From positions 1 through 26,124 of the IMG/VR virus record IMGVR_UViG_2698536443_000009: 26,124 bases of DNA; one strand, written 5' to 3'. Origin of the DNA: a virus. Lineage: Duplodnaviria; Heunggongvirae; Uroviricota; Caudoviricetes. The notes beneath the pieces were generated by a model. That model was not told the DNA's origin, ran no database searches, and saw nothing but the letters and a program-made list of their open reading frames with translations. This document shows, piece by piece, positions 1-26,124 of this stretch (within the stretch, counting starts at the first letter, position 1; each line of letters begins with the position of its first letter). The position numbers were made by a program, and so were the translations under genes.

Positions 1-1140
1 GGGGAAAAACGAGTATTTTTAGTCATCCTGTTTACCTCTTTCTCAGGAAGTTTAGTCTCCAGGATTCCCGGGGCGGTTCACATCATTAGCTGGAAGAAGT
101 CTCCTTTCTTTCCGAACCTTGTTGATCACCTTCTGGTTAAGCATCACACGGCTGATGGCGTTGAAGATGGCATTTCAATCTGCTACTTCAAGCCATACTC
201 GCAAGGCCGCGCTCGCTGGCAGGGTGACACAATCCACGGTGTGTGGTTTGACGAAGAGCCACCATACAGCATTTATGGCGAAGGGCTTACCCGTACCAAC
301 AAATACGGTCAATTCTCAATTCTGACGTTTACCCCGCTGATGGGGATGTCTGACGTTGTTACCAAGTTCCTGAAGAATCCCAGCAAGTCGCAGAAAGTGG
401 TCAACATGACCATCTATGACGCTGAGCACTATACCGACGAGCAGAAAGAGCAAATCATCGCATCCTATCCTGAGCATGAGAGAGAGGCGCGTGCTCGCGG
501 TATTCCTACGATGGGTAGCGGTCGAATCTTCCAGATACCGGAAGAGACGATTAAGTGTCAGCCGTTCGAGTGTCCTGATCACTTCTACGTCATCAATGCA
601 ATGGACTTCGGATGGGATCACCCACAGGCACACATCCAGCTTTGGTGGGATAAAGACGAGGACGTGATTTATCTTTCTCGCGTCTGGAAGGCCAAACAGA
701 AGAAGGCGACAGAGGCATGGAGTGCTGTTAAAGCATGGAGCAAAAACACCCCTACGGCTTGGCCTCATGACGGGCATCAGCACGAAAAGGGAGGCGGCGC
801 TCAGCTCAAGGAACAATACGCCGACGCTGGGTTCGACATGTTGCCAGATCATGCAACATGGCCTGATGGAGGTAATGCGGTCGAACCCGGGATAGCAGAG
901 ATACGCGACATGATGCTCGACGGTCGTTTCAAGGTATTTAACACCTGCGAGCCATTCTTTGAAGAGTTTCGCCTGTATCACCGCGATGAGAACGGGAAGA
1001 TCGTCAAGCTAAATGACGACATCCTTTCTGCTGTTCGCTATGGCTACATGATGAGGCGTTTTGCAATACAGATGCGAGACATCAAAGATCCTAAAGAGAT
1101 TGATTACTCAAGCTACAACATACCTTGCGGAGTTGGATGA
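1..1140 (+). CDS. Terminase large subunit, C-terminal part (frame open from window position 1; N-terminus outside the window)
   Basis: Frame 1 is open from base 1 to the TGA at 1138-1140. It lies directly upstream of the portal gene with an overlapping stop/start. The assignment rests mainly on this synteny (large terminase precedes portal in P22-like phages). Confidence 0.75.
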   Translation, partial: GEKRVFLVILFTSFSGSLVSRIPGAVHIISWKKSPFFPNLVDHLLVKHHTADGVEDGISICYFKPYSQGRARWQGDTIHGVWFDEEPPYSIYGEGLTRTNKYGQFSILTFTPLMGMSDVVTKFLKNPSKSQKVVNMTIYDAEHYTDEQKEQIIASYPEHEREARARGIPTMGSGRIFQIPEETIKCQPFECPDHFYVINAMDFGWDHPQAHIQLWWDKDEDVIYLSRVWKAKQKKATEAWSAVKAWSKNTPTAWPHDGHQHEKGGGAQLKEQYADAGFDMLPDHATWPDGGNAVEPGIAEIRDMMLDGRFKVFNTCEPFFEEFRLYHRDENGKIVKLNDDILSAVRYGYMMRRFAIQMRDIKDPKEIDYSSYNIPCGVG

Positions 1141-3341
1141 TGGCTGATGATAGAAAGATGACTGACTGGCATCGCAAGGTGCTGTGCAACTTTGATAATG
1201 CCTGGTCAGCAACGCAGGATATGCGTGAGCAGATTATTGAGGCTCAACGTTTCGTCCGGGTATCCGGCGCACAGTGGGAAGGCAGCACAAACGCTGGTTA
1301 CTCATTTGATGAAGGAAGGTTTGAGCATTACCCGCGCTTTGAACTGAATAAGATTGCCCGTGAATGTGATCGCATCATTGGCGAGTATCGACAGAATCGC
1401 ATCAGCGTTAAATTCAGGCCGAAGGACGATAAGGCATCGGAAGCGTTAGCCGAAAAGATGAACGGCAAATTCCGCGCTGACTATCAGGAAACATCCGGTG
1501 GCGAAGCGTGTGATAACGCATTTGATGATGCTGTAACGGGCGGATTCGGTTGTTTCCGCATGTGTGCCGATTACGAAGATGAAATGGATCCTAGTAACGA
1601 GCAGCGACGCATCAGCCTTCTTCCTGTTTACGACCCAGCGACATGCGTCTTCTTCGATCAGGACAGCAAGCAATATGACCGCTCTGATGCTATGTGGGCT
1701 ATGGAAATGTTCTCCATGACGCCTAAAGCGTTCGAGGCTGAATACCCTGATTCCATCGCGGCAAGCCTTTCTCGTGATGACACTGGCACTCAATATGACT
1801 GGTCAACGCCAGATGCCATCTATGTTGGTCGCTACTACGAAGTTCGCATAGAGAAGGTGAAGCTCACGGCATGGCGCAACCCTGTTAGCGGAGAAACGGC
1901 AATCTATGATGAAGAGCAAATCAAAGATATTGTCGACGAGCTGACCGATGGCGCATTCGAACTGATTGGTGAGCGGACAGTGAAGAAACGCAGAGTTTAT
2001 TGCGGTCTTCTGTCTGGCGCTGAATGGCTGGAAGAACCGAAGCGTATTCCGGGCGAACACATTCCTCTCATCCCGGTATATGGGCGTCGCTCATTTGTTG
2101 ATAATCAGGAGCGAATAGAAGGCCACGCAGCAAAAGCGATGGATGCACAGCGTCTTGAGAACCTGATGGTTTCCATGATTGCAGATAACGCTACTCAGGC
2201 TGGCGGTGATGGCATTCCTGTAGTTGATGTTGACATGATTCCTGGTCCTCTTGCCACTCATTGGGCGGAGCGCAACAAAAAGCGCCCGGCGTTCCTGCCG
2301 ATGGTCAGTCTGAAAAACAAAAACGGAGATATTACTGCGCAGGCTCAGGTCAGCAGTTATACACCTCCGACACAAATGCCGCCAGCTCTTGCCGGGCTAT
2401 TGCAGTACACCGGAACGGCTATTCAGCAAATTACAGGTGCGTCGCAACTTGAGAACATGCCGAGCAACGTCGCTACCGATACCGTTGATAGCATCTTTAA
2501 CCGGATGGACACGCAGTCCTATATCTACATGGACAACATGACTAAATCCATGCGTCGCGCTGGCGTTGTGTGGCTTTCTATGGCTCGTGAAGTCTATGGC
2601 AGTGATACGCCGATGCGTATCGTTAATGAGGACGGCAGCGATGACGTGGCGCTGATGACTGGTGAAGTGGTTGACCGTCAGACAGGGCAGGTTATCGCGC
2701 TTAACGACCTTTCGCAGGGTAACTATGAAGTGACTGTCGATGTCGGTCAGTCGTTCGCTACTCGCCGTGACGCAACGGTTAAGTCGTTACTTTCCATGCT
2801 TGCACTTATCCCACCAGGAACGCCGAAGCACGACCTTGTATCGTCGATGATTCTCGACAATATGGACGGCGAAGGGATGGGCGACCTTAAAGAATACAAC
2901 CGCAATCAGTTGCTTCTGTCTGGAGTTATCAAGCCGAGAACACCAGAAGAACAGCAGATGGTTGAGCAGGCGAAACAACAACAGGCCAGTCAGCCAGATC
3001 CGGCTATGGTTGCAGCGCAAGGTCAGCTTCTTGCAGGTCAGGCTGAATTGCAGAAAGCGCAGAACGAACAGGCAGCCATTCAGGTTAAAGCATTCCAGGC
3101 ACAGACTGATGCTCAGGTTGCAGCGGCAAACGTTGTGAAAATCCTCGCATCTGCCGATAGTCAGCAGAAATCTGATATCCGCGAGGCTCTGAAACTGCTC
3201 GGACAGTTCCAGCAACAGCAAGGAGACAATGCCCGTGCTGATGCAGAGCTTGTCCTGAAGAGTCAGGCGCAGGGCCATGCGCAGCGCATGGACATCAACA
3301 GCATCCTGCAAAAATCAACTCAGCAACAACCACAGCAGTAA
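1140..3341 (+). CDS. Portal protein (P22 gp1-like), about 733 aa
   Basis: Size matches the P22 portal (725 aa). The Q/A-rich C-terminal tail (EEQQMVEQAKQQQ...AQGQLLAGQAELQKAQNEQ...RMDINSILQKSTQQQPQQ) resembles the P22 portal C-terminal barrel. The track ORF begins at a TTG at 1125; ATGs at 1137 and 1140 (MADDRK) overlap the terminase stop, so the true start is probably one of those. Confidence 0.9.
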   Translation: MADDRKMTDWHRKVLCNFDNAWSATQDMREQIIEAQRFVRVSGAQWEGSTNAGYSFDEGRFEHYPRFELNKIARECDRIIGEYRQNRISVKFRPKDDKASEALAEKMNGKFRADYQETSGGEACDNAFDDAVTGGFGCFRMCADYEDEMDPSNEQRRISLLPVYDPATCVFFDQDSKQYDRSDAMWAMEMFSMTPKAFEAEYPDSIAASLSRDDTGTQYDWSTPDAIYVGRYYEVRIEKVKLTAWRNPVSGETAIYDEEQIKDIVDELTDGAFELIGERTVKKRRVYCGLLSGAEWLEEPKRIPGEHIPLIPVYGRRSFVDNQERIEGHAAKAMDAQRLENLMVSMIADNATQAGGDGIPVVDVDMIPGPLATHWAERNKKRPAFLPMVSLKNKNGDITAQAQVSSYTPPTQMPPALAGLLQYTGTAIQQITGASQLENMPSNVATDTVDSIFNRMDTQSYIYMDNMTKSMRRAGVVWLSMAREVYGSDTPMRIVNEDGSDDVALMTGEVVDRQTGQVIALNDLSQGNYEVTVDVGQSFATRRDATVKSLLSMLALIPPGTPKHDLVSSMILDNMDGEGMGDLKEYNRNQLLLSGVIKPRTPEEQQMVEQAKQQQASQPDPAMVAAQGQLLAGQAELQKAQNEQAAIQVKAFQAQTDAQVAAANVVKILASADSQQKSDIREALKLLGQFQQQQGDNARADAELVLKSQAQGHAQRMDINSILQKSTQQQPQQ

Positions 3342-3431
3342 TTAACCCATAACGTGCAATGGCTGTCTTTATGAGGCCTGGCACCCTATTGCCTTCCGAT
3401 GGGCTGAACATCGAGTAAACAGGGGTAACAA

Positions 3432-4325
3432 ATGGACCAGATGGCAGAAAACACACCAGAAGTTGAAATCGAAACCGATACATCAGAGCAGATTCCTGAT
3501 GATGTCGAACTGGCTGAAGAAGTCGAAACAGAAGATGGCAGTGAGTCCTCCGGCAATGATGCAGAGGAAGCTACTGAAACTGATGACGACGAATCAGAGC
3601 AGGAATTCTACTTTGGTGATGAAAAGCTGGATTCGCCAACCAGCGAAGATAGCGCAGAGCATGGACTGGTAAAACACCTGCGCAAGACGATTAAAGAGAA
3701 AGACCGTGAGCTGAAAGAGCTGATGCGTCAGTCTCAGAAACCCGTCGAGCAGCAGCCGGTAATCACTCAACCACCGCGAATGCCAAAACTGGATGATGAG
3801 GACATCGGTTTCGATGAAGAAATCTACCAGCAACGCATGGCTAAGTGGGCAGAGGATAACGGCAAATACCAGGAGCAAGTACGAGAGCGGAAACGAGAGG
3901 AAGAGGCGCGTACCGCAACGCTTCAGCAGAAAGCAGCCAATTACATGCAGAGAGTAAAAGCACTGAAAGTGGCTGGCTACCAGGATGCAGAACAGGCTGT
4001 ACGCGAAGATGTTCCTGTTCATATTCAGGACATGATCCTTCTTGAGTCAGAGAAGCCGGAAATCGTTGTTCTGGCGCTTGGTCGCAACGCTGAACTGCGC
4101 AAGCAACTGGCAGAAGCTACCAACCCCGTAGCAATTGGTCGTCTGCTGGAACGTATCGAATCGAAGGCCAGAATCATGCCAAAAGCAAAAACCACGGCAG
4201 CCACAACCCCGACAGTTAAGGGGAGCAACGGCGCAGTAATCAATAACCTCGACAAACTGAAAGCCAAGGCGCTGGAAACTGGTGACTGGACGCCGTATTT
4301 CGCCGCTAAAAAGGCAAAAAAATAA
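3432..4325 (+). CDS. Scaffolding protein (P22 gp8-like)
   Basis: 297 aa with a strongly acidic N-terminus, a charged helical middle and a basic C-terminal end (KLKAKALETGDWTPYFAAKKAKK). It sits between portal and coat, as P22 gp8 (303 aa) does. RBS AGGGG upstream. Confidence 0.8.
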   Translation: MDQMAENTPEVEIETDTSEQIPDDVELAEEVETEDGSESSGNDAEEATETDDDESEQEFYFGDEKLDSPTSEDSAEHGLVKHLRKTIKEKDRELKELMRQSQKPVEQQPVITQPPRMPKLDDEDIGFDEEIYQQRMAKWAEDNGKYQEQVRERKREEEARTATLQQKAANYMQRVKALKVAGYQDAEQAVREDVPVHIQDMILLESEKPEIVVLALGRNAELRKQLAEATNPVAIGRLLERIESKARIMPKAKTTAATTPTVKGSNGAVINNLDKLKAKALETGDWTPYFAAKKAKK

Positions 4326-4343
4326 CCTATCGGAGCATTAAGC

Positions 4344-5597
4344 ATGGCTAACCAATTAGCAAAAGACCTTGAAATCATGTTCGAAAACTACGTTGAAGGC
4401 TTTGAGGCCGCCTGCGTAGTTTCCCGTAACGCTAAAAAATTCCGTCCAGGTGATACAGCAATGCAGCGAGCAGGTGATGTTCTGTATCGTCCGCAGCATT
4501 ACCACATGAACATTGAGGAAGGCCTAGACCTCAGCGGCAAAACGCCAACAGCACTGGTTCAGCGCCTTGTTCCTTCTGTGTTCAAGGAGCCGAAAAACAT
4601 TCTGTACACTCTGGATGCGCGTGAAATGCGTGACCCGGAACATAAAACTGAAGCTGGTCGCGCCGCAGGTATGCGCCTTGCTGCACAGATTGACTCTGAC
4701 CTGATTTCCATGGTCACGCAGCGTGCTACTAACGTGATCACAATGGCTGACTCAACCACAGGCACACAGGGACGTGATTTGTGGAACTGTGCGGCAGGTA
4801 TTGATGCCACCATGACGGCGATTGGTGTACCTCAGGGTATCAACCGTCGCTCTTTCTGGAACCCCTTCAACTATAAAGACCTTGCTGGCGAGCTTGGTCA
4901 CCGTGCTTATGCTCAGGGCGCAACCCTGACAGCATACGAAAAAGCGCAGATCCCTCCGGTTGCTTCCTTTGATAGCTACAAGACCGATATTTCTGGTCGT
5001 GTTCCGAAAGGGACAGCAACTTCCATTACGCTGGCAGCAGCACCTGCGCACAAAGTTGAAGCGAAAGATGCTAACGATATGCCAGTTGATAACCGACAGG
5101 GGACCATTACGGTATCTGCATCTGGTTTGCAGGTTGGCGATGCGTTCACTATTGCTGGCGTGAATTCCGTACACCAGATCACAAAAGATACCACCGGTCA
5201 ACCGCAGGTATTCCGTGTTCTGGCAGTTAGCGGAACGACAGTAACTATCTCCCCGAAAATTCTGCCGCCTGACAACGCGGATGTCGCCAGCCGTCCATAT
5301 GCAAACGTTGATGCTAATGCGGCAAGTAGCGCAGCAATCACCATTCTCAACAAAAATGCCGCACCGGCTAACCTGTTCTGGGCTGATGGTTCTGTTGAAC
5401 TGATGTACGGCAAACTGGCGTTCCCGACTGGTCAGGGTCCACAGGTAATGACAGCAACCACCGAGCAGGGCGCTACGCTGATCATGTCTTACGCCTTCGA
5501 CCACATCAAAGGCGTAACCACTGCGCGTTTCACCACTCTGTACGGTTGCTCTGTACTGGTTCCTGAATATACGGGCATCGTTATTGCCGGGCAGTAA
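4344..5597 (+). CDS. Major capsid (coat) protein, P22 gp5-like
   Basis: 417 aa (P22 coat is 430 aa), positioned after the scaffold gene. Motifs such as FWADGSVEL parallel P22 FWADDAIRI. GGAG RBS 8 nt upstream of the ATG. Confidence 0.9.
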   Translation: MANQLAKDLEIMFENYVEGFEAACVVSRNAKKFRPGDTAMQRAGDVLYRPQHYHMNIEEGLDLSGKTPTALVQRLVPSVFKEPKNILYTLDAREMRDPEHKTEAGRAAGMRLAAQIDSDLISMVTQRATNVITMADSTTGTQGRDLWNCAAGIDATMTAIGVPQGINRRSFWNPFNYKDLAGELGHRAYAQGATLTAYEKAQIPPVASFDSYKTDISGRVPKGTATSITLAAAPAHKVEAKDANDMPVDNRQGTITVSASGLQVGDAFTIAGVNSVHQITKDTTGQPQVFRVLAVSGTTVTISPKILPPDNADVASRPYANVDANAASSAAITILNKNAAPANLFWADGSVELMYGKLAFPTGQGPQVMTATTEQGATLIMSYAFDHIKGVTTARFTTLYGCSVLVPEYTGIVIAGQ

Positions 5598-5603
5598 TTT
5601 AGG

Positions 5604-5627
5604 TGGGGCTTCGGCCCCATTTTTATT
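5604..5627 (+). terminator. Intrinsic terminator-like hairpin directly after the coat gene (GGGGC-UUCG-GCCCC followed by TTTTTATT)
   Basis: Seen directly: tGGGGC ttcg GCCCCa at 5604-5619 followed by a T-run at 5620-5627, starting 7 nt after the coat stop codon. Confidence 0.65.
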
Positions 5628-5638
5628 GGGAGAAGACA

Positions 5639-5827
5639 ATGGCACGAACAATGCTCTATAAGCCGGGCAACATGATCACCTGTGGTCAGTTTGCTGTCGA
5701 TTACATCATTGTTGATGACGAAGAAGTTAAATCTCACCTGAAAAAAGGTTGGGTAAAAACTCCTGAAGAAACCGCAACGAAGCAAAAAGTGGCTAAGGCG
5801 GAAGAAGATGGCGAAAACGAAGGGTGA
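5639..5827 (+). CDS. Small hypothetical protein (62 aa) between coat and gp4-like gene
   Basis: The track ORF 5603..5827 starts inside the terminator hairpin. The internal ATG at 5639 (MARTMLYKPGN...) is preceded by GGGAGAAG and is the more plausible start. Its 3-prime end overlaps the next gene by 20 nt. No function recognised. Confidence 0.5.
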   Translation: MARTMLYKPGNMITCGQFAVDYIIVDDEEVKSHLKKGWVKTPEETATKQKVAKAEEDGENEG

Positions 5828-6269
5828 TCTCGTTCTAAAGGCTTTACGAAAAGCCGGGCTGTATTCCAATGCCACGTTGACAGATGCTGACCCTCAGGCA
5901 ATTGAAGATGCCATTAATGACCTCGAAGACATGATGGCAGCATGGCAGGCGAAAGGTATCGAGCTTGGATATCAGTTTGCTGATACAGAAAACGGCATCA
6001 TGCCGTTACCTGACGATGATTCAGGTATCCCTGCATGGGCAAATGATGGCGTCGCTTTGAAACTCGCTGTGCAAGTGTGCATGGATAACGTCATTCATCC
6101 GTCAGACGCTCTCCTTACCGCTGCTGACAGTGCATATCAGACAATCTGTATCGCTTTAACCAAAATACCACCACTTGAGCGGCGAAATGACATGCCTCGC
6201 GGTAGTGGTAACAAAAGCGCGTTTACGTGGAATCGGTTTTACATCGAGAAAGATGATCCGAGTACGTGA
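5808..6269 (+). CDS. Head completion / tail adaptor protein, P22 gp4-like
   Basis: 153 aa. The N-terminus KTKGDLVLKALRKAGL..ATLTDADPQAIEDAINDLEDMMAAWQ parallels P22 gp4 ([41 protein letters not shown]); the C-terminal GSGN motif is also shared. Confidence 0.8.
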   Translation: MAKTKGDLVLKALRKAGLYSNATLTDADPQAIEDAINDLEDMMAAWQAKGIELGYQFADTENGIMPLPDDDSGIPAWANDGVALKLAVQVCMDNVIHPSDALLTAADSAYQTICIALTKIPPLERRNDMPRGSGNKSAFTWNRFYIEKDDPST

Positions 6270-6278
6270 GGTGAATAA

Positions 6279-7697
6279 ATGCCGATTCAGCAACTTCCGC
6301 TTATGAAAGGTGTCGGCAAAGACTTTCGAAACGCCGACTATATCGACTATCTGCCAGTGAATATGTTGGCTACACCCAAAGAAATCCTCAACAGCAGCGG
6401 ATATCTTCGCTCATTCCCGGGCATTGCCAAACGTTCTGATGTGAACGGTGTATCTCGAGGCGTCGAGTACAACATGGCGCAGAATGCTGTCTATCGTGTG
6501 TGTGGCGGCAAGCTCTACAAAGGCGAAAGCGAAGTCGGTGATGTTGCCGGAAGTGGTCGCGTATCAATGGCGCATGGTCGAACATCACAGGCGGTAGGCG
6601 TTAATGGTCAACTGGTCGAGTATCGCTATGATGGTACGGTTAAAACCGTCTCAAACTGGCCTACAGACAGCGGATTCACGCAGTATGAGTTAGGCTCAGT
6701 CCGCGATATTACGCGCTTACGTGGGCGTTATGCGTGGTCAAAAGACGGAACTGATTCATGGTTTATCACTGACCTTGAAGACGAATCACATCCTGACCGA
6801 TACAGCGCACAATATCGTGCAGAATCGCAGCCTGACGGCATCATCGGCATCGGAACATGGCGAGACTTCATCGTCTGCTTTGGCTCATCGACGATTGAAT
6901 ATTTCTCCCTGACGGGCGCAACCACTGTTGGTGCCGCTTTGTATGTCGCCCAGCCATCGTTGATGGTGCAAAAAGGAATCGCCGGAACTTACTGCAAAAC
7001 GCCGTTTGCTGATTCCTATGCGTTCATCAGCAATCCGGCAACAGGTGCGCCGTCTGTGTATATCATCGGCTCCGGCCAGGTATCACCAATCGCCAGCGCG
7101 AGCATTGAGAAAATTCTCCGCTCCTACACTGCTGATGAACTGGCTGATGGTGTGATGGAGTCTCTGCGATTTGATGCGCATGAGCTGCTGATTATCCATC
7201 TTCCGCGCCATGTTCTCGTGTACGACGCATCTTCAAGCGCCAATGGTCCGCAATGGTGTGTGCTGAAAACAGGCCTGTATGACGATGTGTACCGCGCTAT
7301 CGACTTCATTTACGAAGGCAATCAGATAACGTGCGGCGATAAGCTGGAATCCGTGACCGGGAAACTGCAATTCGATATCAGCAGCCAGTATGACAAGCAG
7401 CAGGAACACCTGCTGTTTACTCCACTCTTCAAAGCAGATAACGCCAGATGCTTTGATCTGGAGGTGGAATCATCGACGGGTGTTGCTCAGTACGCTGACC
7501 GCCTTTTTCTCTCTGCAACCACTGACGGCATAAATTACGGACGTGAGCAGATGATTGAGCAGAATGAACCGTTCATTTACGACAAACGCGTTTTGTGGAA
7601 GCGTGTCGGGCGCATCAGGAAAAATGTCGGCTTCAAACTTCGCGTTATCACGAAGTCACCTGTCACTCTGTCTGGCGCTCAGATAAGGATTGAGTAA
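6279..7697 (+). CDS. Tail hub protein, P22 gp10-like
   Basis: 472 aa, the same length as P22 gp10, located between the gp4-like and gp26-like genes. Identification is by synteny and size. Confidence 0.75.
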
Positions 7698-8650
7698 TGG
7701 CGGATTCGAATCTCAATGTGCCGGTAATCATTCAGGCTACACGGCTCGACACATCAATCCTTCCACGCAATATCTTCTCGCAGTCGTATCTGCTTTACGT
7801 TATCGCACAGGGTACTGATGTTGGTAACGTGGCTAACAAGGCCAACGAAGCAGGGAAGGGGGCTTATGATGCACAGGTGAAGAATGATGAGCAGGATGTC
7901 ACCCTTGCAGACCATGAATCCAGAATTGAAGCTGCTGAAGCAACTCTCATCAATCATGAACATAGAATTGCAGCAGCGGAAAGCACTCTTGCAGAACATG
8001 AAACAAGGATTACGGCTGCTGAAACAGAGCTGGCTGATCACGAGACGCGAATTGCTGCCAATGAATCTGAGTTAGCAAACCATGATGCGCGCATAACTCA
8101 GAATACAACCGATATCGACGCACTTGATACCAGGCTCACAGCGGCAGAGGGAAGTATTTCGACGCTACAAAGCACAGCTGGTGATCACTCAACAAGAATA
8201 TCTGCGCTTGAGTATGCCACCACGCGCAAGAAATCAGAGGTTGTTTACTCAGGGGTATCGGTAACAATTCCGACAGCGCCTACCAACCTTGTTAGTCTGC
8301 TGAAAACGCTCACGCCGTCATCCGGCACGCTGGCACCATTCTTCGACACCGTTAACAACAAGATGGTTGTGTTCAACGAGAACAAAACCTTGTTCTTCAA
8401 GCTGTCGATCGTCGGGACGTGGCCCAGCGGAACCGCCAACAGGTCAATGCAACTAACATTTTCCGGCTCTGTTCCTGACACACTGGTAAGCAGTCGCAAC
8501 TCGGCGACAACGACCGATAACATCCTGTTAGCTACGTTCTTCAGCGTGGATAAAGACGGCTTTCTTGCCACAAATGGCAGCACGTTAACCATTCAGTCAA
8601 ATGGTGCGGCGTTTACTGCCACAACCATCAAGATAATCGCGGAGCAGTAA
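7697..8650 (+). CDS. Tail needle protein, P22 gp26-like, with extended C-terminal domain
   Basis: The N-terminus [43 protein letters not shown]...[14 protein letters not shown] is near-identical in pattern to the P22 gp26 N-terminus. It is followed by coiled-coil heptad repeats and a about 150 aa C-terminal domain absent from P22 gp26 (233 aa). Confidence 0.85.
7901..8110 (+). repeat. Five imperfect tandem 42-nt (14-aa) repeats encoding the coiled-coil core of the tail needle
   Basis: Translated units [14 protein letters not shown] / [14 protein letters not shown] / [14 protein letters not shown] / [14 protein letters not shown] / [14 protein letters not shown], read directly from the ORF. 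Confidence 0.55.
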
Positions 8651-9105
8651 TGATTCAGTTCAAACCAACGCGAAACATCGACCTGATCGAAGCTGTCGGA
8701 AATCACCCTGACATTATTGCCGGAAGCAACAACGGTGATGGATACGACTACAAGCCTGAATGCCGTTACTTTGAGGTTAACGTGTACGGTCAGTTTGGCG
8801 GCATTGTTTACTATCAGGAAATTCAGCCGCTTACATTCGATTGCCACGCCATGTACCTGCCAGAGGTTCGTGGATTCAGCAAGGAAATCGGGCTGGCGTT
8901 CTGGCGATACATTCTGACTAACACCACCGTTCAGTGCGTCACATCGTTCGCTGCGCGCAAATTCCGCCACGGTCAGATGTACTGCGCAATGATTGGCCTT
9001 AAGCGTGTAGGAACCATCAAGAAATACTTCAAAGGCGTGGATGACGTGACGTTTTACAGCGCCACACGCGAAGAACTAATCGACTTCCTGAATCACGGGA
9101 GATAG
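8650..9105 (+). CDS. gp14-like protein (position of P22 gene 14)
   Basis: 151 aa ORF between the tail needle and ejection-protein genes; its ATG overlaps the preceding stop (TAATG). Assignment is by synteny only. Confidence 0.55.
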   Translation: MIQFKPTRNIDLIEAVGNHPDIIAGSNNGDGYDYKPECRYFEVNVYGQFGGIVYYQEIQPLTFDCHAMYLPEVRGFSKEIGLAFWRYILTNTTVQCVTSFAARKFRHGQMYCAMIGLKRVGTIKKYFKGVDDVTFYSATREELIDFLNHGR

Positions 9106-9107
9106 CT

Positions 9108-9803
9108 ATGTTATATGCATTTAAGCTGGGCAGAAAACTGCGCGGCGAGGAACCTTATTGCCCTGAAAAAGGCGGGAAAGGTGGCAGCTCTGATAAAAGC
9201 GCAAAGTATGCCGCAGAAGCTCAGAAGTATGACGCAGACCTGCAAAATAAACAGTGGCAGACGATCATGAAAAACCTTGCTCCGTTCACGCCGCTTGCGG
9301 AGCAGTATGTTAACCAGCTTCAGAATCTTTCCAGTTTAGAAGGACAGGGGCAGGCACTTAATCAGTATTACAACTCTCAGCAGTATAAAGACCTTGCAGG
9401 TCAGGCGCGTTACCAGAGTCTTGCTGCTGCGGAGGCGACGGGAGGACTTGGCTCGACAGCCACAAGCAATCAACTGGCCACGATTGCCCCGACTCTCGGT
9501 CAGTCGTGGTTGTCGAACCAGATGAGCAACTACAACAATCTGGCAAACATTGGCCTTGGTGCGCTGCAAGGTCAGGCGAACGCCGGGCAGACATACGCCA
9601 ACAACATGAGCAGCATTGCGCAGCAAAGCGCAGCTCTTGCCGCTGCTAATGCCAATAAACCATCAGGCCTTCAGACAGCAATTAGCGGCGGAGCTTCAGG
9701 GGCTATGACTGGCGCTGCTCTTGGCTCTATTGTTCCCGGGCTTGGCACTGGATTAGGTGCGGCAATTGGCGGCGGACTTGGCCTGCTTGGCTCGTTGTTT
9801 TAA
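9108..9803 (+). CDS. Ejection (internal head) protein, P22 gp7-like
   Basis: 231 aa (P22 gp7 is 229 aa), first of three consecutive ejection-protein genes, with a Gly/Ala-rich hydrophobic C-terminus. RBS GGGAGA. Confidence 0.7.
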   Translation: MLYAFKLGRKLRGEEPYCPEKGGKGGSSDKSAKYAAEAQKYDADLQNKQWQTIMKNLAPFTPLAEQYVNQLQNLSSLEGQGQALNQYYNSQQYKDLAGQARYQSLAAAEATGGLGSTATSNQLATIAPTLGQSWLSNQMSNYNNLANIGLGALQGQANAGQTYANNMSSIAQQSAALAAANANKPSGLQTAISGGASGAMTGAALGSIVPGLGTGLGAAIGGGLGLLGSLF

Positions 9804-9812
9804 GGGGTAATC

Positions 9813-11201
9813 ATGGCTACTTGGCAAGGATCAAATGGCGGATTGTTGGCTGGTATCGGCGGTGTCAACTCAAACGCTCCGAGCGTAAATGACATCGGCA
9901 ATACGCTTCAGCTTATCAGGCAGAACAATGATATTGAGCGTTCAGGCGCTAACAATGTTGGGCTGACTGCTTTGCAAGGCCTTTCAGGTATTGCGGGGGT
10001 GTTTCAGCAGGAAAAGCAGGCTCAGCGGCAGAAAGAATTTCAGCAGGCATACGCTAATGCTTATGCGTCTGGTGATCGCGGTGCTTTGCGTCAGTTGGCT
10101 ACTCAATATCCAGACCAGATTGAATCCGTTCGTAAAGGCATGGGATTCATTGATGAAGACCAGCGCAATTCTATCGGCACCTTAGCGGCTGGCGCTCGTC
10201 TTGCGGCATCGTCTCCAGAAGCAATGCAATCATGGCTGCAAAACAACGCCAAGGAACTGACTCGCGTCGGTGTTGACCCTAACAACGTTGCTCAGATGTA
10301 TCAGCAGAATCCTTCAGGATTTGGTGAGTTTGTTGATCACCTTGGGATGGCTGCGCTTGGTCCGATTGATTACTTCAATGTTCAGGACAAGATGGCTGGT
10401 CGTGAGATTGATCGCGGAAAACTTGCAGAGACAATCCGCAGCAATCAGGCTGGCGAGGCGCTAACAGCACGAGGCCAGAACATCACGATGCGCGGTCAGG
10501 ACTTATCTGCTTCTACTGCGCGACGCGGGCAGGATTTGGCAATGCAGCGAGCGTCAACAAGAGGAACCGCTGGGAATGATGAGCGTACAGTTCAGTTATC
10601 AGATGGCAGAACTGTAACGGTAGGCGGGAAACTTCACGGCGCTGGGGCTAATGCGTTCTACGAAGGCATCGACAACGAGGGGAATATGGTTCGCGTTCCT
10701 GCCAGTTCAATCGCAGCGCCTGCAACATCGTCTGCATCAGCACAAAACTATGCCATGAAGAAGGATATCGACGCGATCGCAAATGCAGACGCTTCTGCTC
10801 TCGATTTCATGACAGGAATGACAGGCGGTGCAGGTAATCCAGCAATTGGTGCTGATGTTCGCAGCCGATTAACAGGAAAAGAGCAGCGCCAGTTATATAA
10901 CTCAGCACAACGTATTCAGGGCAGAATGCAGAATCAGGGTGTGGCGGCAGCAAGGGACATGGGTGCCAGTGGTATTAACACCGTTGCAGAAGCGAAGATG
11001 TATTTTCAGGGGATGCCGCAGGTTGACTATTCAAGCCCGGAGGCTATGCAGCAGTCGATTCGTGAGATTCAGGAATACACCAACAATTACAACCAACAAT
11101 ATAACGTTAATGTTGGTAAATCTCAGCGGCAGCAATCTCAACCTGCACAGGTATCACAGCCAGCAGCCAGCAGTAACTTTTCTTCACTATGGGGTGATTA
11201 A
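9813..11201 (+). CDS. Ejection protein, P22 gp20-like
   Basis: 462 aa (P22 gp20 is 471 aa), in the syntenic position. RBS AAGGGG. Confidence 0.7.
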
Positions 11202-13198
11202 TGGCTAAAGCATGGAAAGATGTTATCGCCTCTCCACAGTATCAGGCGTTAGCACCAGAACAAAAAGCGCAGGCTCAGGAGCAATACTTCAATGAAGTCG
11301 TGGCCCCGCAAGCCGGAGAAAATGCAGAGCAGGCTAAGCAAGCTTTCTATGCTGCCTATCCATTGCCATCTGTGCAGCAAGTGGAGACACAGCAACCAGT
11401 AGCACAGCAACAACCACAGCAAAGTGGATTTATGTCTGATCTTGGCGAAGCAGTAAAAGAGACTGGTCGCGGACTGGTGCAGGCTGGCGTGAACGTGGCA
11501 AACATACCTGCATCAGTCGCCGATGCTGTAACAAGCGCGGCGGCTTGGGCTGGCGGTAAACTCGGCATTGGCGATGGTACATATCAACCAGCGCCACGAG
11601 TAACAACGCAGGGATTAGAGCAGGACTTTGGCCTTCAGCAAGGTGCGCTGACTCCACAAACGACAGAGGGAAGGGTATTTGCTGAAGCATTGCCTTACCT
11701 CACTCCTGCTGGAGTTGAGAGAGCTGCAACACAGGCACCAACACTTGCTGGTCGAATTGCTCAGGGTGCAACTCGCCTTCTCGCAGAAAACGCAGTTGGA
11801 TCACTTGCTGCAAATAGTGCGAAAGATGATGCGGAAGCACTCGCCACCGATTTAGGCGTTGGTGTGTTGGCTGGCGGTGCTATTAACGCTGCCGGACGTG
11901 GATTAGGTGCTGCTTATCGTGGCGTTCGTGGTGCTATTGCGCCAGAAGCGCAGCAGGCTATCAGATTTGCAGAGCGTGAAGGAGTGCCTCTGCACACCAC
12001 AGACCTGTTACAACCTACTTCCCGCGTCGGAAAAATGGCTCAGACTACAGCAGAAAATATCCCTCTGGCTGGCACAAGCGGAATGAGAGCAACGCAACAG
12101 GAAGCGAGAAGTCAGTTGGTGCAGAGATTTGCCGATAAATTCGGGGAGTATGATCCAGCGGTTGTTATTGACAGCCTTAAAGCGAAAACATCAGGAATTC
12201 GTCGTGCTGCCGGTAATCGACTGGAGCAGGTTCAGAATGCTATGGCTGGAGTAAACATTCAACCTGCGCGAGCAATTCAGCAGATTGATACAGAAATATC
12301 TAACCTGCAGAAGCTTGGTAAGGTTGCTGATAACGAGACTATTTCAAAACTTCAGTCATATCGTGATGAGCTTGTTCGCAATGCTGGTCCTGATGGTCCG
12401 GTCAATCTGGATTTGAAGCAATTAAGCGATCTGCGCAGCCAGTTCAGAATGGACGTGAAGGGTGAGCGACCAGTGTTACCAAACCGTTCCGATGCTGCCA
12501 TTCAGCGAGTTTACAAGGCGATGACCGACGATATCAATGGTGCCATTGGTCAGAATCTTGGCAATGATACTCTTCGTAAATATCAGCAGGCCAATGCCGT
12601 CTACGCTGACGAAGCGGCGAAACTAAAGAATACCAGGCTGAAGAATGTTCTCATGAAAGGCGACCTGACGCCGGAAGTTGTCAACAACATGCTATTCAGC
12701 AAGAACAAATCGGAAATTAAGACTCTGTATAACTCAGTTGGTCGTGTTGGCAGGGCGCAAATGCGCAATGGCATCATTGGAAAGGCGATGGAGAAATCAG
12801 GTGGTTCCCCTGACCAGTTCCTTCGGCAACTTAACATCCTGCAAAACCAGACTGGCATCACATTTAAAGGTCAGGAAGCCGCTTATCTGAAAGGATTGAA
12901 AAACTACCTGCAATCCACGCAACAGGCTGCAAAAGCAGCAGTAACAACACCAACAGGGCAGCAAACCATCCCGTTCATTATCGGGTATGGGACGGCAATG
13001 AACCCGGCGACAACTGGCGCAGCGGTAAGCTACGGACTTCTTACTCGCGCCTATGAGAGCGAGCCATTCAGAAATGCAATGCTCCGAATGGCAAACACAC
13101 CACGCGGATCAACAGCGTTTGAGAAAGCCATGCAGCAGGCGCAAAAGGCCATTAACGCCCTGACTCAGGGTGCCAAGTCTGATGCGTTGTCAGAATAG
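11201..13198 (+). CDS. Ejection protein, P22 gp16-like
   Basis: 665 aa (P22 gp16 is 609 aa), last gene of the ejection trio, with a TAATG overlap to the preceding gene. Confidence 0.7.
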   Translation: MAKAWKDVIASPQYQALAPEQKAQAQEQYFNEVVAPQAGENAEQAKQAFYAAYPLPSVQQVETQQPVAQQQPQQSGFMSDLGEAVKETGRGLVQAGVNVANIPASVADAVTSAAAWAGGKLGIGDGTYQPAPRVTTQGLEQDFGLQQGALTPQTTEGRVFAEALPYLTPAGVERAATQAPTLAGRIAQGATRLLAENAVGSLAANSAKDDAEALATDLGVGVLAGGAINAAGRGLGAAYRGVRGAIAPEAQQAIRFAEREGVPLHTTDLLQPTSRVGKMAQTTAENIPLAGTSGMRATQQEARSQLVQRFADKFGEYDPAVVIDSLKAKTSGIRRAAGNRLEQVQNAMAGVNIQPARAIQQIDTEISNLQKLGKVADNETISKLQSYRDELVRNAGPDGPVNLDLKQLSDLRSQFRMDVKGERPVLPNRSDAAIQRVYKAMTDDINGAIGQNLGNDTLRKYQQANAVYADEAAKLKNTRLKNVLMKGDLTPEVVNNMLFSKNKSEIKTLYNSVGRVGRAQMRNGIIGKAMEKSGGSPDQFLRQLNILQNQTGITFKGQEAAYLKGLKNYLQSTQQAAKAAVTTPTGQQTIPFIIGYGTAMNPATTGAAVSYGLLTRAYESEPFRNAMLRMANTPRGSTAFEKAMQQAQKAINALTQGAKSDALSE

Positions 13199-13267
13199 CT
13201 TCGCAAACACCAGGAACGTGCAAAAACCAAATATGTAGAACGCAATATTCATCATATCTCTTTGCAT
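13190..13267 (-). CDS. Candidate small hydrophobic peptide (25 aa, MQRDMMNIAFYIFGFCTFLVFAKLF) downstream of mnt
   Basis: On the minus strand, GGAGG (13276-13272) lies 4 nt before an ATG at 13267; the ORF runs to a TGA at 13192-13190. It is too short for the ORF track. It occupies the position where P22 carries sieA/hkcC. Confidence 0.25.
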   Translation of the reverse strand: MQRDMMNIAFYIFGFCTFLVFAKLF

Positions 13268-13287
13268 AAATCCTCCGTAATGGATGG

Positions 13288-13551
13288 TTAGTTGCTGTCT
13301 TTTTTATATAGCTCCTTTAGCGTGTCAAAGACAATTTTCTTAACCATATCGGATTGTTGTTCTGCCATACGCTCTGCATCGTCAATGTAAACTGATGCAG
13401 AGCTTTGTTTATCCAGTGATTCTTCAATCGCTGCAATTATCTCTGAGTTCAGAGACCTGTTATTCATCTTCGCACGCTGTTTAATCTTCGCGTGGAGTTC
13501 ATGCGGAAGTCTCAAGTGAAACTGCGCCTCGTCGTATTTGCTGTACATCAT
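13288..13551 (-). CDS. mnt: Mnt repressor (Arc/MetJ ribbon-helix-helix family), P22 immI region
   Basis: From the MMYSKYDE start, the protein aligns along its length with P22 Mnt: FHLRLPHELHAKIKQRAKMNNRSLNSEIIAAIEESLDK versus FNFRMPMEVREKLKFRAEANGRSMNSELLQIVQDALSK, and DDAERMAEQQSDMVKKIVFDTLKELYKK versus NDAERLADEQSELVKKMVFDTLKDLYKK. The track ORF is extended upstream to 13632; the start at 13551 (or 13548) has a GGTGAGG RBS. Confidence 0.85.
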   Translation of the reverse strand: MMYSKYDEAQFHLRLPHELHAKIKQRAKMNNRSLNSEIIAAIEESLDKQSSASVYIDDAERMAEQQSDMVKKIVFDTLKELYKKDSN

Positions 13552-13962
13552 CAATGCCTCACCTAATGGGTGGAATGGCATCGTAAAACCTACTGTACAA
13601 ATCAACAATCGTACCGTTTCGGTATGTAACAAACGCCAACCGTAGCCATGCTGCGGCGATTCCTTGTATCTGGAGCAAATTAAATGACAGATATTATAAA
13701 TAGGAATTTTTATTTAATAATATTTGAAAATTAAAATCATGGACGATAGGAATAAAAGTAGTACTTGTCATTTTTAAGTGACGCATTAAACGCATAAAGC
13801 ATATGTCTGTTGATCAAGATTCTTACTTGTTGTAAAATAATTGTCCTGTTCATGTTGCATGGTTTTAAAATGAATAGAAGATTATTTTTCAAAACAATTG
13901 CATCTTTGTCTGCAGTCATTCCGTTTTCTTCAATATCTAAATTTTCAAACAGGATGACTAAT
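13552..13962. promoter_or_regulatory. AT-rich control region between mnt and the tailspike gene (expected Pmnt, possible operator remnants and tailspike promoter)
   Basis: About 410 bp of AT-rich non-coding sequence with several inverted repeats (CACC-N6-GGTG near the mnt start; AAATGACA ... TGTCATTT separated by about 75 bp). P22 has arc and ant here; they are absent. Confidence 0.35.
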
Positions 13963-16194
13963 ATGCCTGATATAACTCCAAATGTTGTAATTGGGATGCC
14001 TTCGCAACTCTTCACTATGGCTCGCTCTTTTAAAGCGGTAGCCAATGGCAAAATTTATATAGGAAAAATTGACACTGACCCGGTAAATCCTGAAAACCAA
14101 ATTCAGGTTTATGTAGAGAACGAAGACGGTTCTCACGTTCCTGTTTCGCAACCAATCATCATTAACGCTGCTGGTTATCCGGTATATAACGGACAGATTG
14201 CCAAATTCGTAACCGTGCAAGGCCATTCAATGGCTGTTTATGATGCATACGGTGCGCAGCAGTTCTATTTTCCTAATGTGCTGAAGTATGACCCTGATCA
14301 GTTTAGAACAATAATAGAGTCAAATTATGGTGCGGGGCATGTTGGTACTTCGTCTGGACTAACAATTCAGCAGTTGATTGATTCTTTTATTGTAGTTACA
14401 CCACAAATGTTTGGTGAATCTGGAAAGTCAAATGATTCAACAATAGCAATTAACTCTGCATTGGACTATCTTGAGTCTCTAGGTGGTGGGATTATTTATC
14501 TTCCTCCAGGTAAATATTACGTCAGCATTGAAAAATCAGGTCATAATTATTCATGCATTAGAGTTCCCGCTAACGTAACTTTCTGTGGGGCTGGTGCTGG
14601 ATCTACCATCATTCAGAGACTACCCACTGAGAGGGGGATGGATGGTGTCTTGATAACAAATAAATATTATGATACTAGAACTGGCTATGGAGCTGCCGGC
14701 AATATTGTTTTTAGAGATTTTACAATCACTGACGGTAGCGCAACCCCAACAAGGGATTATGGTGATTTAATCGGTTTAGGTCATAGCAAAAATGTAACTA
14801 TAGAGAGAGTGGAGCAAGGGAGACATGATCAACATTTTGTTGATATTGCAGGATCAACCGATGTAACAGTCAAAGACTGTCACGGGTCGTGTGATATGGA
14901 GGTGGACCATATTACGTGGAATTGTGATATACAGATTGATTCCGCTCAACCAAACGCAATACTTGGAATTAAAGTTGATGGCACACCTAGCACAAATATA
15001 ATTATTAGCGGAAATAAACTTCAAAACAAAAGCTCAAATTTGCAAATTGAAATAGGACATGCTGGGGGAGTATATAGAAATATTATTATTTCTGATAACA
15101 TACTTGATGGGGCATATTTTCAAGACTCATCAGTTATTGGTTGTAACTCAACAACAGCTACCATTATCAATTTGAGCATAAATAACAATCAAATACTAAC
15201 AAATAATATAAATTCAAGAGGTGTTAATCTTTATTGTCTTGGGAATAACGAAAAACTTATTGGTATTTCTTTTAGTAATAATATTATAAGAGGTTATGCT
15301 AGGATTGGTGCATGGTTTGGGACTAATGGTAATTATACTGGAACGAAGTTTCCTCATGATGATGTAACAATAATAGGAAATAAATTCTTTCTAACATCGC
15401 CTTCATCTGGAACATTTGTTCAAGGTGTTGTTGTTGCTGGTTGGCGATCTGTTGTATGTAGTGATAATATAGTTGAGATATATTCTGATAATGAATTTTC
15501 TTCAGGGTGTTCGGTGATATCAGTTTGGAAAAATGGTAGTGCTAAGGTAAGTGATAACAATATCTCTAGAACATGTGGTGCAACACCTGACGTATCATCT
15601 TCAGTTATTTCGTTGATACTAATCACCCCTGAACCTTCCAGCATTGATAAGGCGTCATCAATCCATATTAATGGAAATGCTTTCTTTGGAGATATTCCTA
15701 GATATGCAATAAATCACAAAGAAGGGTGGATTGAAGGATATGACATGATAGTTGTATCAGGCTCTCATGGTAGATTTAACCAAACATTTATAGGCACGCA
15801 AGGGGCGCATATGTATGAAACGTACCCAATTTCTGATATGACAAATTTCAATCAACCAGTGTCAATAAATGGTCAATATAGAAGGCAGGTATACAGAGGA
15901 AATATTTACAAGTCAACGTTCAATTTGAAGAAAAATGGAAGTGAAACAAGTGGGGCTAAGGTGGATTTTTTTATATCTAATGAACGCTCAAAAATAACAG
16001 GTTCTGAACAATTGAATGTAGCATATATATCTCCAACTGAGTCTGTGGGAATCACCGCTACATCAATAGATTTGTCATCAGGAACACTTAATATAATTAC
16101 TGGAACAAATGGTGTATCTATGAATTTAAATCCATCCAATAAGCAGCCTGAAATAAGAAATAGCGCGTATATAAGCGCAAGGATTTCCATTTAA
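13963..16194 (+). CDS. Tailspike protein: P22 gp9-like head-binding N-terminal domain plus divergent receptor-binding domain
   Basis: [97 protein letters not shown]...[10 protein letters not shown] matches the P22 tailspike N-terminal domain closely. AGGA RBS 8 nt upstream of the ATG at 13963. The rest is AT-rich and unrelated to P22 gp9. The track ORF starts further upstream at 13810. Confidence 0.9.
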
Positions 16195-16985
16195 AATTCA
16201 GAAATTAGCCATAAAAAGCATGAAGTCTATCATCCAAGTGTCAATCGATCGATGACTTGCGGTGGTTGATGAGACAAAACTGAGACACACAAAGCTTTGC
16301 ACTGGATTGCAAGGCTTTGTGCTCTTCGATAGTGGTTAAGGTGGATCACTCCACCTTTTCATCAAGCCAGTCTGCCCACCACTGCATCATTTCTCTGCGC
16401 TTAATGTAGCGGATGCCTCACTATCACATAGTGATGGTTCATTACTGCTTTGTAGAATTGATAGAGAACTGAGGATAAAAAGATATCCCAAAACCCCAAA
16501 ATCTCATCTTTAGGATTTGCAGAAAGGGAGGCGTGAACAGATACCTGCGCATGAAGACGGAACTAGTCCAGATGTGATATTTGTGGTGATCACATACATC
16601 ATTAACGATGCTCGTTATGGTGAGTTTGATGACTACCCGCTGAAGTGAAAATTGTGTTGTGTACCAAATTGCGTACCAAACTAAAATCACAAATCATGAA
16701 ACCCTTGTTCATGGCGGTTCTCAGGGGTGTTGCGCGTAATCGTGAAACAAAAAGGTAGATTGTTGCTTACCGTCATTCATCATTAGGTTAAATCCGTTAT
16801 TTCTGCTGTCTGCCAGAGTATCAAATATCACCGTGCTAATCAGCTTTAGCGCCACAATTTGGCAGCGAGTGGCAACAGATCATGTCAGATAAAAATGAGA
16901 GGGTAGTCACATTTTCTTGCACTTTATTCCAGCCAGTTCATAAGTATTTCCGTAAAAAGAACAGCTATTTGAAACTCCTGAGGGT

Positions 16986-18158
16986 TTGCTGTTGAAACGC
17001 CGTCTTATTATTGCTGCTTCTTTGTTCGTTTTTAACTTATCGTCTGGTTTTGCGGCGGAAAACATTCCTTTTTCACCTCAGCCTCCAGAGATTCATGCCG
17101 GGTCCTGGGTATTGATGGATTACACCACCGGTCAGATCCTCACCGCGGGTAATGAGCATCAACAGCGCAATCCCGCCAGCCTGACAAAGCTGATGACGGG
17201 TTATGTCGTGGATCGCGCTATCGATAGTCATCGCATTACGCCAGACGATATTGTCACCGTGGGGCGCGATGCGTGGGCGAAAGATAATCCGGTGTTTGTC
17301 GGTTCTTCACTGATGTTTTTGAAAGAGGGCGATCGCGTATCGGTACGTGATTTAAGCCGTGGTTTAATTGTGGATTCCGGAAATGACGCTTGTGTTGCTC
17401 TGGCTGACTATATTGCCGGTGGGCAACGGCAGTTTGTTGAAATGATGAACAACTATGCCGAGAAGCTGCATCTCAAGGATACGCATTTTGAAACAGTGCA
17501 TGGTCTGGATGCACCTGGCCAGCATAGCTCGGCTTATGATTTAGCTGTGCTTTCTCGTGCTATCATCCACGGCGAGCCCGAGTTTTATCATATGTACAGT
17601 GAGAAAAGTCTCACCTGGAACGGTATCACCCAGCAAAACCGTAACGGGTTGTTGTGGGATAAAACCATGAATGTTGACGGCCTGAAAACGGGTCATACTT
17701 CTGGTGCCGGGTTTAATCTCATTGCTTCGGCTGTAGATGGGCAGCGTCGTCTCATTGCAGTGGTAATGGGGGCTGACAGTGCAAAAGGTCGTGAGGAAGA
17801 GGCAAGAAAATTACTGCGTTGGGGGCAACAAAACTTTACTACGGTGCAAATTTTGCACCGTGGGAAAAAGGTCGGAACGGAACGCATCTGGTATGGCGAT
17901 AAAGAAAATATCGACCTGGGAACGGAACAAGAGTTCTGGATGGTGCTACCGAAAGCCGAAATTCCACATATCAAAGCCAAATATACCCTTGATGGTAAAG
18001 AACTCACCGCGCCAATTAGCGCCCATCAGCGGGTAGGGGAAATTGAACTTTACGACCGTGATAAACAGGTGGCGCACTGGCCGCTGGTTACCCTGGAATC
18101 TGTCGGGGAAGGCAGCATGTTTTCTCGCCTGAGTGATTATTTCCACCATAAGGCCTGA
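16986..18158 (+). CDS. dacD: D-alanyl-D-alanine carboxypeptidase DacD (PBP6b)
   Basis: Signal peptide, SLTKLMT (SxxK active-site motif), SGND and KTGHT motifs typical of class A low-molecular-weight PBPs. Length and sequence fit E. coli DacD. Start is TTG at 16986 or the TTG at 16992 (giving 388 aa). Confidence 0.93.
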   Translation: MLLKRRLIIAASLFVFNLSSGFAAENIPFSPQPPEIHAGSWVLMDYTTGQILTAGNEHQQRNPASLTKLMTGYVVDRAIDSHRITPDDIVTVGRDAWAKDNPVFVGSSLMFLKEGDRVSVRDLSRGLIVDSGNDACVALADYIAGGQRQFVEMMNNYAEKLHLKDTHFETVHGLDAPGQHSSAYDLAVLSRAIIHGEPEFYHMYSEKSLTWNGITQQNRNGLLWDKTMNVDGLKTGHTSGAGFNLIASAVDGQRRLIAVVMGADSAKGREEEARKLLRWGQQNFTTVQILHRGKKVGTERIWYGDKENIDLGTEQEFWMVLPKAEIPHIKAKYTLDGKELTAPISAHQRVGEIELYDRDKQVAHWPLVTLESVGEGSMFSRLSDYFHHKA

Positions 18159-18242
18159 CCTTTCTTTTGCAGCAGACTGGCAGGAGTGCGAGTCTGCTCG
18201 CATAATCAACACTCATTCCTTGTGGTTTTAATTTTGCAACTA

Positions 18243-18262
18243 TACTGTATATAAAAACAGTG
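18243..18262 (+). promoter_or_regulatory. LexA box (SOS operator) upstream of sbmC
   Basis: taCTGTATATAAAAACAGtg fits the CTG-N10-CAG LexA consensus and ends about 15 nt before the sbmC start. sbmC is a known SOS-inducible gene. Confidence 0.65.
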
Positions 18263-18276
18263 TCAATGGAGGCGTC

Positions 18277-18750
18277 ATGAACTACGAGATTAAGCAGGAA
18301 GAGAAACGTACCGTTGCAGGTTTCCATCTCGTTGGCCCGTGGGAACAGACGGTAAAGAAAGGCTTTGAGCAGTTGATGATGTGGGTAGATAGCAAAAATA
18401 TTGTGCCGAAGGAGTGGGTTGCTGTCTATTACGACAATCCAGATGAAACACCCGCCGAAAAATTACGCTGCGACACCGTCGTGACGGTGCCGGGTTACTT
18501 TACGCTTCCCGAAAACAGTGAGGGCGTCATTCTGACAGAAATTACAGGTGGTCAGTATGCGGTGGCGGTAGCTCGTGTAGTCGGTGATGATTTTGCTAAA
18601 CCCTGGTATCAGTTCTTTAATAGTCTCTTGCAGGACAGTGCTTATGAAATGTTACCAAAGCCCTGCTTCGAGGTTTATTTGAACAATGGCGCGGAAGATG
18701 GGTACTGGGATATCGAAATGTATGTTGCGGTGCAGCCAAAACATCACTAA
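18277..18750 (+). CDS. sbmC: DNA gyrase inhibitor SbmC (GyrI)
   Basis: 157 aa, sequence and length consistent with E. coli SbmC, directly downstream of dacD as in E. coli K-12. Confidence 0.92.
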
Positions 18751-18947
18751 TTCATCTCAGGGCGGTGTGTTAACGCGATGACCACTCTTTTTTTTGAAAG
18801 CGAAAAGAGTAAGATGCGCCTTTCAATTTTTTCGCTCCTGCCGGGAAATTACACTGTTCCCGGTTTGTCCGTCGGATAATTCAGAGGCGCGCCTTCTGGC
18901 CGACAGATGAGTTATGAGCGCTTTTAATCTCATTACGGAGTTTCTGC

Positions 18948-20006
18948 GTGCGTGCCGATAAGTCATTAAGCCCGTTTGAAATCCGGGTATACCGCCATTA
19001 CCGCATTGTGCATGGTACTCGGGTCGCGCTGGCATTCCTGCTCACTTTTCTCATTATCCGCCTGTTTACTATCCCGGAAAGCACCTGGCCGCTGGTCACC
19101 ATGGTGGTGATTATGGGGCCAATCTCGTTCTGGGGTAACGTTGTCCCTCGCGCCTTTGAGCGTATTGGCGGTACGGTGTTGGGTTCGATTTTAGGTCTTA
19201 TCGCTCTGCAACTGGAGTTAATCTCGTTACCGCTGATGTTAGTCTGGTGCGCGGCGGCCATGTTCCTTTGCGGTTGGCTGGCGCTGGGCAAGAAACCGTA
19301 TCAAGGTTTATTGATTGGGGTGACGCTGGCAATTGTTGTGGGTTCCCCGACAGGTGAAATTGATACGGCGTTATGGCGAAGCGGCGATGTGATCCTCGGC
19401 TCTTTACTGGCAATGTTGTTTACCGGTATCTGGCCACAACGGGCGTTCATCCACTGGCGCATTCAACTGGCGAAAAGTCTGACCGAGTATAATCGGGTCT
19501 ATCAATCTGCATTCTCACCGAACTTACTCGAACGCCCACGTCTGGAAAGCCATCTACAAAAACTCCTGACCGATGCCGTGAAAATGCGTGGACTGATTGC
19601 GCCCGCCAGCAAAGAAACCCGTATTCCAAAATCGATATATGAAGGTATCCAGACCATTAACCGCAATCTGGTTTGTATGCTGGAGTTGCAAATCAATGCA
19701 TACTGGGCCACGCGCCCCAGCCATTTCGTGTTATTGAACGCGCAAAAACTTCGTGATACCCAGCACATGATGCAGCAAATACTGCTGAGCCTTGTTCATG
19801 CGCTGTACGAAGGTAATCCGCAGCCGGTTTTTGCCAATACGGAAAAATTGAACGATGCTGTGGAAGAGCTGCGTCAGTTGCTCAATAACCACCATGACCT
19901 GAAGGTTGTGGAAACACCAATCTATGGTTATGTGTGGCTGAACATGGAAACGGCGCATCAGCTTGAGTTGCTATCGAATCTGATTTGCCGGGCCTTGCGC
20001 AAATAA
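18948..20006 (+). CDS. yeeA: Inner membrane protein YeeA (FUSC-like putative exporter family)
   Basis: 352 aa with multiple hydrophobic helices, GTG start preceded by a GGAG RBS, in the conserved dacD-sbmC-yeeA-yeeX order. Confidence 0.88.
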   Translation: MRADKSLSPFEIRVYRHYRIVHGTRVALAFLLTFLIIRLFTIPESTWPLVTMVVIMGPISFWGNVVPRAFERIGGTVLGSILGLIALQLELISLPLMLVWCAAAMFLCGWLALGKKPYQGLLIGVTLAIVVGSPTGEIDTALWRSGDVILGSLLAMLFTGIWPQRAFIHWRIQLAKSLTEYNRVYQSAFSPNLLERPRLESHLQKLLTDAVKMRGLIAPASKETRIPKSIYEGIQTINRNLVCMLELQINAYWATRPSHFVLLNAQKLRDTQHMMQQILLSLVHALYEGNPQPVFANTEKLNDAVEELRQLLNNHHDLKVVETPIYGYVWLNMETAHQLELLSNLICRALRK

Positions 20007-20177
20007 TTCCTGAACTTCAGAATCATCTTGCTGCTGCTTCGATTCAGCAAGGATAAAGGGTATGATAGTGAAAAGGGATAAAAGCATTGTCATCTGCGGC
20101 AGCTATGAGTAATGTTGGCCCTAACGAATAGCGGTTGCTTAAACGAATCCGACTCTCACATTATCAGGGGTATAAAA

Positions 20178-20507
20178 ATGGAAACTACCAAGCCTTCATT
20201 CCAGGACGTACTGGAATTTGTTCGTCTGTTCCGTCGTAAGAACAAACTGCAACGTGAAATTCAGGACGTTGAGAAAAAGATCCGTGACAACCAGAAGCGC
20301 GTCCTGCTGCTGGACAACCTGAGCGATTACATCAAGCCGGGGATGAGCGTTGAAGCAATCCAGGGCATCATCGCCAGCATGAAAGGTGACTATGAAGATC
20401 GCGTTGACGATTACATCATCAAAAATGCCGAGCTCTCCAAAGAACGCCGCGATATCTCCAAAAAGCTGAAAGCTATGGGCGAAATGAAAAACGGCGAAGC
20501 GAAGTAA
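20178..20507 (+). CDS. yeeX: YeeX (DUF496 family protein), 109 aa
   Basis: [41 protein letters not shown]... The internal ATG at 20178 is the likely true start; the track ORF from 20112 adds a 22-aa extension. Confidence 0.88.
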
Positions 20508-20521
20508 TTCCCGTTTTATTC

Positions 20522-20548
20522 AATGAGGGTTGCCCGGCAACCCTCATT
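20522..20548 (+). terminator. Strong 12-bp hairpin after yeeX (AATGAGGGTTGC ccg GCAACCCTCATT)
   Basis: Perfect 12-bp inverted repeat with a 3-nt loop, 15 nt after the yeeX stop, followed by a moderately U-rich tract (GCTCATTGATTCTTATCTG). Confidence 0.45.
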
Positions 20549-20607
20549 GCTCATTGATTCTTATCTGTGTATCACCGTCATCATTCTCATCCGAGAACCA
20601 ATCGAAA

Positions 20608-20964
20608 TTAACAACAGCCTTCTTCTGTATGCAGCAAGGCAAAAAGTTCTGTAACTCCATTGTTATTAACTGCACTGGTTACTAACACGTTGTGCGCTCC
20701 AGCTTCCCGTAACCAACTTTTCACCAAAGATATTTGTTCCATGCTGGCTAAATCTGCTTTGGTTACTACTCCAATGACCGGGTGATTCATGGCCCGGTAG
20801 GGCGTTTTTACCTCTAATTCCTGCTTCAGCGCTGAGATTCCTGCTTGTTGCCAGAAAAGCAGGCACCTGCCGTCTGAACGGTATCGATCCGGAAGCGTAT
20901 CTGCGCCATATTCTGAGCATACTGCCGGAATGGCCCTCCAACCGTGTTGACGAACTCCTGCCAT
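20608..20964 (-). pseudogene. EutP/PduV-like GTPase C-terminal fragment (yoeF-like remnant); only about 20608..20830 is protein-like
   Basis: The C-terminal part of the ORF (HPVIGVVTKADLASMEQISLVKSWLREAGAHNVLVTSAVNNNGVTELFALL) resembles the C-terminal region of EutP/PduV-type proteins. The N-terminal part is the antisense of the IS66-like fragment and is W/R/C-rich, so the gene is truncated. Confidence 0.45.
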
Positions 20965-21020
20965 GGAACGTAGTTCTCACCAATAAATAAGCGTCAATAC
21001 GGTGCTCCGTTGACGCTTAC
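20840..21020 (+). mobile_element. IS66-family insertion sequence remnant: transposase C-terminal fragment plus terminal inverted repeat
   Basis: The + strand frame ends ...CRLNGIDPEAYLRHILSILPEWPSNRVDELLPWNVVLTNK*, resembling IS66-family transposase C-termini (LPWN motif). The following 30 bp end in ...CGCTTAC, whose reverse complement GTAAGCG... matches the IS66-family terminal repeat start as I recall it. There is no intact transposase upstream. Confidence 0.5.
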
Positions 21021-21210
21021 TTTAATCCGTTTTCTGAGCTTAGATTTTTCTGTTCCTACCCAGACCGTGGATTTGGAATTCATTTTTTGTCAGGTCAATG
21101 CTAATCGTTAAAACGGCCATAACGCACCTCCACTGGAAGGTTTATCAGTAATATCCTACCGTTGCTTCATGGTCGGGGCGTCCATTCCATTATTATCGGT
21201 TTTCCTTTCT

Positions 21211-21248
21211 GTTTATAAATGAAAACGCCAGCTGTATTCAGGCTGGCG
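21211..21248 (-). terminator. Intrinsic terminator downstream of yeeW (minus strand)
   Basis: Minus-strand hairpin CGCCAGC cugaauaca GCUGGCG (21248-21226) followed by UUUUCAUUUAU. Confidence 0.5.
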
Positions 21249-21404
21249 TCAGGAGAAATGAAGCCTGTTGAGTGAGATTCACCGGTTCTGGTGCAGAAGC
21301 TGCAGATGGCGCAGGGTAAGGACATCTTCTCTTGCCTGCTTAATACAGGACAACAGTGCTGTTTCTGTGGTTAATGGCACTATACCCTGTATCACTGCAT
21401 TGTC

Positions 21405-21599
21405 TTACAGCAACTGGTGAGGGCTGGCATAAGTTGCCGGTGTTTCGGTAGAGTCACGGTCATCCACCACGCGGAGTGAATAACCGTTTTCAGCGGCCTT
21501 ATTAATCAGTTCAGTGATATTAACACCATCAATGTCAACGACAATGTGCCCCATATCCAGCGCCTGTACGTTAACGCTGTCGGCTTCCAGTGTCATCAT
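21405..21599 (-). CDS. yeeW: YeeW-family small protein (64 aa), CP4-44-like element
   Basis: 64 aa ORF overlapping the stop of the cbtA-like gene; matches the size and position of E. coli yeeW, the last gene of the CP4-44 toxin-antitoxin block. Confidence 0.8.
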   Translation of the reverse strand: MMTLEADSVNVQALDMGHIVVDIDGVNITELINKAAENGYSLRVVDDRDSTETPATYASPHQLL

Positions 21600-21970
21600 T
21601 TCGCCTCCGGATACTTACCCAGGGTAATGTTATTTACCGTTCTGTAATTGTCGCGGGTCATCAGGCCGGTCGCCCTGCGAGCCCGGAGGATATCGATGCT
21701 GTTTATTAACTGAGAGCGGGTACAGGCGCTGAATCCCGGCTGGTCGGTACGCACCAGCGCGTATTTTTCCACGAGAAAGTTCACCGCATCACACAGTGAA
21801 ATGCCTGCCTCAATATGCTGCTCAATCACACGTTCATCGGCAAAAGGTGTGTCATTCAGTGTGAGGCCATAGTGCTGGTCCAGCAGTCGGGACAGCAGTA
21901 TCTGCCAGATTTCAACAGGAGACGGGCGAGAACTGGCCGCCTGCCCGGGTAATACAGGTAATGTTTTCAT
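21596..21970 (-). CDS. cbtA: CbtA (YeeV) family toxin, inhibitor of FtsZ/MreB polymerisation
   Basis: 124 aa, the same length as E. coli YeeV, directly downstream of the cognate antitoxin gene in the conserved yeeT-yeeU-yeeV-yeeW order. Confidence 0.88.
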   Translation of the reverse strand: MKTLPVLPGQAASSRPSPVEIWQILLSRLLDQHYGLTLNDTPFADERVIEQHIEAGISLCDAVNFLVEKYALVRTDQPGFSACTRSQLINSIDILRARRATGLMTRDNYRTVNNITLGKYPEAK

Positions 21971-22058
21971 ACTGAAGATTTTCCTGATATGCAGATATAA
22001 AAATGGAAAAGTGGCGTGGTGAAAACACCAGGCCGTAGCAGAAGGCTATTCTGGAGAG

Positions 22059-22427
22059 TTAATTTTTCATTTCGGGCGTCGGATAAACAGCCAGATAAAC
22101 GTAACCACAACTGCTGAGGGTATCGGCTTTGCAGGTCAGCCCTTTTGCATACAGCGTGACGGTATGCTGATGGCGGGGATTCAGTTCACCGCTGGTGAGC
22201 ATGAGTTCCAGTTGTTTCATCAGCAGCGGAAAGGCCTGGTCCAGGTGGTACGCATCTGCATCGCTGAACAGGCCTCTGATACCGGCGCGGTCGGCAAGGT
22301 AATGCAACCGGTTACCCTCCTGCACCAGACGTGCCCCGAAACAGGGCGTCACGGTGCAGGGCAGCCCCCACCAGGGGCGGTCGTGATTGTCGTCGGGAAG
22401 TGTTGTCCCGGGGAGTGTGTCTGACAC
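22059..22427 (-). CDS. cbeA: CbeA (YeeU) family antitoxin
   Basis: 122 aa beginning MSDTLPGTTLPDDNHDRPWWGLP..., consistent with the YeeU/YfjZ/YafW antitoxin family; adjacent to the toxin gene. Confidence 0.88.
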   Translation of the reverse strand: MSDTLPGTTLPDDNHDRPWWGLPCTVTPCFGARLVQEGNRLHYLADRAGIRGLFSDADAYHLDQAFPLLMKQLELMLTSGELNPRHQHTVTLYAKGLTCKADTLSSCGYVYLAVYPTPEMKN

Positions 22428-22500
22428 GATAAAATCCTTACAGAAAATCGGCTAAGAATGGTCCGGTAGTGGCGATAATTCTGCTCATCAGAATTCCCAC

Positions 22501-22722
22501 TCAGTTCAGGGTGACGCTCATCAGCCGGACATACGGACCAAAACTGTCCTTACGGCGTTCAGCAAACACGGCCAGCACACCGGGAATATCCTGCACTTCA
22601 CGACCGGTATACGCTTCAGCACTGCCGTGCCAGCGGTATTTACCGGTACAGAACGGAAAAAGACGGGATGTCGGATGTTGTTGGTGAATACGCATGGCTT
22701 CACCACGGGTGATAATTTTCAT
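22501..22722 (-). CDS. yeeT: YeeT family protein (DUF987), 73 aa
   Basis: 73 aa ORF immediately upstream of the antitoxin gene, the conserved position of yeeT/ykfF-type genes. Confidence 0.8.
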   Translation of the reverse strand: MKIITRGEAMRIHQQHPTSRLFPFCTGKYRWHGSAEAYTGREVQDIPGVLAVFAERRKDSFGPYVRLMSVTLN

Positions 22723-22784
22723 AATGGGATACCTCTGAAGACAGAAGATAAAAGTGAAAACAGGTGTGATGTGGTTGTGAAGGG

Positions 22785-23276
22785 TTAAAGCAGACCATGT
22801 TCGGCAAAGGAGAAAACCTGGTTGCCACCGACTATCAGATGGTCCGGCACCCGGATATCCACCAGGCCCAGTGCCTGTACCAGACGTTCGGTGATAAGCC
22901 GGTCTGCCTTACTGGGTGTGACTTCACCGGACGGGTGATTGTGTGCCAGTACCACGGCAGCGGCATTGTGGTACAGGGCGCGTTTAATCACTTCCCGGGG
23001 ATGGACTTCCGTGCGGTTGATGGTGCCGGTGAAGAGGGTTTCACCGGCAATCAGCTGATTCTGGTTGTTCAGATACAGCACCCGGAATTCTTCACGCTCC
23101 AGTCCCGCCATGTTCAGAATCAGCCATTCCCGTGCTGCACGGGTGGAGGTGAAGGCCACGCCGGGTTCATGAAGATGGCGGTCCAGGGTTTTCAGGGCCC
23201 GTTGAATGAGGCTGCGCTCGCCGGGCGTCATCTCTCCGGGCAGAAAGGAAAGTTGTTGCATTGTGCTTCTCTCCAT
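22785..23276 (-). CDS. yeeS: RadC-like JAB-domain protein (YeeS/YkfG/YfjY family)
   Basis: Contains the JAMM-type motif HNHPSG plus conserved Glu/Asp context (VLAHNHPSGEVTPSKADRLITERL), typical of RadC-like proteins of CP4 elements. Confidence 0.88.
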   Translation of the reverse strand: MERSTMQQLSFLPGEMTPGERSLIQRALKTLDRHLHEPGVAFTSTRAAREWLILNMAGLEREEFRVLYLNNQNQLIAGETLFTGTINRTEVHPREVIKRALYHNAAAVVLAHNHPSGEVTPSKADRLITERLVQALGLVDIRVPDHLIVGGNQVFSFAEHGLL

Positions 23277-23756
23277 TCAGTCGATGATGCGCATAATGGC
23301 GCTGCATTCCGGATGCTGCAGGGCGTAATCCCGCAACCGGTAATAATGGACCGTCATGGCATAATTCTCCGTACGACAGGCATGATGACTGTACGTCATC
23401 AGACAGGCGGCAATACCGGCGGCTTCCGGGCTCATTTCTGCGCGGTTACCGTTCATGGCATTGAACAGTACCCATGTTTCGTCATCATCGTCATCCGGTT
23501 CGGGTGCCATAAATGCCCCGCCGTTGTTCAGGGTGTACAGATTCCAGATACCACCGCAGTAGTCTTCGCACAGACGGTCCATCCAGCCGAAGACACGGGG
23601 CTCCAGGGTCACCCACTGTGGAATGAGGCCAAAATGCTGCGGCCAGAAGCTGATGCGCTGTTCATCAGGGACGAGGCTGGCAACCAACTGAGGCGGATTA
23701 TTCTCTGGTGTTGTAGCTGAATAAATTGTGGGGGTATTCTGAGAAACGGTTTTCAT
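23277..23756 (-). CDS. Antirestriction protein, KlcA/ArdB-like (YfjX/YafX family)
   Basis: 159 aa with an acidic patch (PEPDDDDDETW) and conserved tryptophans, in the position occupied by antirestriction genes in CP4-6/CP4-57-type elements, directly upstream of the RadC-like gene. Confidence 0.75.
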   Translation of the reverse strand: MKTVSQNTPTIYSATTPENNPPQLVASLVPDEQRISFWPQHFGLIPQWVTLEPRVFGWMDRLCEDYCGGIWNLYTLNNGGAFMAPEPDDDDDETWVLFNAMNGNRAEMSPEAAGIAACLMTYSHHACRTENYAMTVHYYRLRDYALQHPECSAIMRIID

Positions 23757-23837
23757 GAGATAACTCCTTAAATAACAAATAAATGTGTGTTTTTCAGGAA
23801 CGAAAGCTGAATGATTCCCTCACTCAGGGAAACGGCA

Positions 23838-24659
23838 TCAGCGCAGGCTCTCCAGCATCGTTTCTGCCATCACCCACAATGCGCGATTGAGCTTAATGTC
23901 GGTATCAATGCTGTGAATGGCCCGGGTATGGATACGTTTTCCTTTTGCACTGCGACCGGAAATCCCGCCTTTCAGCATATTCTCCTGGATGGTCTGATAT
24001 GCGCTCCACAGGTCCTTACCGTAATCCTCCCGGCGTCGCGGCGTCAGAATGTCGGCGGTGGTGACGGGCTGATGTTCGTCACCATAACGGTAAGTCAGTG
24101 CCGCCTGTGCCAGCGCCTGGCGTGCCGGTGGCGGCAGGACCAGCGACTGCATGGCATCACGCTTCTCCTCTATCCGGTCAAACACGCCCACCACCTCGTA
24201 AGCCCCTTCGATAACTTTCTCCACTACATTTCCCCGGTGTGGAACACGCACTTCCCCCAGAGACTGGCCACAGACGCACCCGTTCTGGCAGACGAACCTG
24301 AAGTAACCCGGCAGCATCTGGTAGCTGGAGGTACCGTCATGAGAGTTGAGCAGAATAATTTCAGGGACATGTTCTCCGTTTATCTCTCCGGCCCGCCGCA
24401 GACGCAGCATGTGTTTTGTGTATCCCCGGCGGCCCGGGTCGCGCACACGGGTCTGGCAGGCGAAGAACGGCTGAAAGCCTTCCCGCTGCAGATTTTCCAG
24501 GACGGTAATGGTGGGAATGTACGCATACCGTTCACTGCGGGAGGTGTGCCGGTCTTCCCCAAAAATACTGGGTACATGGCGTATCAGTTCTTCATGTGTC
24601 AGCGGACGGTCACGGCGTATCTGGTTTGCAGCATAACCAAAACGACTTGCTAATCGCAT
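23838..24659 (-). CDS. DUF932-family protein (YafZ/YfjQ-like), conserved core gene of CP4-type integrative elements
   Basis: 273 aa ORF heading the conserved DUF932-antirestriction-RadC-TA gene block. Assignment is from memory of the family and from synteny. Confidence 0.7.
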   Translation of the reverse strand: MRLASRFGYAANQIRRDRPLTHEELIRHVPSIFGEDRHTSRSERYAYIPTITVLENLQREGFQPFFACQTRVRDPGRRGYTKHMLRLRRAGEINGEHVPEIILLNSHDGTSSYQMLPGYFRFVCQNGCVCGQSLGEVRVPHRGNVVEKVIEGAYEVVGVFDRIEEKRDAMQSLVLPPPARQALAQAALTYRYGDEHQPVTTADILTPRRREDYGKDLWSAYQTIQENMLKGGISGRSAKGKRIHTRAIHSIDTDIKLNRALWVMAETMLESLR

Positions 24660-24704
24660 ACTTTGCTCCTTATCGGTGGTTAAGATTTACTGGTGCAATA
24701 AATG

Positions 24705-24736
24705 AAAAAAGCCGCGTCTCCCGGAGAAGACGCGGC
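24705..24736 (-). terminator. Intrinsic terminator downstream of the two-gene cargo operon (minus strand)
   Basis: Minus-strand hairpin GCCGCGUCU ucuccggg AGACGCGGC (9-bp stem) followed by UUUUUU (plus-strand A6 at 24705-24710). Confidence 0.6.
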
Positions 24737-24879
24737 CTGACGGGTGAAATGAATAAGGTTTATTGTCTGAGAGGCCTTTCACTGGCGAGCCACGCATTAA
24801 GCGGCTTTCCGGTAACAATGGCTGGGGCTGTATTTACCTTTGATATTAATAATGTGCAGAGAAACGCATGGTTTACTCC

Positions 24880-25290
24880 TTAGATTTTAAGTTTGTCCTG
24901 GGCTACAACGACAGGTTTTCCGGATGTGTCGATGACTCCTACCGTCGGTACGCCATTTTTGATTTCGAAGAACGGTTTGTTGCTACCTGAGCACAGTTGA
25001 TTGTCCCCGTATTCAATCATTTGTGCTTTCCCGGTTTTCAGGTTAACTACCGAGACAGTGTAGTCGTAGCACCAGGCACCACCACGTTCAAGCACGAAAA
25101 CATAGCTGTTATCTTTATAGTTGAACTGATTCTTTGTCTGGCAATTCATACCGTCAATTTCGGTACAGGAAAACGCTTCTGTAGTATTAACGTATTTGAT
25201 GTTATTTGGCAGTTTTACTTGTTTCGCAGTAGCGAAGACAGAGAACAGAATAGTTACAGCAACGAGTAAAGTTTTGATAAAAGTTTTCAT
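24880..25290 (-). CDS. Secreted Cys-containing protein of unknown function (136 aa, N-terminal signal peptide)
   Basis: MKTFIKTLLVAVTILFSVFATA is a signal peptide; the mature part has four Cys and no recognised family. AT-rich relative to neighbours. It lies 15 nt downstream of the Ivy-like gene. Confidence 0.6.
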   Translation of the reverse strand: MKTFIKTLLVAVTILFSVFATAKQVKLPNNIKYVNTTEAFSCTEIDGMNCQTKNQFNYKDNSYVFVLERGGAWCYDYTVSVVNLKTGKAQMIEYGDNQLCSGSNKPFFEIKNGVPTVGVIDTSGKPVVVAQDKLKI

Positions 25291-25305
25291 GATAGACTCC
25301 TTAAA

Positions 25306-25794
25306 TTAGTTAACCGCAGCTACGTAGTTTTTCACCAGATACGCGAATTCATGCACGCCAATTTCACCGAACCAAACCAGGTAGGCCGGGTCATCTAAAC
25401 CAAAGTAACGGTAGCCAACAACTTCATGGGTTTTTGGGTTATAGAGTGTTACGATAAAGTCCCAGCCGCAGGTATTGGCTTTGCAACCGTCGCCCTGGAA
25501 CCAGACTGTACCGTTAATGTTTACTGGCGTGATACCTCCACCAGGGCCATCCATATAGCCGCCTTTACCGAACATGCCGCTCAGTCCGACCGGTTTTAAT
25601 GCTTTGTCGATAGCGGCTTTGTAGGTAGCGTCACCTTCGTACAACTCGTACGTTGATGGACACGCTCCAGGTTGTTCAGCCCAGGCTTCCGGGTTACAAC
25701 TAAGAGCTTGTTTTACGGTAGCCGCTTCTGCGTTAAAGTTAAAGCCCGTGAACAGAACCGCCAGAAATAACATAAGGGTATGTAAACGTTTCAT
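25306..25794 (-). CDS. Periplasmic Ivy-like protein (candidate lysozyme-inhibitor-fold protein), 162 aa from the internal ATG
   Basis: Signal peptide MKRLHTLMLFLAVLFTGFNFNAEA. The mature region aligns by eye with E. coli Ivy: KAAIDK / KAAFNQ, FGKGGYMDGP / MKGGTYTP, and GDGCKANTCGWDFIVTLY against SACKPHDCGSQRIAVMW, but the loop histidine is missing. The track ORF (25306..26097) extends upstream from a GTG and may include 5-prime UTR. Confidence 0.5.
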   Translation of the reverse strand: MKRLHTLMLFLAVLFTGFNFNAEAATVKQALSCNPEAWAEQPGACPSTYELYEGDATYKAAIDKALKPVGLSGMFGKGGYMDGPGGGITPVNINGTVWFQGDGCKANTCGWDFIVTLYNPKTHEVVGYRYFGLDDPAYLVWFGEIGVHEFAYLVKNYVAAVN

Positions 25795-26124
25795 TGTAAA
25801 TATTCTTCCGTTGTAAATGGCGCTGGAAAATTTCTCATCAGTGAAACCTTCCGGAAGTTTCCCCCCCTTGTATGATGTATATCGCCAGTATTTTATTTCA
25901 TCCCGGCTGTAATTTTTATATTCCCCGGCACGTGCAATAACGCTGACCAGAGATATAAGGCTCATTAATAACTTTACAGGTAATTTCATAATTAAATTTC
26001 CAGTGAGTGAATTGACAGGTGAGGGGTAAAACTTTCTCTCAGGTAATATATATCTGAAAATATTTTCAATAACACCAGACAGGAAAAACACCACCACAGG
26101 CGGTGGCGTTTCTTTGGGGCGTCT

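Follow-up and report, generated by a model that had tools for sequence, protein, structure and literature searches.

The left part of the contig analyzed here (positions 80-16747) very probably represents the late-gene portion of a P22-like (Lederbergvirus, Sf6/Sf101-like) prophage residing at the "type 2851" attachment site. The window, by which we mean the entire 26,124-nt stretch under study, is the whole of contig CYFN01000063.1 from draft assembly GCA_001283445.1. The prophage would have entered the chromosome via tyrosine integrase-mediated site-specific recombination at this site, and its position is that of a published attachment site within the first codons of sbcB, beside dacD, which is common in E. 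coli. Among 5,426 complete E. coli genomes, attR-type junctions are found in 460 and attL-type junctions in 582, i.e., the sbcB site is occupied in ~8-11% of them. The novelty implied by the initial annotation is not borne out by these counts, nor by the literature: a P22-like phage at exactly the same site was already published in 2014 (PMC4159516) and the case is a known one. What looks like an unusual location for a P22-like prophage, beside dacD, is in fact the standard attachment site in sbcB, and its importance lies mainly in correct annotation.

Host identity at the right junction begins at position 16735, and prophage-free strains match only 16735-16985 of the 790-bp gap preceding dacD. 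This gap had been described as non-coding, which is only partly accurate, as it is not uniform host DNA: 16195-16734 is of phage origin and the first 49 nt of the host match (16735-16783) are coding, corresponding to nt 1-49 of C600 sbcB. Alignment of 16195-16985 to the empty locus, suggested at the outset as a check, matches only in its right third and places a duplicated core and a sbcB 5' stub beside dacD. With no tRNA present either, the counter-tests proposed in the initial annotation do not overturn its reading. Read on the minus strand, the core comprises the codons for F13-H14-D15-Y16 of sbcB and one base (the first) of E17; the junction lies within sbcB codons 13-17. The resulting attR order is phage P arm, core, the original first 16 sbcB codons, the intergenic region, and dacD. 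The spacing between sbcB and dacD is 208 bp, equal to that of C600, and this interval presumably holds the native promoters of both genes. The dacD gene call and length match those of other strains, and sbmC, yeeA, and tmaR come after it. In prophage-free C600, dacD is flanked on that side by a divergently transcribed sbcB, in line with what the initial annotation gave for K-12. Its further statement that the prophage replaces the sbcB-proximal neighbourhood has to be withdrawn, since the insertion is clean, with the start of sbcB and the entire spacer between sbcB and dacD still in place. The proposal of a non-tRNA site was correct: the junction lies inside a protein-coding gene, and ARAGORN detected neither tRNA nor tmRNA genes anywhere in the window. 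The tRNA gene or tRNA 3' fragment that marks the junctions of thrW- or argW-type prophages is not seen here.

A four-way alignment of attB (C600), attP (Sf101), attL (VE-T2), and attR (the window) identified the 13-bp core as the sole block common to all four sites, with an exact reciprocal exchange of arms around it. The same sequence is the attP core of Sf101 and of the Stx2c phage 2851, both of which integrate in the sbcB 5' end, as shown by junction PCR and sequencing (PMC4159516). The use of sbcB by some Stx-converting phages, noted in the initial annotation, is likewise in agreement with the literature (PMC4159516), in which this gene is a standard insertion locus for Stx phages (PMC8309913, PMC10042803). 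GenBank records annotate the site as "attP; prophage attachment site (type 2851)", and 27 phage records carry it. Window positions 16267-16764 are 93% identical to the Sf101 attP region, and an attP query spanning the core-proximal P arm, core, and P' arm (L003:4100-4420) matched over its full length at 94-95% identity in HK140, HK544, mEp234, APC_JM3.2, and E212. When GTDB species representatives were scanned for the core plus P' arm, the one match was an E. coli. A type 2851 module would be expected to include a tyrosine integrase ~99% identical to 2851 Int and adjoining attL; int and attL are both present in the relatives VE-T2 and EC01307.

Several elements can be distinguished within the P arm (Table 1). 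The GC-rich hairpin downstream of the tailspike gene is possibly the late-operon terminator, as judged from its sequence, and it was left unflagged by a simple terminator scan. Consensus scans of the attR region and the VE-T2 P' arm for promoters and terminators gave nothing above shuffled expectation, a result that has no bearing on how int or the chimeric sbcB is expressed. The S24 remnant corresponds to a stretch for which PGAP, in strains S5 and EC01307, calls a pseudogene of an S24 family peptidase. Pfam searches of the small ORFs on both strands of 16195-16985 and of Sf101 orf17 yielded no match even at E <= 10. An 82-aa minus-strand ORF (16442-16690) lies antisense to the S24 remnant, has no Pfam match, and was treated as non-genic. 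The motif GYGTACCARAY occurs twice in the window, in the P arm (0.06 expected), and three times in the VE-T2 P' arm beside int, with about 0.05 occurrences expected for the arms.

Table 1. Features of the phage module, the attR junction, and the adjoining host flank, in window coordinates.
Feature	Position	Strand	Evidence
Terminal 79 bp of IS3-family insertion sequence	1-79	-	100% match to copies in 3,553 genomes
terL 3' part, ~codons 146-498	80-1140	+	Pfam Terminase_6N (profile 101-214 only), Terminase_6C
Portal, P22 gp1 type, 733 aa	1140-3341	+	PF16510, E 4e-169
Scaffolding protein	3432-4325	+	Position; 297-aa syntenic EC01307 gene annotated "scaffold protein"
Major capsid protein, P22 gp5 type	4344-5597	+	PF11651, E 2e-76
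gp4, head-completion/tail-hub	5808-6269	+	PF11650, E 9e-41
gp10, head-completion/tail-hub	6279-7697	+	PF11134, E 7e-301
Tail needle gp26, Sf6-type knob	7697-8650	+	PF16532, E 9e-108
gp14 (DUF2824)	8650-9105	+	PF11039
Ejection protein gp7	9108-9803	+	PF25688, E 9e-133
Ejection protein gp20	9813-11201	+	PF16928, E 5e-78
Ejection protein gp16, 665 aa	11201-13198	+	PF26808 Phage_P22_gp16
Mnt-type Arc-family repressor, 87 aa	13288-13551	-	PF03869 Arc, PF11423 Repressor_Mnt
Tailspike, 743 aa	13963-16194	+	PF09008 P22 head-binding domain, E 1e-65, to ~14304
Phage attP left arm (P arm): hairpin, decayed S24 pseudogene, two arm-type repeats	16195-16734		
GC-rich hairpin GGTGGA-TCAC-TCCACC then TTTT	16339-16360	+	Read from sequence; in MFE fold
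Decayed C-terminal fragment of S24 (UmuD/LexA-like) peptidase gene, internal stop	16397-16648	+	Translation
Two tandem GYGTACCARAY copies, candidate arm-type integrase sites of P arm	16659-16681	+	Repetition and position only
Orphaned sbcB 5' stub MMNDGKQQSTFLFHDY, then AQHP + stop from phage DNA	16721-16783	-	ORF translation
att core CGTAATCGTGAAA, 13 bp, attR copy	16735-16747		Single exact match in window
Original first sbcB codons	16748-16783	-	
Unaltered host sbcB-dacD intergenic region	16784-16991		98-100% identity to prophage-free strains
dacD, 388 aa, intact, first host gene right of prophage	16992-18158	+	PF00768, PF07943

The genes to the left of the P arm form a P22/Sf6-type virion module that is syntenic over 80-16194, from the 3' two-thirds of terL through the tailspike. 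Pfam profiles for the portal, coat, gp4, gp10, and gp26 needle proteins were matched in P22 gene order on the plus strand (E 9e-41 to 7e-301), followed by the ejection proteins gp7, gp20, and gp16 and a tailspike whose head-binding domain is that of P22, while the scaffold gene had no Pfam match. Together with the core and the sbcB junction, these matches uphold the original identification of a P22-type podovirus prophage at sbcB-dacD. The description of its virion module as complete is overstated: the module is of P22 type and collinear, but terL is cut by an insertion sequence (IS) and terS is not in the window. Over most of 1154-13268, identity to other P22-like elements, both phages and prophages (Sf101, JEP4, and EC01307 among them), is 94-96%. 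An exact look-up of the portal protein matched only the source contig. Of the immI genes, only mnt is present; arc and ant are absent. For the tailspike, the most likely start is 13963 rather than 13810, and an in-frame twin-arginine-like leader at 13870-13962 was discounted, since the start called by gene callers and by PGAP is at 13963. The match to a solved structure (PDB 7sg7, Sf6 gp14; E 8e-65) covers residues 1-121 only, after which the receptor-binding cassette has a low GC content of 0.33-0.40, and its best match among phage records (residues 121-743) reaches only 36.5% identity. By this measure, the cassette is without a close relative among sequenced phages. Relatives carry PF12708 Pectate_lyase_3. 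As a cassette unseen in isolated phages, it may be of interest for O-antigen depolymerase mining.

The mosaic character of this region bears upon how the prophage was assembled. Complete comparators share the order sbcB, int, early genes, late genes, tailspike, S24 remnant, and dacD, with 39.3 kb between the two cores in EC01307. In VE-T2, int adjoins sbcB and the block from the tailspike to yeeA is 98.3% identical to the window. In contigs L007-L009 and L011, a block extending from ~13415/13639 through the tailspike, attR, and dacD to ~22,400 is 99.7% identical, whereas the virion genes leftward of this block show no more than 87-97% identity or fail to align. These contigs also differ in their immI content, and mosaic boundaries lie at 1154, ~14304, and ~16270. 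Such a pattern would be expected if a resident sbcB prophage had kept its right end (tailspike and attR) while its left part was swapped by homologous recombination with incoming P22-like phages. However, the same pattern would arise if one host lineage were repeatedly lysogenised by mosaic phages sharing an O-antigen-matched tailspike, and free P22-like phages with the att module do exist (Sf101, APC_JM3.2, and E212). We consider the recombinant origin unlikely, and it would alter the history of the prophage rather than the nature of its junction.

The left end of the prophage portion is defined by the IS. Homology to terL begins only at base 80, which aligns with nt 437 of the uninterrupted gene (1,497 nt) in strain B25FEP. 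The IS inverted repeat TGAACCGCCCCGGG... runs leftwards from base 80/79 (TGAACC...), with the IS orfA starting at base 26 on the minus strand (MTKNTRFS). Because the window is a whole draft contig ending in an IS, its left edge is a repeat-induced contig break, and the IS could also mark a deletion end point. In the terminase family, the 5' part of terL carries the ATPase domain, which is separated here by the IS. With terL interrupted in this manner, the prophage most likely cannot package DNA and would be defective, irrespective of the condition of its early genes. Alternatively, the 79 bp of IS might be a short-read assembly artefact in which a repeat k-mer was mis-joined to terL, leaving an intact and inducible prophage. 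The IS-terL junction is absent from the 5,426 complete genomes, where all terL matches start at base 80. This absence would suit an artefact, as would the termination of the draft contig in a multi-copy repeat and the presence of every other virion gene as a full-length ORF. Nevertheless, contigs normally end in repeats that are truly adjacent, the join falls exactly at the IS terminal inverted repeat as for a true insertion, and a second sample was reported with the same contig record, all of which makes an intact prophage very improbable.

The opposite end of the prophage, comprising int, attL, and the remainder of sbcB, falls outside the window, and its state in the source strain is deduced from relatives. 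By comparison with these, int and attL would be expected ~22 kb past the contig's left edge, a distance to which the IS would add its own length. The missing remainder of sbcB and the IS at the other end of the window could be taken to indicate that a non-site-specific event (deletion, IS-mediated rearrangement, or assembly chimera) brought phage DNA beside dacD and removed sbcB, but this is practically excluded by the empty-site match and by a junction that sits on the published 13-bp core with an exact attR arm structure, recurs as a type in the 460 complete genomes, and has a full-length sbcB at the opposite prophage end in the comparators. In site-specific integration, the remaining sbcB frame would gain from the P' arm a surrogate start codon together with 14 in-frame codons (MTDTDKQPTFLFHDY); this surrogate ATG with its codons occurs beside the core in all seven of the phage attP/P'-arm sequences examined. 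In the complete-genome lysogens VE-T2 and EC01307, sbcB is annotated by PGAP as intact (474 aa), and that of VE-T2 encodes a protein sharing 98% identity with K-12 SbcB, from which it differs mainly within the first 9 residues. Given the in-frame start and codons of the P' arm, sbcB in both strains would encode a full-length chimeric exonuclease I, as opposed to being a broken gene. No description of the surrogate N-terminus was found in the literature covered, which did not include the original phage 2851 paper, and the main body of PMC8112680 contains no sbcB text. For annotation purposes, sbcB in such lysogens should not be scored as "disrupted" unchecked, as its frame is restored in VE-T2 and EC01307.

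It is conceivable that type 2851 attP is designed to rewire sbcB without breaking the gene, with the surrogate start, its 14 codons, and a presumed promoter of its own in the 181-bp int-sbcB divergent region placing the chimeric exonuclease I under phage-arm control in lysogens. This is a speculative and distinctly improbable proposition; no promoter for the chimeric gene emerged when the P' arm was scanned with a simple consensus. Under such rewiring, the native sbcB promoter would be left pointing into the right end of the prophage. In Sf101, the minus-strand oacB lies at the prophage right end, where a native sbcB promoter would point. The core covers the codons of the catalytic residues Asp15 and Glu17 of the sbcB product, which could explain the stability of the site as a target. 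SbcB affects RecBCD-independent recombination, and mutations in sbcB are suppressors of recBC. At least one anti-phage system, DRT10, is likewise affected by SbcB (bioRxiv 10.64898/2026.04.29.721553). In view of these roles, altered exonuclease I expression in lysogens could matter to the phage.

When compared with known systems, the closest published counterpart is Sf101, a serotype-converting phage of Shigella flexneri (KJ832078; Jakhetia et al. 2014, PMC4159516), which is likewise a podovirus of the P22/Sf6 kind. Its virion genes show ~94% identity across 57% of window positions 1-16800, and it also has a surrogate sbcB N-terminus beside the core (MTGTDKQP...). Unlike the window, Sf101 has an O-acetyltransferase gene, oacB, located between its tailspike gene and attP, its terminase is intact rather than cut by an IS, and the receptor-binding part of its tailspike is unrelated. 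The P22-like prophage of EC01307 (NZ_CM130033.1, 1793336-1832642) occupies the same locus in the same orientation, with the same portal-to-gp16 order, 95.9% identity over 1154-13268, and the same S24 remnant and attR, and it displays the complete layout from sbcB (474 aa) and int through the tailspike to dacD. It differs in its tailspike receptor-binding domain, its terminase type (PBSX family), and a terL without an IS. The prototypes P22 and Sf6 have the same virion gene set and order as the window and their solved tailspike head-binding structures match its tailspike, whereas the homology of Sf6 and CUS-3 ends at 16403, before the sbcB-type attP arm. P22 integrates at thrW, a tRNA gene. Sf6 similarly uses the tRNA gene argW (PMC4159516 for Shigella serotype-converting phages), and both sites are distinct from the window junction, which is without a tRNA. 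The core and P' arm are identical across the type 2851 module (2851, HK140, HK544, mEp234, and the Stx phages 1717 and WGPS4/6/8). No stx gene is found in the window, and its usual place between Q and the lysis genes lies outside it. GenBank places HK140 and HK544 in Hendrixvirinae and 2851 and WGPS8 in Pankowvirus, i.e., outside Lederbergvirus; their virion genes are therefore of another type and only the att/int module is shared. Through this one module, the sbcB site is common to lambdoid HK and mEp phages, Stx phages, and P22-like phages.

Within this window, a P22-like prophage gives way to host DNA. A four-way alignment of attB (C600, a prophage-free K-12 derivative), attP (Sf101, a Shigella flexneri phage), attL (VE-T2, a completely sequenced lysogen) and attR (the window) exhibits a reciprocal exchange of arms at exactly 13 bp, which identifies the window junction as the attR of an integration event of the type-2851 / Sf101 kind. 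[quoted passage not shown] When window positions 16195-16985 are compared with prophage-free strains, including C600, the match is confined to 16735-16985, and its first 49 nt are the 5' end of sbcB, encoded on the minus strand and divergent from dacD. The gap of 790 bp between tailspike and dacD thus splits into a phage arm, the core, the sbcB start and an intergenic region. The initial annotation had proposed a prophage integrated at sbcB-dacD, and the 13-bp core together with the sbcB 5' stub beside dacD bears this out; the possibility it had allowed for, that the gap is simply host intergenic sequence, fails on the comparison with prophage-free strains. It was likewise correct in regarding the site as something other than a tRNA gene, as the junction lies in sbcB and neither tRNA nor tmRNA genes are found in the whole window. 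However, its view that the sbcB neighbourhood had been replaced is mistaken, since sbcB codons 1-12 and the 208-bp intergenic region are unchanged, and two-thirds of the gap it described as non-coding are phage attP arm. The orphaned sbcB stub reads MMNDGKQQSTFLFHDY, followed by AQHP and a stop.

Features of the window, with positions in nucleotides
Feature	Position	Strand	Remarks
IS3-family insertion sequence, terminal 79 bp	1-79	-	orfA start MTKNTRFS
Prophage DNA	80-16747
terL, 3' part	80-1140
Portal	1140-3341
Scaffold	3432-4325
Coat	4344-5597
gp4, gp10, gp26 needle with Sf6-type knob	after coat
gp14, then ejection proteins gp7, gp20, gp16	after gp26
mnt	13288-13551	-
Tailspike, 743 aa	13963-16194
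Phage DNA (attP left arm)	16195-16734		93% identity over 16267-16764 to Sf101 region upstream of int
Hairpin followed by TTTT	16339-16360
Decayed S24/UmuD-like peptidase fragment, internal stop	16397-16648	+	pseudogene per PGAP in other strains
Two tandem GYGTACCARAY repeats	16659-16681		0.06 expected
Core, CGTAATCGTGAAA	16735-16747
Host DNA	16735 rightwards		sbcB start, then dacD, sbmC, yeeA, tmaR, pduV fragment
Original sbcB codons 1-12	16748-16783
sbcB-dacD intergenic region, 208 bp	16784-16991		unchanged
PduV/EutP C-terminal fragment	20608-20964	-	after tmaR

Within the phage arm, the tandem GYGTACCARAY repeats have three further counterparts in the P' arm, the phage side next to int. Based upon their repetition and position, this 2 + 3 arrangement presents candidate arm-type integrase sites. 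The S24 remnant, which corresponds to the C-terminal part of a UmuD/LexA-like protein, is kept in Sf101 as well as in many lysogens, and the 82-aa orf17 of Sf101, an ORF without a family match, runs antisense to it.

Read on the sbcB strand, the core encodes F13-H14-D15-Y16 and the first base of E17, and therefore includes the catalytic Asp15, with Glu17 represented by its first base alone. On the same strand, the P' arm supplies an in-frame ATG and codons MTDTDKQPTFLFHDY in 7 of the 7 phage attP/P'-arm sequences examined; the Sf101 P' arm bears the variant MTGT..., and the host sequence is MMNDGKQQSTFLFHDY. These surrogate codons number 14 beside the core (L004 4445-4490, L003 4174-4219 and L012 4337-4382, all sequences with the type-2851 arm). 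In both VE-T2 and EC01307, a second complete-genome lysogen, PGAP annotates an intact sbcB of 474 aa, and the VE-T2 SbcB is 98% identical to that of K-12, the differences residing mainly in the first nine residues. Given the in-frame ATG and surrogate codons beside the core, the annotated sbcB of these strains reads as a full-length 474-aa chimera, and integration there leaves, at the level of sequence, a full-length chimeric sbcB reading frame. A consensus scan of the P' arm for a promoter was empty. That a phage brings along a duplicate of the terminal part of its target gene is a well-established principle, so the surrogate codons are a modest point. The literature covered on sbcB integration speaks of 'disruption' or 'occupancy', and no description of a surrogate sbcB start was found in it, the original 2851 paper not being included.

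The N-terminal 120 residues of the tailspike match the head-binding domain of P22 and Sf6, while the remaining 620 are encoded by a low-GC cassette (14304 to ~16270, GC 0.33-0.40; ~0.50 elsewhere in the prophage). Among 50,697 phage records the cassette has no close relative, the best match being 36.5% identical (Vibrio phage eugene), and a large protein database contains only about ten relatives, some with PF12708 (Pectate_lyase_3). The cassette also matches the AlgE4 beta-helix weakly. Presumably, the tailspike is an O-antigen depolymerase of new specificity. An in-frame upstream extension of its ORF (13870-13962) is similar to a twin-arginine leader, although it probably goes untranslated. 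Contigs from 28 public-assembly index blocks encode the identical tailspike protein, which adjoined dacD in all of the 24 contigs read. In other aligned contigs and assemblies (L007-L009 and L011), a block from ~13415/13639 to ~22400, comprising tailspike, attR and host genes, is 99.7% identical to the window, and the virion genes to its left are 87-97% identical or unalignable. Two histories fit this pattern: recombination could have swapped, in situ, the left portion of an established sbcB prophage, or a single host lineage could have been lysogenised repeatedly by mosaic phages sharing one tailspike. Neither alters the nature of the junction. On the host side, a CP4-44-like island common to many E. 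coli extends from ~20.9 kb to 26124, with the toxin-antitoxin genes cbtA/cbeA, a RadC-like yeeS, an antirestriction gene and a DUF932 gene. The position of the pduV fragment is occupied by a full pdu operon in VE-T2 and by a cob gene (CobU) in L011. The dacD-tmaR segment therefore lies between two mobile elements.

The window is the entire contig CYFN01000063.1 (26,124 bp) from GCA_001283445.1, a draft assembly of E. coli, and both of its ends are therefore probably repeat-induced breaks. At the left end, 3,553 of the 5,426 complete genomes contain IS3-family sequence 100% identical to positions 1-79, and the IS inverted repeat TGAACCGCCCCGGG runs leftwards from base 80. There the IS end abuts terL, homology to which starts at base 80, equivalent to nt 437 when the gene is intact and 1,497 nt long. 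This IS-terL junction is absent from all 5,426 complete genomes searched. An assembly artefact is a most improbable explanation of the IS end, given that the join coincides exactly with the terminal repeat of the IS and that a second sample is reported with the same contig record. Since the element interrupts terL at codon 146, the prophage most likely cannot package DNA. The remainder of the prophage is a collinear P22/Sf6-type virion module according to Pfam families and gene calls, and the gene lengths are those of the intact EC01307 prophage, except for one-residue differences in portal and gp7. Hence, the P22-like late module ending in a tailspike next to dacD is confirmed by families and gene order, but it was wrongly called complete, as the IS severs the 5' third of terL and terS lies outside the contig. 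The immI region (13288-13962) contains mnt alone, without arc or ant; prophages elsewhere with the identical tailspike carry mnt-arc-ant or other inserts there. The VE-T2 sbcB prophage (L002 12241-17321) is an example of decay at this site, having the same tailspike and attR, a truncated DNA transfer protein and an IS3-family pseudogene, with the whole head and tail module lost.

The attL, int and body of sbcB lie beyond the contig. In VE-T2, the tailspike-to-yeeA block including attR is 98.3% identical to that of the window, and the other side of the prophage reads tsuB - sbcB - int. EC01307 carries an intact P22-like prophage (95.9% identity to window 1154-13268) in the order sbcB - int - early genes - late genes - tailspike - S24 remnant - dacD, and its two cores are 39.3 kb apart. 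By analogy, the distance from the left contig end to attL in the window strain should be ~22 kb, with the length of the IS added, provided that the IS has not caused a deletion.

When examining the distribution of this integration type, the attR is present in 460 of the 5,426 complete E. coli genomes (at least 80% of 16195-16985 present) and the sbcB-P'-arm-int junction in 582. As the initial annotation stated, sbcB is a site for Stx phages, being a regular entry in lists of their insertion loci (PMC8309913; PMC10042803), and the 2851 attP has the same core. An attP of the window type occurs in 27 phage records, including lambdoid HK140, HK544 and mEp234, with GenBank records annotating it as 'attP (type 2851)', the Stx phages 2851, 1717 and WGPS4/6/8, and the P22-like phages Sf101, APC_JM3.2, E212 and EC.P3. 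A P22-like prophage at sbcB is accordingly already known, both from Sf101 (2014) and from hundreds of genomes.

Follow-up and report, generated by a model that had tools for sequence, protein, structure and literature searches.

The window considered here (the whole stretch of DNA that was analysed, 26,124 nucleotides, positions 1 to 26,124 of IMG/VR record IMGVR_UViG_2698536443_000009) covers only the late half of a prophage. The genes for gp4, gp10, the tail needle, gp14, gp7, gp20, a protein at the gp16 position and the tailspike follow one another in the canonical order of a P22-like late operon. A gp4 homologue (PF11650) stands at the head of this virion module, and a homologue of gp10, the tail hub that the needle would plug, lies directly upstream of the needle gene (6279..7697, + strand; 472 aa; PF11134, E = 7e-301). 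The tail needle gene itself occupies 7697..8650 (+); its ORF is real and intact, encodes 317 aa plus the stop codon and is orthologous to gene 26 of P22 and gene 9 of Sf6, its product being of the HS1 type. Its ATG overlaps the stop codon of the gp10 gene (TAATG) and its own stop codon likewise overlaps the ATG of the next gene, a tight coupling that is typical of a phage late operon. Downstream, on the same strand, are a gp14 homologue (DUF2824; 8650..9105, +), the ejection proteins gp7 (PF25688; 9108..9803, +) and gp20 (PF16928; 9813..11201, +) and a 665-aa protein at the gp16 position (11201..13198, +), PF11039 being a further Pfam profile found downstream of the needle. Phages JEP4 and Sf6 share this gene order around the needle.

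For the 665-aa protein at the gp16 position, no Pfam profile scores at E ≤ 1e-5. In the closest E. coli prophage, integrated at the same site, this slot is filled by a 797-aa 'lytic transglycosylase domain-containing protein', so that the gp16 slot is also mosaic. The ORF of the tailspike follows at 13810..16194 (+); its residues 52-164 make up the P22 head-binding domain. The mechanically called ORF runs upstream in frame through a Tat-signal-like stretch, and the real start is likely to be at about 13954 (MTNMPD), giving a protein of 746 aa as against the 780 aa called for it in the tailspike comparison. Its receptor-binding part forms a cluster of its own in a sample of 47 tailspikes. Between the gp16-position gene and this tailspike start lie about 750 bp (13199..13953), which leave no room for the immI region (mnt/arc/ant); in phage JEP4 this region separates the last gene for an ejection protein from that for the tailspike.

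After the tailspike come dacD, sbmC and yeeA, which are host genes, so the window includes the right-hand boundary of a prophage integrated into an E. coli chromosome. The right end of the prophage proper, between the tailspike stop codon and dacD (16195..16985, about 790 bp), holds no ORF of at least 90 aa and no tRNA, and a scan of the whole window for a tRNA that could serve as attachment site was negative. In a related prophage with this integration site (CP097181), genes for an acyltransferase and an S24 peptidase are present at the right end. Further on, at 21596..22427 (-) and on to 26097, the host side of the window carries genes of a CP4-44 type element (the cbtA/cbeA toxin-antitoxin pair, yeeS, yeeT, antirestriction and DUF932 genes), assigned by comparison with the annotated E. 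coli match and unrelated to the needle.

Identity and occurrence of the needle gene

An exact-sequence look-up placed the needle on 57 contigs, where it is named 'tail needle knob protein'. Its 90% cluster has 1430 members, among them ABV04705.1 of E. coli HS, and 164 of 5426 complete E. coli genomes (~3%) have a match that covers 80% or more of the gene. Of the best 80 IMG/VR loci, 66 match over 317 residues with at least 96% identity. Furthermore, the 317-aa form occurs in the isolated phages JEP4, Gally and vB_EcoP-720R6 (97.5-98.1% identity), and these isolates provide the basis for its function in viable virions. The 317-aa allele is thus both stable and common.

Taken together, the gene can be assigned, with a probability of about 95%, to the tail needle of a P22-like (Lederbergvirus) E. 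coli prophage of the already described HS1 type. A near-identical copy of this needle has been published, its knob crystallised and the protein genetically tested. Its annotation, an HS1-type needle that ends in an Sf6-type knob, is confident and introduces neither a new domain nor a new mechanism; as a discovery, the needle gene matters little.

N-terminal plug

The first 62 residues (7697..7882, +) constitute the plug, or tail-hub-binding, domain. Residues 3-64 match P22 gp26 in chain 8eap_B (E = 2.6e-27), residues 1-132 match 4zxq, and the N-terminal 139 residues match the gp26 structures 2POH and 3C9I (E ~1e-42 to ~3e-42). A gp26-homologous plug of about 60 residues is hence present at the N-terminus, and in alignment it is conserved with those of Sf6, HS1 and P22. 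The original prediction of a gp26-family needle with a conserved N-terminus is borne out by these matches, which extend over residues 1-139.

Coiled-coil shaft and its His-containing units

Residues 63-174 (7883..8218, +) form the coiled-coil shaft, which consists of 16 uninterrupted heptads. It opens with an NxxQD motif (N63, Q66, D67), the asparagine and glutamine of which coordinate Ca2+ from the a and d positions, respectively, in P22 gp26 (PMC13580157), and the heptad register was anchored on these two residues. In this register the a positions read, in order, N, L, I, L, I, L, I, L, I, L, I, I, L, I, A, I, so that Leu or Ile occupies 14 of the 16, while the d positions read Q, H, A, H, A, H, A, H, N, H, N, L, A, L, H, L. 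The shaft is accordingly continuous from the NxxQD motif onwards and compatible with a trimeric coiled coil.

Five tandem 14-residue (42-nt) His-containing units, which had been predicted from the sequence, were recovered at exactly 7901..8110 (+; residues 69-138). Each contains an H-x-x-R-I motif (His at 73, 87, 101, 115 and 129), and the number of identities at an offset of 14 within residues 63-174 is 42, against 9.6±2.9 in shuffled sequences (none of 20000 shuffles reached 42). A degenerate sixth unit that lacks the His continues the same register at 8111..8152 (+), sharing 21-43% amino acid identity with units 1-5. Beside the knob lies a further unit with an H-x-x-R-I motif at His164 (8177..8218, +), which is the recombination partner in a 268-aa deletion variant. 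Each 14-residue unit corresponds to two heptads, and His recurs at every other d position; the array is consequently the sequence form of the coiled coil and not a separate feature. The register would give the presumed trimer a core with six His layers. Apart from these, Ala161 of the window needle sits at a core a position that is occupied by Val in HS1 and in nearly all of the relatives compared.

C-terminal knob

The C-terminal domain (residues 174-317; 8216..8647, +) is an Sf6/HS1-type needle knob with the fold of a TNF-like jellyroll trimer. It matches PF16532 (Phage_tail_NK, Sf6-type phage tail needle knob) with E = 9e-108 and 358 bits, against a cut-off of 27, over all of the profile (positions 1-175 of 175). 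Over residues 167-317 there is no difference from the crystallised HS1 knob (PDB 4K6B), for which the structure at 1.1 Å shows a TNF-like jellyroll trimer (Leavitt et al. 2013, PMC3741392); as the solved structure has the identical sequence, the fold of the window's knob is established. The HS1 structure holds three L-glutamate molecules contacted by E181, K235, S283 and D285, as well as a phosphate ion contacted by S266 and N268 of the conserved S266-R267-N268 triad (PMC3741392), and all of these residues are present in the window needle at the published HS1 positions.

The domain had been described in advance as Ser/Thr-rich and the protein as about 85 aa longer than P22 gp26, and both descriptions are accurate: Ser and Thr make up 28.5% of the C-terminal 144 residues, and the lengths of 317 and 233 aa differ by 84. 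The P22-type tip, defined by homology to gp26 residues 141-233, is absent; the alignment with gp26 ends at about residue 139-159, and the two C-termini are unrelated. These features, the excess of 84 aa and a C-terminus that does not align with the P22 tip, could be read as a novel needle variant in which an expanded array and an additional, uncharacterised C-terminal domain together form a new host-range determinant. Such a reading is extremely improbable, since the C-terminal domain is identical to the published 4K6B and the repeat count to that of HS1. What the original prediction took for an extra domain is the PF16532 knob, and the expanded shaft that it regarded as unusual is the published HS1 state of 317 aa and 16 heptads (PMC3741392); HS1 thus combines the known knob with the identical repeat count, a combination that the original prediction had itself named as its refutation. 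The C-terminal domain of the window needle is therefore the known Sf6-type knob in place of the P22 tip.

Length variation among relatives

A homology search returned 2476 proteins at E ≤ 1e-20, and shaft lengths were measured from NDEQD to LEYA in 134 protein sequences (listed matches and cluster members). Needles of 254, 268, 282, 289, 296, 303, 310, 317, 331, 338 and 345 aa occur among these 134, with matching shafts of 49, 63, 77, 84, 91, 98, 105, 112, 126, 133 and 140 residues, all of them multiples of 7. Copy number thus does vary among relatives, the family covering 7, 9, 11, 12, 13, 14, 15, 16, 18, 19 and 20 heptads, and the 282 and 317 alleles dominate. The changes can be traced to particular units: the 303-aa variant is a fusion of units 4 and 5 (ELADHETRI|TQNTT), the 289-aa variant of units 1 and 3, and the 268-aa variant of unit 4 with the knob-proximal unit, while the 331- and 345-aa variants carry duplications of units 1-2. 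The Sf6 lineage shows a separate series of 254, 296, 310 and 338 aa. In DNA alignments of four variants, clean deletions of 42, 84 and 147 nt and an exact 84-nt tandem duplication were found, and the deletion junctions fall in sequence common to both of the units involved.

Two members of the 90% cluster with other lengths were rejected as repeat changes: the 303-aa member P0005 is a C-terminal truncation, and a 316-aa member has an altered N-terminus. A homologue of 394 aa from Shigella sonnei (P0072) combines a P22_Tail-4 (gp4) Pfam domain with a needle knob, which suggests a deletion that fused gp4 to the needle and removed gp10, or else an assembly artefact.

The His-unit array could in principle be a frequently slipping contingency locus, at which needle length switches often within a lineage. 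The forms of 289, 303, 331 and 345 aa are in keeping with such switching, as they differ by whole units while remaining 90-94% identical to the window needle and show either clean 42/84-nt deletions or the exact 84-nt duplication, with junctions in sequence that the units share. Nevertheless, frequent slippage is very improbable. The units are diverged in DNA, with 36-79% nucleotide identity and a longest in-register exact run of 9 nt (Tandem Repeats Finder detects 2.5 copies only, at 69% match), the 317 form is fixed in the 1430-member cluster and in the 66 IMG/VR loci mentioned above, and the 303-aa form within that cluster is the truncation and not a repeat change. Length change by unequal recombination or slippage does occur in the family but is rare on the evolutionary scale. 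The proposal that tandem repeats allow length variation by slippage accordingly holds across the family (254-345 aa), and it fails as a description of a frequent event in view of the diverged DNA repeats and the stable 317 allele in more than 1400 sequences. Old duplications of His units account for HS1-type shafts being five heptads longer than Sf6 shafts.

What is new in this comparison is a knob-type ladder of 7-20 heptads, wider than the 11-16 of the 2013 paper, together with the mapping of its junctions, and it amounts to a comparative footnote. The natural ladder could serve as a ready allelic series for relating needle length to DNA delivery.

Proposed role in infection

A role for the needle can be proposed by homology to P22 gp26 and Sf6 gp9 (PMC9728967, PMC3741392). 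By analogy with the P22 and Sf6 structures, three needle chains would assemble into a thin fibre, in which the N-terminal ~60 residues would form a helical hairpin that plugs the channel of the gp10 tail hub after DNA packaging and so keeps the genome in the head. Residues 63-174 would build a 16-heptad trimeric coiled coil, the tip of which may reach past the tailspikes. With the O-antigen digested and the virion brought down to the outer membrane by its tailspikes, the needle would be released, which would open the channel to the ejection proteins and to the DNA. Trimerisation, plugging and the release on infection are thus predicted from the P22 and Sf6 homologues.

Since needle tips contact the cell envelope, the tip had been suggested as a determinant of host range or as a trigger of ejection, and published hybrids bear on both suggestions. 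P22 hybrids with the HS1 knob, or with both shaft and knob of Sf6, infect Salmonella normally (PMC3741392). This normal infection shows that the knob does not confer species specificity, and it argues further against a new host-range determinant, for which a hint of host-linked bias can be cited in that none of 48 Salmonella P22-like phages has a knob-type tip (PMC3741392). The hybrid with the HS1 knob releases K+ at 40-70% of the wild-type rate, and published data indicate that shaft residues affect the kinetics of K+ release (PMC3741392). The slower release of the hybrid shows an influence of tip and shaft on the kinetics of DNA delivery, so that the suggestion of an ejection trigger is upheld in part and that of host range is not.

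Needle length and tailspike type

The relation between needle and tailspike was assessed in loci with a complete downstream tailspike, for which tailspike lengths are approximate owing to the choice of start codon. In this sample no association of needle length with tailspike type or length was found. In 42 loci the 16-heptad needle goes with tailspikes of roughly 480-840 aa that fall into about 28 distinct receptor-binding clusters, and the tailspikes of one cluster accompany 11-heptad needles in some loci and 16-heptad needles in others. Moreover, the closest whole-window E. coli match, a prophage likewise integrated at dacD and 96.7% identical over 78% of the window, carries a needle of 282 aa. 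The needle assorts independently of the tailspike, as expected in mosaic P22-like phages, and the range of tailspike types shows that it travels independently of the O-antigen specificity module, which again speaks against a novel host-range determinant.

The same data bear on the idea that shaft length acts as an adaptive molecular ruler for tailspike length or the depth of the host surface layer, with 16 heptads as one of its settings. Strict heptad quantisation over 7-20 heptads implies that many lengths are viable and retained, and the influence of shaft residues on K+ release (PMC3741392) is compatible with tuning. A ruler is nonetheless unlikely: needles of one length serve tailspikes of very different size and type, one tailspike cluster goes with two needle lengths, and the prophage at the dacD site differs in needle length within flanks that are 96.7% identical. 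The dominance of the 282 and 317 alleles is likewise expected from descent, not from tuning. That the knob-type length series is functionally used, through the reach of the tip or the speed of DNA delivery on different surface layers, and is not neutral, is likewise unlikely.

Comparison with named needles

The closest named relative is the HS1 needle of E. coli HS (EcHS_A0316, ABV04705.1), which is 98% identical to the window needle at the same length of 317 aa and has the same 16-heptad shaft, unit order and gene position. Six substitutions distinguish the two (I21V, K54Q, K62R, A107D, T138A and A161V, window residue first); all of them lie within residues 21-161 and none is in the knob. The published HS1 gene has 317 codons, and its shaft of 16 heptads, as compared with 11 in Sf6 and P22, has a predicted length of 210 Å (PMC3741392). 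In the PDB the HS1-type needle is represented by its knob alone, so that the additional five heptads have a modelled conformation.

The needle of the Shigella phage Sf6 (gp9, 282 aa; knob 3RWN) has a plug nearly identical to that of the window and the same architecture and gene neighbourhood. Between HS1 and Sf6, the N-terminal domains are 98% and the knobs 99% identical, as against ~67% for the shaft sequences (PMC3741392). Over residues 167-317, the window needle differs from 3RWN in two positions, S169, which is Asp in Sf6 and belongs to the shaft, and A305, which is Ser in Sf6 and lies in the knob proper. The main difference is in the shaft: Sf6 has 11 heptads with three contiguous His units and the knob-proximal one, whereas the window and other HS1-type needles have five contiguous His units and one, a gain of 35 residues (five heptads).

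The needle of the Salmonella phage P22 (gp26, 233 aa; 2POH, 3C9I) is 84 aa shorter than that of the window. It shares with it a homologous plug, the NxxQD motif of the Ca2+ site and the first His units (LADHExRI, xxHExRI), and has 11 heptads. Its tip is a triple beta-helix with a short inverted coiled coil in place of a knob, and its role is the same, namely that of a channel plug and membrane-proximal needle.

What the first reader, a model, noticed from the sequence alone, without database searches (positions are those of the whole stretch)
13190..13267. Unannotated 25-aa hydrophobic peptide ORF with a strong Shine-Dalgarno sequence, co-oriented downstream of mnt
GGAGG-atttATG followed by MQRDMMNIAFYIFGFCTFLVFAKLF encodes a single predicted transmembrane helix. 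It sits where P22 carries superinfection-exclusion genes (sieA, hkcC) and convergently overlaps the gp16 stop. It could be a small membrane-active exclusion or toxic peptide expressed from the mnt transcript in the lysogen.
Basis: inference. Interest (0 to 1): 0.5.

Follow-up and report, generated by a model that had tools for sequence, protein, structure and literature searches.

The report
Hidden prophage micro-gene, probable exclusion peptide
The 25-codon reading frame is a real, conserved and never-annotated gene for a tiny membrane peptide of P22-like prophages. Its counterpart in Salmonella prophage BTP1 lies inside a transcript, published as a non-coding RNA, that makes cells immune to reinfection, so the peptide may be the true immunity factor.

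Summary
Window 13190-13267 (minus strand) encodes MQRDMMNIAFYIFGFCTFLVFAKLF. A GGAGG sits 4 nt before the ATG, the ORF starts 20 nt after a true Mnt homologue, and it overlaps the gp16-homologue stop by 9 nt.

It is more than a chance ORF. In a gp16-anchored sample of 208 viral loci, 203 keep an intact ORF, 2 have lost the stop and 3 lack it. It comes in two length classes, 25 aa (Sf6/window) and 23 aa (L, BTP1, phiKp_30), that differ by an in-frame 9-nt indel. Substitutions concentrate at third codon positions (23-aa class: 83 synonymous against 40 non-synonymous changes, P<0.001; 25-aa class weaker, P about 0.002). The Shine-Dalgarno sequence is kept in most upstream contexts.

No record, protein library or family library contains the peptide. 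About 5% of complete E. coli genomes carry it.

In BTP1 the homologous ORF lies inside STnc6030. This lysogen-expressed "antisense RNA", when cloned, excludes BTP1 but not P22. Its escape mutations are non-synonymous changes in gp16 residues 583-595, the same segment where P22 SieA-escape mutations map.

My best explanation is a single-helix inner-membrane peptide that blocks gp16-dependent DNA entry. That step is inferred, not shown.

The parts
13190..13267 (-). Mini-ORF of 25 codons plus TGA, encoding MQRDMMNIAFYIFGFCTFLVFAKLF, a predicted single membrane helix.
   Evidence: Searches give the sequence. The frame is intact in 203 of 208 gp16-anchored loci. Synonymous changes are in excess in this frame, and it is the only frame open in both length classes.
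13272..13276 (-). Shine-Dalgarno GGAGG, 4 nt (ATTT) upstream of the ATG.
   Evidence: Of 47 distinct upstream contexts, 37 have an SD match of at least 4 nt at a spacing of 3-10 nt, against 14% in shuffles. GGAGGATTT-ATG is shared with the 23-aa class.
13288..13551 (-). mnt homologue (Arc/Mnt ribbon-helix-helix repressor). Its stop is 20 nt upstream of the mini-ORF ATG, so it is the likely source of the transcript in this prophage.
   Evidence: 49% identity to P22 Mnt. Pfam Arc 8.6e-15 and Repressor_Mnt 3.4e-14. No terminator-like site between it and the ORF. In P22 the mnt transcript likewise carries a downstream ORF, orf59a, before its terminator.
11201..13198 (+). gp16-type DNA-ejection protein gene (Sf6 gp13 type, 665 aa). 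Its last 9 nt overlap the mini-ORF on the other strand.
   Evidence: In P22, gp16 forms the channel across the cytoplasmic membrane (bioRxiv 10.64898/2026.09.03.749273).
12977..13015 (+). gp16 residues 593-605 (IIGYGTAMNPATT). This segment aligns with the escape-mutation window of BTP1 gp16 (residues 583-595) and with the position of P22 SieA-escape residue P546. It is the proposed target segment.
   Evidence: Coordinate mapping is, and the BLASTP alignment. This segment type always co-occurs with the 25/26-aa peptide class and never with the 23-aa class.

Best explanation
The ORF is a genuine micro-gene of P22-like (Lederbergvirus) prophages. It encodes a 23-25-residue peptide with a short polar head (M-x-R-D) followed by about 20 hydrophobic residues, which is the length of one inner-membrane helix. 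It is physically tied to the 3' end of the gp16 ejection-protein gene, whose stop it overlaps, and it travels with the last 120-150 codons of that gene as one mosaic module.

In this window it is most likely transcribed with mnt in the lysogen and translated from its own strong ribosome-binding site. I propose that the peptide sits in the cytoplasmic membrane of the lysogen. There it would prevent the gp16 of an incoming phage of the same gp16 type from building the channel across the cytoplasmic membrane, so that DNA is not delivered. That is superinfection exclusion at the entry step, as with P22 SieA but with narrower specificity.

Shown here: the ORF exists, is conserved, is under purifying selection and has a conserved ribosome-binding site. 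Its BTP1 homologue lies inside the cloned, lysogen-expressed STnc6030 fragment.

Shown by others: that fragment excludes BTP1 but not P22, does not affect prophage induction, and is escaped by non-synonymous gp16 changes.

Inferred: that the peptide rather than the RNA is the effector, that it is membrane-inserted, that it acts on gp16, and that the 25-aa version in this window does the same.
For: 1. Coding signal. In the 23-aa class there are 83 synonymous against 40 non-synonymous changes, at codon positions 30/10/84, where the null expects 32 +/- 4.8 synonymous (P<1/3000). The subset found only through a gp16 pattern gives 55 against 32, at positions 21/9/57 (P<1/3000). The 25-aa class gives 33 against 48 (P=0.002). 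In the hydrophobic core only 1 change to a polar residue is seen where 5.1 are expected (P=0.03).

2. Frame integrity. The two classes differ by an in-frame 9-nt indel. The frame is intact in 203 of 208 loci.

3. Translation signals. The SD is conserved in 37 of 47 contexts while flanking sequence varies.

4. Gene-boundary mosaicism. Homology to at least four different upstream neighbourhoods breaks within 1-2 nt of the ATG. The one variant that lacks the ORF breaks at the ORF's stop codon.

5. Link to STnc6030. The BTP1 ORF (D23580 404321-404250) lies inside STnc6030 (403942-404727). It is the only ATG ORF with a strong SD in the cloned 787-nt insert. The main Northern bands of about 480-500 nt equal the distance from the 5' end to just past the ORF stop at insert nt 479.

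6. Escape mutations. The escape SNPs fall in gp16 residues 583-595 and are all non-synonymous. P22 SieA-escape residues G532 and P546 align with BTP1 G576 and V589.

7. Entry-step signature. Over-expression of STnc6030 leaves prophage induction untouched, as expected for an entry block and awkward for antisense destruction of late mRNA.

8. Target plausibility. gp16 forms the cytoplasmic-membrane channel.

9. Pairing. Peptide class and gp16 segment type pair without exception in about 200 loci. phiKp_30 shows the C-terminal gp16 segment and the ORF exchanged together.
Against: No experiment separates peptide from RNA. The authors of PMC7067206 and a 2025 review (PMC12197685) interpret STnc6030 as an antisense RNA whose 3' 'seed' pairs with gp16 mRNA, and single mismatches can matter for kissing-type antisense contacts.

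The escape SNPs lie 172-209 nt 3' of the ORF, so they say nothing directly about the ORF. Four non-synonymous SNPs out of four is not statistically unusual.

The 25-aa class in this window shows a weaker constraint (rough dN/dS about 0.5), and Sf6-type contexts have only a weak SD (GAG).

No convincing sigma-70 promoter was found for Sf6 or L contexts. The mapped BTP1 promoter inside the tailspike gene is not conserved in Sf6 or the window.

The mirror antisense frame is also open in the 23-aa class and shares part of the synonymous excess (61 against 63). However, it is closed in 51 of 52 sequences of the 25-aa class.

The pairing of peptide class with gp16 segment may simply reflect their distance of about 200 bp. 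There are no translation or proteomic data.
Confidence: 0.6

Rival explanations
1. The functional product is a non-coding antisense RNA, as published for STnc6030. It would pair with the late mRNA across the gp16 3' end (and, in BTP1, the tailspike 5' end) and destabilise it. The mini-ORF is either irrelevant to exclusion or encodes a peptide with some other role, which would make the transcript dual-function.
For: This is the published model with experimental backing for the phenotype: cloned transcript, Northern blot, and escape SNPs clustered in 36 bp of the complementary gp16 region (PMC7067206; repeated in PMC12197685). In this window too, any transcript through the ORF is necessarily antisense to the gp16 3' end.
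Against: Codon-position-specific conservation, the in-frame indel and SD conservation in the part that does not overlap gp16 show selection on a translated product. There is no significant RNA structure on either strand of the window (z -0.28 and -0.73) and no Rfam match. The abundant BTP1 RNAs of about 480-500 nt, if they start at the mapped 5' end, stop before the proposed 'seed' at insert nt 650-687. Over-expression does not reduce phage yield on induction. All escape SNPs change the gp16 protein, in the segment where SieA-escape changes also fall.
Confidence: 0.22
2. The peptide is a type-I-toxin-like or abortive-infection membrane peptide. It would be kept silent by the convergent late transcript or another antisense RNA, and would kill or depolarise the cell on infection or on loss of the prophage.
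For: Its size, hydrophobicity and single-helix layout resemble Hok, TisB, Ibs, ShoB and Ldr-type toxins (my own knowledge). It is overlapped by convergent transcription of gene 16.
Against: The BTP1 homologue is highly expressed in healthy lysogens (mean TPM about 90). It was also carried on a constitutive PLlacO-1 plasmid in lawns used for plaque assays. Exclusion there is phage-specific (BTP1 but not P22), which a general membrane toxin does not predict. There is no match in Pfam, NCBIfam, PHROGs or PADLOC.
Confidence: 0.1
3. The ORF is a chance ORF, or the remnant of an older gene, preserved only because it hitch-hikes with the essential 3' end of gene 16.
For: Within the 25-aa class the simple codon-position count is not significant (18/12/23). 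Nucleotide diversity in the ORF (0.088) exceeds that of the adjacent gp16 coding sequence (0.052).
Against: The synonymous excess is specific to this frame and is strong in the more divergent 23-aa class. Across peptide identities down to 36%, no frameshift or nonsense change appears in 203 loci. The SD is conserved. Mosaic joints coincide with the start and stop codons. There is no resemblance to the SieA or orf59a termini.
Confidence: 0.04

Closest known systems
STnc6030 of Salmonella Typhimurium D23580 prophage BTP1 (Owen et al. 2020, Microb Genom, PMC7067206)
   Same: It is the homologous locus: a minus-strand transcript across the gp16-homologue 3' end. It contains the homologous mini-ORF MERDLLNFVFLIFGLVVGKLLFA behind GGAGG-GTTT-ATG. 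The motif M-x-R-D-x-x-N-x-x-F-x-I-F-G is shared, and both ORFs overlap the gp16 stop. It is expressed in lysogens, and its function is superinfection exclusion of phages with the same gp16 type.
   Different: It was described as a 786-nt non-coding antisense RNA, because no ORF longer than 60 aa was found. Its 5' end lies inside the tailspike gene, whereas here mnt lies between the ORF and the tailspike gene and probably supplies the promoter. The BTP1 peptide is 23 aa against 25 aa here, at about 45% identity, and its C-terminal half differs (IVVGKLLFA against FCTFLVFAKLF). No experiment exists for the 25-aa class.
P22 SieA (Leavitt et al. 2024, mBio, PMC10883804)
   Same: It is a prophage-expressed inner-membrane product encoded between gene 16 and gene 9. 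It blocks DNA delivery by P22-like phages. It is escaped by amino-acid changes in the C-terminal part of gp16 (G532W, P546S), which align with the segment hit by STnc6030-escape mutations.
   Different: SieA has about 160 aa and several membrane helices, with a FxRYPxEAxxFNK motif. It has no sequence similarity to the peptide. It excludes phages with P22, L, Sf6 and CUS-3 ejection proteins, whereas STnc6030 spares P22. Escape from SieA also involves gp20.
Small single-helix type I toxins of enterobacteria (Hok, TisB, IbsC, ShoB, Ldr)
   Same: They are under 50 aa and consist of one hydrophobic helix. They are missed by annotation pipelines and are overlapped by antisense transcription.
   Different: There is no evidence of toxicity here, and high constitutive expression of the BTP1 homologue is tolerated. 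No dedicated antitoxin RNA is known, and there is no family match. This comparison rests on my own knowledge of those families.
P22 orf59a (hkcC-like), the ORF that follows mnt on the P22 mnt transcript
   Same: It has the same position and orientation, as the first ORF downstream of mnt and upstream of the transcript's end.
   Different: orf59a encodes 59 aa and is hydrophilic (MAKKPGENTGKNGG...). It is unrelated in sequence and is not attached to the gene 16 stop.

Membership tests
Translated small protein gene (general criteria) | Start codon preceded by a ribosome-binding site at proper spacing, conserved among relatives | tested here: met
   GGAGG lies 4 nt before the ATG. The ATG is kept in all 203 intact loci. 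37 of 47 distinct upstream contexts have an SD match of at least 4 nt, against 14% in shuffles.
Translated small protein gene (general criteria) | Purifying selection specific to the reading frame, and only in-frame indels | tested here: met
   23-aa class: 83 synonymous against 40 non-synonymous, P<1/3000. Unbiased subset: 55 against 32, P<1/3000. 25-aa class: 33 against 48, P=0.002. The indel between classes is 9 nt. This is the only frame open in both classes.
Translated small protein gene (general criteria) | Direct evidence of translation (ribosome profiling, tagging or mass spectrometry) | not testable with these tools
   No such data were found.
STnc6030-type exclusion locus (BTP1) | Sequence homology and the same position, antisense to the 3' end of the gp16-type gene | tested here: met
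   DNA and peptide alignments A2 and A4. Coordinate mapping places the BTP1 ORF at D23580 404250-404321, inside STnc6030 at 403942-404727.
STnc6030-type exclusion locus (BTP1) | Transcript start inside the tailspike gene, with the 5' part antisense to the tailspike gene | tested here: not met
   In the window, mnt and about 400 nt separate the ORF from the tailspike gene. The BTP1 promoter TTGAAT-17-TTCAAT is not conserved in the window or in Sf6.
STnc6030-type exclusion locus (BTP1) | Confers exclusion of phages with the cognate gp16 type | not testable with these tools
   This is known only for BTP1 (PMC7067206). Nothing is known for the 25-aa class.
SieA family | Protein of about 160-200 aa with several membrane helices and the FxRYPxEAxxFNK motif | tested here: not met
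   The peptide has 25 aa, and the motif is absent. The P22 SieA sequence shows no resemblance. No Pfam, PHROGs or PADLOC hit.
SieA family | Encoded between genes 16 and 9 of a P22-like prophage, with escape through the gp16 C-terminal segment | tested here: inconclusive
   The position criterion is met. Escape mapping exists only for the BTP1 homologue: residues 583-595, aligned with P22 P546 and near G532.
Type I toxin peptides | Toxic on expression and controlled by a dedicated antisense RNA | not tested
   Only indirect evidence is available: the BTP1 homologue is tolerated at high constitutive expression. No family match.

The most novel reading that the evidence does not exclude
The 23-25-residue peptide, not the RNA, is the effector of STnc6030-type immunity. 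If so, it is by far the smallest superinfection-exclusion protein known. Each variant of the gp16 C-terminal channel segment would carry, overlapping its own stop codon, a cognate 'anti-self' membrane peptide. That would make a two-part kin-exclusion cassette that recombines as a unit among P22-like phages of Escherichia, Shigella, Salmonella and Klebsiella.
Probability: 0.5. Interest if true: 0.82.

Novelty: new variant of a known kind. Interest (0 to 1): 0.72.

Why it matters
If the peptide is the effector, a textbook-style example of a phage 'antisense RNA for superinfection exclusion' would have to be re-read as an mRNA for a micro-protein. A 23-25-residue helix would then be enough to stop a phage from building its DNA channel through the cytoplasmic membrane.

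That would give a minimal, genetically tractable probe of how gp16 inserts and assembles. It would also explain why the 3' end of gene 16 is such a sharp mosaic module. And it would add a widespread gene to annotation: it is present in about 5% of complete E. coli genomes and in Salmonella, Shigella and Klebsiella phages, yet absent from every protein database checked.

The idea is directly testable with one point mutation in an existing plasmid.

Tried and rejected
1. RNA element instead of a gene. Folding of both strands gave z -0.28 and -0.73. Rfam at E<=1 gave nothing. No terminator-like site was found around the ORF.

2. Transcript-ending hairpin. A strong hairpin spans the BTP1 stop codon (z -3.6) but is not conserved in L, phiKp_30 or the window, so it is not a family feature.

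3. Promoters. Consensus scans found nothing convincing upstream of the ORF in Sf6 or L. The BTP1 promoter inside the tailspike gene is not conserved. A conserved TATAAT 24-26 nt upstream of the ATG in tailspike-adjacent contexts has no proper -35 element.

4. Remnant of sieA or orf59a. There is no resemblance to their sequences.

5. Genome-wide search for the peptide in other genera. My degenerate pattern was too loose and AT-rich.

6. Homology search of the large protein database. Exact look-up of 8 variants found none.

7. Family libraries. Pfam, NCBIfam, PHROGs and PADLOC gave no hits.

8. Literature. No paper prints the peptide, and none re-interprets STnc6030. Two apparent 'BTP1' hits were DOI strings.

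9. Simple codon-position count within the 25-aa class alone (18/12/23) was not significant. The signal appeared only with tree-based counts and with the more divergent 23-aa class.

10. More distant gp16 relatives. A Proteus phage whose gp16 C-terminus is 65% identical has no such ORF, and P22 itself has none.
Full report
**1. The observation**

ATG is at 13267 and TGA at 13192-13190, giving 25 codons, MQRDMMNIAFYIFGFCTFLVFAKLF. GGAGG (13272-13276) precedes the ATG by 4 nt.

The ORF starts 20 nt after the stop of a co-oriented gene. That gene is 49% identical to P22 Mnt and matches Pfam Arc and Repressor_Mnt. The last 9 nt of the ORF overlap the end of the gp16-type ejection-protein gene (11201-13198, plus strand). 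No terminator-like site lies between mnt and the ORF.

The best 17-residue Kyte-Doolittle window scores 2.04, which is compatible with one membrane helix.

An ORF of this length is common by chance: 50 ORFs of at least 20 aa lie in 3.5 kb. The question is therefore whether the ORF is conserved as a gene.

**2. Conservation among close relatives**

The window is a P22-like (Lederbergvirus) prophage with an Sf6-type gene 16.

The ORF is intact, with no indel, in Sf6, IME10, ECO26.1, 683R2, 720R6, Gally and VSe13. A 96-nt query around it is found in 282 of 5426 complete E. coli genomes. It is not annotated in any phage record inspected or in RefSeq.

Homology to the window stops within 1-2 nt of the ATG, and the sequence beyond that point falls into at least four unrelated neighbourhoods:
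- mnt, as in this window;
- the tailspike gene, divergently oriented (Sf6);
- a 161-aa lipoprotein gene (Gally, VSe13, E. coli B7A);
- another tailspike-adjacent variant.

A fifth variant lacks the ORF altogether. There the replacement begins at the ORF's stop codon and changes the last gp16 codon. Mosaic joints that coincide with a start and a stop codon are what one expects of a selected gene.

**3. A deeper family**

Phages whose gp16 C-terminus is only 74-79% identical carry a 23-codon minus-strand ORF at the same place:
- Salmonella phage L: MNRDLLNFAFLIFGIVVGRLLFA;
- BTP1: MERDLLNFVFLIFGLVVGKLLFA;
- Klebsiella phiKp_30: MERDLLNAAFLIFGIVVGMMLFA.

The DNA alignment shows many synonymous differences and an in-frame 9-nt indel. 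The stop is shifted by one codon, which comes from synonymous codon choice in gp16. GAGG/GGAGG-NTTT-ATG is shared. A Proteus phage with 65% gp16 identity, and P22 itself, have no such ORF.

I then sampled IMG/VR with a pattern taken from the gp16 protein (NTPRGSTAFEKA, back-translated), which is blind to what follows the gene. Of 208 evaluable loci, 203 have an intact ORF of 22-27 codons, 2 have lost the stop and 3 lack the ORF.

**4. Selection tests**

Substitutions were counted by parsimony on a neighbour-joining tree. They were compared with random placement of the same number of transitions and transversions.

| Data set | Synonymous | Non-synonymous | Codon positions 1/2/3 | Null synonymous | P |
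|---|---|---|---|---|---|
| 23-aa class | 83 | 40 | 30/10/84 | 32 +/- 4.8 | <1/3000 |
| 23-aa class, only loci found through the gp16 pattern | 55 | 32 | 21/9/57 | 21.6 +/- 3.8 | <1/3000 |
| 23-aa class, only codons not fixed by my earlier peptide pattern | 42 | 31 | 20/7/46 | 19.7 +/- 3.7 | <1/3000 |
| 25-aa class (this window) | 33 | 48 | 24/19/38 | 21.2 +/- 3.8 | 0.002 |

The 25-aa class is the weaker case. Its simple allele count by codon position was not significant (18/12/23). In its hydrophobic core, 1 change to a polar residue is seen where 5.1 are expected (P=0.03).

The mirror antisense frame, which shares wobble positions, carries a weaker echo of the signal. It is open in the 23-aa class but closed in 51 of 52 sequences of the 25-aa class.

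Of 47 distinct upstream contexts, 37 have an SD match of at least 4 nt at proper spacing, against 14% in shuffles.

RNA-level explanations found no support. There is no fold better than shuffles and no Rfam family. I conclude with high confidence that this is a translated micro-gene.

**5. It is unknown to databases**

The peptide has no match in Pfam, NCBIfam, PHROGs or PADLOC. None of eight exact variants is present in a collection of 15 billion proteins. No paper prints the peptide.

**6. The link to a published phenotype**

Owen et al. 2020 (PMC7067206) described STnc6030 in BTP1. It is a highly expressed lysogen transcript, antisense to the tailspike 5' end and to the 3' end of the gp16 homologue STMMW_03891. 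They classed it as non-coding because it has no ORF longer than 60 aa.

When cloned under a constitutive promoter, it gave total immunity to BTP1 but not to P22. It did not change phage yield from the resident prophage.

Five escape phages carried four SNPs within D23580 nt 404041-404078, and all four are non-synonymous in gp16.

I mapped the locus from the supplementary coordinates (STMMW_03891 at 402294-404261; STnc6030 at 403942-404727) and the cloning primers:
- The BTP1 mini-ORF lies at 404321-404250, which is nt 408-479 of the 787-nt insert.
- It is the only ATG ORF there with a strong SD (GGAGG-GTTT-ATG).
- The Northern bands of about 480-500 nt equal the distance from the 5' end to just past the ORF stop. 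BTP1 has a strong hairpin there (z -3.6).
- Such RNAs would not contain the proposed 'seed' at insert nt 650-687.
- The escape window corresponds to gp16 residues 583-595 (ILGIGTVTNPALV).

**7. Convergence with SieA**

P22 SieA is an inner-membrane protein that blocks DNA delivery. It is escaped by gp16 G532W and P546S, plus changes in gp20 (PMC10883804). In a BLASTP alignment these residues fall on BTP1 G576 and V589, inside or next to the STnc6030-escape window.

In-situ cryo-EM work indicates that gp16 alone forms the channel across the cytoplasmic membrane (bioRxiv 10.64898/2026.09.03.749273).

An exclusion factor that acts at DNA entry explains why induction of the resident prophage is unaffected. 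The authors noted this as a puzzle for the antisense model.

The two peptide classes pair without exception with two versions of this gp16 segment:
- IIGYGTAMNPATTGAAVSYGLL with the 25/26-aa peptides;
- I[LM]GIG..TNPALVG.GGGYGLL with the 23-aa peptides (about 200 loci).

The pairing holds even in one locus whose extreme gp16 C-terminus has been replaced. phiKp_30 gp16 is identical to the window's over about 360 central residues, then switches to the L type for the last 120-150 residues together with the 23-aa ORF. Tight linkage could produce this pattern on its own, so it is supportive rather than decisive.

**8. Mechanism proposed, and its status**

- Shown here: a conserved, selected, SD-equipped 23-25-codon gene fused to the gene 16 stop, and the presence of its BTP1 homologue in the cloned STnc6030 fragment.
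- Shown by others: that fragment excludes BTP1, spares P22, spares induction, and is escaped by gp16 amino-acid changes.
- Inferred: the peptide inserts as one helix in the cytoplasmic membrane and prevents gp16 of the cognate type from forming its channel.
- Inferred for this window: the ORF is co-transcribed with mnt in the lysogen, as orf59a is with mnt in P22, and does the same against phages with Sf6-type gp16.

I put the overall explanation at about 0.6. Separately, I put 'it is a real gene' above 0.9.

**9. Caveats**

- No experiment separates peptide from RNA, and a 2025 review still lists STnc6030 as a cis-antisense RNA.
- The escape SNPs are outside the ORF.
- The 25-aa class is less constrained, and Sf6-type contexts have a poor SD.
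- I could not identify convincing promoters outside BTP1.
- A toxin-like role is unlikely, given tolerated constitutive expression and phage-specific protection, but it has not been tested.

**10. Verdict**

The feature is a new, unannotated micro-protein family and a new variant of prophage superinfection-exclusion membrane factors. It also gives a concrete, cheaply testable re-interpretation of a published 'non-coding' RNA.

Noticed in passing
window 13674-13735 and 13697-13953 (plus strand): The canonical tailspike ribosome-binding site and start (GGAGCAAATTAAATGACAGATATT, as in Sf6) survive only as a 17-codon stub ending in TAA. An AT-rich stretch of about 260 nt follows before the real tailspike start, ATGACTAATATGCCTGAT at 13954. 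An in-frame ATG at 13870 would add [28 protein letters not shown], which has a twin-arginine-like RRLFFK motif, to the tailspike protein.
   Followed up: no
window 13639-13696: A 58-nt block upstream of the tailspike start is 93-100% identical in otherwise different P22-like phages (HK620, epsilon34, Emek, Kapi1). CUS-3 annotates it as 'bsq1; boundary sequence'.
   Followed up: no
L003 1890-2405 (-), L009 1690-2175 (-), L004 1339-1824 (-), L006 1340-1825 (-): In Gally, E. coli B7A, VSe13 and 720R6 a 161-171-aa lipoprotein gene (lipobox LLAGC or LLVGC) lies directly upstream of the mini-ORF on the same strand, about 20 nt away. It has no Pfam match. Together they look like a two-gene envelope cassette.
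   Followed up: partly
L252 13-2103 (Klebsiella phage phiKp_30 gp16) against window 11201-13198: phiKp_30 gp16 is 100% identical to the window protein over about 360 central residues. It then switches to the L/BTP1 type for the last 120-150 residues and carries the 23-aa ORF class. This places a mosaic joint inside gene 16, just upstream of the escape segment.
   Followed up: partly
L254 2164-2258 and homologous stretches of 28 loci (tailspike-adjacent contexts): The roughly 95 nt between the tailspike start and the mini-ORF form a conserved block. It has an imperfect inverted repeat (perfect in Sf6: CCGGACA...TGTCCGG) and a TATAAT 24-26 nt upstream of the mini-ORF ATG, but no proper -35 element. 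Its function is unknown; it could serve the tailspike gene, the mini-ORF or both.
   Followed up: partly
L254 2065-2100 (minus strand, BTP1): A strong hairpin spans the last codons and stop of the BTP1 mini-ORF (-18 kcal/mol, z -3.6). It lies at the expected 3' end of the roughly 500-nt Northern band. It is not conserved in L, phiKp_30 or the window.
   Followed up: yes
L065 and L113 (IMG/VR): Two loci have TGA changed to AGA at the mini-ORF stop. The change is synonymous in gp16 and extends the peptide to 52 aa.
   Followed up: no
L253 2233-2535 (plus strand, phage L): In phage L a plus-strand lipoprotein gene (orf62; MKKGVMVGCFCVFLAGC...) lies right next to the mini-ORF. The mini-ORF there has no co-oriented upstream gene, and no promoter-like site was found for it.
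   Followed up: partly

Follow-up and report, generated by a model that had tools for sequence, protein, structure and literature searches.

What could the repressor Mnt be acting on in a P22-like prophage in which neither arc nor the antirepressor gene ant accompanies its gene? The question is raised by positions 13288–13962 of the viral sequence IMGVR_UViG_2698536443_000009, the whole analysed stretch of which (26,124 nucleotides) is referred to here as the window. The window covers the late half of a Lederbergvirus-type, P22-like prophage; its structural genes are read rightward, the last of them coding for a gene 16-type ejection protein, and the homologous gene in E. coli OHT76-1 carries the annotation P22-gp16 family ejection protein. 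Beyond a single leftward mnt lies the tailspike gene, the product of which matches Pfam Head_binding with 219 bits and, in the PDB, the tailspikes of Sf6 and P22 as well as the head domain of WceF; host genes follow 3′ of the tailspike, the first being a D-alanyl-D-alanine carboxypeptidase-like ORF at 16986. A search for tRNA genes found none, and no Rfam family reached its gathering score anywhere in the window, with noise alone at E values of up to 10 in 13150–14150. The features of the region are collected in Table 1.

Table 1. Features of the region from the gene 16-type gene to the tailspike gene (window positions).
Feature	Position	Strand	Remarks
Gene 16-type DNA ejection protein (665 aa)	11201..13198	+	ORF map; final gene of the late operon, left of the region
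mnt, 86-aa ribbon-helix-helix repressor with Mnt C-terminal tetramerisation helix	13288..13548	-	
mnt 5′ leader	13557..13572	-	SD GAGG (13557-13560, + strand CCTC) touching a 4-bp inverted repeat
Putative Pmnt	13580..13608	-	-35 TTGTTG (13608..13603), 17-bp spacer, -10 TACGAT (13585..13580)
Predicted Mnt operator, 17-bp site	13610..13626	.	Core palindrome TACCGTTTCGGTA (13612-13624); touches Pmnt -35
Conserved tailspike-upstream sequence ('boundary sequence bsq1' in CUS-3)	13639..13683	+	SD GGAG at 13672-13675
Vestigial tailspike start	13684..13734	+	ATGACAGATATTAT (13684-13697), opening a 16-codon ORF (MTDIINRNFYLIIFEN)
AT-rich (26% GC) leader of incoming tailspike module	13698..13869	+	Contains a sigma-70-like promoter
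In-frame tailspike extension, 31 codons	13870..13962	+	Twin-arginine/signal-peptide-like
Tailspike (743 aa)	13963..16194	+	P22-type head-binding domain and receptor-binding part

An earlier, sequence-only reading of this locus had described an immunity I (immI) region reduced to an orphan mnt, and its identification of the gene was borne out. The protein shares 50% identity with P22 Mnt across 78 residues (E = 1.6e-23), and both Pfam domains score above their cut-offs: Arc (PF03869; 54.8 bits against 20.4) spans residues 7–49, so that the N-terminal ribbon-helix-helix domain is present, and Repressor_Mnt (PF11423; 52.7 bits against 20.9) spans residues 57–82, so that the tetramerisation helix is present as well. 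PDB matches are to 1MNT (E = 5e-19) and 1QEY (E = 1.7e-8). A second in-frame ATG lies at 13551 and is missing in most alleles in a start-codon comparison. The statement that mnt stands alone, with its canonical targets missing, likewise held: P22 Arc and Ant gave no tblastn match in the window, that is, in the late half of the prophage, no arc ORF fits between 13552 and 13963 in the ORF map, and the P22 Omnt and Oarc sequences are not found anywhere in the window at up to three mismatches, so that the proposed search of the spacer for Omnt came out empty. No sar element was found by Rfam gathering score in the whole window, a result that is informative only if the Rfam library includes a sar model, and no rightward promoter of Pant quality reached 9/12 within 13552–13700 in the promoter scan. 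Compared with P22 immunity I, the window therefore lacks arc, ant, sar and a strong Pant with Oarc. Arc and Ant homologues are also absent from the complete genome of Sf101, which carries the same mnt allele.

This arrangement is ordinary and already published, and is not new. Villafane et al. (2008; PMC2629481) described a variable 'ant moron', which in ST64T, ST104 and Para1 holds only mnt along with a gene whose function is unknown, and the phage L paper (PMC8022706) reported mnt without ant and offered a new function or a remnant as alternatives. The window carries such an mnt-only ant moron of P22-like phages, with a leftward mnt between gene 16 and the tailspike. None of 80 IMG/VR contigs with the Mnt allele of the window (95–100% identity) has arc or ant, and 60 of the 80 have a distance of 121 bp between mnt and the tailspike ATG. 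The same layout is found in Sf101, IME10, Gally, ST160, L and Proteus phage Brookers, the last four of which have other Mnt alleles that likewise stand alone beside the tailspike. Part of 13200–14000 is matched in 1040 of 5426 complete E. coli genomes (about a fifth), and among the matches listed most of those in E. coli are to an 'Arc family DNA-binding protein' adjoining a tailspike.

The loss of the canonical targets from the window, together with a nonsense mutation in one contig, would fit the view that Mnt is a decaying, functionless leftover of a deleted immI, which was one of two options in the sequence-only reading and is named as one possibility in the phage L paper. The gene itself speaks against this. 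The contig with the stop codon (fetched twice, as L087 and L181) is the only one of its kind, the ORF being intact in all other full-length gap-free copies, and over 47 unique full-length alleles pN/pS is 0.137 (pS 0.091, pN 0.012); mnt is an intact gene under purifying selection. The promoter hexamers, a palindrome upstream of them and the leader adjoining the Shine–Dalgarno sequence are conserved too, and together with the pN/pS value they argue that mnt is a working gene. In addition, in lineages without ant the operator has changed in step with the recognition residues, and the mnt-only module coexists with a full (or partial) immI unit in two contigs (L117 and L162). We regard the leftover as a very improbable explanation.

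The upstream region of mnt points to a candidate target. Across 48 unique sequences, the most conserved upstream columns are the palindrome, two promoter-like hexamers and the leader beside the Shine–Dalgarno sequence. According to the annotated P22 record, the two promoters Pmnt and Pant, together with Oarc and the mnt operator, all lie less than 75 bp from the mnt start, and the operator touches the -35 hexamer of Pmnt. The putative Pmnt of the window is spaced from the mnt ATG just as Pmnt is in the P22 annotation; it matches the consensus at only 7/12 positions, which is why it is missing from a simple promoter scan. The palindrome next to it is centred 67–70 bp from the mnt ATG, compared with 66 bp for P22 Omnt and 71 bp for the L-type site. 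When eleven mnt genes were placed in one register, every P22-related allele was found to have a palindrome centred 66–71 bp from its ATG and followed directly by TTGnnn, 17 bp and TAnnAT, the exception to this geometry being the P22-like mnt of CUS-3, which is located behind a second mnt gene. A palindromic operator upstream of its own -35 hexamer, some 65–70 bp from the start codon, is characteristic of the Mnt family, and by position the window appears to have one; the operator, Pmnt and the transcript start are placed here by this geometry and are to be read as predictions. Shuffling the 85-bp segment yields a palindrome with 5-bp arms in 12% of cases, and the weight of the site therefore rests on its position, its conservation and its pairing with the protein.

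The best operator candidate had been overlooked in the sequence-only reading, which instead flagged two other inverted repeats. One of these, given as CACC-N6-GGTG at the mnt ribosome-binding site, exists and is conserved (13560–13572), but its arms (CACC at 13560–13563 and GGTG at 13569–13572) are separated by 5 nt and lie within the mnt 5′ leader, touching the Shine–Dalgarno sequence. The stem is conserved and the loop variable, and other alleles have a repeat at the same place (CACT/AGTG in P22 and CACTT/AAGTG in L); it may form a hairpin at the 5′ end of the mRNA. The other, AAATGACA (13682–13689) and TGTCATTT (13766–13773), is also real but is at chance level, since 88% of shuffled sequences contain one or more 8-mer inverted pairs; its second arm is missing in the JEP4-type haplotype, and its first arm is the context of the start codon of a vestigial tailspike gene.

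The pairing of site and protein can be followed through the residues that, reportedly according to Knight and Sauer, read the bases in P22 Mnt, namely β-strand residues 6, 8 and 10. The combination H-N-R goes with AGGTCCACNGTGGACCT in P22, epsilon34, UPF_BP1 and three metagenomic immI units (L221, L227 and L244); Q-N-R goes with AAGACCACNGTGGTCTT in L, ST160 and Gally, with the same half-site in Brookers; and Q-H-R goes with TACCGAAACGGTA in the window and in JEP4. Sf101 and IME10, which belong to the Q-H-R class, carry TACCGAAATGGTA, in which one arm position is mismatched, and within this class the operators comprise the symmetric variants TACCG..CGGTA and TACCA..TGGTA and a mixed form. The predicted operator occurs once in the window, once in the Sf101 genome and once in the JEP4 genome, with no second copy in any of the three. 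Sites with one mismatch number seven in the window (2.8 expected from shuffles), four in Sf101 (4.3 expected) and five in JEP4 (3.8 expected), which is close to chance, and none of these is intergenic and near a promoter. What is gained is a concrete prediction: an operator and a promoter for a class of Mnt that differs in its recognition residues.

Since two classes of Mnt that, among the loci listed, occur only in ant-less arrangements keep matched operators, the selected target is most likely to be the site itself and not an antirepressor gene. We consider it rather probable that the locus is an mnt-only ant moron joined to a tailspike cassette acquired by recombination, in which the target of Mnt is its own site at the junction, acting in cis. 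An Mnt tetramer expressed from Pmnt in the lysogen would bind the 17-bp site, the centre of which lies about 45 bp upstream of the putative mnt transcript start, and the bound protein would autoregulate Pmnt and would also cover the DNA immediately to the left of the ancestral tailspike start. The position of the predicted operator, retained from the ancestral arrangement, tells against the second option of the sequence-only reading, that Mnt has been rewired to another promoter.

A P22 prophage uses its Mnt to repress the ant gene of genomes that enter the cell. By analogy, a lone Mnt could act in trans, silencing the Pant of superinfecting or co-resident P22-like phages that share its operator and so shielding the lysogen from antirepressor-driven induction, with the local site serving for autoregulation only. 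The purifying selection on Mnt would be explained in this way, as would the outcome of scans of the window, Sf101 and L, in which no rightward promoter (9/12) overlaps the operator such that Mnt could repress it. The loci that should supply the target are, however, missing: among the approximately 90 loci listed with a TACCRTTTYGGTA site beside mnt, in no case does an antirepressor lie on the operator side, a cognate ant for either the Q-H-R or the Q-N-R class was not found among the loci listed, and the complete immI units examined all use either a P22-type H-N-R Mnt with its operator or an unrelated Mnt family. We therefore regard protection in trans as unlikely, and favour a role in cis at the mnt/tailspike junction over trans-repression of foreign ant genes. 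The same observations cast doubt on the description of the locus as a reduced immI: among the loci listed, the Q-H-R class to which the Mnt of the window belongs never occurs with a cognate arc or ant, and in L117 and L162 a full or partial mnt-arc-ant unit lies to the left of a second, JEP4-type mnt with a TACCRTTTYGGTA operator, which is located between the immI unit and the tailspike and is convergent with the ant-side genes. The retention of matched operators in Mnt lineages that lack ant bears on the question posed for phage L, the role of Mnt without ant.

The rest of the spacer has a different history. The sequence-only reading gave it as about 410 bp of AT-rich DNA; the gap from mnt to the tailspike ATG is indeed 411 bp, but only 13698–13962 is AT-rich (26–28% GC), the left 147 bp having 42–44% GC and holding conserved regulatory and boundary sequence, and the last 93 bp are coding-like. 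To the right of the operator, the boundary sequence matches P22, epsilon34, Emek and CUS-3 at 94–100%, and ATGACAGATATTAT represents the opening 14 nt of a tailspike gene of the P22 type; beyond 13697 the similarity to ordinary tailspikes ends and foreign DNA begins. In 12 of the 80 contigs an identical junction, after 14–15 nt of the gene, leads into a cassette that carries one of three distinct HNH-endonuclease genes, all oriented leftward and each followed by a new tailspike start. The remaining approximately 280 bp are thus boundary sequence, a 14-nt tailspike remnant and an AT-rich module, and not a field of operators; the spacer is the scar of tailspike-gene swapping, and its dissection indicates that a fixed junction, 14–15 nt from the start of the gene, serves for the exchange of tailspike cassettes. 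Two other candidates were rejected here. A decayed HNH endonuclease in the AT-rich segment is not supported, as three HNH proteins taken from related loci and compared with 13681–13990 gave a best tblastn E value of 0.37. The 16-codon ORF is not a conserved peptide, as its length varies by haplotype (a 21-codon reading in the JEP4 type).

The AT-rich module was found in 44 of the 5426 complete E. coli genomes, where it is never annotated as coding, as well as in JEP4 and in about 30 viral or metagenomic contigs. Its promoter (TTGATC at 13810–13815, 17 bp, TAAAAT at 13833–13838) scores 9/12 in the promoter scan, and across 15 unique sequences both hexamers are invariant and the spacer varies in sequence but is constant in length. 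To its left, the module has an orphan L-type mnt, a window-type mnt or a complete immI unit, and a diverged E. albertii-type module directly follows gene 16, with mnt missing. Because it occurs behind such varied left contexts, or none, the module belongs to the tailspike and not to Mnt. The minus-strand small ORFs of the AT-rich part were rejected as a gene, the reading being 54 aa in one haplotype and frameshifted elsewhere, and RNA fold z-scores are not significant for either the leader (0.10) or the AT-rich minus strand (-0.88).

It had also been suggested that Mnt controls a tailspike-proximal promoter, or the transcript of a small peptide, by way of the flagged inverted repeats. A conserved rightward promoter is indeed present at 13810–13838, and Mnt was recorded as always being the left neighbour of a tailspike gene. 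This promoter, however, is about 190 bp away from the predicted operator, no operator-like site was found near it or elsewhere in the AT-rich part, and it accompanies the tailspike module irrespective of which mnt, if any, is found on the left; the module occurs in three left contexts (with no mnt in the E. albertii type) and with two Mnt specificity classes, and is missing in most carriers of the Mnt allele of the window. The small-peptide transcript would be that of the vestigial tailspike start, the length of which is not conserved, and the flagged 8-bp repeat is neither conserved nor above chance. To control of this kind we attach next to no credence, and the cis role at the junction site remains the preferred reading of Mnt.

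The only item of the region that is possibly new is the N-terminal extension of the tailspike, which, with its own promoter, has nothing to do with Mnt. The frame is open from 13870, runs into the canonical MPDIT and contains the Shine–Dalgarno sequence of the canonical start (AGGA, 13951–13954). A stop codon lies immediately 5′ of the extension ATG in JEP4-type and E. albertii-type copies, and GTG replaces the ATG in six loci. In 15 nucleotide variants (15 protein variants), which form two clades whose proteins differ by 23–27%, not a single indel interrupts the frame, and the DNA upstream has indels or is unalignable. The pN/pS of the extension is 0.41 in frame versus 2.5 and 0.95 in the other frames, with 0.11 for the head-binding domain, and the extension is fused to at least nine different C-terminal receptor-binding modules. 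In all 15 protein variants N-R-R-(L/S)-F-F-K is invariant except for N2D, giving a twin-arginine (RR) motif of the S/T-R-R-x-F-L-K type close to the N-terminus, which by inspection is followed by 15 uncharged residues, a proline at -6 and a candidate small-x-small cleavage site, SIS or SLS before K, N or S. Profiles of Tat signals in Pfam and NCBIfam gave no match, at E values of up to 10 for the peptide alone and up to 1 for the long protein. Gene callers nearly always leave the extension out; further copies were not found in species-representative genomes, and among 50%-cluster representatives none of the best 150 head-binding proteins has it, the alignments beginning at about the canonical methionine. 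As a separate observation, extension codons 16–19 can pair with the canonical Shine–Dalgarno sequence in a weak stem with one fully compensatory pair.

The extension is probably translated, and Tat export of the extended tailspike is possible. A more specific proposal, which we put forward tentatively and consider doubtful, is that the promoter at 13810–13838 drives a long tailspike isoform with a Tat signal beside the virion form that starts at 13963, and that the folded trimer is exported to the periplasm. If so, a periplasmic tailspike in the lysogen or infected cell could trim or bind O-antigen, with roles in receptor destruction, superinfection exclusion or as an aid to release, and the extension, if real, would represent a new use of the tailspike by a prophage.

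Comparison with known phages places the locus as follows. In P22 immunity I, Mnt is homologous and the geometry of the mnt ATG, Pmnt and operator is as in the window, whereas the window is without arc, sar, ant and a promoter of Pant quality, and the operator sequence differs. L, ST64T, ST104, ST160 and Gally likewise have a single leftward mnt between gene 16 and the tailspike, with arc, ant and sar missing (PMC2629481, PMC8022706), and keep the palindrome and Pmnt beside the conserved tailspike-upstream sequence, as in the window. These L-type phages differ in having Q-N-R residues and the palindrome AAGACCACGGTGGTCTT, compared with Q-H-R and TACCGTTTCGGTA in the window, in carrying one or two additional small genes in the gene 16–mnt interval, where the window has none, and in having the tailspike ATG 135–146 bp from the mnt start, with the AT-rich insert missing. 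Closest in the repressor are Sf101 and IME10, which carry the Mnt allele of the window (96.5–97.7% at the amino-acid level) directly after gene 16, and share its promoter/operator block except for one palindrome arm position; their tailspike lies 121 bp from mnt, whereas the window adds 278 bp after 14 nt of that start. JEP4 (MT740315) is the sole deposited phage with the spacer of the window, at 91% identity over 13690–13970. Its operator and the N-terminal third of its Mnt are the same as in the window, but the C-terminal part of Mnt differs (63.5% identity overall), a C2-like repressor/Rha/KilA block lies to the left of mnt, and the receptor domain of the tailspike is different.

For the tailspike extension, the comparison is with WceF of Pantoea stewartii (PDB entry 6TGF), which combines a Tat signal, a P22-like head domain and a trimeric β-helix glycanase. 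WceF is encoded in a chromosomal exopolysaccharide cluster and has a predicted 28-residue Tat signal, and its authors suggested a phage origin (PMC7949094). The order of its parts matches that of the long tailspike frame of the window, with a twin-arginine-type leader, a head-binding-type domain and a tailspike body, and the head domain of the window matches 6TGF with an E value of 7.9e-8. The two differ in that the gene of the window is a prophage tailspike, in which the leader is recognisable at the level of the motif and the canonical internal start is kept with its own Shine–Dalgarno sequence. Were the proposed export to hold, the tailspike of the window would be a phage counterpart, and possibly an ancestor, of Tat-exported tailspike-fold enzymes such as WceF.

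The tailspike gene of this P22-like prophage carries an unannotated in-frame extension upstream of its canonical ATG (13963), in which an RR-x-FFK motif is invariant and is accompanied by a run of uncharged residues and a small-x-small site. The conservation of the extension is of the coding type, with a pN/pS of 0.41 in frame versus 2.5 and 0.95 in the other two frames; at least nine different tailspike bodies were found fused to it. The twin-arginine (Tat) profile models gave no match to the extension. Two environmental ORFs of 74 amino acids (L247 3001-3225 and L248 985-1209) start with a very similar leader, MNRRSFFKNITTLIATIPFVGL, and are unrelated in the remainder; they show that this type of leader also occurs outside tailspikes.

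Features between mnt and the tailspike body, with their counterparts in comparison loci
Feature	Position	Strand or direction	Basis
mnt Shine-Dalgarno (SD) inverted repeat	window 13560-13572; P22 (L005) about 2774-2788; phage L (L095) upstream of 2492		
Sigma-70-like promoter, TTGATC-17-TAAAAT	window 13810-13838	toward tailspike	sequence
Tailspike ORF extension, 31 codons	window 13870-13962	+	sequence comparison
Same extension in comparison loci	L217 4001-4093; L219-L246 3001-3093		
Imperfect inverted repeat, 13 nt; extension codons 16-19 pair with the SD (AGGA) ahead of the canonical ATG	window 13914-13926 / 13947-13959		

Both hexamers of the promoter facing the tailspike are invariant among 15 unique sequences while its spacer sequence varies, which suggests that the tailspike is expressed independently of the late operon. 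The consensus fold of the inverted repeat at the canonical tailspike SD is weak (-3.4 kcal/mol), and at one pair of its stem the two clades of extension variants differ in a fully compensatory way. A short inverted repeat adjoining the mnt SD is retained across alleles with differing sequences (CACC/GGTG, CACT/AGTG and CACTT/AAGTG), and this retention suggests that the mnt mRNA has a conserved hairpin at its 5' end. Only one copy found of the window's mnt allele has an internal stop, at codon 32 (L087 and L181, which are one contig).

Past the tailspike, prophage sequence continues for no more than about 800 bp (16195-16985), and neither an integrase nor a tRNA is present at this end in the window. 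Chromosomal-looking genes come directly after it (16986-26124), first an ORF for a DacD-like carboxypeptidase, then one resembling SbmC/GyrI, and further genes. Two complete E. coli genomes contain near-identical segments of mnt and tailspike as truncated remnants at a different site, beside intS and tRNA-Arg.

In CUS-3-like contigs (L117 7300-10420 and L162), up to three Mnt-like genes are present. Two of them are neighbours of an Arc-like gene and of an ant of the P22 type; the third belongs to the JEP4 type, has the TACCG operator and is located between the tailspike and a second ant-like gene (270 amino acids). Among the 80 IMG/VR contigs carrying the window's Mnt allele, three different leftward HNH-endonuclease genes (164-179 amino acids) were found between mnt and the tailspike (L009, L032, L034-L036, L044, L045, L048, L073, L077 and L084), each interrupting the resident tailspike gene precisely 14-15 nt from its start and followed by a new tailspike start. 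The junction of these insertions is identical to the tailspike junction of the window, which suggests that a fixed site of crossover or homing lies at the 5' end of the tailspike gene. The annotation of Kapi1 shows the same arrangement as the HNH-carrying loci.

Follow-up and report, generated by a model that had tools for sequence, protein, structure and literature searches.

A P22-like prophage tailspike that joins an HK620/Sf6-type anchor to a rare, AT-rich beta-helix receptor domain, with the O82 O-antigen as candidate target

The tailspike gene and its prophage

The window (the whole 26,124-nt stretch of DNA that was analysed) carries a P22-like prophage that is inserted between the E. 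coli genes sbcB and dacD. Its tailspike gene lies at the far end of a module of P22-type virion genes (Table 1), as do the tailspike genes of the Lederbergvirus phages HK620, Sf6 and P22. Upstream we identified P22_portal, P22_CoatProtein, Phage_stabilise (gp10), a needle knob of the Sf6 type, P22_gp7, gp20 (Inj_translocase) and Phage_P22_gp16, which together make up a complete-looking virion module; a Mnt repressor gene is also part of the surroundings. The longest frame of the tailspike open reading frame spans 13810–16194, and the ATG at 13963 is the start also used in RefSeq orthologues. A scan for promoters and terminators around the gene returned none above shuffled expectation. The reading frame is intact, and at least 24 public contigs, among them at least three different backbones, encode the same protein at 100% identity.

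Downstream of the gene, the vestige of an IntS-type integrase matches the IntS of MSHS 472 with 80% identity over residues 368–392 (tblastn). This vestige forms the right edge of a 3.2-kb segment shared at 99% with argW-site prophages, and homology to L002 stops at 16403. Prophage-free genomes align from 16735 onwards, at the 3′ end of sbcB, and homology to the attP region of phage APC_JM3.2 (16578–16764) stops at attR.

Table 1 Features of the tailspike gene and its surroundings in the window
Feature	Position	Strand	Basis or remark
AGGA, Shine–Dalgarno-like	13951..13954	+	8 nt 5′ of the ATG at 13963; read from sequence
Tailspike gene	13963..16194	+	743 aa plus stop codon; open reading frame list
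Head-binding (particle-attachment) domain, residues 1–113	13963..14301	+	Pfam PF09008 Head_binding, E = 1.1e-65
Recombination breakpoint interval between alleles (~250 nt)	14229..14481	+	Allele comparison
Linker, residues 114–128 (15 residues)	14302..14346	+	Common to HK620; blastp and blastn
Right-handed parallel beta-helix with N-terminal cap helix, residues ~143–605	14389..15777	+	Putative catalytic, receptor-binding body
HDQHFVD motif (H288, D289, Q290, H291, D294)	14824..14844	+	Candidate active-site rung
Q324-I-D326, next rung	14932..14940	+	Conserved in 36/37 and 35/37; D326 candidate second catalytic carboxylate
H366, following rung	15058..15060	+	Conserved in 34/37
C-terminal all-beta domain, residues ~614–743	15802..16191	+	Model 2 pLDDT 88–95; alignments
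IntS-type integrase vestige, last ~25 codons	16328..16402	-	tblastn of MSHS 472 IntS
attR, approximate prophage/host junction at the sbcB–dacD site	16735..16764	.	Prophage-free genomes and APC_JM3.2

Module boundary, base composition and cassette exchange

The N-terminus of the tailspike matches PDB entries for Sf6 gp14 (residues 1–121) and P22 gp9 (residues 3–117). A preliminary description of this DNA had called the first ~110 residues strongly P22 gp9-like, with similarity ending thereafter. A conserved head-binding domain followed by an unrelated remainder is indeed what we found, but the domain is of the HK620/Sf6 type rather than strongly P22-like, because residues 1–113 are 95.5% identical to HK620 and 93.8% to Sf6 versus 73.9% to P22. 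The likeness to HK620 also reaches further, to residue ~128 (window 14345) in both protein and DNA, and the DNA homology spans 13972–14345 at 90.4% identity (blastn). Beyond residue ~128 there is no detectable sequence similarity to the HK620, Sf6 or P22 tailspikes. Likeness to phage APC_JM3.2 ends at residue 113 (window 14301).

Base composition breaks too. The virion genes (241–13198) have a GC content of 50.7% and a GC3 of 56%, whereas residues 1–113 of the tailspike are encoded at 42.5% GC and residues 114–743 at 35.9% GC with a GC3 of 24%, which bears out the earlier description of the remainder as markedly AT-rich relative to virion genes of about 50% GC. The sliding-window check that had been proposed was run and gave a strong compositional break: the receptor domain lies 8.7 SD under the mean of the contig’s other 1890-nt windows (50.6%, SD 1.7%), and the lowest-GC window of that size is 13674–15563. 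The receptor domains of HK620 and APC_JM3.2 have GC contents of 45.7% and 44.7%, so such AT-richness is not general to coliphage tailspikes. Residues 114–743 comprise 11.9% I, 11.3% S, 10.5% G and 8.7% N.

The N-terminal module occurs in 2,850 of 5,426 complete E. coli genomes, and the receptor domain in only 7. Alleles that have this receptor domain in common differ by 6–10% on the 5′ side of the breakpoint interval and by ~0.6% on its 3′ side. The VE-T2 allele has 29 differences, 17 of which fall within nucleotides 1–267 of the gene, and the GDSC2BY4G allele has 41, with 26 in that stretch; neither allele has any within nucleotides 268–518, a clustering with binomial p = 3e-9 (VE-T2) and 1e-14 (GDSC2BY4G). 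The synonymous divergence (dS) between alleles is 0.19–0.28 at the head-binding end and 0.012 in the receptor domain, for which dN/dS is 0.40–0.58 as computed from just 11–15 substitutions. Near-identical receptor domains behind divergent head-binding ends therefore show cassette exchange at the domain boundary, in line with the horizontal acquisition suggested previously, as the alleles have the receptor domain in common but not the first 267 nt. The gene itself probably originated in this way: recombination of a cassette within the conserved 3′ part of the head-binding segment placed a low-GC module onto an enterobacterial anchor, and the receptor module has since moved among various P22-like backbones and attachment sites. 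The picture of tailspike modularity is thereby confirmed and not altered, this being a well-known kind of phage mosaicism.

Predicted fold, relatives and conserved groove

Structure prediction (monomer model; pLDDT 89.8, pTM 0.88) gives a right-handed beta-helix of the pectate-lyase/tailspike type, as had been proposed from the sequence, and Foldseek agrees with this fold. A second model dips in confidence at the domain border before the C-terminal domain, which is conserved across the family with an SDGTN motif and a C-terminal ...RTSG.I.A..SI pattern. The predicted fold thus follows the tailspike plan of a central right-handed parallel beta-helix and then a C-terminal beta domain, and the protein shares its sequence of anchor, beta-helix and C-terminal beta domain with HK620, Sf6 and the prototype P22 gp9. 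Its receptor domain is far more AT-rich than that of HK620. The window protein has no match to PF12708 (Pect-lyase_RHGA_epim) at E ≤ 1; nine of 37 family members and a truncated E. coli entry (P0003) do match.

By sequence comparison, the receptor domain has no characterised relative. Among 50,697 phage records a full-length relative was found in one, the hypothetical protein AGN51528 of Vibrio phage eugene 12A10, whose homology extends across the entire receptor module (37% identity over residues 158–743); with this as the best phage match, the C-terminal domain is not near-identical to any characterised tailspike, and the earlier view of an unrelated receptor-binding domain has held. The receptor-domain family has 43 representatives at E < 1e-30. 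Uncharacterised tailspikes from metagenomes and from Paenibacillus prophage loci (32–45% identity for the latter) are likewise homologous over the full receptor module and have the same conserved motifs. The Vibrio, metagenomic and Paenibacillus homologues differ from the window tailspike in anchor and host, and N-terminal anchors across the family include T7 tail-fibre N, Tail_spike_N, Mtd_N, tail-collar and Head_binding types. One lead from annotation was rejected. The full protein matches PHROG 8280 (‘tail spike protein with colanic acid degradation activity’) at E 6e-108, but that match comes from the head-binding domain; residues 130–478 and 479–743 searched alone against PHROG 8280 gave no match even at E ≤ 10.

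The closest similarity of the fold is to AlgE-type A-modules, namely the beta-helices of the AlgE4/AlgE6 mannuronan C5-epimerases and of alginate epimerase/lyases (PDB 2pyg, 5lw3 and 8ja4). AlgE is secreted, whereas the window tailspike is virion-attached, and a Pfam search found no R-modules or Ca-binding repeats in it. Conserved polar residues (D257, D268, H288-D289-Q290-H291, D294, Q324, D326 and H366) would line a groove located where AlgE epimerases have their active site. Rungs were assigned by strand register in the model (DSSP strands E177–182, E207–212 and E246–250, in the numbering of the C-part). Within the family alignment D294 is present in all 37 members and H291 in 36. In the phmmer alignment, H291 stands opposite AlgE4 Y149 and D294 opposite AlgE4 D152, and the stretch NVTIERVE aligns to DVTIERVE of AlgE4/AlgE6. 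The AlgE motif YG(F/I)DPH(D/E) is not kept, as phmmer pairs HFVDIA with YGFDPH: Tyr149 of AlgE4 becomes His and His154 becomes Ala (Cys in relatives), with the Asp retained.

Candidate target and alternative readings

We assign a probability of about 0.75 to the reading that the gene encodes a functional P22-like prophage tailspike, in which an enterobacterial anchor carries a rare glycan-cleaving beta-helix with the O82 O-antigen as its best candidate substrate. Residues 1–113, through the linker to ~128, would dock a presumed trimer onto the P22-type virion tail. The beta-helix (residues ~143–605) would bind a serotype-specific surface polysaccharide and then cleave it, most likely as an endoglycosidase with D294 and D326 as the carboxylate pair, a step by which the virion could make its way to the outer membrane. 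Residues ~614–743 would fold into a beta-sandwich, which probably lends stability to the trimer.

The choice of target comes from the serogroups of the seven carrier genomes. Four are O82, yet O82 accounts for only 7 of the 5,426 genomes (hypergeometric p = 3e-11, with genomes counted singly and clonality ignored), and we therefore regard the O82 O-antigen as the best candidate. Judging from this association, the receptor domain probably targets it, which supplies a candidate where the preliminary description had named none. Of the other carriers, two are O48 and one is O131. O48 was our first candidate for a common host serogroup and was ruled out since only those two carriers have it.

A tailspike of the same kind might instead recognise a receptor other than O82, such as O48, O131, the O-antigen of the window’s own host, or a capsular/K polysaccharide that varies along with these lineages; we consider this a minority possibility, though one to be taken seriously. 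O48 and O131 together account for three of the seven carriers; of the four with O82, three have one argW prophage remnant in common and may represent a single ancestral event; and capsule targeting is known among P22-like phages (the CUS-3 endosialidase). Against this, the O82 carriers fall into two or more independent contexts, one with the argW remnant and one, GDSC2BY4G, with a prophage that looks intact, whereas all three non-O82 carriers hold degraded prophages (IS-disrupted or truncated). Their degradation makes a serogroup switch after lysogeny a plausible but unproven explanation of the O48 and O131 carriers.

The same association logic also recovers O82 for a second spike. TSP2 of the Agtrevirus AV101 has been reported to be O82-specific (Sørensen et al. 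2023, PMC10791037); we found its receptor domain in only two genomes, both O82, and this confinement validates the genome-association approach. It was considered as a homologue (OQ973471) and rejected, as the receptor domains are unrelated and the BLASTP match covers only a 70-residue linker/cap (E 2e-5). The two spikes are thus alike in probable target serogroup, with the AV101 TSP2 domain limited to O82 genomes, and differ in anchor, phage family (Ackermannviridae for AV101) and receptor domain. GDSC2BY4G, an O82 genome, carries both receptor-domain types. Tailspike receptor domains determine phage host range, and anti-virulence enzymes, engineered phages or tailocins and serotype-specific diagnostics can be built from them. 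For O82 a single spike, an unrelated one, has been reported so far; if our reading is true, the window domain would be a second O82 reagent and, together with AV101 TSP2, a clean example of convergent receptor domains.

It is unlikely, in our estimation, that the beta-helix is enzymatic but not a glycoside hydrolase, acting by AlgE-like beta-elimination or epimerisation, or by removing a substituent. The O82 O-antigen bears a phosphoglycerate side group, on which a phosphodiesterase could act; phi29 gp12, which cleaves teichoic acid, is an analogue. However, the Tyr149/His154 pair of AlgE is not conserved, and beta-elimination needs uronic acid, which the O82 backbone reportedly lacks. The window tailspike has its candidate catalytic His and Asp at an AlgE-like position, whereas HK620 uses D339/E372, 33 residues apart according to PDB titles. 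In the window protein D326 follows D294 by 32 residues on the adjacent rung, a spacing that resembles the HK620 pair and so favours hydrolysis. The carboxylate pairs of the P22 and Sf6 tailspikes are likewise 33 residues apart. Improbable for us, too, is the bolder idea that the domain founds an uncharacterised class of depolymerase, with an AlgE-related helix and a His/Asp centre (H288-D289-Q290-H291, D294, Q324, D326 and H366) in place of Tyr/His, making, beside the unrelated AV101 TSP2 domain, a second independent attack on the phosphoglycerate-bearing O82 O-antigen that is possibly non-hydrolytic or substituent-removing.

That the receptor domain is a binding-only, non-catalytic beta-helix adhesin seems very unlikely. 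The known characterised P22-like tailspikes are enzymes, and across three successive rungs charged and His residues form a cluster that is near-invariant among family members that are only 22–37% identical overall, a pattern typical of active sites. Least probable of all is that a defective prophage has left the gene as a decaying relic, with AT-richness due to amino-acid bias or mutational drift: several carriers do hold clearly degraded prophages and the protein abounds in residues of the I, N, S and K type, which have AT-rich codons, but the frame is intact with identical copies on many contigs, a complete-looking virion module precedes it, the fall in GC3 is a synonymous-site signal rather than an amino-acid effect, and another P22-like phage contig has an allele (69% identical) that retains a full-length frame.

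An AT-rich receptor domain on an HK620/Sf6-type anchor

The tailspike gene is a single long open reading frame (maximal frame 13810–16194), with AGGA at 13951–13954 upstream of the start codon; RefSeq orthologues begin at the same ATG. Head_binding (PF09008) is the sole Pfam domain (residues 1–113, E = 1.1e-65), and PDB sequence matches of the N terminus include Sf6 gp14 (residues 1–121), P22 gp9 (3–117) and related entries. The preliminary description had called the anchor P22 gp9-like over about 110 residues. A conserved anchor is indeed present, but its type is that of HK620 and Sf6 (95.5% and 93.8% identity over residues 1–113, compared with 73.9% for P22), and it reaches about residue 128. 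Protein similarity to HK620 runs on through the linker (residues 114–128); DNA similarity covers 13972–14345 at 90.4% identity, with none beyond. Similarity to phage APC_JM3.2 ends at 14301, which is residue 113. A match to PHROG 8280 (‘tail spike protein with colanic acid degradation activity’, E = 6e-108) was rejected because it arises through the N terminus alone; the label is carried over purely through the shared head-binding domain, and such annotation transfer would be wrong for mosaic tailspikes.

The AT-richness of the receptor part, first noted by inspection, is pronounced: the virion genes (241–13198) have a GC content of 50.7% (third-position GC, GC3, 56%), whereas the tailspike has 42.5% for residues 1–113 and 35.9% (GC3, 24%) for residues 114–743. 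The latter value is 8.7 s.d. below that of 1890-nt windows elsewhere in the contig, in which the lowest-GC window of this size is 13674–15563. Residues 114–743 are rich in Ile (11.9%), Ser (11.3%), Gly (10.5%) and Asn (8.7%), but low GC is strongest at synonymous sites and is therefore not a by-product of this composition. Because the receptor domains of HK620 and APC_JM3.2 have 45.7% and 44.7% GC, such AT-richness is unusual even for coliphage tailspikes.

Cassette exchange and prophage context

Comparison of alleles bears out the proposal that the receptor domain was acquired horizontally. Sequence matching the 5′ portion of the query (head-binding domain and the region upstream) is present in 2,850 of 5,426 complete E. 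coli genomes, and the full gene in only seven. Relative to the VE-T2 and GDSC2BY4G alleles, the first 267 nt hold 17 of the 29 and 26 of the 41 nucleotide differences (binomial p = 3e-9 and 1e-14), with zero in nucleotides 268–518 and few further on; dS is 0.19–0.28 for residues 1–128 versus 0.012 for residues 129–743. This clustering and contrast indicate the same recent receptor cassette on divergent head-binding alleles. The breakpoint lies at about 14229–14481, an interval that takes in the linker together with the conserved end of the head-binding domain on one side and the first part of the receptor module on the other.

Exchange also occurs at a scale larger than the receptor cassette. 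The identical 743-amino-acid protein occurs in at least 24 contigs, on at least three different upstream backbones. A 3.2-kb block (13200–16403) is 99% identical to the argW prophage remnant of MSHS 472, and a vestige of the 3′ end of an IntS gene marks the end of this block, which is common to argW-site prophage remnants. The vestige lies 134 nt past the tailspike stop and is 80% identical to the IntS of MSHS 472.

The window corresponds to NCBI contig CYFN01000063.1 of assembly GCA_001283445.1. Host DNA starts again at about 16735, at the 3′ end of sbcB, with dacD and then sbmC further on; the tailspike is thus the last gene of a prophage inserted between sbcB and dacD. Of the 5,426 complete E. 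coli genomes, 460 match at least 80% of the interval from the tailspike stop to dacD (16195–16985, 791 nt), and related prophage ends are thus frequent here. The O-antigen (rfb/gnd) cluster is only some 20 kb from the junction, with the his operon between (as seen in locus L003), and prophage and serogroup genes are thus genetically linked. The immI region of the window consists of mnt only; other backbones with the identical tailspike (L014 and L016) have arc and an antirepressor, with or without SieA and a PIN protein. The host flank (20608–26124) has a K-12-like arrangement, in which the CP4-44-like island also contains radC, an antirestriction gene and DUF932; other carriers (VE-T2 and MSHS 472) have a complete pdu operon there instead.

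In GDSC2BY4G (L023, 9100–12799) and in a metagenomic contig (L012, 689–4110), a convergent integrase and early-left genes directly follow the tailspike. A circular phage genome has its genes in this order, whereas a prophage integrated beside int does not; the arrangement points to tandem lysogeny, another attP position or a free phage genome.

Features of the window and of the modelled receptor domain (C-part residue + 114 = full-length residue)
Feature	Position	Strand	Remarks
P22-type virion module	upstream of tailspike		terminase C-terminal part, P22 portal, coat, gp4, gp10, Sf6-type needle with knob, gp7, Inj_translocase, gp16-family protein
Mnt/Arc repressor	13288–13632	−	
Non-coding gap	13633–13962		330 nt, GC 26–28%, between mnt and tailspike
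Tailspike	13963–16194	+	ATG at 13963, 743 aa
IntS-type integrase vestige	16328–16402	−	75 nt, last ~25 residues, KRREMMQWWADWLDEKVE*
dacD	16986–18158		downstream of prophage/host junction; then sbmC
pduV/eutP fragment	20608–20790	−	truncated; host flank
cbtA toxin	21596–21970		CP4-44-like island, after pduV/eutP fragment
cbeA antitoxin	22059–22427		CP4-44-like island
N-terminal cap helix			first element of model
Right-handed beta-helix, long	C-part residues ~29–491		model
C-terminal all-beta domain, separate	C-part residues ~500–629		model

Predicted fold and putative active site of an uncharacterised family

Architecture and mode of evolution are textbook for P22-like phages, and the mosaic reading stands overall, refined by anchor type and length, mapped breakpoints and a candidate target. 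What is new is the family to which the receptor domain belongs, which is uncharacterised, and its probable specificity. In a collection of 5.8 billion proteins, the C-terminal part has only 8 word-indexed matches. Among 50,697 phage records, the receptor domain has no enterobacterial phage match; the best is a hypothetical protein of Vibrio phage eugene 12A10 (37% identity, residues 158–743), the gene of which adjoins tail genes, and other matches are weak and limited to the N-terminal part of the domain (Brevibacterium, Bacillus, Streptomyces and Rhodococcus phage tailspikes). GTDB species representatives yield Paenibacillus loci only, and IMG/VR yields 10 loci. Family members have varied N-terminal anchors (T7 tail-fibre N, Tail_spike_N, Mtd_N, tail-collar and Head_binding), which marks the receptor part as a module shuffled among phage types. 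The metagenomic P22-like contig L012 (JGI 3300076478, Ga0564113_00127) has a 69%-identical allele (P0002), followed by int and xis. The contig end is an inverted tailspike 5′ end, with the head-binding domain on the opposite strand (3–539 versus 689–2476), so the N-terminal truncation of this allele is an assembly (hairpin) artefact.

A first AlphaFold model, built on an alignment of 7 sequences, had only middling confidence (pLDDT 72.9). An exhaustive profile search defined the family as 43 cluster representatives (E < 1e-30), and a second model, with an alignment from 37 of these, reached a pLDDT of 89.8 and a pTM of 0.88. The right-handed beta-helix suspected from composition is present in this prediction, Foldseek searches against the PDB and BFVD agree with it, and the resemblance extends to many other tailspikes and depolymerases. 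Judged by its anchor domain, the position of its gene and the predicted fold, the protein qualifies as a P22-like tailspike and would be expected to work like one.

Among proteins of known structure, only AlgE4, AlgE6 and related epimerases and lyases resemble the helix in sequence (E = 1e-8 for a single-sequence query, 1e-12 for a profile). The alignment, anchored by NVTIERVE versus DVTIERVE, places D294 opposite Asp152 and H291 opposite Tyr149 of AlgE4; the position of His154 is Ala here and Cys in relatives. An AlgE-type epimerase is ruled out by the absence of the catalytic motif: by sequence, the protein is related to these enzymes, yet lacks the motif that defines them.

Across 37 family members that are only 22–37% identical to the window protein, polar residues conserved in at least 80% are R219, E223, R224, D257, D268, H288, D289, Q290, H291, D294 (37/37), Q324, D326 and H366; the alignment also has the usual Asn ladder. 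Residues 291–296, 321–326 and 360–364 are modelled as equivalent strands on three successive rungs, so that the conserved polar residues would all lie on the same face, as they do in active-site grooves. The spacing of D294 and D326, 32 residues, resembles that of the HK620 carboxylate pair (D339/E372, from PDB titles). The P22 and Sf6 tailspikes have carboxylate pairs of similar spacing. Given the polar face and the HK620-like spacing, we favour the view that the receptor domain is an endoglycosidase.

A candidate target

We serogrouped the seven carrier genomes by their annotated wzx and wzy genes. Four are O82 (MSHS 472, 2017.18.04CC, ET729 and GDSC2BY4G), two O48 (VE-T2 and VE-T10) and one O131 (OHT76-1). 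Only 7 of 5,426 genomes have the O82 wzy, giving a hypergeometric p = 3e-11 for the overlap of four, a value inflated by clonality. One argW remnant is common to three O82 carriers and the O131 strain. In GDSC2BY4G the gene occupies a different site, within a virion module that looks intact (NZ_CP136025.1, 3724403–3726634), a separate context that implies at least two independent O82 events. In the O48 and O131 carriers the prophages are IS-disrupted or truncated, and a serogroup switch after lysogeny is compatible with their presence there.

As a control for this genome-association logic, we used the receptor domain of AV101 TSP2, an Agtrevirus spike reported to be O82-specific (PMC10791037). 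It occurs in only two genomes, 18AR0366 and GDSC2BY4G, both O82. It is non-homologous to the receptor domain studied here, and a TSP2-type domain is ruled out for lack of sequence homology. On the serogroup enrichment and this control, the O82 O-antigen is the best candidate target, with a probability of about 50–55%; the preliminary description had named none. If O82 is correct, this would be a second O82-directed spike, unrelated to AV101 TSP2.

The O82 repeat is reportedly a Glc-Gal-Glc-GlcNAc tetrasaccharide with phosphodiester-linked glyceric acid, which would argue against a uronate-dependent lyase mechanism. GDSC2BY4G also has a second prophage spike (NZ_CP136025.1, 1942901–1944283), the receptor domain of which has 69% DNA identity to AV101 TSP2; this O82 host has two unrelated receptor domains.

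What the first reader, a model, noticed from the sequence alone, without database searches (positions are those of the whole stretch)
16195..16985. Non-coding prophage/host junction with arm-type-like inverted repeat and short direct repeats
There is no ORF of 60 aa or more, but several structured elements: an 8-bp stem hairpin (16288..16321), AAGGTGGA-tcac-TCCACCTT (16338..16357), a perfect palindrome TCACTAT-cac-ATAGTGA (16418..16434) that contains the CACTAT core of lambda-type Int arm sites, and a tandem GTACCAAA-N4-GTACCAAA (16661..16680). These are candidates for integrase/IHF binding sites of attR or a gene-9 terminator. P22 carries gtr O-antigen conversion genes here; their absence is notable.
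Basis: partly seen in the sequence, partly recalled or inferred. Interest (0 to 1): 0.45.

Follow-up and report, generated by a model that had tools for sequence, protein, structure and literature searches.

The report
Prophage right end in sbcB
This stretch is the right-hand junction (attR) of a P22-like prophage inserted into the start of the E. coli exonuclease I gene sbcB, a known integration site; it holds two likely integrase arm-binding sites, decayed gene fragments and about 240 bases of ordinary host DNA.

Summary
All four motifs are at the stated coordinates, but the region is not simply non-coding and its last ~240 bp are host DNA. The phage/host boundary is the published 13-bp core CGTAATCGTGAAA of the phage 2851/Sf101 attachment site (16735-16747), inside codons 13-17 of sbcB. 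About 8% of complete E. coli genomes (460 of 5426) carry the same junction.

Only the tandem GTACCAAA pair (16661-16680) is well supported as a protein-binding site. The same motif occurs three more times just upstream of the cognate integrase gene. This 2+3 arrangement, with fixed spacing, holds in integrase relatives down to about 49% identity, and the motif sequence changes together in both arms. The integrase has an arm-DNA-binding domain.

The TCACTAT palindrome lies inside a truncated humD/umuD'-like pseudogene, is broken in relatives, and matches no site of this integrase family. The AAGGTGGA inverted repeat lies inside a leftover 3' end of an IntS-type integrase gene. The 16288-16321 hairpin is the one that follows intS in K-12 CPS-53. 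These fragments are the scar of an integration-module swap that removed the gtr genes.

Verdict: a known kind of site, with a useful but incremental refinement (the arm-site architecture). Low interest.

The parts
16211..16287 (-). Leftover of the intS-gtrA (yfdG) intergenic region of a CPS-53/KplE1-type module. It is cut about 20 nt before the point where gtrA would start.
   Evidence: Collinear with K-12 intS-yfdG and with MB10, where gtrA follows (alignment A3).
16288..16321 (.). Hairpin with a 14-bp stem. In relatives it sits between convergent tailspike and intS genes, immediately 3' of the intS stop. It is terminator-like but has no clear T-run.
   Evidence: Fold -22.5 kcal/mol, z -4.2. 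Present in K-12 CPS-53, MSHS472, MB10, mEp234, 1717 and Sf101. Not called by the terminator scan.
16346..16405 (-). 3' remnant of an IntS-type (argW/CPS-53) integrase gene, encoding ...KRREMMQWWADWLDEKVE*, with the stop at 16346-16348.
   Evidence: tblastn against MSHS472 IntS residues 368-392, E=5e-12. Same C-terminus and same stop position as K-12 intS. Homology breaks at about 16403-16405.
16338..16357 (+). Perfect 8-bp inverted repeat AAGGTGGA-tcac-TCCACCTT followed by TTCATC, lying inside the intS remnant. Possibly a secondary terminator for rightward transcription. The stem is perfect in the window, MB10 and VE-T2 and keeps a G-U pair in Sf101.
   Evidence: Fold -13.2 kcal/mol, z -3.9. 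Two stem mismatches in K-12, mEp234 and 1717; not palindromic in MSHS472.
16397..16648 (+). humD/umuD'-like pseudogene. It covers residues 46-129 only, in one frame, with an in-frame TAG at 16511-16513 and the natural stop at 16646-16648.
   Evidence: tblastn against HK140_028, 56% identity, E=7e-28. PHROG UmuD-like, E=8e-18. PGAP calls the homologous stretch in MB10 'HumD family... internal stop; missing N-terminus'.
16418..16434 (.). Palindrome TCACTAT-cac-ATAGTGA inside the humD pseudogene (codes SLSHSD). Probably fortuitous.
   Evidence: z -2.0. Broken in 1717, MB10 and VE-T2. Palindromes of this size occur about 0.9 times per kb in the window.
16442..16690 (-). 82-aa ORF antisense to the humD pseudogene. 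It equals the hypothetical protein Sf101_0017 and is probably not a gene.
   Evidence: No Pfam or PHROG match. Many amino-acid changes and a frame shift among relatives; interrupted in HK140, where humD is intact.
16658..16681 (+). Two arm-type integrase-binding sites of the P arm: tgtGTACCAAAt and tgcGTACCAAAc, spaced 12 bp, 74 and 62 bp left of the core.
   Evidence: The only two GTACCAAA copies in the window. Top repeat family in the attP of mEp234, Sf101 and HK140, with three more copies upstream of int. The pair is present in all 11 attP-state loci and in 1 of 32 attL-state loci, and that one is spaced 13 bp with unrelated flanks. No variable position inside either 8-mer among 8 distinct arms.
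16735..16747 (.). 13-bp identity segment (core/crossover) CGTAATCGTGAAA of the 2851/Sf101-type att site. This is the phage/host boundary.
   Evidence: Annotated as attP in mEp234 and as the insertion duplication in phage 1717. Published for Sf101 and 2851 (PMC4159516).
16722..16784 (-). Orphaned sbcB start. The native ATG is at 16784 and codons 1-16 run into phage DNA, giving the 20-codon ORF MMNDGKQQSTFLFHDYAQHP*.
   Evidence: Six-frame translation and comparison with K-12 sbcB.
16785..16991 (.). Host sbcB-dacD divergent intergenic region. dacD starts at 16992.
   Evidence: Identical arrangement in K-12. The host part is found in 5422 of 5426 E. coli genomes. DacD domains.

Best explanation
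The region is the attR junction left when a P22-like phage integrated into the 5' end of the host gene sbcB. Integration used a tyrosine integrase of the phage 2851/Sf101 type, which binds both core and arm DNA.

Shown:
- Strand exchange took place in the 13-bp identity CGTAATCGTGAAA (16735-16747), at sbcB codons 13-17.
- Everything to the right is host DNA: the orphaned sbcB promoter and first codons, then the dacD promoter region.
- Everything to the left is phage DNA.
- The stretch between the tailspike stop and the arm sites has no intact gene. It is a chain of fossils: the upstream region of a lost gtr operon, the hairpin and last 18 codons of an IntS-type integrase gene, and the last two-thirds of a humD (umuD'-like) gene with an in-frame stop.
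- In lysogen VE-T2 sbcB is rebuilt at attL with a phage-supplied N-terminus.

Inferred:
- The working part on the phage side is the P arm. The two sites (T)G(Y)GTACCAAA, 12 bp apart and 62-74 bp from the core, are bound by the integrase's N-terminal arm-binding domain.
- During excision these sites are bridged to the core and to the three copies of the same motif beside int at attL, with help from the small HTH gene that overlaps the int 3' end (mEp234_026, annotated as excisionase-like with HTH_17 and as AlpA family in related records).
- The fossils are the scar of an exchange of an argW/IntS+gtr integration module for the sbcB/2851-type module.
- The two hairpins may still terminate late-operon or orphan-promoter transcripts.
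For: Junction:
- The core is at 16735-16747. The left flank is collinear with the attP of mEp234, HK140 and Sf101. The right flank is collinear with K-12 sbcB/dacD.
- Published core and sbcB integration: PMC4159516.
- 460 of 5426 complete E. coli genomes carry at least 80% of the region; 5422 carry the host part.
- Lysogen VE-T2 has the core at both prophage ends, the 2851-type int at attL, and an sbcB annotated as intact.

Arm sites:
- GTACCAAA occurs only twice in the window, in tandem.
- Five same-orientation copies (2 left, 3 right) form the top repeat family in three attPs.
- 32 of 35 integrase relatives (40-99% identity) have exactly three GTAC-centred motifs in the 62 nt before the int ATG, spaced 11 then 22-24 bp. 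GTAC is 18-fold enriched there, binomial p=1.7e-87.
- A 12-bp-spaced pair lies 280-302 nt upstream of int in all 11 attP-state loci, but in only 1 of 32 attL-state loci, and that one is spaced 13 bp with unrelated flanks.
- The 8-mer variant changes together in both arms: GTACCAAA in the 2851 type, GTACA(T/G/A)AA in SEN34, phi346 and L077. In the right-arm triple of Photobacterium all three copies are GCGTCCAAA.
- The integrase has Pfam Arm-DNA-bind_3, E=8e-18.
- None of the 33 variable positions (of 170) among 8 distinct left arms falls in either 8-mer or in the core.

Fossils:
- humD: tblastn E=7e-28, PHROG E=8e-18, and a PGAP pseudogene call.
- intS remnant: E=5e-12, with collinearity to K-12 intS-yfdG.
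Against: - No binding or recombination experiment exists for this integrase in the literature I could search, so Int binding to the GTAC motif is inferred.
- The recombination directionality factor co-varies with Int, so concerted motif change does not strictly separate the two proteins.
- The window does not contain attL or int, so whether this particular prophage still has a working integrase is unknown. The closest complete relative, VE-T2, is a deleted prophage of about 21 kb.
- No IHF consensus lies in the arm.
- Neither hairpin meets the simple terminator rule.
Confidence: 0.85

Rival explanations
1. The GTACCAAA repeats are operators for another protein rather than arm sites for the integrase. 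Candidates are the small HTH, excisionase-like protein encoded next to int, or a repressor of the int promoter.
For: - Directly repeated 8-12-bp sites with 11-12-bp spacing are also typical of excisionase sites.
- The right-hand triple sits immediately upstream of the int ATG, where a promoter operator would lie.
- In KplE1 both IntS and the RDF TorI bind there and repress intS (PMC2951348).
Against: - The motif is on both arms in the 2+3 arrangement classical for arm-type sites.
- The integrase carries a dedicated arm-binding domain that needs a target.
- Other repeats between the core and the triple (TGTCTGTCAT / TGTCTGTTAT) are available as RDF sites.
Confidence: 0.1
2. The region encodes a real small protein (the 82-aa minus-strand ORF, equal to Sf101_0017) or a regulatory RNA, and the palindromes are part of its expression signals.
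For: - The ORF is open in the window, mEp234, Sf101, 1717, MB10 and VE-T2 and is annotated in Sf101.
- The orphaned sbcB promoter points into it.
Against: - No Pfam or PHROG family and no Rfam match.
- It is the antisense frame of a pseudogene.
- Relatives differ by many amino-acid changes and by a frame shift that rewrites the C-terminus. It is interrupted where humD is intact.
- It starts at a GTG that overlaps the arm sites.
Confidence: 0.04
3. One reading: the inverted repeats, especially TCACTAT-cac-ATAGTGA, are lambda-type Int or IHF binding sites of attR.
For: TCACTAT matches 7 bases of the lambda arm consensus C/AAGTCACTAT (from my own knowledge). The palindrome is perfect in the window, mEp234 and Sf101.
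Against: - It lies in a pseudogene.
- It is broken in 1717, MB10 and VE-T2.
- It is absent from the int-proximal arm and from HK140, whose shared arm only begins at 16578.
- The integrase family is different.
- It is statistically weak.
- No IHF consensus lies in the region.
Confidence: 0.02

Closest known systems
attP/attR of Stx2c phage 2851, Stx phage 1717, Shigella phage Sf101 and coliphages mEp234, HK544 and HK140 ('attP type 2851', integration in sbcB)
   Same: - Identical 13-bp core.
- The left arm is 93-97% identical from 16272 (from 16578 for HK140).
- The host target is the same (sbcB 5' end, next to dacD).
- Same integrase type at the other prophage end in the closest lysogen, VE-T2, whose int region is near-identical to mEp234's; Sf101 Int is published as 99% identical to 2851 and mEp234 Int.

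   Different: - Here the module sits in a P22-like prophage directly after the tailspike, with no cargo gene. Sf101 has oacB, MB10 has gtrABC, and HK140 has dinI plus an intact humD.
- The published and annotated descriptions I found give only the 13-bp core. The arm sites are not described in them.
KplE1 (CPS-53) / HK620 / Sf6 IntS-TorI module at argW (Panis et al. 2010, PMC2951348)
   Same: - The integrase has an Arm-DNA-bind_3 N-domain.
- int is transcribed away from the core, with P' arm-type sites lying between the core and the int ATG, so the int promoter overlaps attL.
- The window even carries a fossil of the intS 3' end and of the intS-gtrA spacer.

   Different: - Different core and target (argW tRNA versus sbcB) and a different arm motif.
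- Here the RDF-like gene lies next to int, not at the far prophage end.
- Autoregulation has not been tested for the 2851 type.
Phage lambda attP (P1, P2 / P'1-P'3 arm-type sites)
   Same: Two arm-type sites on one arm and three on the other, separated from the core, for an integrase that binds both arm and core DNA (established knowledge).
   Different: - The motif is GTACCAAA, not C/AAGTCACTAT.
- All five copies are in the same orientation.
- No IHF consensus lies in this arm.
- The integrase N-domain family differs.

Membership tests
attR of the 2851/Sf101-type (sbcB) site-specific recombination module | 13-bp core CGTAATCGTGAAA at the phage/host boundary | tested here: met
   A single copy in the window at 16735-16747. 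Same core in mEp234, 1717, Sf101, HK140, MB10, VE-T2 and K-12 sbcB. Published core.
attR of the 2851/Sf101-type (sbcB) site-specific recombination module | Right flank is the host sbcB 5' end plus dacD; left flank is the phage attP left arm | tested here: met
   Base-by-base comparison of attR, attP and attB. K-12 annotation. Phage hits.
attR of the 2851/Sf101-type (sbcB) site-specific recombination module | Cognate 2851-type integrase and a second core copy at the other prophage end | not testable with these tools
   The window does not reach attL. In the closest complete genome, VE-T2, both are present.
Arm-type binding sites of an integrase that binds both arm and core DNA | A repeated motif, distinct from the core, present on both arms of attP | tested here: met
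   2 + 3 copies in the same orientation.
Arm-type binding sites of an integrase that binds both arm and core DNA | The integrase has an N-terminal arm-DNA-binding domain | tested here: met
   Pfam PF13356 Arm-DNA-bind_3, E=8e-18, residues 4-85.
Arm-type binding sites of an integrase that binds both arm and core DNA | Number and spacing of sites conserved across diverged relatives, with motif sequence changing together in all copies | tested here: met
   - 32 of 35 relatives have the triple.
- 11 of 11 attP-state loci have the pair, against 1 of 32 attL-state loci.
- The C/A switch at motif position 5 is concerted in both arms.
Arm-type binding sites of an integrase that binds both arm and core DNA | Direct binding by the integrase and a requirement for recombination | not testable with these tools
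   Needs EMSA or footprinting and mutagenesis.
Lambda-type Int arm site (C/AAGTCACTAT) | Conserved copies on both arms of the attP of a lambda-family integrase | tested here: not met
   TCACTAT occurs only in the humD pseudogene. It is broken in 1717, MB10 and VE-T2, absent near int, and the integrase is of another N-domain family.
IHF binding site | Match to WATCARNNNNTTR | tested here: not met
   No match with up to 1 mismatch between 16195 and 16985.
Rho-independent terminator | G+C-rich stem-loop followed by a T-run | tested here: inconclusive
   Both hairpins are stable, but the scan finds no terminator. The 16338-16357 stem is followed by only TTCATC after its own TT.
humD / umuD' gene (Peptidase_S24 fold) | An intact ORF covering the whole domain | tested here: not met
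   Only residues 46-129 align, with an in-frame TAG. PGAP calls the MB10 homologue a pseudogene.

The most novel reading that the evidence does not exclude
The GTAC-centred 2+3 arm-site code is an undescribed signature of a whole integrase clade, including the sbcB- and argW-integrating Stx phages. Because the three P' copies lie in the 181-bp spacer between divergent int and the phage-rebuilt sbcB at attL, integrase occupancy would co-regulate its own gene and host exonuclease I. Meanwhile the native sbcB promoter, stranded in this window, would fire across the P-arm sites and modulate excision.
Probability: 0.12. Interest if true: 0.45.

Novelty: already known. Interest (0 to 1): 0.2.

Why it matters
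sbcB is one of the standard insertion sites of Shiga-toxin and serotype-converting phages. Knowing where the boundary and the likely arm sites are helps in three ways:
- Prophages at this site can be delimited correctly, and the fossil fragments need not be annotated as genes.
- Excision and occupancy assays can be designed around the true junction.
- Anyone who wants to use this integrase gets a concrete set of sites to test.

Beyond that, the locus is an ordinary example of phage mosaicism. The scar of an IntS/gtr module that travels with the 2851-type module explains why the gtr genes are missing here.

Tried and rejected
- tRNA scan of the window: none found, so this is not a tRNA-type att site.
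- Rfam at gathering threshold on the whole window and at E<=1 on 16100-17100: nothing.
- Simple promoter/terminator scan: no terminator, and promoter-like hits no more than chance.
- IHF consensus: none in the region.
- Pfam and PHROG on the 82-aa antisense ORF: nothing.
- Phi24B integrase as an experimental proxy: I read PMC7581858 and looked for Phi24B among phages that share the argW-type relative's int gene. It was not among the 40 of 114 records listed. I therefore did not use its minimal-attP data.
- Literature search for the motif GTACCAAA together with 'integrase': only unrelated primer hits.
- Reading the TCACTAT palindrome as an Int site: rejected (see rival explanations).
- GTACCAAA with 1 mismatch across the window: 17 hits against 19 expected, so only the exact tandem is meaningful.

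Full report
**What is there**

The window is a P22-like prophage. It has a portal, major head protein, DNA-transfer proteins and a tailspike with the P22 head-binding domain. Host genes follow: dacD, sbmC, yeeA, and a CbtA/CbeA island. The tailspike ORF ends at 16194 and dacD starts at 16992. The finding covers the gap between them.

The statement that no ORF reaches 60 aa is wrong: an 82-aa ORF lies at 16442-16690 on the minus strand.

**Where the phage ends**

A search of 5426 complete E. coli genomes shows two classes:
- 5422 genomes match the right-hand part only.
- 460 genomes match at least 80% of the region.

Phage records match the left-hand part. The hits include Stx phages 2851 and 1717, Shigella phage Sf101 and coliphages mEp234, HK544 and HK140. 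Their annotations read 'prophage attachment site (type 2851)' and 'duplication due to insertion'.

I compared attR (window), attP (mEp234, HK140, Sf101) and attB (K-12) base by base. The only shared segment is CGTAATCGTGAAA, at window 16735-16747.
- To its right the window is K-12 sequence. The sbcB start codon is on the minus strand at 16784, and the sbcB-dacD spacer follows.
- sbcB is a routine Stx-prophage site.

At attR the native sbcB start is left with 16 codons that run into phage DNA and stop after 20 (MMNDGKQQSTFLFHDYAQHP*). In the closest complete lysogen, E. coli VE-T2, the core is present at both prophage ends. A 2851-type integrase lies 181 bp from sbcB. sbcB is annotated as intact because the phage arm supplies a new start, MTDTDKQPTFLFHDY, and 456 of the 460 following residues match K-12.

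**The direct repeat is the informative element**

GTACCAAA occurs exactly twice in 26 kb, both copies here and 12 bp apart.

In the attP of mEp234, Sf101 and HK140 the top direct-repeat family is this same motif. There are two copies left of the core and three just upstream of the int start codon, all in one orientation.

I then collected relatives of the integrase (40-99% identity) from species-representative genomes, IMG/VR contigs and GenBank phages.

| Test | Result |
|---|---|
| Three GTAC-centred motifs in the 62 nt before the int ATG, spaced 11 then 22-24 bp | 32 of 35 loci |
| GTAC frequency in those 62 nt versus the rest of the loci | 0.046 versus 0.0025 per nt, binomial p=1.7e-87 |
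| 12-bp-spaced pair 280-302 nt upstream of int, intact attP loci | all 11 |
| Same pair where host DNA lies upstream (attL state) | 1 of 32, and that one is spaced 13 bp with unrelated flanks |

The 11 intact attP loci include SEN34 at 60%, phi346 at 56% and ENT39118 at 49% integrase identity. So the pair belongs to the arm that ends up at attR, as in this window.

The motif variant changes together in both arms:
- GTACCAAA in the 2851 type.
- GTACA(T/G/A)AA in SEN34, phi346 and L077.
- In the right-arm triple of a Photobacterium relative, all three copies are GCGTCCAAA.

Two further observations fit:
- The integrase carries Pfam Arm-DNA-bind_3 (E=8e-18) ahead of its catalytic domain.
- Among eight distinct 2851-type left arms, 33 of 170 positions vary, but none lies inside either 8-mer or the core.

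Taken together this is strong comparative evidence that 16658-16681 holds the two P-arm arm-type integrase sites. Binding itself is inferred, not shown.

**The inverted repeats are relics**

*humD pseudogene.* Window 16397-16648 reads on the plus strand, in a single frame, as residues 46-129 of a humD/umuD'-like protein. It is 56% identical to HK140_028 (E=7e-28) and has one in-frame TAG at 16511-16513. It matches the PHROG 'UmuD-like' family (E=8e-18). PGAP labels the same stretch in E. coli MB10 a HumD pseudogene.

*TCACTAT palindrome.* It lies inside this pseudogene and codes SLSHSD. It is statistically weak, and palindromes of this size occur about 0.9 times per kb in the window. It is broken in phage 1717, MB10 and VE-T2. 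It is therefore not an arm site.

*intS remnant.* Window about 16346-16405, on the minus strand, is the last 18 codons and stop of an IntS-type integrase (KRREMMQWWADWLDEKVE*; E=5e-12). The C-terminus and stop position are the same as in K-12 CPS-53 intS.

*Leftover intS-gtrA spacer.* The whole of 16211-16345 is collinear with the K-12 intS-yfdG (gtrA) spacer. That includes the 16288-16321 hairpin, which lies just 3' of the intS stop in MSHS472 and 24 nt beyond it in K-12 and the window. Homology stops about 20 nt before the gtrA start. In MB10 gtrABC is still there.

*AAGGTGGA...TCCACCTT repeat.* It lies inside the intS remnant.
- The stem is perfect in the window, MB10 and VE-T2.
- It is G-U compatible in Sf101.
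- It has two mismatches in K-12, mEp234 and 1717.
- It is absent in MSHS472.

Followed by T-rich sequence, it could act as a terminator. The scan does not call it one.

**How I read the history (inferred)**

An ancestral phage carried tailspike, then gtr, then intS, then the argW attP. That arrangement was overwritten by a module made of humD, the 2851-type attP and the 2851-type int. The overwrite left the intS tail and spacer as a scar.

The scar from 16272 onward travels with every 2851-type module, even in lambda-like phages. The window itself is mosaic around the shared hairpin. Cargo at this position varies among relatives:
- gtrABC
- oacB
- dinI plus humD
- a UmuC-like polymerase
- nothing

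**Comparison with known systems**

The site is a member of the published 2851/Sf101 sbcB attachment-site family. All features testable here are met.

Its organisation resembles two known systems:
- It works like the KplE1 IntS module, where int points away from the core and P' sites overlap the int promoter (PMC2951348).
- It echoes the lambda 2+3 arm-site layout.

It differs in motif, in site orientation and in lacking an IHF consensus in this arm.

I found no description of the arm sites in the literature I could search. That part is a modest new detail about a known system.

**Verdict**

The specific assignments are mostly wrong except for the GTACCAAA tandem. The site is already known and common, so interest is low.

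Noticed in passing
L048 (E. coli VE-T2) 26900-27180; mEp234 L001 3475-3690: The int-proximal arm of the phage encodes a replacement SbcB N-terminus (MTDTDKQPTFLFHDY) and a new upstream region. The lysogen therefore keeps an sbcB ORF annotated as intact, divergent from int across a 181-bp spacer that holds the three arm sites.
   Followed up: partly
window 16195-16405, compared with L007, L129 and L006: The scar of an argW/IntS+gtr module (intS 3' end, hairpin, gtrA upstream region) travels with all 2851-type att modules. The window is mosaic around the shared hairpin: like MSHS472/VE-T2 to the left of about 16322, and like MB10/Sf101 to the right. This suggests module exchange by recombination within the scar.
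   Followed up: partly
L005 (HK140) 1591-2571; L046 (ENT39118) 1-1199: SOS/mutagenesis cargo recurs directly next to the P arm in this integrase family. HK140 has dinI plus an intact humD. ENT39118 has a UmuC-like polymerase (Pfam IMS family) that ends about 20 nt before the arm-site pair.
   Followed up: partly
L032 (Klebsiella sp. BIGb0407), about 20-100 nt upstream of int: A tandem array of about ten copies of the 7-bp unit CTGTTCA occupies the place of two of the three P' arm sites. Only the int-proximal GTACCAAA copy remains.
   Followed up: no
window 20521-20549: A perfect 13-bp-stem palindrome in host DNA downstream of yeeA. It is the strongest inverted repeat in the window and is probably a terminator.
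   Followed up: no
window 16695-16713: Inverted repeat CATGAA-N7-TTCATG between the arm-site pair and the core, partly kept in Sf101 (CATGA...TCATG). It could be a site for the excisionase or a host factor.
   Followed up: no
window 13810-16194: The listed 794-aa tailspike ORF begins at an upstream TTG. PGAP annotates the equivalent gene in VE-T2 and MSHS472 as 2232 nt, which would start at about 13963 here. The N-terminal head-binding domain is P22-like, while the rest is shared only with a few E. coli prophages, some integrated at argW.
   Followed up: partly
window 21400-26100: A CP4-44-like island (CbtA toxin, CbeA antitoxin, DUF932 protein) lies beyond dacD-sbmC-yeeA, as in K-12.
   Followed up: partly

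Follow-up and report, generated by a model that had tools for sequence, protein, structure and literature searches.

Three CP4-type islands of E. coli K-12 are among the closest described systems. CP4-6 (yafZ ... yafX-ykfG-ykfH-yafW-ykfI) and CP4-57 (yfjQ ... lfgA/yfjX-lfgB/yfjY-ypjJ-yfjZ-ypjF) both hold ArdB, RadC, DUF987, antitoxin and toxin genes as one operon-like run, and yfjXY-ypjJ-yfjZF has been reported to be a single transcript, the lfgABCDE operon (PMC10846083). The third island, CP4-44, carries yeeS-yeeT-cbeA-cbtA-yeeW-yoeD-yoeF. A different arrangement is described in E. coli 042, in which irmA, aec70 and aec71 sit between (flu-)yeeR and yeeS; separately, a set of six multi-copy genes that are transcribed together, an antirestriction gene and a 'DNA repair' gene among them, has been described in most strains (PMC6480617).

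Several products of these genes have been studied experimentally. ArdB of strain CFT073 relieved four type I restriction systems (IA, IB, IC and ID) by 54- to 1174-fold in vivo and none in vitro, and YafX and YfjX also relieve type I restriction in vivo (PMC2836571). LfgB (YfjY) of CP4-57 reportedly breaks down the antitoxin MqsA and gives protection from H2O2, acid and heat; the protease preparation was poorly soluble, and contaminating proteases are, according to its authors, not strictly excludable. MqsA itself binds the lfgABCDE operon promoter, at a mapped site ~245 bp upstream of lfgA (PMC10846083). The toxins of the three K-12 toxin-antitoxin pairs are toxic and are neutralised by their antitoxins, without autoregulation; the genes are weakly transcribed, deletion of the loci is tolerated, and mutants have been examined for stress and biofilm phenotypes (PMC5371832). 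CbtA is described as targeting FtsZ and MreB (PMC5624674).

A seven-gene block at the CP4-44 locus

The DNA analysed here, referred to as the window, is a stretch of 26,124 nucleotides from the IMG/VR virus record IMGVR_UViG_2698536443_000009. Seven ORFs in its ORF listing, all on the minus strand, occupy precisely positions 21405-24659, in agreement with the operon-like block proposed in a preliminary description of this sequence. The intergenic gaps, from DUF932 to CbtA, are 81, 15, 62, 73 and 88 nt, and cbtA and YeeW then overlap by 4 nt; 'operon-like' is a reasonable term because the genes share one strand and are this closely spaced. All seven family names given earlier were borne out by Pfam (E-values from 2e-29 to 3e-58, scores far above chance), and RefSeq places the same seven genes on DNA 100% identical to the block. 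In the six full-length genes (DUF932, ArdB, YeeS, YeeT, CbeA and CbtA) Pfam profiles are covered end to end with no stop, and no frameshift was found. Two long antisense ORFs on the plus strand (22797-23720 and 23811-24653) had no family match.

The chromosomal position had also been assigned correctly. The block is flanked by dacD-sbmC-yeeA-yeeX and lies at the same locus as K-12 CP4-44, whose right-hand junction with yeeX(tmaR)-yeeA-sbmC-dacD is retained, the DNA through yoeF to yeeX being identical. The end of the window, at 26124, is still inside the island; in strains with DNA identical to the window, the upstream cargo comprises, after two hypothetical genes, those for patatin, RdcB, a dynamin-like protein and a GTPase. 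Many E. coli chromosomes contain the 3.25-kb block at 100% identity, and its protein sequences recur in many genomes, with RefSeq protein accessions. A copy at ≥80% coverage is present in 4306 of 5426 complete genomes, with a median of three matching places per genome. Together, these observations make it very probable that the block represents, in the form carried by most E. coli strains, the conserved, yeeX-proximal end module of the CP4-44 cryptic genomic island. The literature and RefSeq already cover this block, including the toxin-antitoxin pair and the antirestriction protein, and it carries little weight as a discovery.

CP4-6 and CP4-57 share the family repertoire and gene order of the window, with proteins 60-82% identical to those encoded here; unlike the window, they have no DUF5983 gene following the toxin. 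A full module is found in other E. coli islands, for example in NZ_CP139337 (GTPase-Ag43-DUF932-ArdB-JAB-DUF987-YeeU-CbtA-DUF5983-DUF957-DUF4942). Starting 140 nt upstream of DUF932 and continuing through the first third of DUF5983, it has the same genes, order and spacing as the window (89% DNA identity over window 24798-21460). Homology to this full-length block ends at 21460; in the window roughly two thirds of DUF5983 are missing, as are the central part of DUF957 and the entire DUF4942.

The block was therefore called 'complete' too generously. YeeW (21405..21599, minus strand, overlapping the cbtA stop by 4 nt) is what remains of the N-terminal part of a DUF5983 gene, truncated to 64 aa. 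It matches DUF5983_N only (Pfam, 2e-29) and is 100% identical to its K-12 counterpart; full-length DUF5983 is ~162 aa, encoded by genes of 489 nt in NZ_CP139337 and at a second locus, L007. A DUF957 remnant with an internal deletion follows at about 21279..21371 on the minus strand. Identical DNA is annotated in RefSeq as a partial DUF957 pseudogene, and the translation, LTTETAL..LSCIKQAREDVLTLRHLQLLHQNR and a stop, matches both ends, without the middle, of the 65-aa protein of NZ_CP139337. DUF4942 is replaced by fragments of IS66 and EutP/PduV, identified by Pfam and RefSeq at 20608..20990: yoeF (minus strand), which retains only the C-terminal part of a PduV-EutP match (6.3e-13), overlaps yoeD (plus strand, 20862-20990), an IS66-family transposase fragment that matches IS66 transposases on plasmids.

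Proteins of the block and the hairpin upstream of DUF932

The first gene of the block (23838..24659, minus strand) encodes a 273-aa DUF932 protein (PF06067, 4.8e-52, 177.4 bits versus a gathering threshold of 23, profile 2-227 of 227) that is 75% identical by tblastn to the K-12 paralogues YafZ and YfjQ. Approximately 40 nt upstream of its start codon, a scan identified a terminator-like site on the minus strand (24700..24738), comprising a GC-rich 13-bp hairpin and a T-run; this hairpin is the dominant stem in the computed fold. A hairpin and T-run occupy the same place before DUF932 in NZ_CP139337, CP4-6 and CP4-57, with stem sequences that differ in the latter two islands. No sigma-70-like promoter was found before DUF932 or ArdB, promoter-like sites in the scan being as frequent as expected by chance. 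DUF932 and ArdB are 81 nt apart in the window, ~2 kb apart in CP4-6 and 6.4 kb apart in CP4-57, with other genes between; because of this 2-6 kb separation, DUF932 need not share the ArdB transcript. DUF932 and DUF987 genes are among the most duplicated in E. coli.

The antirestriction gene (23277..23756, minus strand, 159 aa) had been called KlcA-type, an assignment of which the family stands (PF03230 Antirestrict, 3.8e-37, profile 1-92 of 92; phrog_10132 'anti-restriction protein', 1.1e-64) and the type does not. Because it matches ArdB of CFT073 (PDB 2WJ9) at 4.7e-100, over its full length and with about 91% identity, versus 5.9e-21 for KlcA (PDB 2KMG), the product is by sequence an island-type ArdB rather than a KlcA. 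Nearly every difference from the CFT073 PAI-II protein falls within the first 28 residues, a divergent N-terminal tail. Identity to YafX and YfjX is 67-69% by tblastn and 68-70% by global alignment.

YeeS (22785..23261, minus strand, longest ORF from 23276) is a short RadC-like JAB-domain protein of 158 aa (PF04002, 8e-45, profile 2-121 of 121; PDB 2QLC, 6.3e-26). It is 100% identical to K-12 YeeS over 150 aa, 82% identical to YkfG and 78% identical to YfjY/LfgB. Its translation shows an H-N-H-PSGEVTP-S-KA-D motif, and the JAB metal-binding motif H-x-H-x7-S-x2-D can be read intact in HNHPSGEVTPSKAD. Against the full-length RadC equivalog NF000642, YeeS reaches 160.6 bits where the cut-off is 180, and aligns with profile positions 88-211 of 212 only; by this comparison it belongs to the short, JAB-only type that mobile elements typically carry. 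Of the 2334 plasmids with RadC-JAB homologues, 1649 are conjugative, and JAB and DUF4942 lie close together on an IncL/M plasmid. YeeT (22501..22722, minus strand), a DUF987 protein of 73 aa (PF06174, 1.9e-39, profile 1-65 of 65), is 100% identical to K-12 YeeT.

The type IV antitoxin CbeA (YeeU; 22059..22427, minus strand, 122 aa, GTG start; PF06154, 4.3e-53; PDB 2H28 YeeU, 5.4e-84) differs from the K-12 protein at one residue, Gly108 in the window and Asp in K-12, because of the one base by which the aligned loci differ. It is encoded directly upstream of the toxin CbtA (YeeV; 21596..21970, minus strand, 124 aa; PF06755, 3.1e-58, profile 1-112 of 112), on the same strand and across the 88-nt gap. 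CbtA is 100% identical to K-12 CbtA, 58% identical to YkfI and 64% identical to YpjF.

Proposed role of the end module

By comparison with the paralogous islands, ArdB through CbtA are probably expressed as one transcript. Judging from tested, near-identical proteins, ArdB would block type I restriction endonucleases in vivo while sparing methylation, acting indirectly and not by DNA mimicry; CbtA would bind FtsZ and MreB, halting division and elongation; and CbeA would counter CbtA, the pair exerting no control over its own transcription. The paralogue LfgB suggests that YeeS would be a JAB-type zinc metalloprotease-like protein. Gene content points to a module that would act as a mobile-element establishment-and-retention cassette, in which ArdB, and perhaps DUF932, would shield incoming DNA and the toxin-antitoxin pair would penalise loss. 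The preliminary description's suggestion that the toxin may contribute to element maintenance is plausible, but since the annotation of one strain with identical DNA lists no integrase for the 20 kb past the block, a maintenance role would be played with no obvious mobile element left; in such a decayed island the module would persist as a passenger.

We also considered whether the block has by now been domesticated as a host stress-response operon, its JAB protease degrading host regulators such as MqsA and its type IV toxins modulating growth under oxidative stress. LfgB's degradation of MqsA, the accompanying stress protection and the presence of MqsA at the operon promoter (PMC10846083) are consistent with such a role, as are the stress and biofilm phenotypes examined in toxin-antitoxin mutants (PMC5371832) and the extreme sequence conservation across E. 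coli. However, YeeS and LfgB share only 78% identity, and the promoter region that holds the MqsA site in CP4-57 is not conserved in position, because the ArdB-DUF932 gap here is 81 nt. Multiple copies per genome, homologues on conjugative plasmids and progressive 3' decay argue instead for a mobile-element origin. We regard this role as unlikely; it can be reconciled with the end-module explanation.

It is rather doubtful that the end module is, more specifically, the chromosomal-island counterpart of the leading region of conjugative plasmids, an early-entry establishment cassette with DUF932 as first gene, the conserved hairpin and T-run insulating or gating expression, and then ArdB, the JAB protease and the toxin-antitoxin pair. 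DUF932 homologues, 61-63% identical, occur in at least 5000 plasmids, at least 4439 of them conjugative among the matches listed. The IncF leading region encodes a 273-aa DUF932 protein, 63% identical, near oriT and with hok, psiB, DUF905 and ssb, as in pHeBE7, where the DUF932 gene adjoins the transglycosylase gene and traM. CbtA/CbeA, DUF987 and RadC were not found in this 18.8-kb plasmid stretch, and the F-type nic sequence is absent from the window. If this proposal were true, CP4-type islands would descend from, or still move as, conjugatively transferred elements, and DUF932 would have an anti-defence or DNA-entry role.

Decay at the 3' end raises the further question of whether the island is dead and its ORFs survive only as pseudogenes, non-functional relics. 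YeeW, DUF957, yoeD and yoeF are clearly fragments, and the K-12 toxin-antitoxin genes are weakly transcribed (PMC5371832), but the six upstream genes retain end-to-end profiles with neither frameshift nor stop, the same proteins have RefSeq accessions in many genomes, the JAB metal-binding motif is intact, and CbtA is identical to a K-12 protein of demonstrated toxicity. Such a state is very improbable.

Relation to K-12 CP4-44

Positions 20560-23237 of the window, from yoeF to ~25 nt inside the 5' end of yeeS, equal K-12 CP4-44 save for one base, and 20200-23237 is 100% identical in one K-12-like laboratory strain. K-12 homology stops at that point within yeeS. Beyond it, the 5' end of yeeS is fused to yeeR in K-12. 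There, flu-yeeR lies directly upstream and ArdB and DUF932 are missing, as the preliminary description had stated; the window has both genes. The ArdB-YeeS junction is found in 4430 of the 5426 genomes and the whole yeeX-to-DUF932 stretch in 3086, versus at most 385 for the K-12 yeeR-yeeS junction. An intermediate at locus L007 has yeeR, then a 3' fragment of ArdB, then yeeS. Because of the rarity of its junction, the break inside yeeS and this intermediate, the K-12 flu-yeeR-yeeS arrangement looks like a deletion derivative, and that of the window like the common form.

The earlier suggestion of a CP4-6/CP4-57-like arrangement in place of yeeR and flu, and with it a hybrid island formed when a DUF932 and antirestriction segment of that type replaced yeeR-flu, accords with the gene families and order of those islands and with the abrupt end of K-12 homology inside yeeS, but is hardly credible, since DUF932 (75%) and ArdB (67-69%) are too distant from the CP4-6/CP4-57 proteins for a recent donor, those islands carry other genes between the two, the window arrangement is the majority at the locus, the K-12 junction is rare, the truncated-ArdB intermediate exists, and E. 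coli 042 has the order flu-yeeR, irmA, aec70, aec71, yeeS (PMC6480617).

The conserved end module thus changes how the locus is read: K-12, the usual reference, appears to have deleted it, and the presence of ArdB and DUF932 in the window would represent the normal E. coli state and not an unusual hybrid.

Gene content of the block

Seven open reading frames, all on the minus strand, fill positions 21405-24659, and each matched the family named for it in the preliminary description. In order of transcription these are DUF932 (23838-24659; Pfam E = 4.8e-52), the PF03230 antirestriction protein ArdB (23277-23756; 3.8e-37), the RadC-like JAB protein YeeS (22785-23276, with a RefSeq start at 23261; 8e-45), DUF987/YeeT (22501-22722; 1.9e-39), the antitoxin CbeA (22059-22427; 4.3e-53), the toxin CbtA (21596-21970; 3.1e-58) and YeeW (21405-21599; 2e-29, to the DUF5983 N-terminal domain model only). 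These matches show directly the identities and family memberships of the genes, and the block is an already known and annotated feature. The first six ORFs span their profiles end to end; there is therefore no sign of the frameshifts that would mark pseudogenes. Spacers from DUF932 to cbtA measure 81, 15, 62, 73 and 88 nt; the final pair, cbtA and yeeW, share 4 nt. Two long antisense ORFs (307 and 280 aa) lack a Pfam match and were ruled out as genes.

No RNA family was found by Rfam in 19000-26124 at E values up to 1, and none of nine proteins matched a PADLOC defence-system model. A promoter scan returned four promoter-like sites (4.2 expected by chance), none of them before DUF932 or ArdB. 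On the minus strand at 24738-24700, about 40 nt ahead of the DUF932 start codon, lies a 13-bp GC-rich hairpin followed by a T-run. Only about 30 nt separate the T-run from the ribosome-binding site, too short for a promoter, and the scan detected none there. A hairpin and T-run occupy the corresponding position in the fuller island of NZ_CP139337 (L005), where the Ag43 terminator is separate and further upstream, and likewise precede DUF932 in the K-12 islands CP4-6 and CP4-57, whose stems differ in sequence. The position is thus kept in four island paralogues; no such hairpin precedes the homologue on the IncF plasmid.

A sequence search of solved structures gave no match for DUF932. The AlphaFold2 model, built on a shallow alignment of 25 sequences (75-100% identity, among the 120 closest matches listed), had a mean pLDDT of 47 and a pTM of 0.41, too poor for a fold search. 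Titles and abstracts of the 13 papers naming DUF932 indicated no functional study.

Chromosomal setting and decay of the tail

The locus is K-12 CP4-44. The 3255-bp block occurs as 100% identical DNA in many E. coli chromosomes, and at least 80% of it is covered in 4306 of 5426 complete genomes; the median genome has three matching places. In a strain identical to the window (L001), one flank of the block carries dacD, sbmC, yeeA and tmaR (yeeX), then fragments of EutP/PduV, of a transposase and of DUF957; beyond the block come two hypothetical genes, then patatin-like, RdcB-family, dynamin-family and GTPase genes.

The block had been called complete, a view that the fuller copy in L005 overturns. 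That module runs GTPase, Ag43, DUF932, ArdB, JAB, DUF987, YeeU, CbtA, DUF5983 (489 nt), DUF957 (198 nt) and DUF4942 (843 nt). The two agree at 89% identity over window 24798-21460, after which about 475 bp are missing from the window and the match returns only at 21361-21192. YeeW therefore represents just the first 64 codons of a gene of about 162 codons. In the DUF957 reading frame both ends survive and the middle is missing; DUF4942 is absent, its place taken by an IS66-type transposase fragment and a yoeF fragment. This decayed tail is common to the window and K-12.

The fragment at 20862-21020 is 96-99% identical to IS66-family transposase genes on many plasmids and accounts for about 2200 plasmid matches in a wider search. 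Repeats in 20400-26124 comprised only short chance-level pairs and one 14-nt palindrome. The latter, a perfect inverted repeat with a 1-nt loop at 20521-20549, directly follows the yeeX (tmaR) stop near the island boundary and is probably a bidirectional terminator.

Upstream of DUF932, two minus-strand ORFs lack Pfam matches: one of 136 aa (24880-25290), which matches phrog_8968 (unknown function), and one of 263 aa (25306-26097) with two signal-peptide-like segments, annotated by RefSeq in near-identical DNA as a pseudogene of 684 nt that contains an internal stop. Past the window end, L001 23476-31411 carries a patatin-like phospholipase, RdcB-family and dynamin-family genes and a YeeP-like GTPase as cargo, whereas K-12 has Ag43 and YeeR upstream of the block. 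Variable cargo appears to be exchanged in the interval that separates a conserved GTPase gene from the conserved DUF932 module.

Window positions 1-16734 belong to a P22-like prophage and cover the end that carries its late genes, which encode portal, DNA stabilisation and ejection proteins as well as a tailspike or head-binding protein. A strain lacking the prophage is homologous to the window from 16735 onward, a position that falls 48 nt into the sbcB coding sequence from its 5' end, which places the prophage between sbcB and dacD. A plus-strand ORF of 794 aa at 13810-16194 lies in a stretch of only 34-40% GC, well under the roughly 50% in the rest of the window; its position is consistent with a prophage tailspike or receptor-binding gene, and its composition with an exchanged cassette.

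Relation to CP4-44, CP4-6 and CP4-57 of K-12

The preliminary description had read the block as a CP4-6/CP4-57-like arrangement at the CP4-44 position. The proteins are too divergent for this: DUF932 is 75% identical to its CP4-6 and CP4-57 counterparts, and ArdB 67-69% (tblastn; 68-70% in global alignment). Gene spacing also differs, DUF932 and ArdB being about 2 kb apart in CP4-6 and 6.4 kb in CP4-57, compared with 81 nt in the window. On these identities and spacings, the window does not carry a CP4-6/CP4-57-type substitution.

The window form is instead the common one. Its CbtA, YeeT and YeeW are 100% identical to those of K-12 CP4-44, and alignment of 20560-23237 revealed one differing base in 2.7 kb, at 22105, which makes K-12 Asp108 of CbeA a Gly here. 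K-12 homology ends about 25 nt within the 5' end of yeeS; at this point K-12 carries the terminal part of yeeR instead. The 148-aa K-12 YeeS starts in yeeR-derived sequence (14309-14340 of the K-12 locus, L002), which leaves its N-terminal residues without homology to the 158-aa YeeS here and in most E. coli. The ArdB-yeeS junction (23040-23440) is covered to at least 80% in 4430 of the 5426 genomes, and the entire yeeX-to-DUF932 stretch in 3086, O157:H7 among them; for the K-12 yeeR-yeeS junction the count is 385 at most. One strain (L007) holds an intermediate, in which yeeR is followed by a 171-nt ArdB 3' fragment and then yeeS. According to published maps, E. coli 042 carries irmA, aec70 and aec71 between yeeR and yeeS; six multi-copy, co-transcribed genes, including an antirestriction and a 'DNA repair' gene, are described separately in that paper (PMC6480617). 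Judged by these alignments and counts, the K-12 arrangement is the derived form, having lost part of the block.

Proposed functions and links to conjugative plasmids

The antirestriction protein had been described as KlcA-type. Its PF03230 family holds, but the type does not: it is about 91% identical to CFT073 ArdB (PDB 2WJ9, E = 4.7e-100), with KlcA far weaker (5.9e-21). In vivo, type IA to ID restriction is relieved 10- to 9250-fold by CFT073 ArdB, YafX and YfjX. Methylation is hardly affected and purified EcoKI not at all; the mechanism is therefore indirect (PMC2836571). The window CbtA is identical to the K-12 toxin, which has been shown to inhibit division and elongation by direct contact with FtsZ and MreB (PMC5624674). 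The three K-12 antitoxins neutralise the toxins, and transcription is autoregulated by neither toxin nor antitoxin (PMC5371832).

YeeS is a short RadC form that scores under the cut-off of the full-length RadC model and retains an intact JAB metal-binding motif. LfgB, its paralogue in CP4-57 at 78% identity, reportedly degrades MqsA, in work where solubility was a problem and the authors could not strictly rule out contaminating proteases; yfjXY-ypjJ-yfjZF is described there as a single operon (PMC10846083). The MqsA regulation of CP4-57 is not transferable to this block: there the site was mapped some 245 bp upstream of lfgA, whereas the spacer here is only 81 nt.

At least 5000 plasmids carry DUF932 homologues of 61-63% identity, and 4439 of those listed are predicted to be conjugative. 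In IncF pHeBE7, the DUF932 gene adjoins a transglycosylase gene and traM, in a leading region with hok, psiB, a ParB-like gene, DUF905 and ssb; the remaining block genes were not found in this stretch. Plasmids with a RadC-JAB homologue number 2334 (1649 conjugative), and an IncL/M plasmid has its JAB gene close to DUF4942 and Hha genes. The F-type oriT nic sequence had no match in the window with up to three mismatches allowed. These results support a gene pool shared by the block and conjugative elements, and nothing beyond that. The module is most probably an establishment-and-retention cassette that came from a mobile element and is now a passenger within a decayed island.

Follow-up and report, generated by a model that had tools for sequence, protein, structure and literature searches.

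The stretch of DNA analysed here (the window; 26,124 nucleotides from virus record IMGVR_UViG_2698536443_000009) carries a cassette of two genes for secreted proteins, and this cassette is of jumbo-phage origin. A copy of the phage gene order, namely an Ivy-like gene, gene 2 and the start of gene 3, occupies the cargo slot of CP4-44-type islands of E. coli and Shigella. The product of gene 1 is an Ivy-fold periplasmic protein that retains the disulfide-closed loop, gene 2 falls into a jumbo-phage family, and the two proteins may inhibit phage enzymes that cleave peptidoglycan.

Gene 1 was located at 25306..25794 (minus strand) and encodes a 162-aa periplasmic protein that is a divergent member of the Ivy family. 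Gene 2 was located at 24880..25290 (minus strand) and encodes a secreted all-beta protein of 136 aa with four invariant cysteines. Both open reading frames had been placed at these coordinates in the preliminary description. In gene 1, the signal peptide codons (25794..25723, minus strand) are followed by the codons of the mature protein (25722..25309, minus strand) and the stop codon (25308..25306, minus strand), and the signal peptide of gene 2 is encoded at 25290..25225 (minus strand). As read from the sequence, the cleavage sites lie between MKRLHTLMLFLAVLFTGFNFNAEA and A in gene 1 and between MKTFIKTLLVAVTILFSVFATA and K in gene 2, with the mature proteins beginning at A25 and K23, respectively. 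The loop C104-K-A-N-T-C109 is encoded at 25468..25485 (minus strand), and C104 and C109 were invariant across 26 relatives of gene 1. The extra N-terminal cysteine pair, C33 and C45, was nearly invariant among the relatives. The signal peptides, the CKANTC loop and the extra cysteine pair had all been pointed out before and were all read in the sequence.

The conserved start of gene 1 is the Met codon at 25794, and many family members begin with MKRL. Two longer candidates for the conserved gene, the mechanical open reading frame up to 26097 and the 227-aa CDS that PGAP starts at 25989, were rejected on account of this start. The PGAP CDS is a chimera, in which the 65-codon 5' stub (25795..25989, minus strand) of a separate secreted-protein gene, 180 aa when intact, is fused in frame to gene 1. 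Residues 1-63 of the 180-aa protein encoded at 5098..5640 of L006 matched the stub with 49% identity (E 4e-18), and type B loci contain an in-frame TGA inside the same stub. The chimeric 227-aa model was also used in a preprint, and expression constructs should begin at the Met of 25794.

Gene 2 starts 15 nt past the stop codon of gene 1 and has the ribosome-binding site AAGGAG. The terminator scan identified an intrinsic terminator with a 13-bp stem, a 4-nt loop and a T-tail at 24709..24738 (minus strand), which ends the cassette just ahead of the DUF932 gene of the CP4-type block. The scan also identified a G+C-rich hairpin followed by a T-run at 26089..26105 (minus strand), directly after the patatin-like gene, and this hairpin parts the upstream patatin-like gene from the cassette. 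The window edge coincides exactly with the end of the patatin-like CDS as annotated in the twin locus L001. A promoter search upstream of gene 1 found no sigma-70-like consensus. Alignment with L020 and L002 revealed a 7-codon stub (MRFSAHY, then a stop) of a third phage gene at 24846..24869 (minus strand). This gene is intact in the phage contigs, where it encodes a 129-aa secreted protein of phrog_5248 that is homologous to SPN3US_0183 (L002, 6920..7309). The cassette had been described as a self-contained two-gene operon with its own terminator; the terminator was found (24738..24709), but the unit is less tidy than a two-gene operon, for it carries two gene stubs, 25989..25795 and 24869..24846.

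Nucleotide alignment showed that the segment 24848..25801 (minus strand) is a phage-type cassette, collinear with uncultured jumbo-phage contigs. It was 77.6% identical to L020 (4994..5942) over 959 bp and 69% identical to L002. The similarity spans gene 1, gene 2 and the gene 3 stub and stops at 24848. Because the DNA match covers all three, the "operon" is a captured phage block. The gene order of L002 and L020 followed that of SPN3US_0177-0186 and of Erwinia jumbo phages, with seven genes in synteny, and the SMC-domain protein of the contig was 71% identical to gp207 of Asesino. The phage status of the two contigs was assigned by synteny and contig size, the contigs behind L020 and P0007 measuring 168-221 kb, and not from a complete genome. 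In the uncultured contigs, the Ivy-like gene occupies the slot that a four-Cys paralogue takes in cultured phages, and in this uncultured jumbo-phage lineage an Ivy-like gene thus stands in for the first tandem paralogue. A tblastn search for Ivy-like proteins gave no match in 50,697 phage records, and no Ivy-fold model was found in BFVD.

Gene 2 had been presented as a protein of no recognisable family. It matched phrog_8968 with an E value of 2.6e-45, residues 1-131 aligning with model positions 1-133 of 135, and we place it in that family on the basis of sequence, an assignment that is new here. Homologues of gene 2 were found by tblastn in 40 jumbo-phage records, with identities of 35-37%, and the four cysteines were invariant with the phage homologues included. 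In jumbo phages of the SPN3US and Asesino types, the phrog_8968 proteins occur as tandem paralogues, encoded among three tandem genes for secreted four-Cys proteins beside an SMC-domain gene (SPN3US_0181/0182/0183 and Asesino gp202/203/204; phrog_8968 and phrog_5248). Gene 2 is a member of this group (33-37% identity), and it shares with the phage proteins the four invariant cysteines, the length of 136 aa and the gene order ahead of the SMC-domain gene. Comparison with hhalign showed the SPN3US_0181 and SPN3US_0183 families to be its paralogues (95.9% and 96.4%). Unlike the cassette, the cultured SPN3US/Asesino-type phages have no Ivy-like gene at this position. The G+C content of gene 2 was 0.38-0.42, in keeping with the AT-richness noted earlier, and that of the neighbouring genes was about 0.5-0.6. 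The structure model of gene 2 was of moderate confidence (pLDDT 69), and it gave no fold match to solved inhibitor folds, including PliC/MliC, PliG and PliI.

The Ivy fold, a central five-stranded antiparallel sheet with helices on its flanks, had been proposed for gene 1 and was found in it. The family profile of gene 1 aligned with Ivy chains 1gpq/1xs0 with an E value of 9e-14 and with the loops in register; the six-residue disulfide loop stands at the inhibitory position of Ivy, and its cysteines align with both cysteines of CKPHDC. Pfam Ivy (PF08816) was matched by 23 of the 26 relatives at E <= 0.01, at least one of these matches falling under the gathering cut-off. Gene 1 was 36% identical (E 2e-19) to an Ivy fusion protein that scored 44.3 bits on PF08816. 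A direct Pfam scan of gene 1 gave no match at E <= 1, its score on NCBIfam NF007443 was 11.6 bits (E 0.19; cut-off 180), and a PDB sequence search returned nothing significant. The CKAHAC allele P0008 scored 16.8 bits on Pfam Ivy, where the cut-off is 21. As the direct family scans of gene 1 were empty, the link to Ivy is made only by structure and profiles.

The CKPHDC motif is strictly conserved in 30 canonical Ivy members, with a related CExxDxC in 5 others, and this loop is reportedly essential for the inhibition of hen egg-white lysozyme (PMC4262234). The window does not have this motif with its inhibitory His. It reads CKANTC at the corresponding position (25485..25468), with Asn107 in place of His60. 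The loops of other gene 1 alleles are CKANAC, CKAHAC, CKSNAC and CKSDAC, so that Cys, Lys and Cys are invariant and the three middle residues vary. The loss of the inhibitory His, claimed in the preliminary description, therefore holds for the window allele but not uniformly, because some alleles have CKAHAC. Gene 1 also differs from Ivy (YkfE; PF08816, NF007443; PDB 1GPQ, 1XS0, 1UUZ) in being only 18-21% identical to the solved Ivy proteins, in having the extra pair C33/C45, in lying on a mobile island and on phage-like contigs instead of the chromosomal ykfE locus, and in having very diverse alleles inside one species.

Ivy fusion proteins of Enterobacterales, in which an Ivy domain is followed by a C-terminal domain rich in cysteines, were found in Salmonella, Pectobacterium, Citrobacter and others on CP4-type islands. 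Their occurrence in the same island type is new here. The fusions (among them WP_342414257.1 of Pectobacterium and WP_240776469.1 of Salmonella) are the closest sequence relatives of gene 1 outside E. coli and share its N-terminal cysteine pair and the CP4-like element type. Their loops are variable (CEDGNC, CEANNC and CEAHNC). The order of an Ivy domain followed by a four-Cys domain mirrors that of gene 1 followed by gene 2, but the fusions are single polypeptides of 302-316 aa, whereas the window has two separate genes. The fusions carry the PGAP/NCBI name 'Ivy family c-type lysozyme inhibitor' and score above the Pfam Ivy cut-off, whereas the protein encoded by gene 1 of the window does not. 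There may be a weak relation between the C-terminal domain of the fusions and the gene 3 family (hhalign E 1.9e-4, probability 48%), which we take as a hint and not as a finding. Homology of gene 2 to the same domain, suggested by eye from the cysteine spacing and from the resemblance of 'YVFVLERGGAWC' to 'YVAVLNRRSATGC', was rejected, the hhalign probability being below 1%.

In a survey of 5,426 assemblies, about 43% of the complete E. coli genomes had gene 1 and about 43% had gene 2, and more than 1,900 complete genomes retained at least 80% of each gene. The locus was common in gut, STEC and avian-pathogenic E. coli, and the carriers included O157, O103 and O111 strains. A close-family alignment search of species representatives found only Shigella flexneri. 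Co-occurrence of the pair had been named as a check. The two genes were adjacent in three of the four locus types (A, B and D), and the adjacency was kept in two unrelated contexts, E. coli islands and jumbo-phage-like contigs, despite protein identities of only 58-81% and 62-82%. In type C loci, however, gene 2 was cleanly deleted and gene 1 was intact. Since gene 2 is lost there while gene 1 persists, the two are not obligate partners. In some strains, gene 1 was interrupted by IS elements.

Both genes are under purifying selection, with dN/dS of 0.10-0.26 among alleles at dS 0.6-2.3 (gene 2 alone, 0.14-0.25). The dS of the flanking genes was 0.1-0.5, below that of the cassette alleles. Gene-wide positive selection was set aside, the gene-wide dN/dS being well below 1. 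The most variable segment of gene 1 was the hairpin just ahead of the loop, in a purely descriptive comparison of 12 sequences.

The cassette had been put forward as a candidate undescribed system. A CKANTC Ivy-like protein had already been reported in 2024, in the PHAGEPACK preprint, as Hypo_04657 of E. coli O121, for which inhibition of phage lysozyme was proposed (bioRxiv 10.1101/2024.04.20.590424). Like gene 1, Hypo_04657 has an Ivy-like AlphaFold model, a 'CKANTC' loop and hypothetical genes around it, and by its published description it is almost certainly the gene 1 protein. In the preprint, the 227-aa Hypo_04657 is divided into two domains, one of them a helical membrane domain; in our analysis, the extra part consists of the stub of another gene and the gene 1 signal peptide. 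The preprint's account of Hypo_04657 leaves aside gene 2, the origin in phages, the series of alleles and the fusion proteins, all of which are reported here. The gene 2 family, the DNA match to the phage block, the chimeric nature of the 227-aa model and the fusion proteins are new.

The likeliest function of the cassette, which we propose tentatively and by analogy, would be a Spackle-like periplasmic inhibition of phage peptidoglycan-cleaving enzymes. Both proteins would leave the cytoplasm through the Sec pathway, and their disulfide bonds would form in the periplasm. The Ivy-like loop would then enter the catalytic cleft of a phage-borne peptidoglycan glycosidase or lytic transglycosylase, either a virion-borne enzyme acting at entry or an endolysin. 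The outcome would be less productive infection or less lysis from without, as with T4 Spackle, which inhibits the gp5 tail lysozyme from the periplasm (PMC7677548, PMC7650644). Gene 2 would probably be a second binder of the same target class or a partner of the Ivy-like protein, and the island copy may act as a domesticated superinfection-exclusion or defence module. T4 Spackle (gp61.3) is likewise small, Sec-exported, disulfide-bonded, periplasmic and phage-encoded, properties that are predicted for the cassette proteins, which have signal peptides and whose homologues are encoded as gene pairs on contigs syntenic with SPN3US and Asesino. The cassette proteins have no known sequence similarity to Spackle and presumably an unrelated fold, Spackle being reportedly all-helical, and the likeness is an analogy of mechanism only.

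The signal peptides and conserved cysteines of both proteins count for the phage-inhibitor reading, as do the Ivy fold of gene 1, the phage origin of the cassette, the slot that the Ivy-like gene shares with a four-Cys paralogue, the adjacency of the two genes in types A, B and D, the fusion proteins, the low dN/dS with its variable hairpin, and the precedents of Ivy acting on MltB and of Spackle. In E. coli O121, T7 plated with higher efficiency when the CKANTC protein was knocked down by CRISPRi, although many other envelope genes were hits as well and the reading given to the result in the preprint is loose (bioRxiv 10.1101/2024.04.20.590424). Knockdown of gene 1 is expected to be polar on gene 2. 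The preliminary description had suggested that gene 1 was retargeted to another hydrolase; a phage enzyme as the new target fits the published CRISPRi data, but nothing in the surroundings pointed to a colicin or type VI target. Counted against the phage-inhibitor reading is that the loop in the gene 1 family often lacks the His that Ivy needs. The IS-truncated copies of gene 1, the loss of gene 2 in type C, the lack of a promoter match, the moderate gene 2 model without an inhibitor fold and the assignment of L002 and L020 to phages by synteny and contig size were also counted against it. Moreover, T7 lysozyme is an amidase, and an Ivy-type loop is not known to act on that enzyme. A PADLOC-DB 2.0 scan with gene 1, gene 2 and three neighbouring secreted proteins gave no match at E <= 1, which likewise counts against the reading.

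Other functions were considered. The Ivy-like protein, perhaps with gene 2, could be a host-colonisation factor that inhibits animal lysozyme (c-, g- or i-type) reaching the periplasm, as chromosomal Ivy, MliC/PliC, PliG and PliI do. This would suit the Ivy fold and periplasmic targeting of gene 1, the alleles that keep His at the Ivy position (CKAHAC), the frequency of the locus in gut, STEC and avian-pathogenic E. coli, and the c-type lysozyme inhibitor name that NCBI gives to the related fusions. We consider it unlikely, because the window allele lacks the His of the CKPHDC motif reported to be essential against hen egg-white lysozyme (PMC4262234), ivy and mliC are already present on the E. 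coli chromosome, the cassette is also found in lytic jumbo-phage-like contigs, where protection from animal lysozyme would be of little evident use, and the sole reported phenotype is phage-related. Alternatively, the pair could damp endogenous lytic transglycosylases, stabilising the envelope or, in a phage, delaying lysis for a bigger burst. MltB, a lytic transglycosylase, is inhibited by Ivy in vitro, and a role in regulating transglycosylases has been suggested for lysozyme inhibitors (PMC10139938, PMC3660660); a two-protein control of this kind is known from the inhibitor/anti-inhibitor of MltF (PMC10746161), and lysis timing would be compatible with the phage context. Such self-regulation is nevertheless quite unlikely for an accessory locus that is patchy and easily truncated, and whose allelic divergence, far above that of the flanking genes, suits a changing external target over housekeeping enzymes. 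In addition, ivy and mliC mutants were wild-type-like in growth and morphology under overexpression of lytic transglycosylases (PMC10139938).

The cassette could also encode orphan immunity, carried on a mobile element, to the peptidoglycan-degrading toxins of rivals, such as type VI muramidases and pesticin- or colicin-type lysozymes, as the preliminary description had suggested. Its products are periplasmic, small, disulfide-rich, hypervariable and mobile-element-borne, which are traits of orphan immunity genes, but no effector, type VI or bacteriocin gene adjoined the cassette in any of the locus types examined, Pfam and NCBIfam gave no match to a known immunity family, and the ancestry of the cassette is phage, which makes this very improbable. 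Finally, the cassette could be a decaying passenger, a relic of phage-island recombination without present function in E. coli. The flanking-gene stubs, the deletion of gene 2 in type C, the disruption of gene 1 by IS elements and the lack of a detected promoter would be expected of a relic. Against this, both open reading frames are intact, purifying selection acts on them across alleles that have diverged deeply, they are retained in the numbers of genomes given above, and a knockdown phenotype has been reported; we regard decay as an improbable explanation.

The phage-inhibitor reading can be extended, though the extension is doubtful, to a modular array carried by jumbo phages of the SPN3US and Asesino group and, through them, by about 40% of E. 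coli strains, in which the four-Cys proteins and the swapped-in Ivy-fold protein would all inhibit the entry peptidoglycan-cleaving enzymes of rival phages. The island copy would be a domesticated entry-stage defence, and the variants of the loop and hairpin would set which phages are blocked. If this is true, the four-Cys family would be a new class of peptidoglycan-hydrolase inhibitors. If the Ivy-like protein does block phage enzymes in the periplasm, it would form a cell-wall-stage anti-phage barrier, a kind of which few are known, and the Ivy scaffold would be retargetable through three loop residues. The proposal gives a first functional hypothesis for a conserved, uncharacterised block of jumbo-phage genes and for two genes that, though widespread in E. 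coli, are currently annotated as hypothetical. As an example of bacteria acquiring genes from a lytic phage, the transfer from a jumbo-phage lineage to a CP4-type island is unusual, and the cassette could help account for strain-to-strain differences in phage plating, which is of relevance to phage therapy.

The cassette is encoded on the minus strand and comprises gene 1, the Ivy-like secreted-protein gene (25306..25794, 162 aa), and gene 2, the four-cysteine secreted-protein gene (24880..25290, 136 aa). In the mechanical ORF listing, gene 1 lies inside a longer frame (25306..26097, -). Both products carry typical Sec signal peptides, ending in AEA-A and ATA-K, respectively. The gene 1 stop and the gene 2 start are separated by 15 nt, gene 2 is preceded by an AAGGAG site, and its G+C content drops to 0.38-0.42. 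A further seven-codon ORF, MRFSAHY (24869..24846, -), begins 10 nt past the gene 2 stop behind a similar site and is followed by a terminator with a 13-bp stem (24738..24709, -). A hairpin lies on the 5' side of the cassette (26105..26089, -), and the stretch ahead of gene 1 yielded no sigma-70-like promoter. The locus is 100% identical to its annotated twin in E. coli O103:H2 12009 (L001), where two hypothetical proteins are flanked by a patatin-like gene on one side and a DUF932-antirestriction-yeeS-yeeT-cbeA block on the other. The twin locus adjoins yeeA, sbmC and dacD, and its position is the CP4-44 site.

The window also holds, on the plus strand, the late-gene region of a P22/Sf6-like prophage (1125..16194), with genes for the portal (1125..3341), coat (4344..5597), stabilisation protein (6279..7697), Sf6-type tail needle (7697..8650), injectosome translocase (9813..11201) and a tailspike with a P22 head-binding domain (13810..16194). 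This region adjoins dacD (16986..18158), at the place where the O103 twin locus has sbcB. A 118-aa ORF (20608..20964, -), with a C-terminal match to the EutP/PduV GTPases (E 6e-13), seems to be a fragment of a gene at the island edge; in the twin locus a short EutP/PduV CDS is annotated nearby.

The PGAP model of gene 1 is a 227-aa protein (WP_000775500.1) starting at 25989, and many gene 1 alleles are 160-161 aa long with the N-terminus MKRL. The extra 65 codons (25795..25989, -) share 49% identity (E 4e-18) with residues 1-63 of a separate 180-aa secreted protein, the gene of which is intact in another locus type (L006 5098..5640). In type B loci the same stub is broken by an in-frame TGA, and DNA similarity to uncultured jumbo-phage-like contigs starts 7 nt ahead of the ATG at 25794. 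Taken together, these observations speak against the PGAP model: the conserved start of gene 1 is 25794, not 25989, and the 227-aa CDS is a deletion chimera in which the 5' stub of the 180-aa secreted-protein gene is joined to a complete gene 1. The intact 180/185-aa protein had no match in Pfam, PHROG or PADLOC.

Direct sequence scans failed to connect gene 1 with Ivy: there was no match in Pfam or the PDB, and the NCBIfam Ivy model gave only 11.6 bits (E 0.19). The link was made by structure and profiles. With 12 E. coli alleles as input, AlphaFold2 gave a confident model of the mature protein (pLDDT 85.6, pTM 0.83). An exhaustive profile search returned 58 proteins; 23 of the 26 aligned relatives matched PF08816 at E <= 0.01, and the profile of gene 1 relatives matched the Ivy chains 1gpq/1xs0 (E 9e-14). 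The Ivy loop CKPHDC is reported to be both essential for inhibition of hen egg-white lysozyme and strictly conserved in the 30 canonical family members, while 5 others have a related CExxDxC motif (PMC4262234). In the profile alignment the Cys-x4-Cys loop of the gene 1 family falls exactly over CKPHDC; in gene 1 it reads CKANTC, with Asn at the His60 position. Other E. coli alleles have CKANAC, CKSNAC, CKSDAC or CKAHAC, with both cysteines and the lysine constant and the three middle residues variable; remoter relatives mostly have C[EQK][AP]HNC. The extra cysteine pair, C33/C45, is almost invariant throughout the clade. The likeness to Ivy, the replacement of CKPHDC by CKANTC and the extra N-terminal cysteine pair, all noted by eye in the preliminary description, were thus correct in every detail. 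Gene 1 encodes a divergent Ivy-family protein, with the Ivy fold, a conserved loop scaffold and export signals.

Outside E. coli, the closest relatives of gene 1 are 302-316 aa long and come from Salmonella, Pectobacterium, Citrobacter, Hafnia, Rahnella and E. marmotae; such proteins also occur in some E. coli, and PGAP names them 'Ivy family c-type lysozyme inhibitor'. In these fusion proteins an Ivy domain, with loops CEDGNC, CEANNC or CEAHNC, precedes a C-terminal domain that has four cysteines. Gene 1 shares 36% identity (E 2e-19) with the N-terminal domain of one of them, a protein scoring 44.3 bits against PF08816. The fusion genes lodge between DUF932 and antirestriction/RadC genes of CP4-like elements. 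In five loci (L012..L016, ~2494..3402) the 302-aa fusion protein has the loop CEDGNC, without His, and a predicted regulator of ~231-243 aa precedes the gene; in L012 a 178-aa membrane protein also precedes it. The C-terminal domain showed no significant similarity to gene 2 and a weak one to the family of gene 3, a 129-aa secreted-protein gene of the phage contigs (hhalign E 1.9e-4, probability 48%, four cysteines in register). This fusion hints, short of proof, at a joint function of Ivy and four-cysteine domains.

Gene 2 matches phrog_8968 over its full length (E 2.6e-45) and is a member of this jumbo-phage family. By tblastn it was found at 35-37% identity in 40 jumbo-phage records, including Salmonella SPN3US-like phages, Erwinia phages and one Escherichia phage, and its four cysteines are invariant in all of these homologues. 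Two divergent gene 1 alleles, P0014 and P0007, sit on the jumbo-phage-like contigs (L002 and L020, metagenomic, 64-221 kb) in the order YfjT-like, p128, Ivy-like, gene 2, gene 3, p158, p202 and an 834-aa SMC-domain protein, the last with 71% identity to Asesino gp207. Except for the Ivy-like gene, p128 through the SMC-domain gene have same-order homologues in SPN3US (0180, 0182-0186), and the order is also conserved in Erwinia phage pEa_SNUABM_29 and Asesino. The cultured phages carry SPN3US_0181 or Asesino gp202 at the Ivy-like position, and the SPN3US_0181, gene 2 and gene 3 families are paralogues (hhalign: 95.9%, E 5.5e-9; 96.4%, E 1.3e-9; 85.3%, E 5.9e-6). The Ivy-fold gene has thus taken the place of one member of a three-gene array in the uncultured lineage. 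No Ivy-like protein was found in 50,697 phage records or in BFVD.

In cultured jumbo phages, the genes for a single membrane-anchored protein and for three paralogous secreted proteins with four cysteines form a conserved run upstream of the SMC-domain gene (L024 3099..4808, SPN3US_0180-0183; L026 3255..4987, Asesino gp201-204), all annotated as hypothetical. The jumbo-phage-like contigs also encode secreted proteins of the YfjT family (PF27224; L002 4598..5551 and L020 4106..4567), which is otherwise named for a gene of the E. coli CP4-57 element. These proteins had no match among the 50,697 phage records. Together this suggests that genes have moved both ways between CP4-type islands and the phage lineage of the contigs.

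Window positions 25801..24848 align with L020 4994..5942 at 77.6% DNA identity without rearrangement, from 7 nt before gene 1 to ~20 nt inside gene 3, where the match ends; the MRFSAHY stub is therefore the start of gene 3. Four locus types were distinguished: type A (this window) has the stub, gene 1, gene 2 and the gene 3 stub; type B (L018/L019) is the same with the first stub interrupted; type C (L005-L009, L022-L023) has the 180/185-aa gene, a p128 remnant, gene 1 and a junction with the gene 3 stub, gene 2 being cleanly deleted; and type D comprises the phage contigs, with the YfjT-like to SMC-domain order and adjacent Ivy-like gene and gene 2. Type C islands retain the p128 3' end and its GGAG-type ribosome-binding site ahead of gene 1. 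Because the phages have genes 2 and 3 side by side as the ancestral state and the island holds only truncated gene 3, plus truncated p128 in type C, transfer from a phage-type block to the island is the simplest reading. The pair thus looks like a segment captured from a block of jumbo-phage genes.

Both genes occur together in three of the four locus types despite protein identities of 58-81% (gene 1) and 62-82% (gene 2), and gene 1 is able to persist without gene 2 (type C). Among 5,426 complete E. coli genomes, gene 1 was matched in 2,333 (>=80% of the gene covered in 1,934) and gene 2 in 2,366 (2,290); among 185,579 species representatives the close family was found in Shigella flexneri only. 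With dN/dS of 0.10-0.26 and 0.14-0.25, respectively, at dS 0.6-2.3 (Nei-Gojobori), both are genuine coding genes subject to purifying selection. Values of dS are 0.1-0.5 for the patatin, DUF932 and antirestriction genes that flank them in the same loci, so the allelic lineages of the cassette are much older than those of its surroundings. In a descriptive comparison, gene 1 amino-acid diversity peaked in the hairpin just before the loop (0.44 vs a mean of 0.28) and was lowest after it.

Directly upstream of the cassette, just past window position 26124, a cluster conserved in island types A, B and C (L001 1311..8000) encodes a YeeP-like GTPase, a 794-aa dynamin-family protein, an RdcB/YjcZ-family protein and the patatin-like phospholipase. 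IS elements disrupt gene 1 in some strains (L027 114..2850; hits H1-H5). ISKpn26 (IS5-like) interrupts the region in several chicken isolates. In strain 21AR0707, the sole IS-disrupted locus examined, ISEc12 (IS21-like) cuts off the 5' end of gene 1 and gene 2 is intact.

The PHAGEPACK preprint reported that knockdown of Hypo_04657, the CKANTC protein of E. coli O121, raised T7 plating efficiency, superposed its AlphaFold model on Ivy 1XS0, pointed out CKANTC for CKPHDC and proposed phage-lysozyme specificity (bioRxiv 10.1101/2024.04.20.590424). In the literature collection searched, no other paper contained CKANTC. What the preprint describes as a 'helical transmembrane domain' is the stub together with the signal peptide of gene 1, and a polar effect of the CRISPRi knockdown on gene 2 would be expected as well. 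The main idea of the preliminary description, an Ivy-type inhibitor retargeted to another hydrolase, had thus already appeared in print as a hypothesis; the interpretation given there is supported in part, and part of it had been published before.

T4 Spackle binds the gp5 tail lysozyme (PMC7677548; PMC7650644). By analogy with this inhibitor of a virion-borne enzyme, a periplasmic cassette protein might block a phage peptidoglycan glycosidase or transglycosylase, a role that we consider plausible but tentative. T7 lysozyme is an amidase, and the T7 plating result therefore fits poorly with it as the target. The N-terminal domain of T7 gp16 is a virion-borne transglycosylase used at entry, and an Ivy-type inhibitor in the periplasm would more naturally act on such an enzyme. 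Inhibition of animal lysozymes seems improbable for a protein with CKANTC. The lytic transglycosylase MltB, too, is inhibited by Ivy in vitro (PMC10139938; PMC3660660). A role of the cassette in regulating endogenous transglycosylases or the timing of lysis is unlikely, and we give similarly little weight to immunity against bacterial muramidase toxins. That two genes with such low dN/dS are a decaying passenger without present function is likewise doubtful.

This analysis adds the origin of the cassette in phages, the assignment of gene 2 to a family, the recognition that the annotated gene model is chimeric, the series of alleles and the fusion relatives. Our verdict is that the cassette represents a putatively retargeted Ivy subfamily, borne by phages and islands and accompanied by a phage protein with four cysteines.
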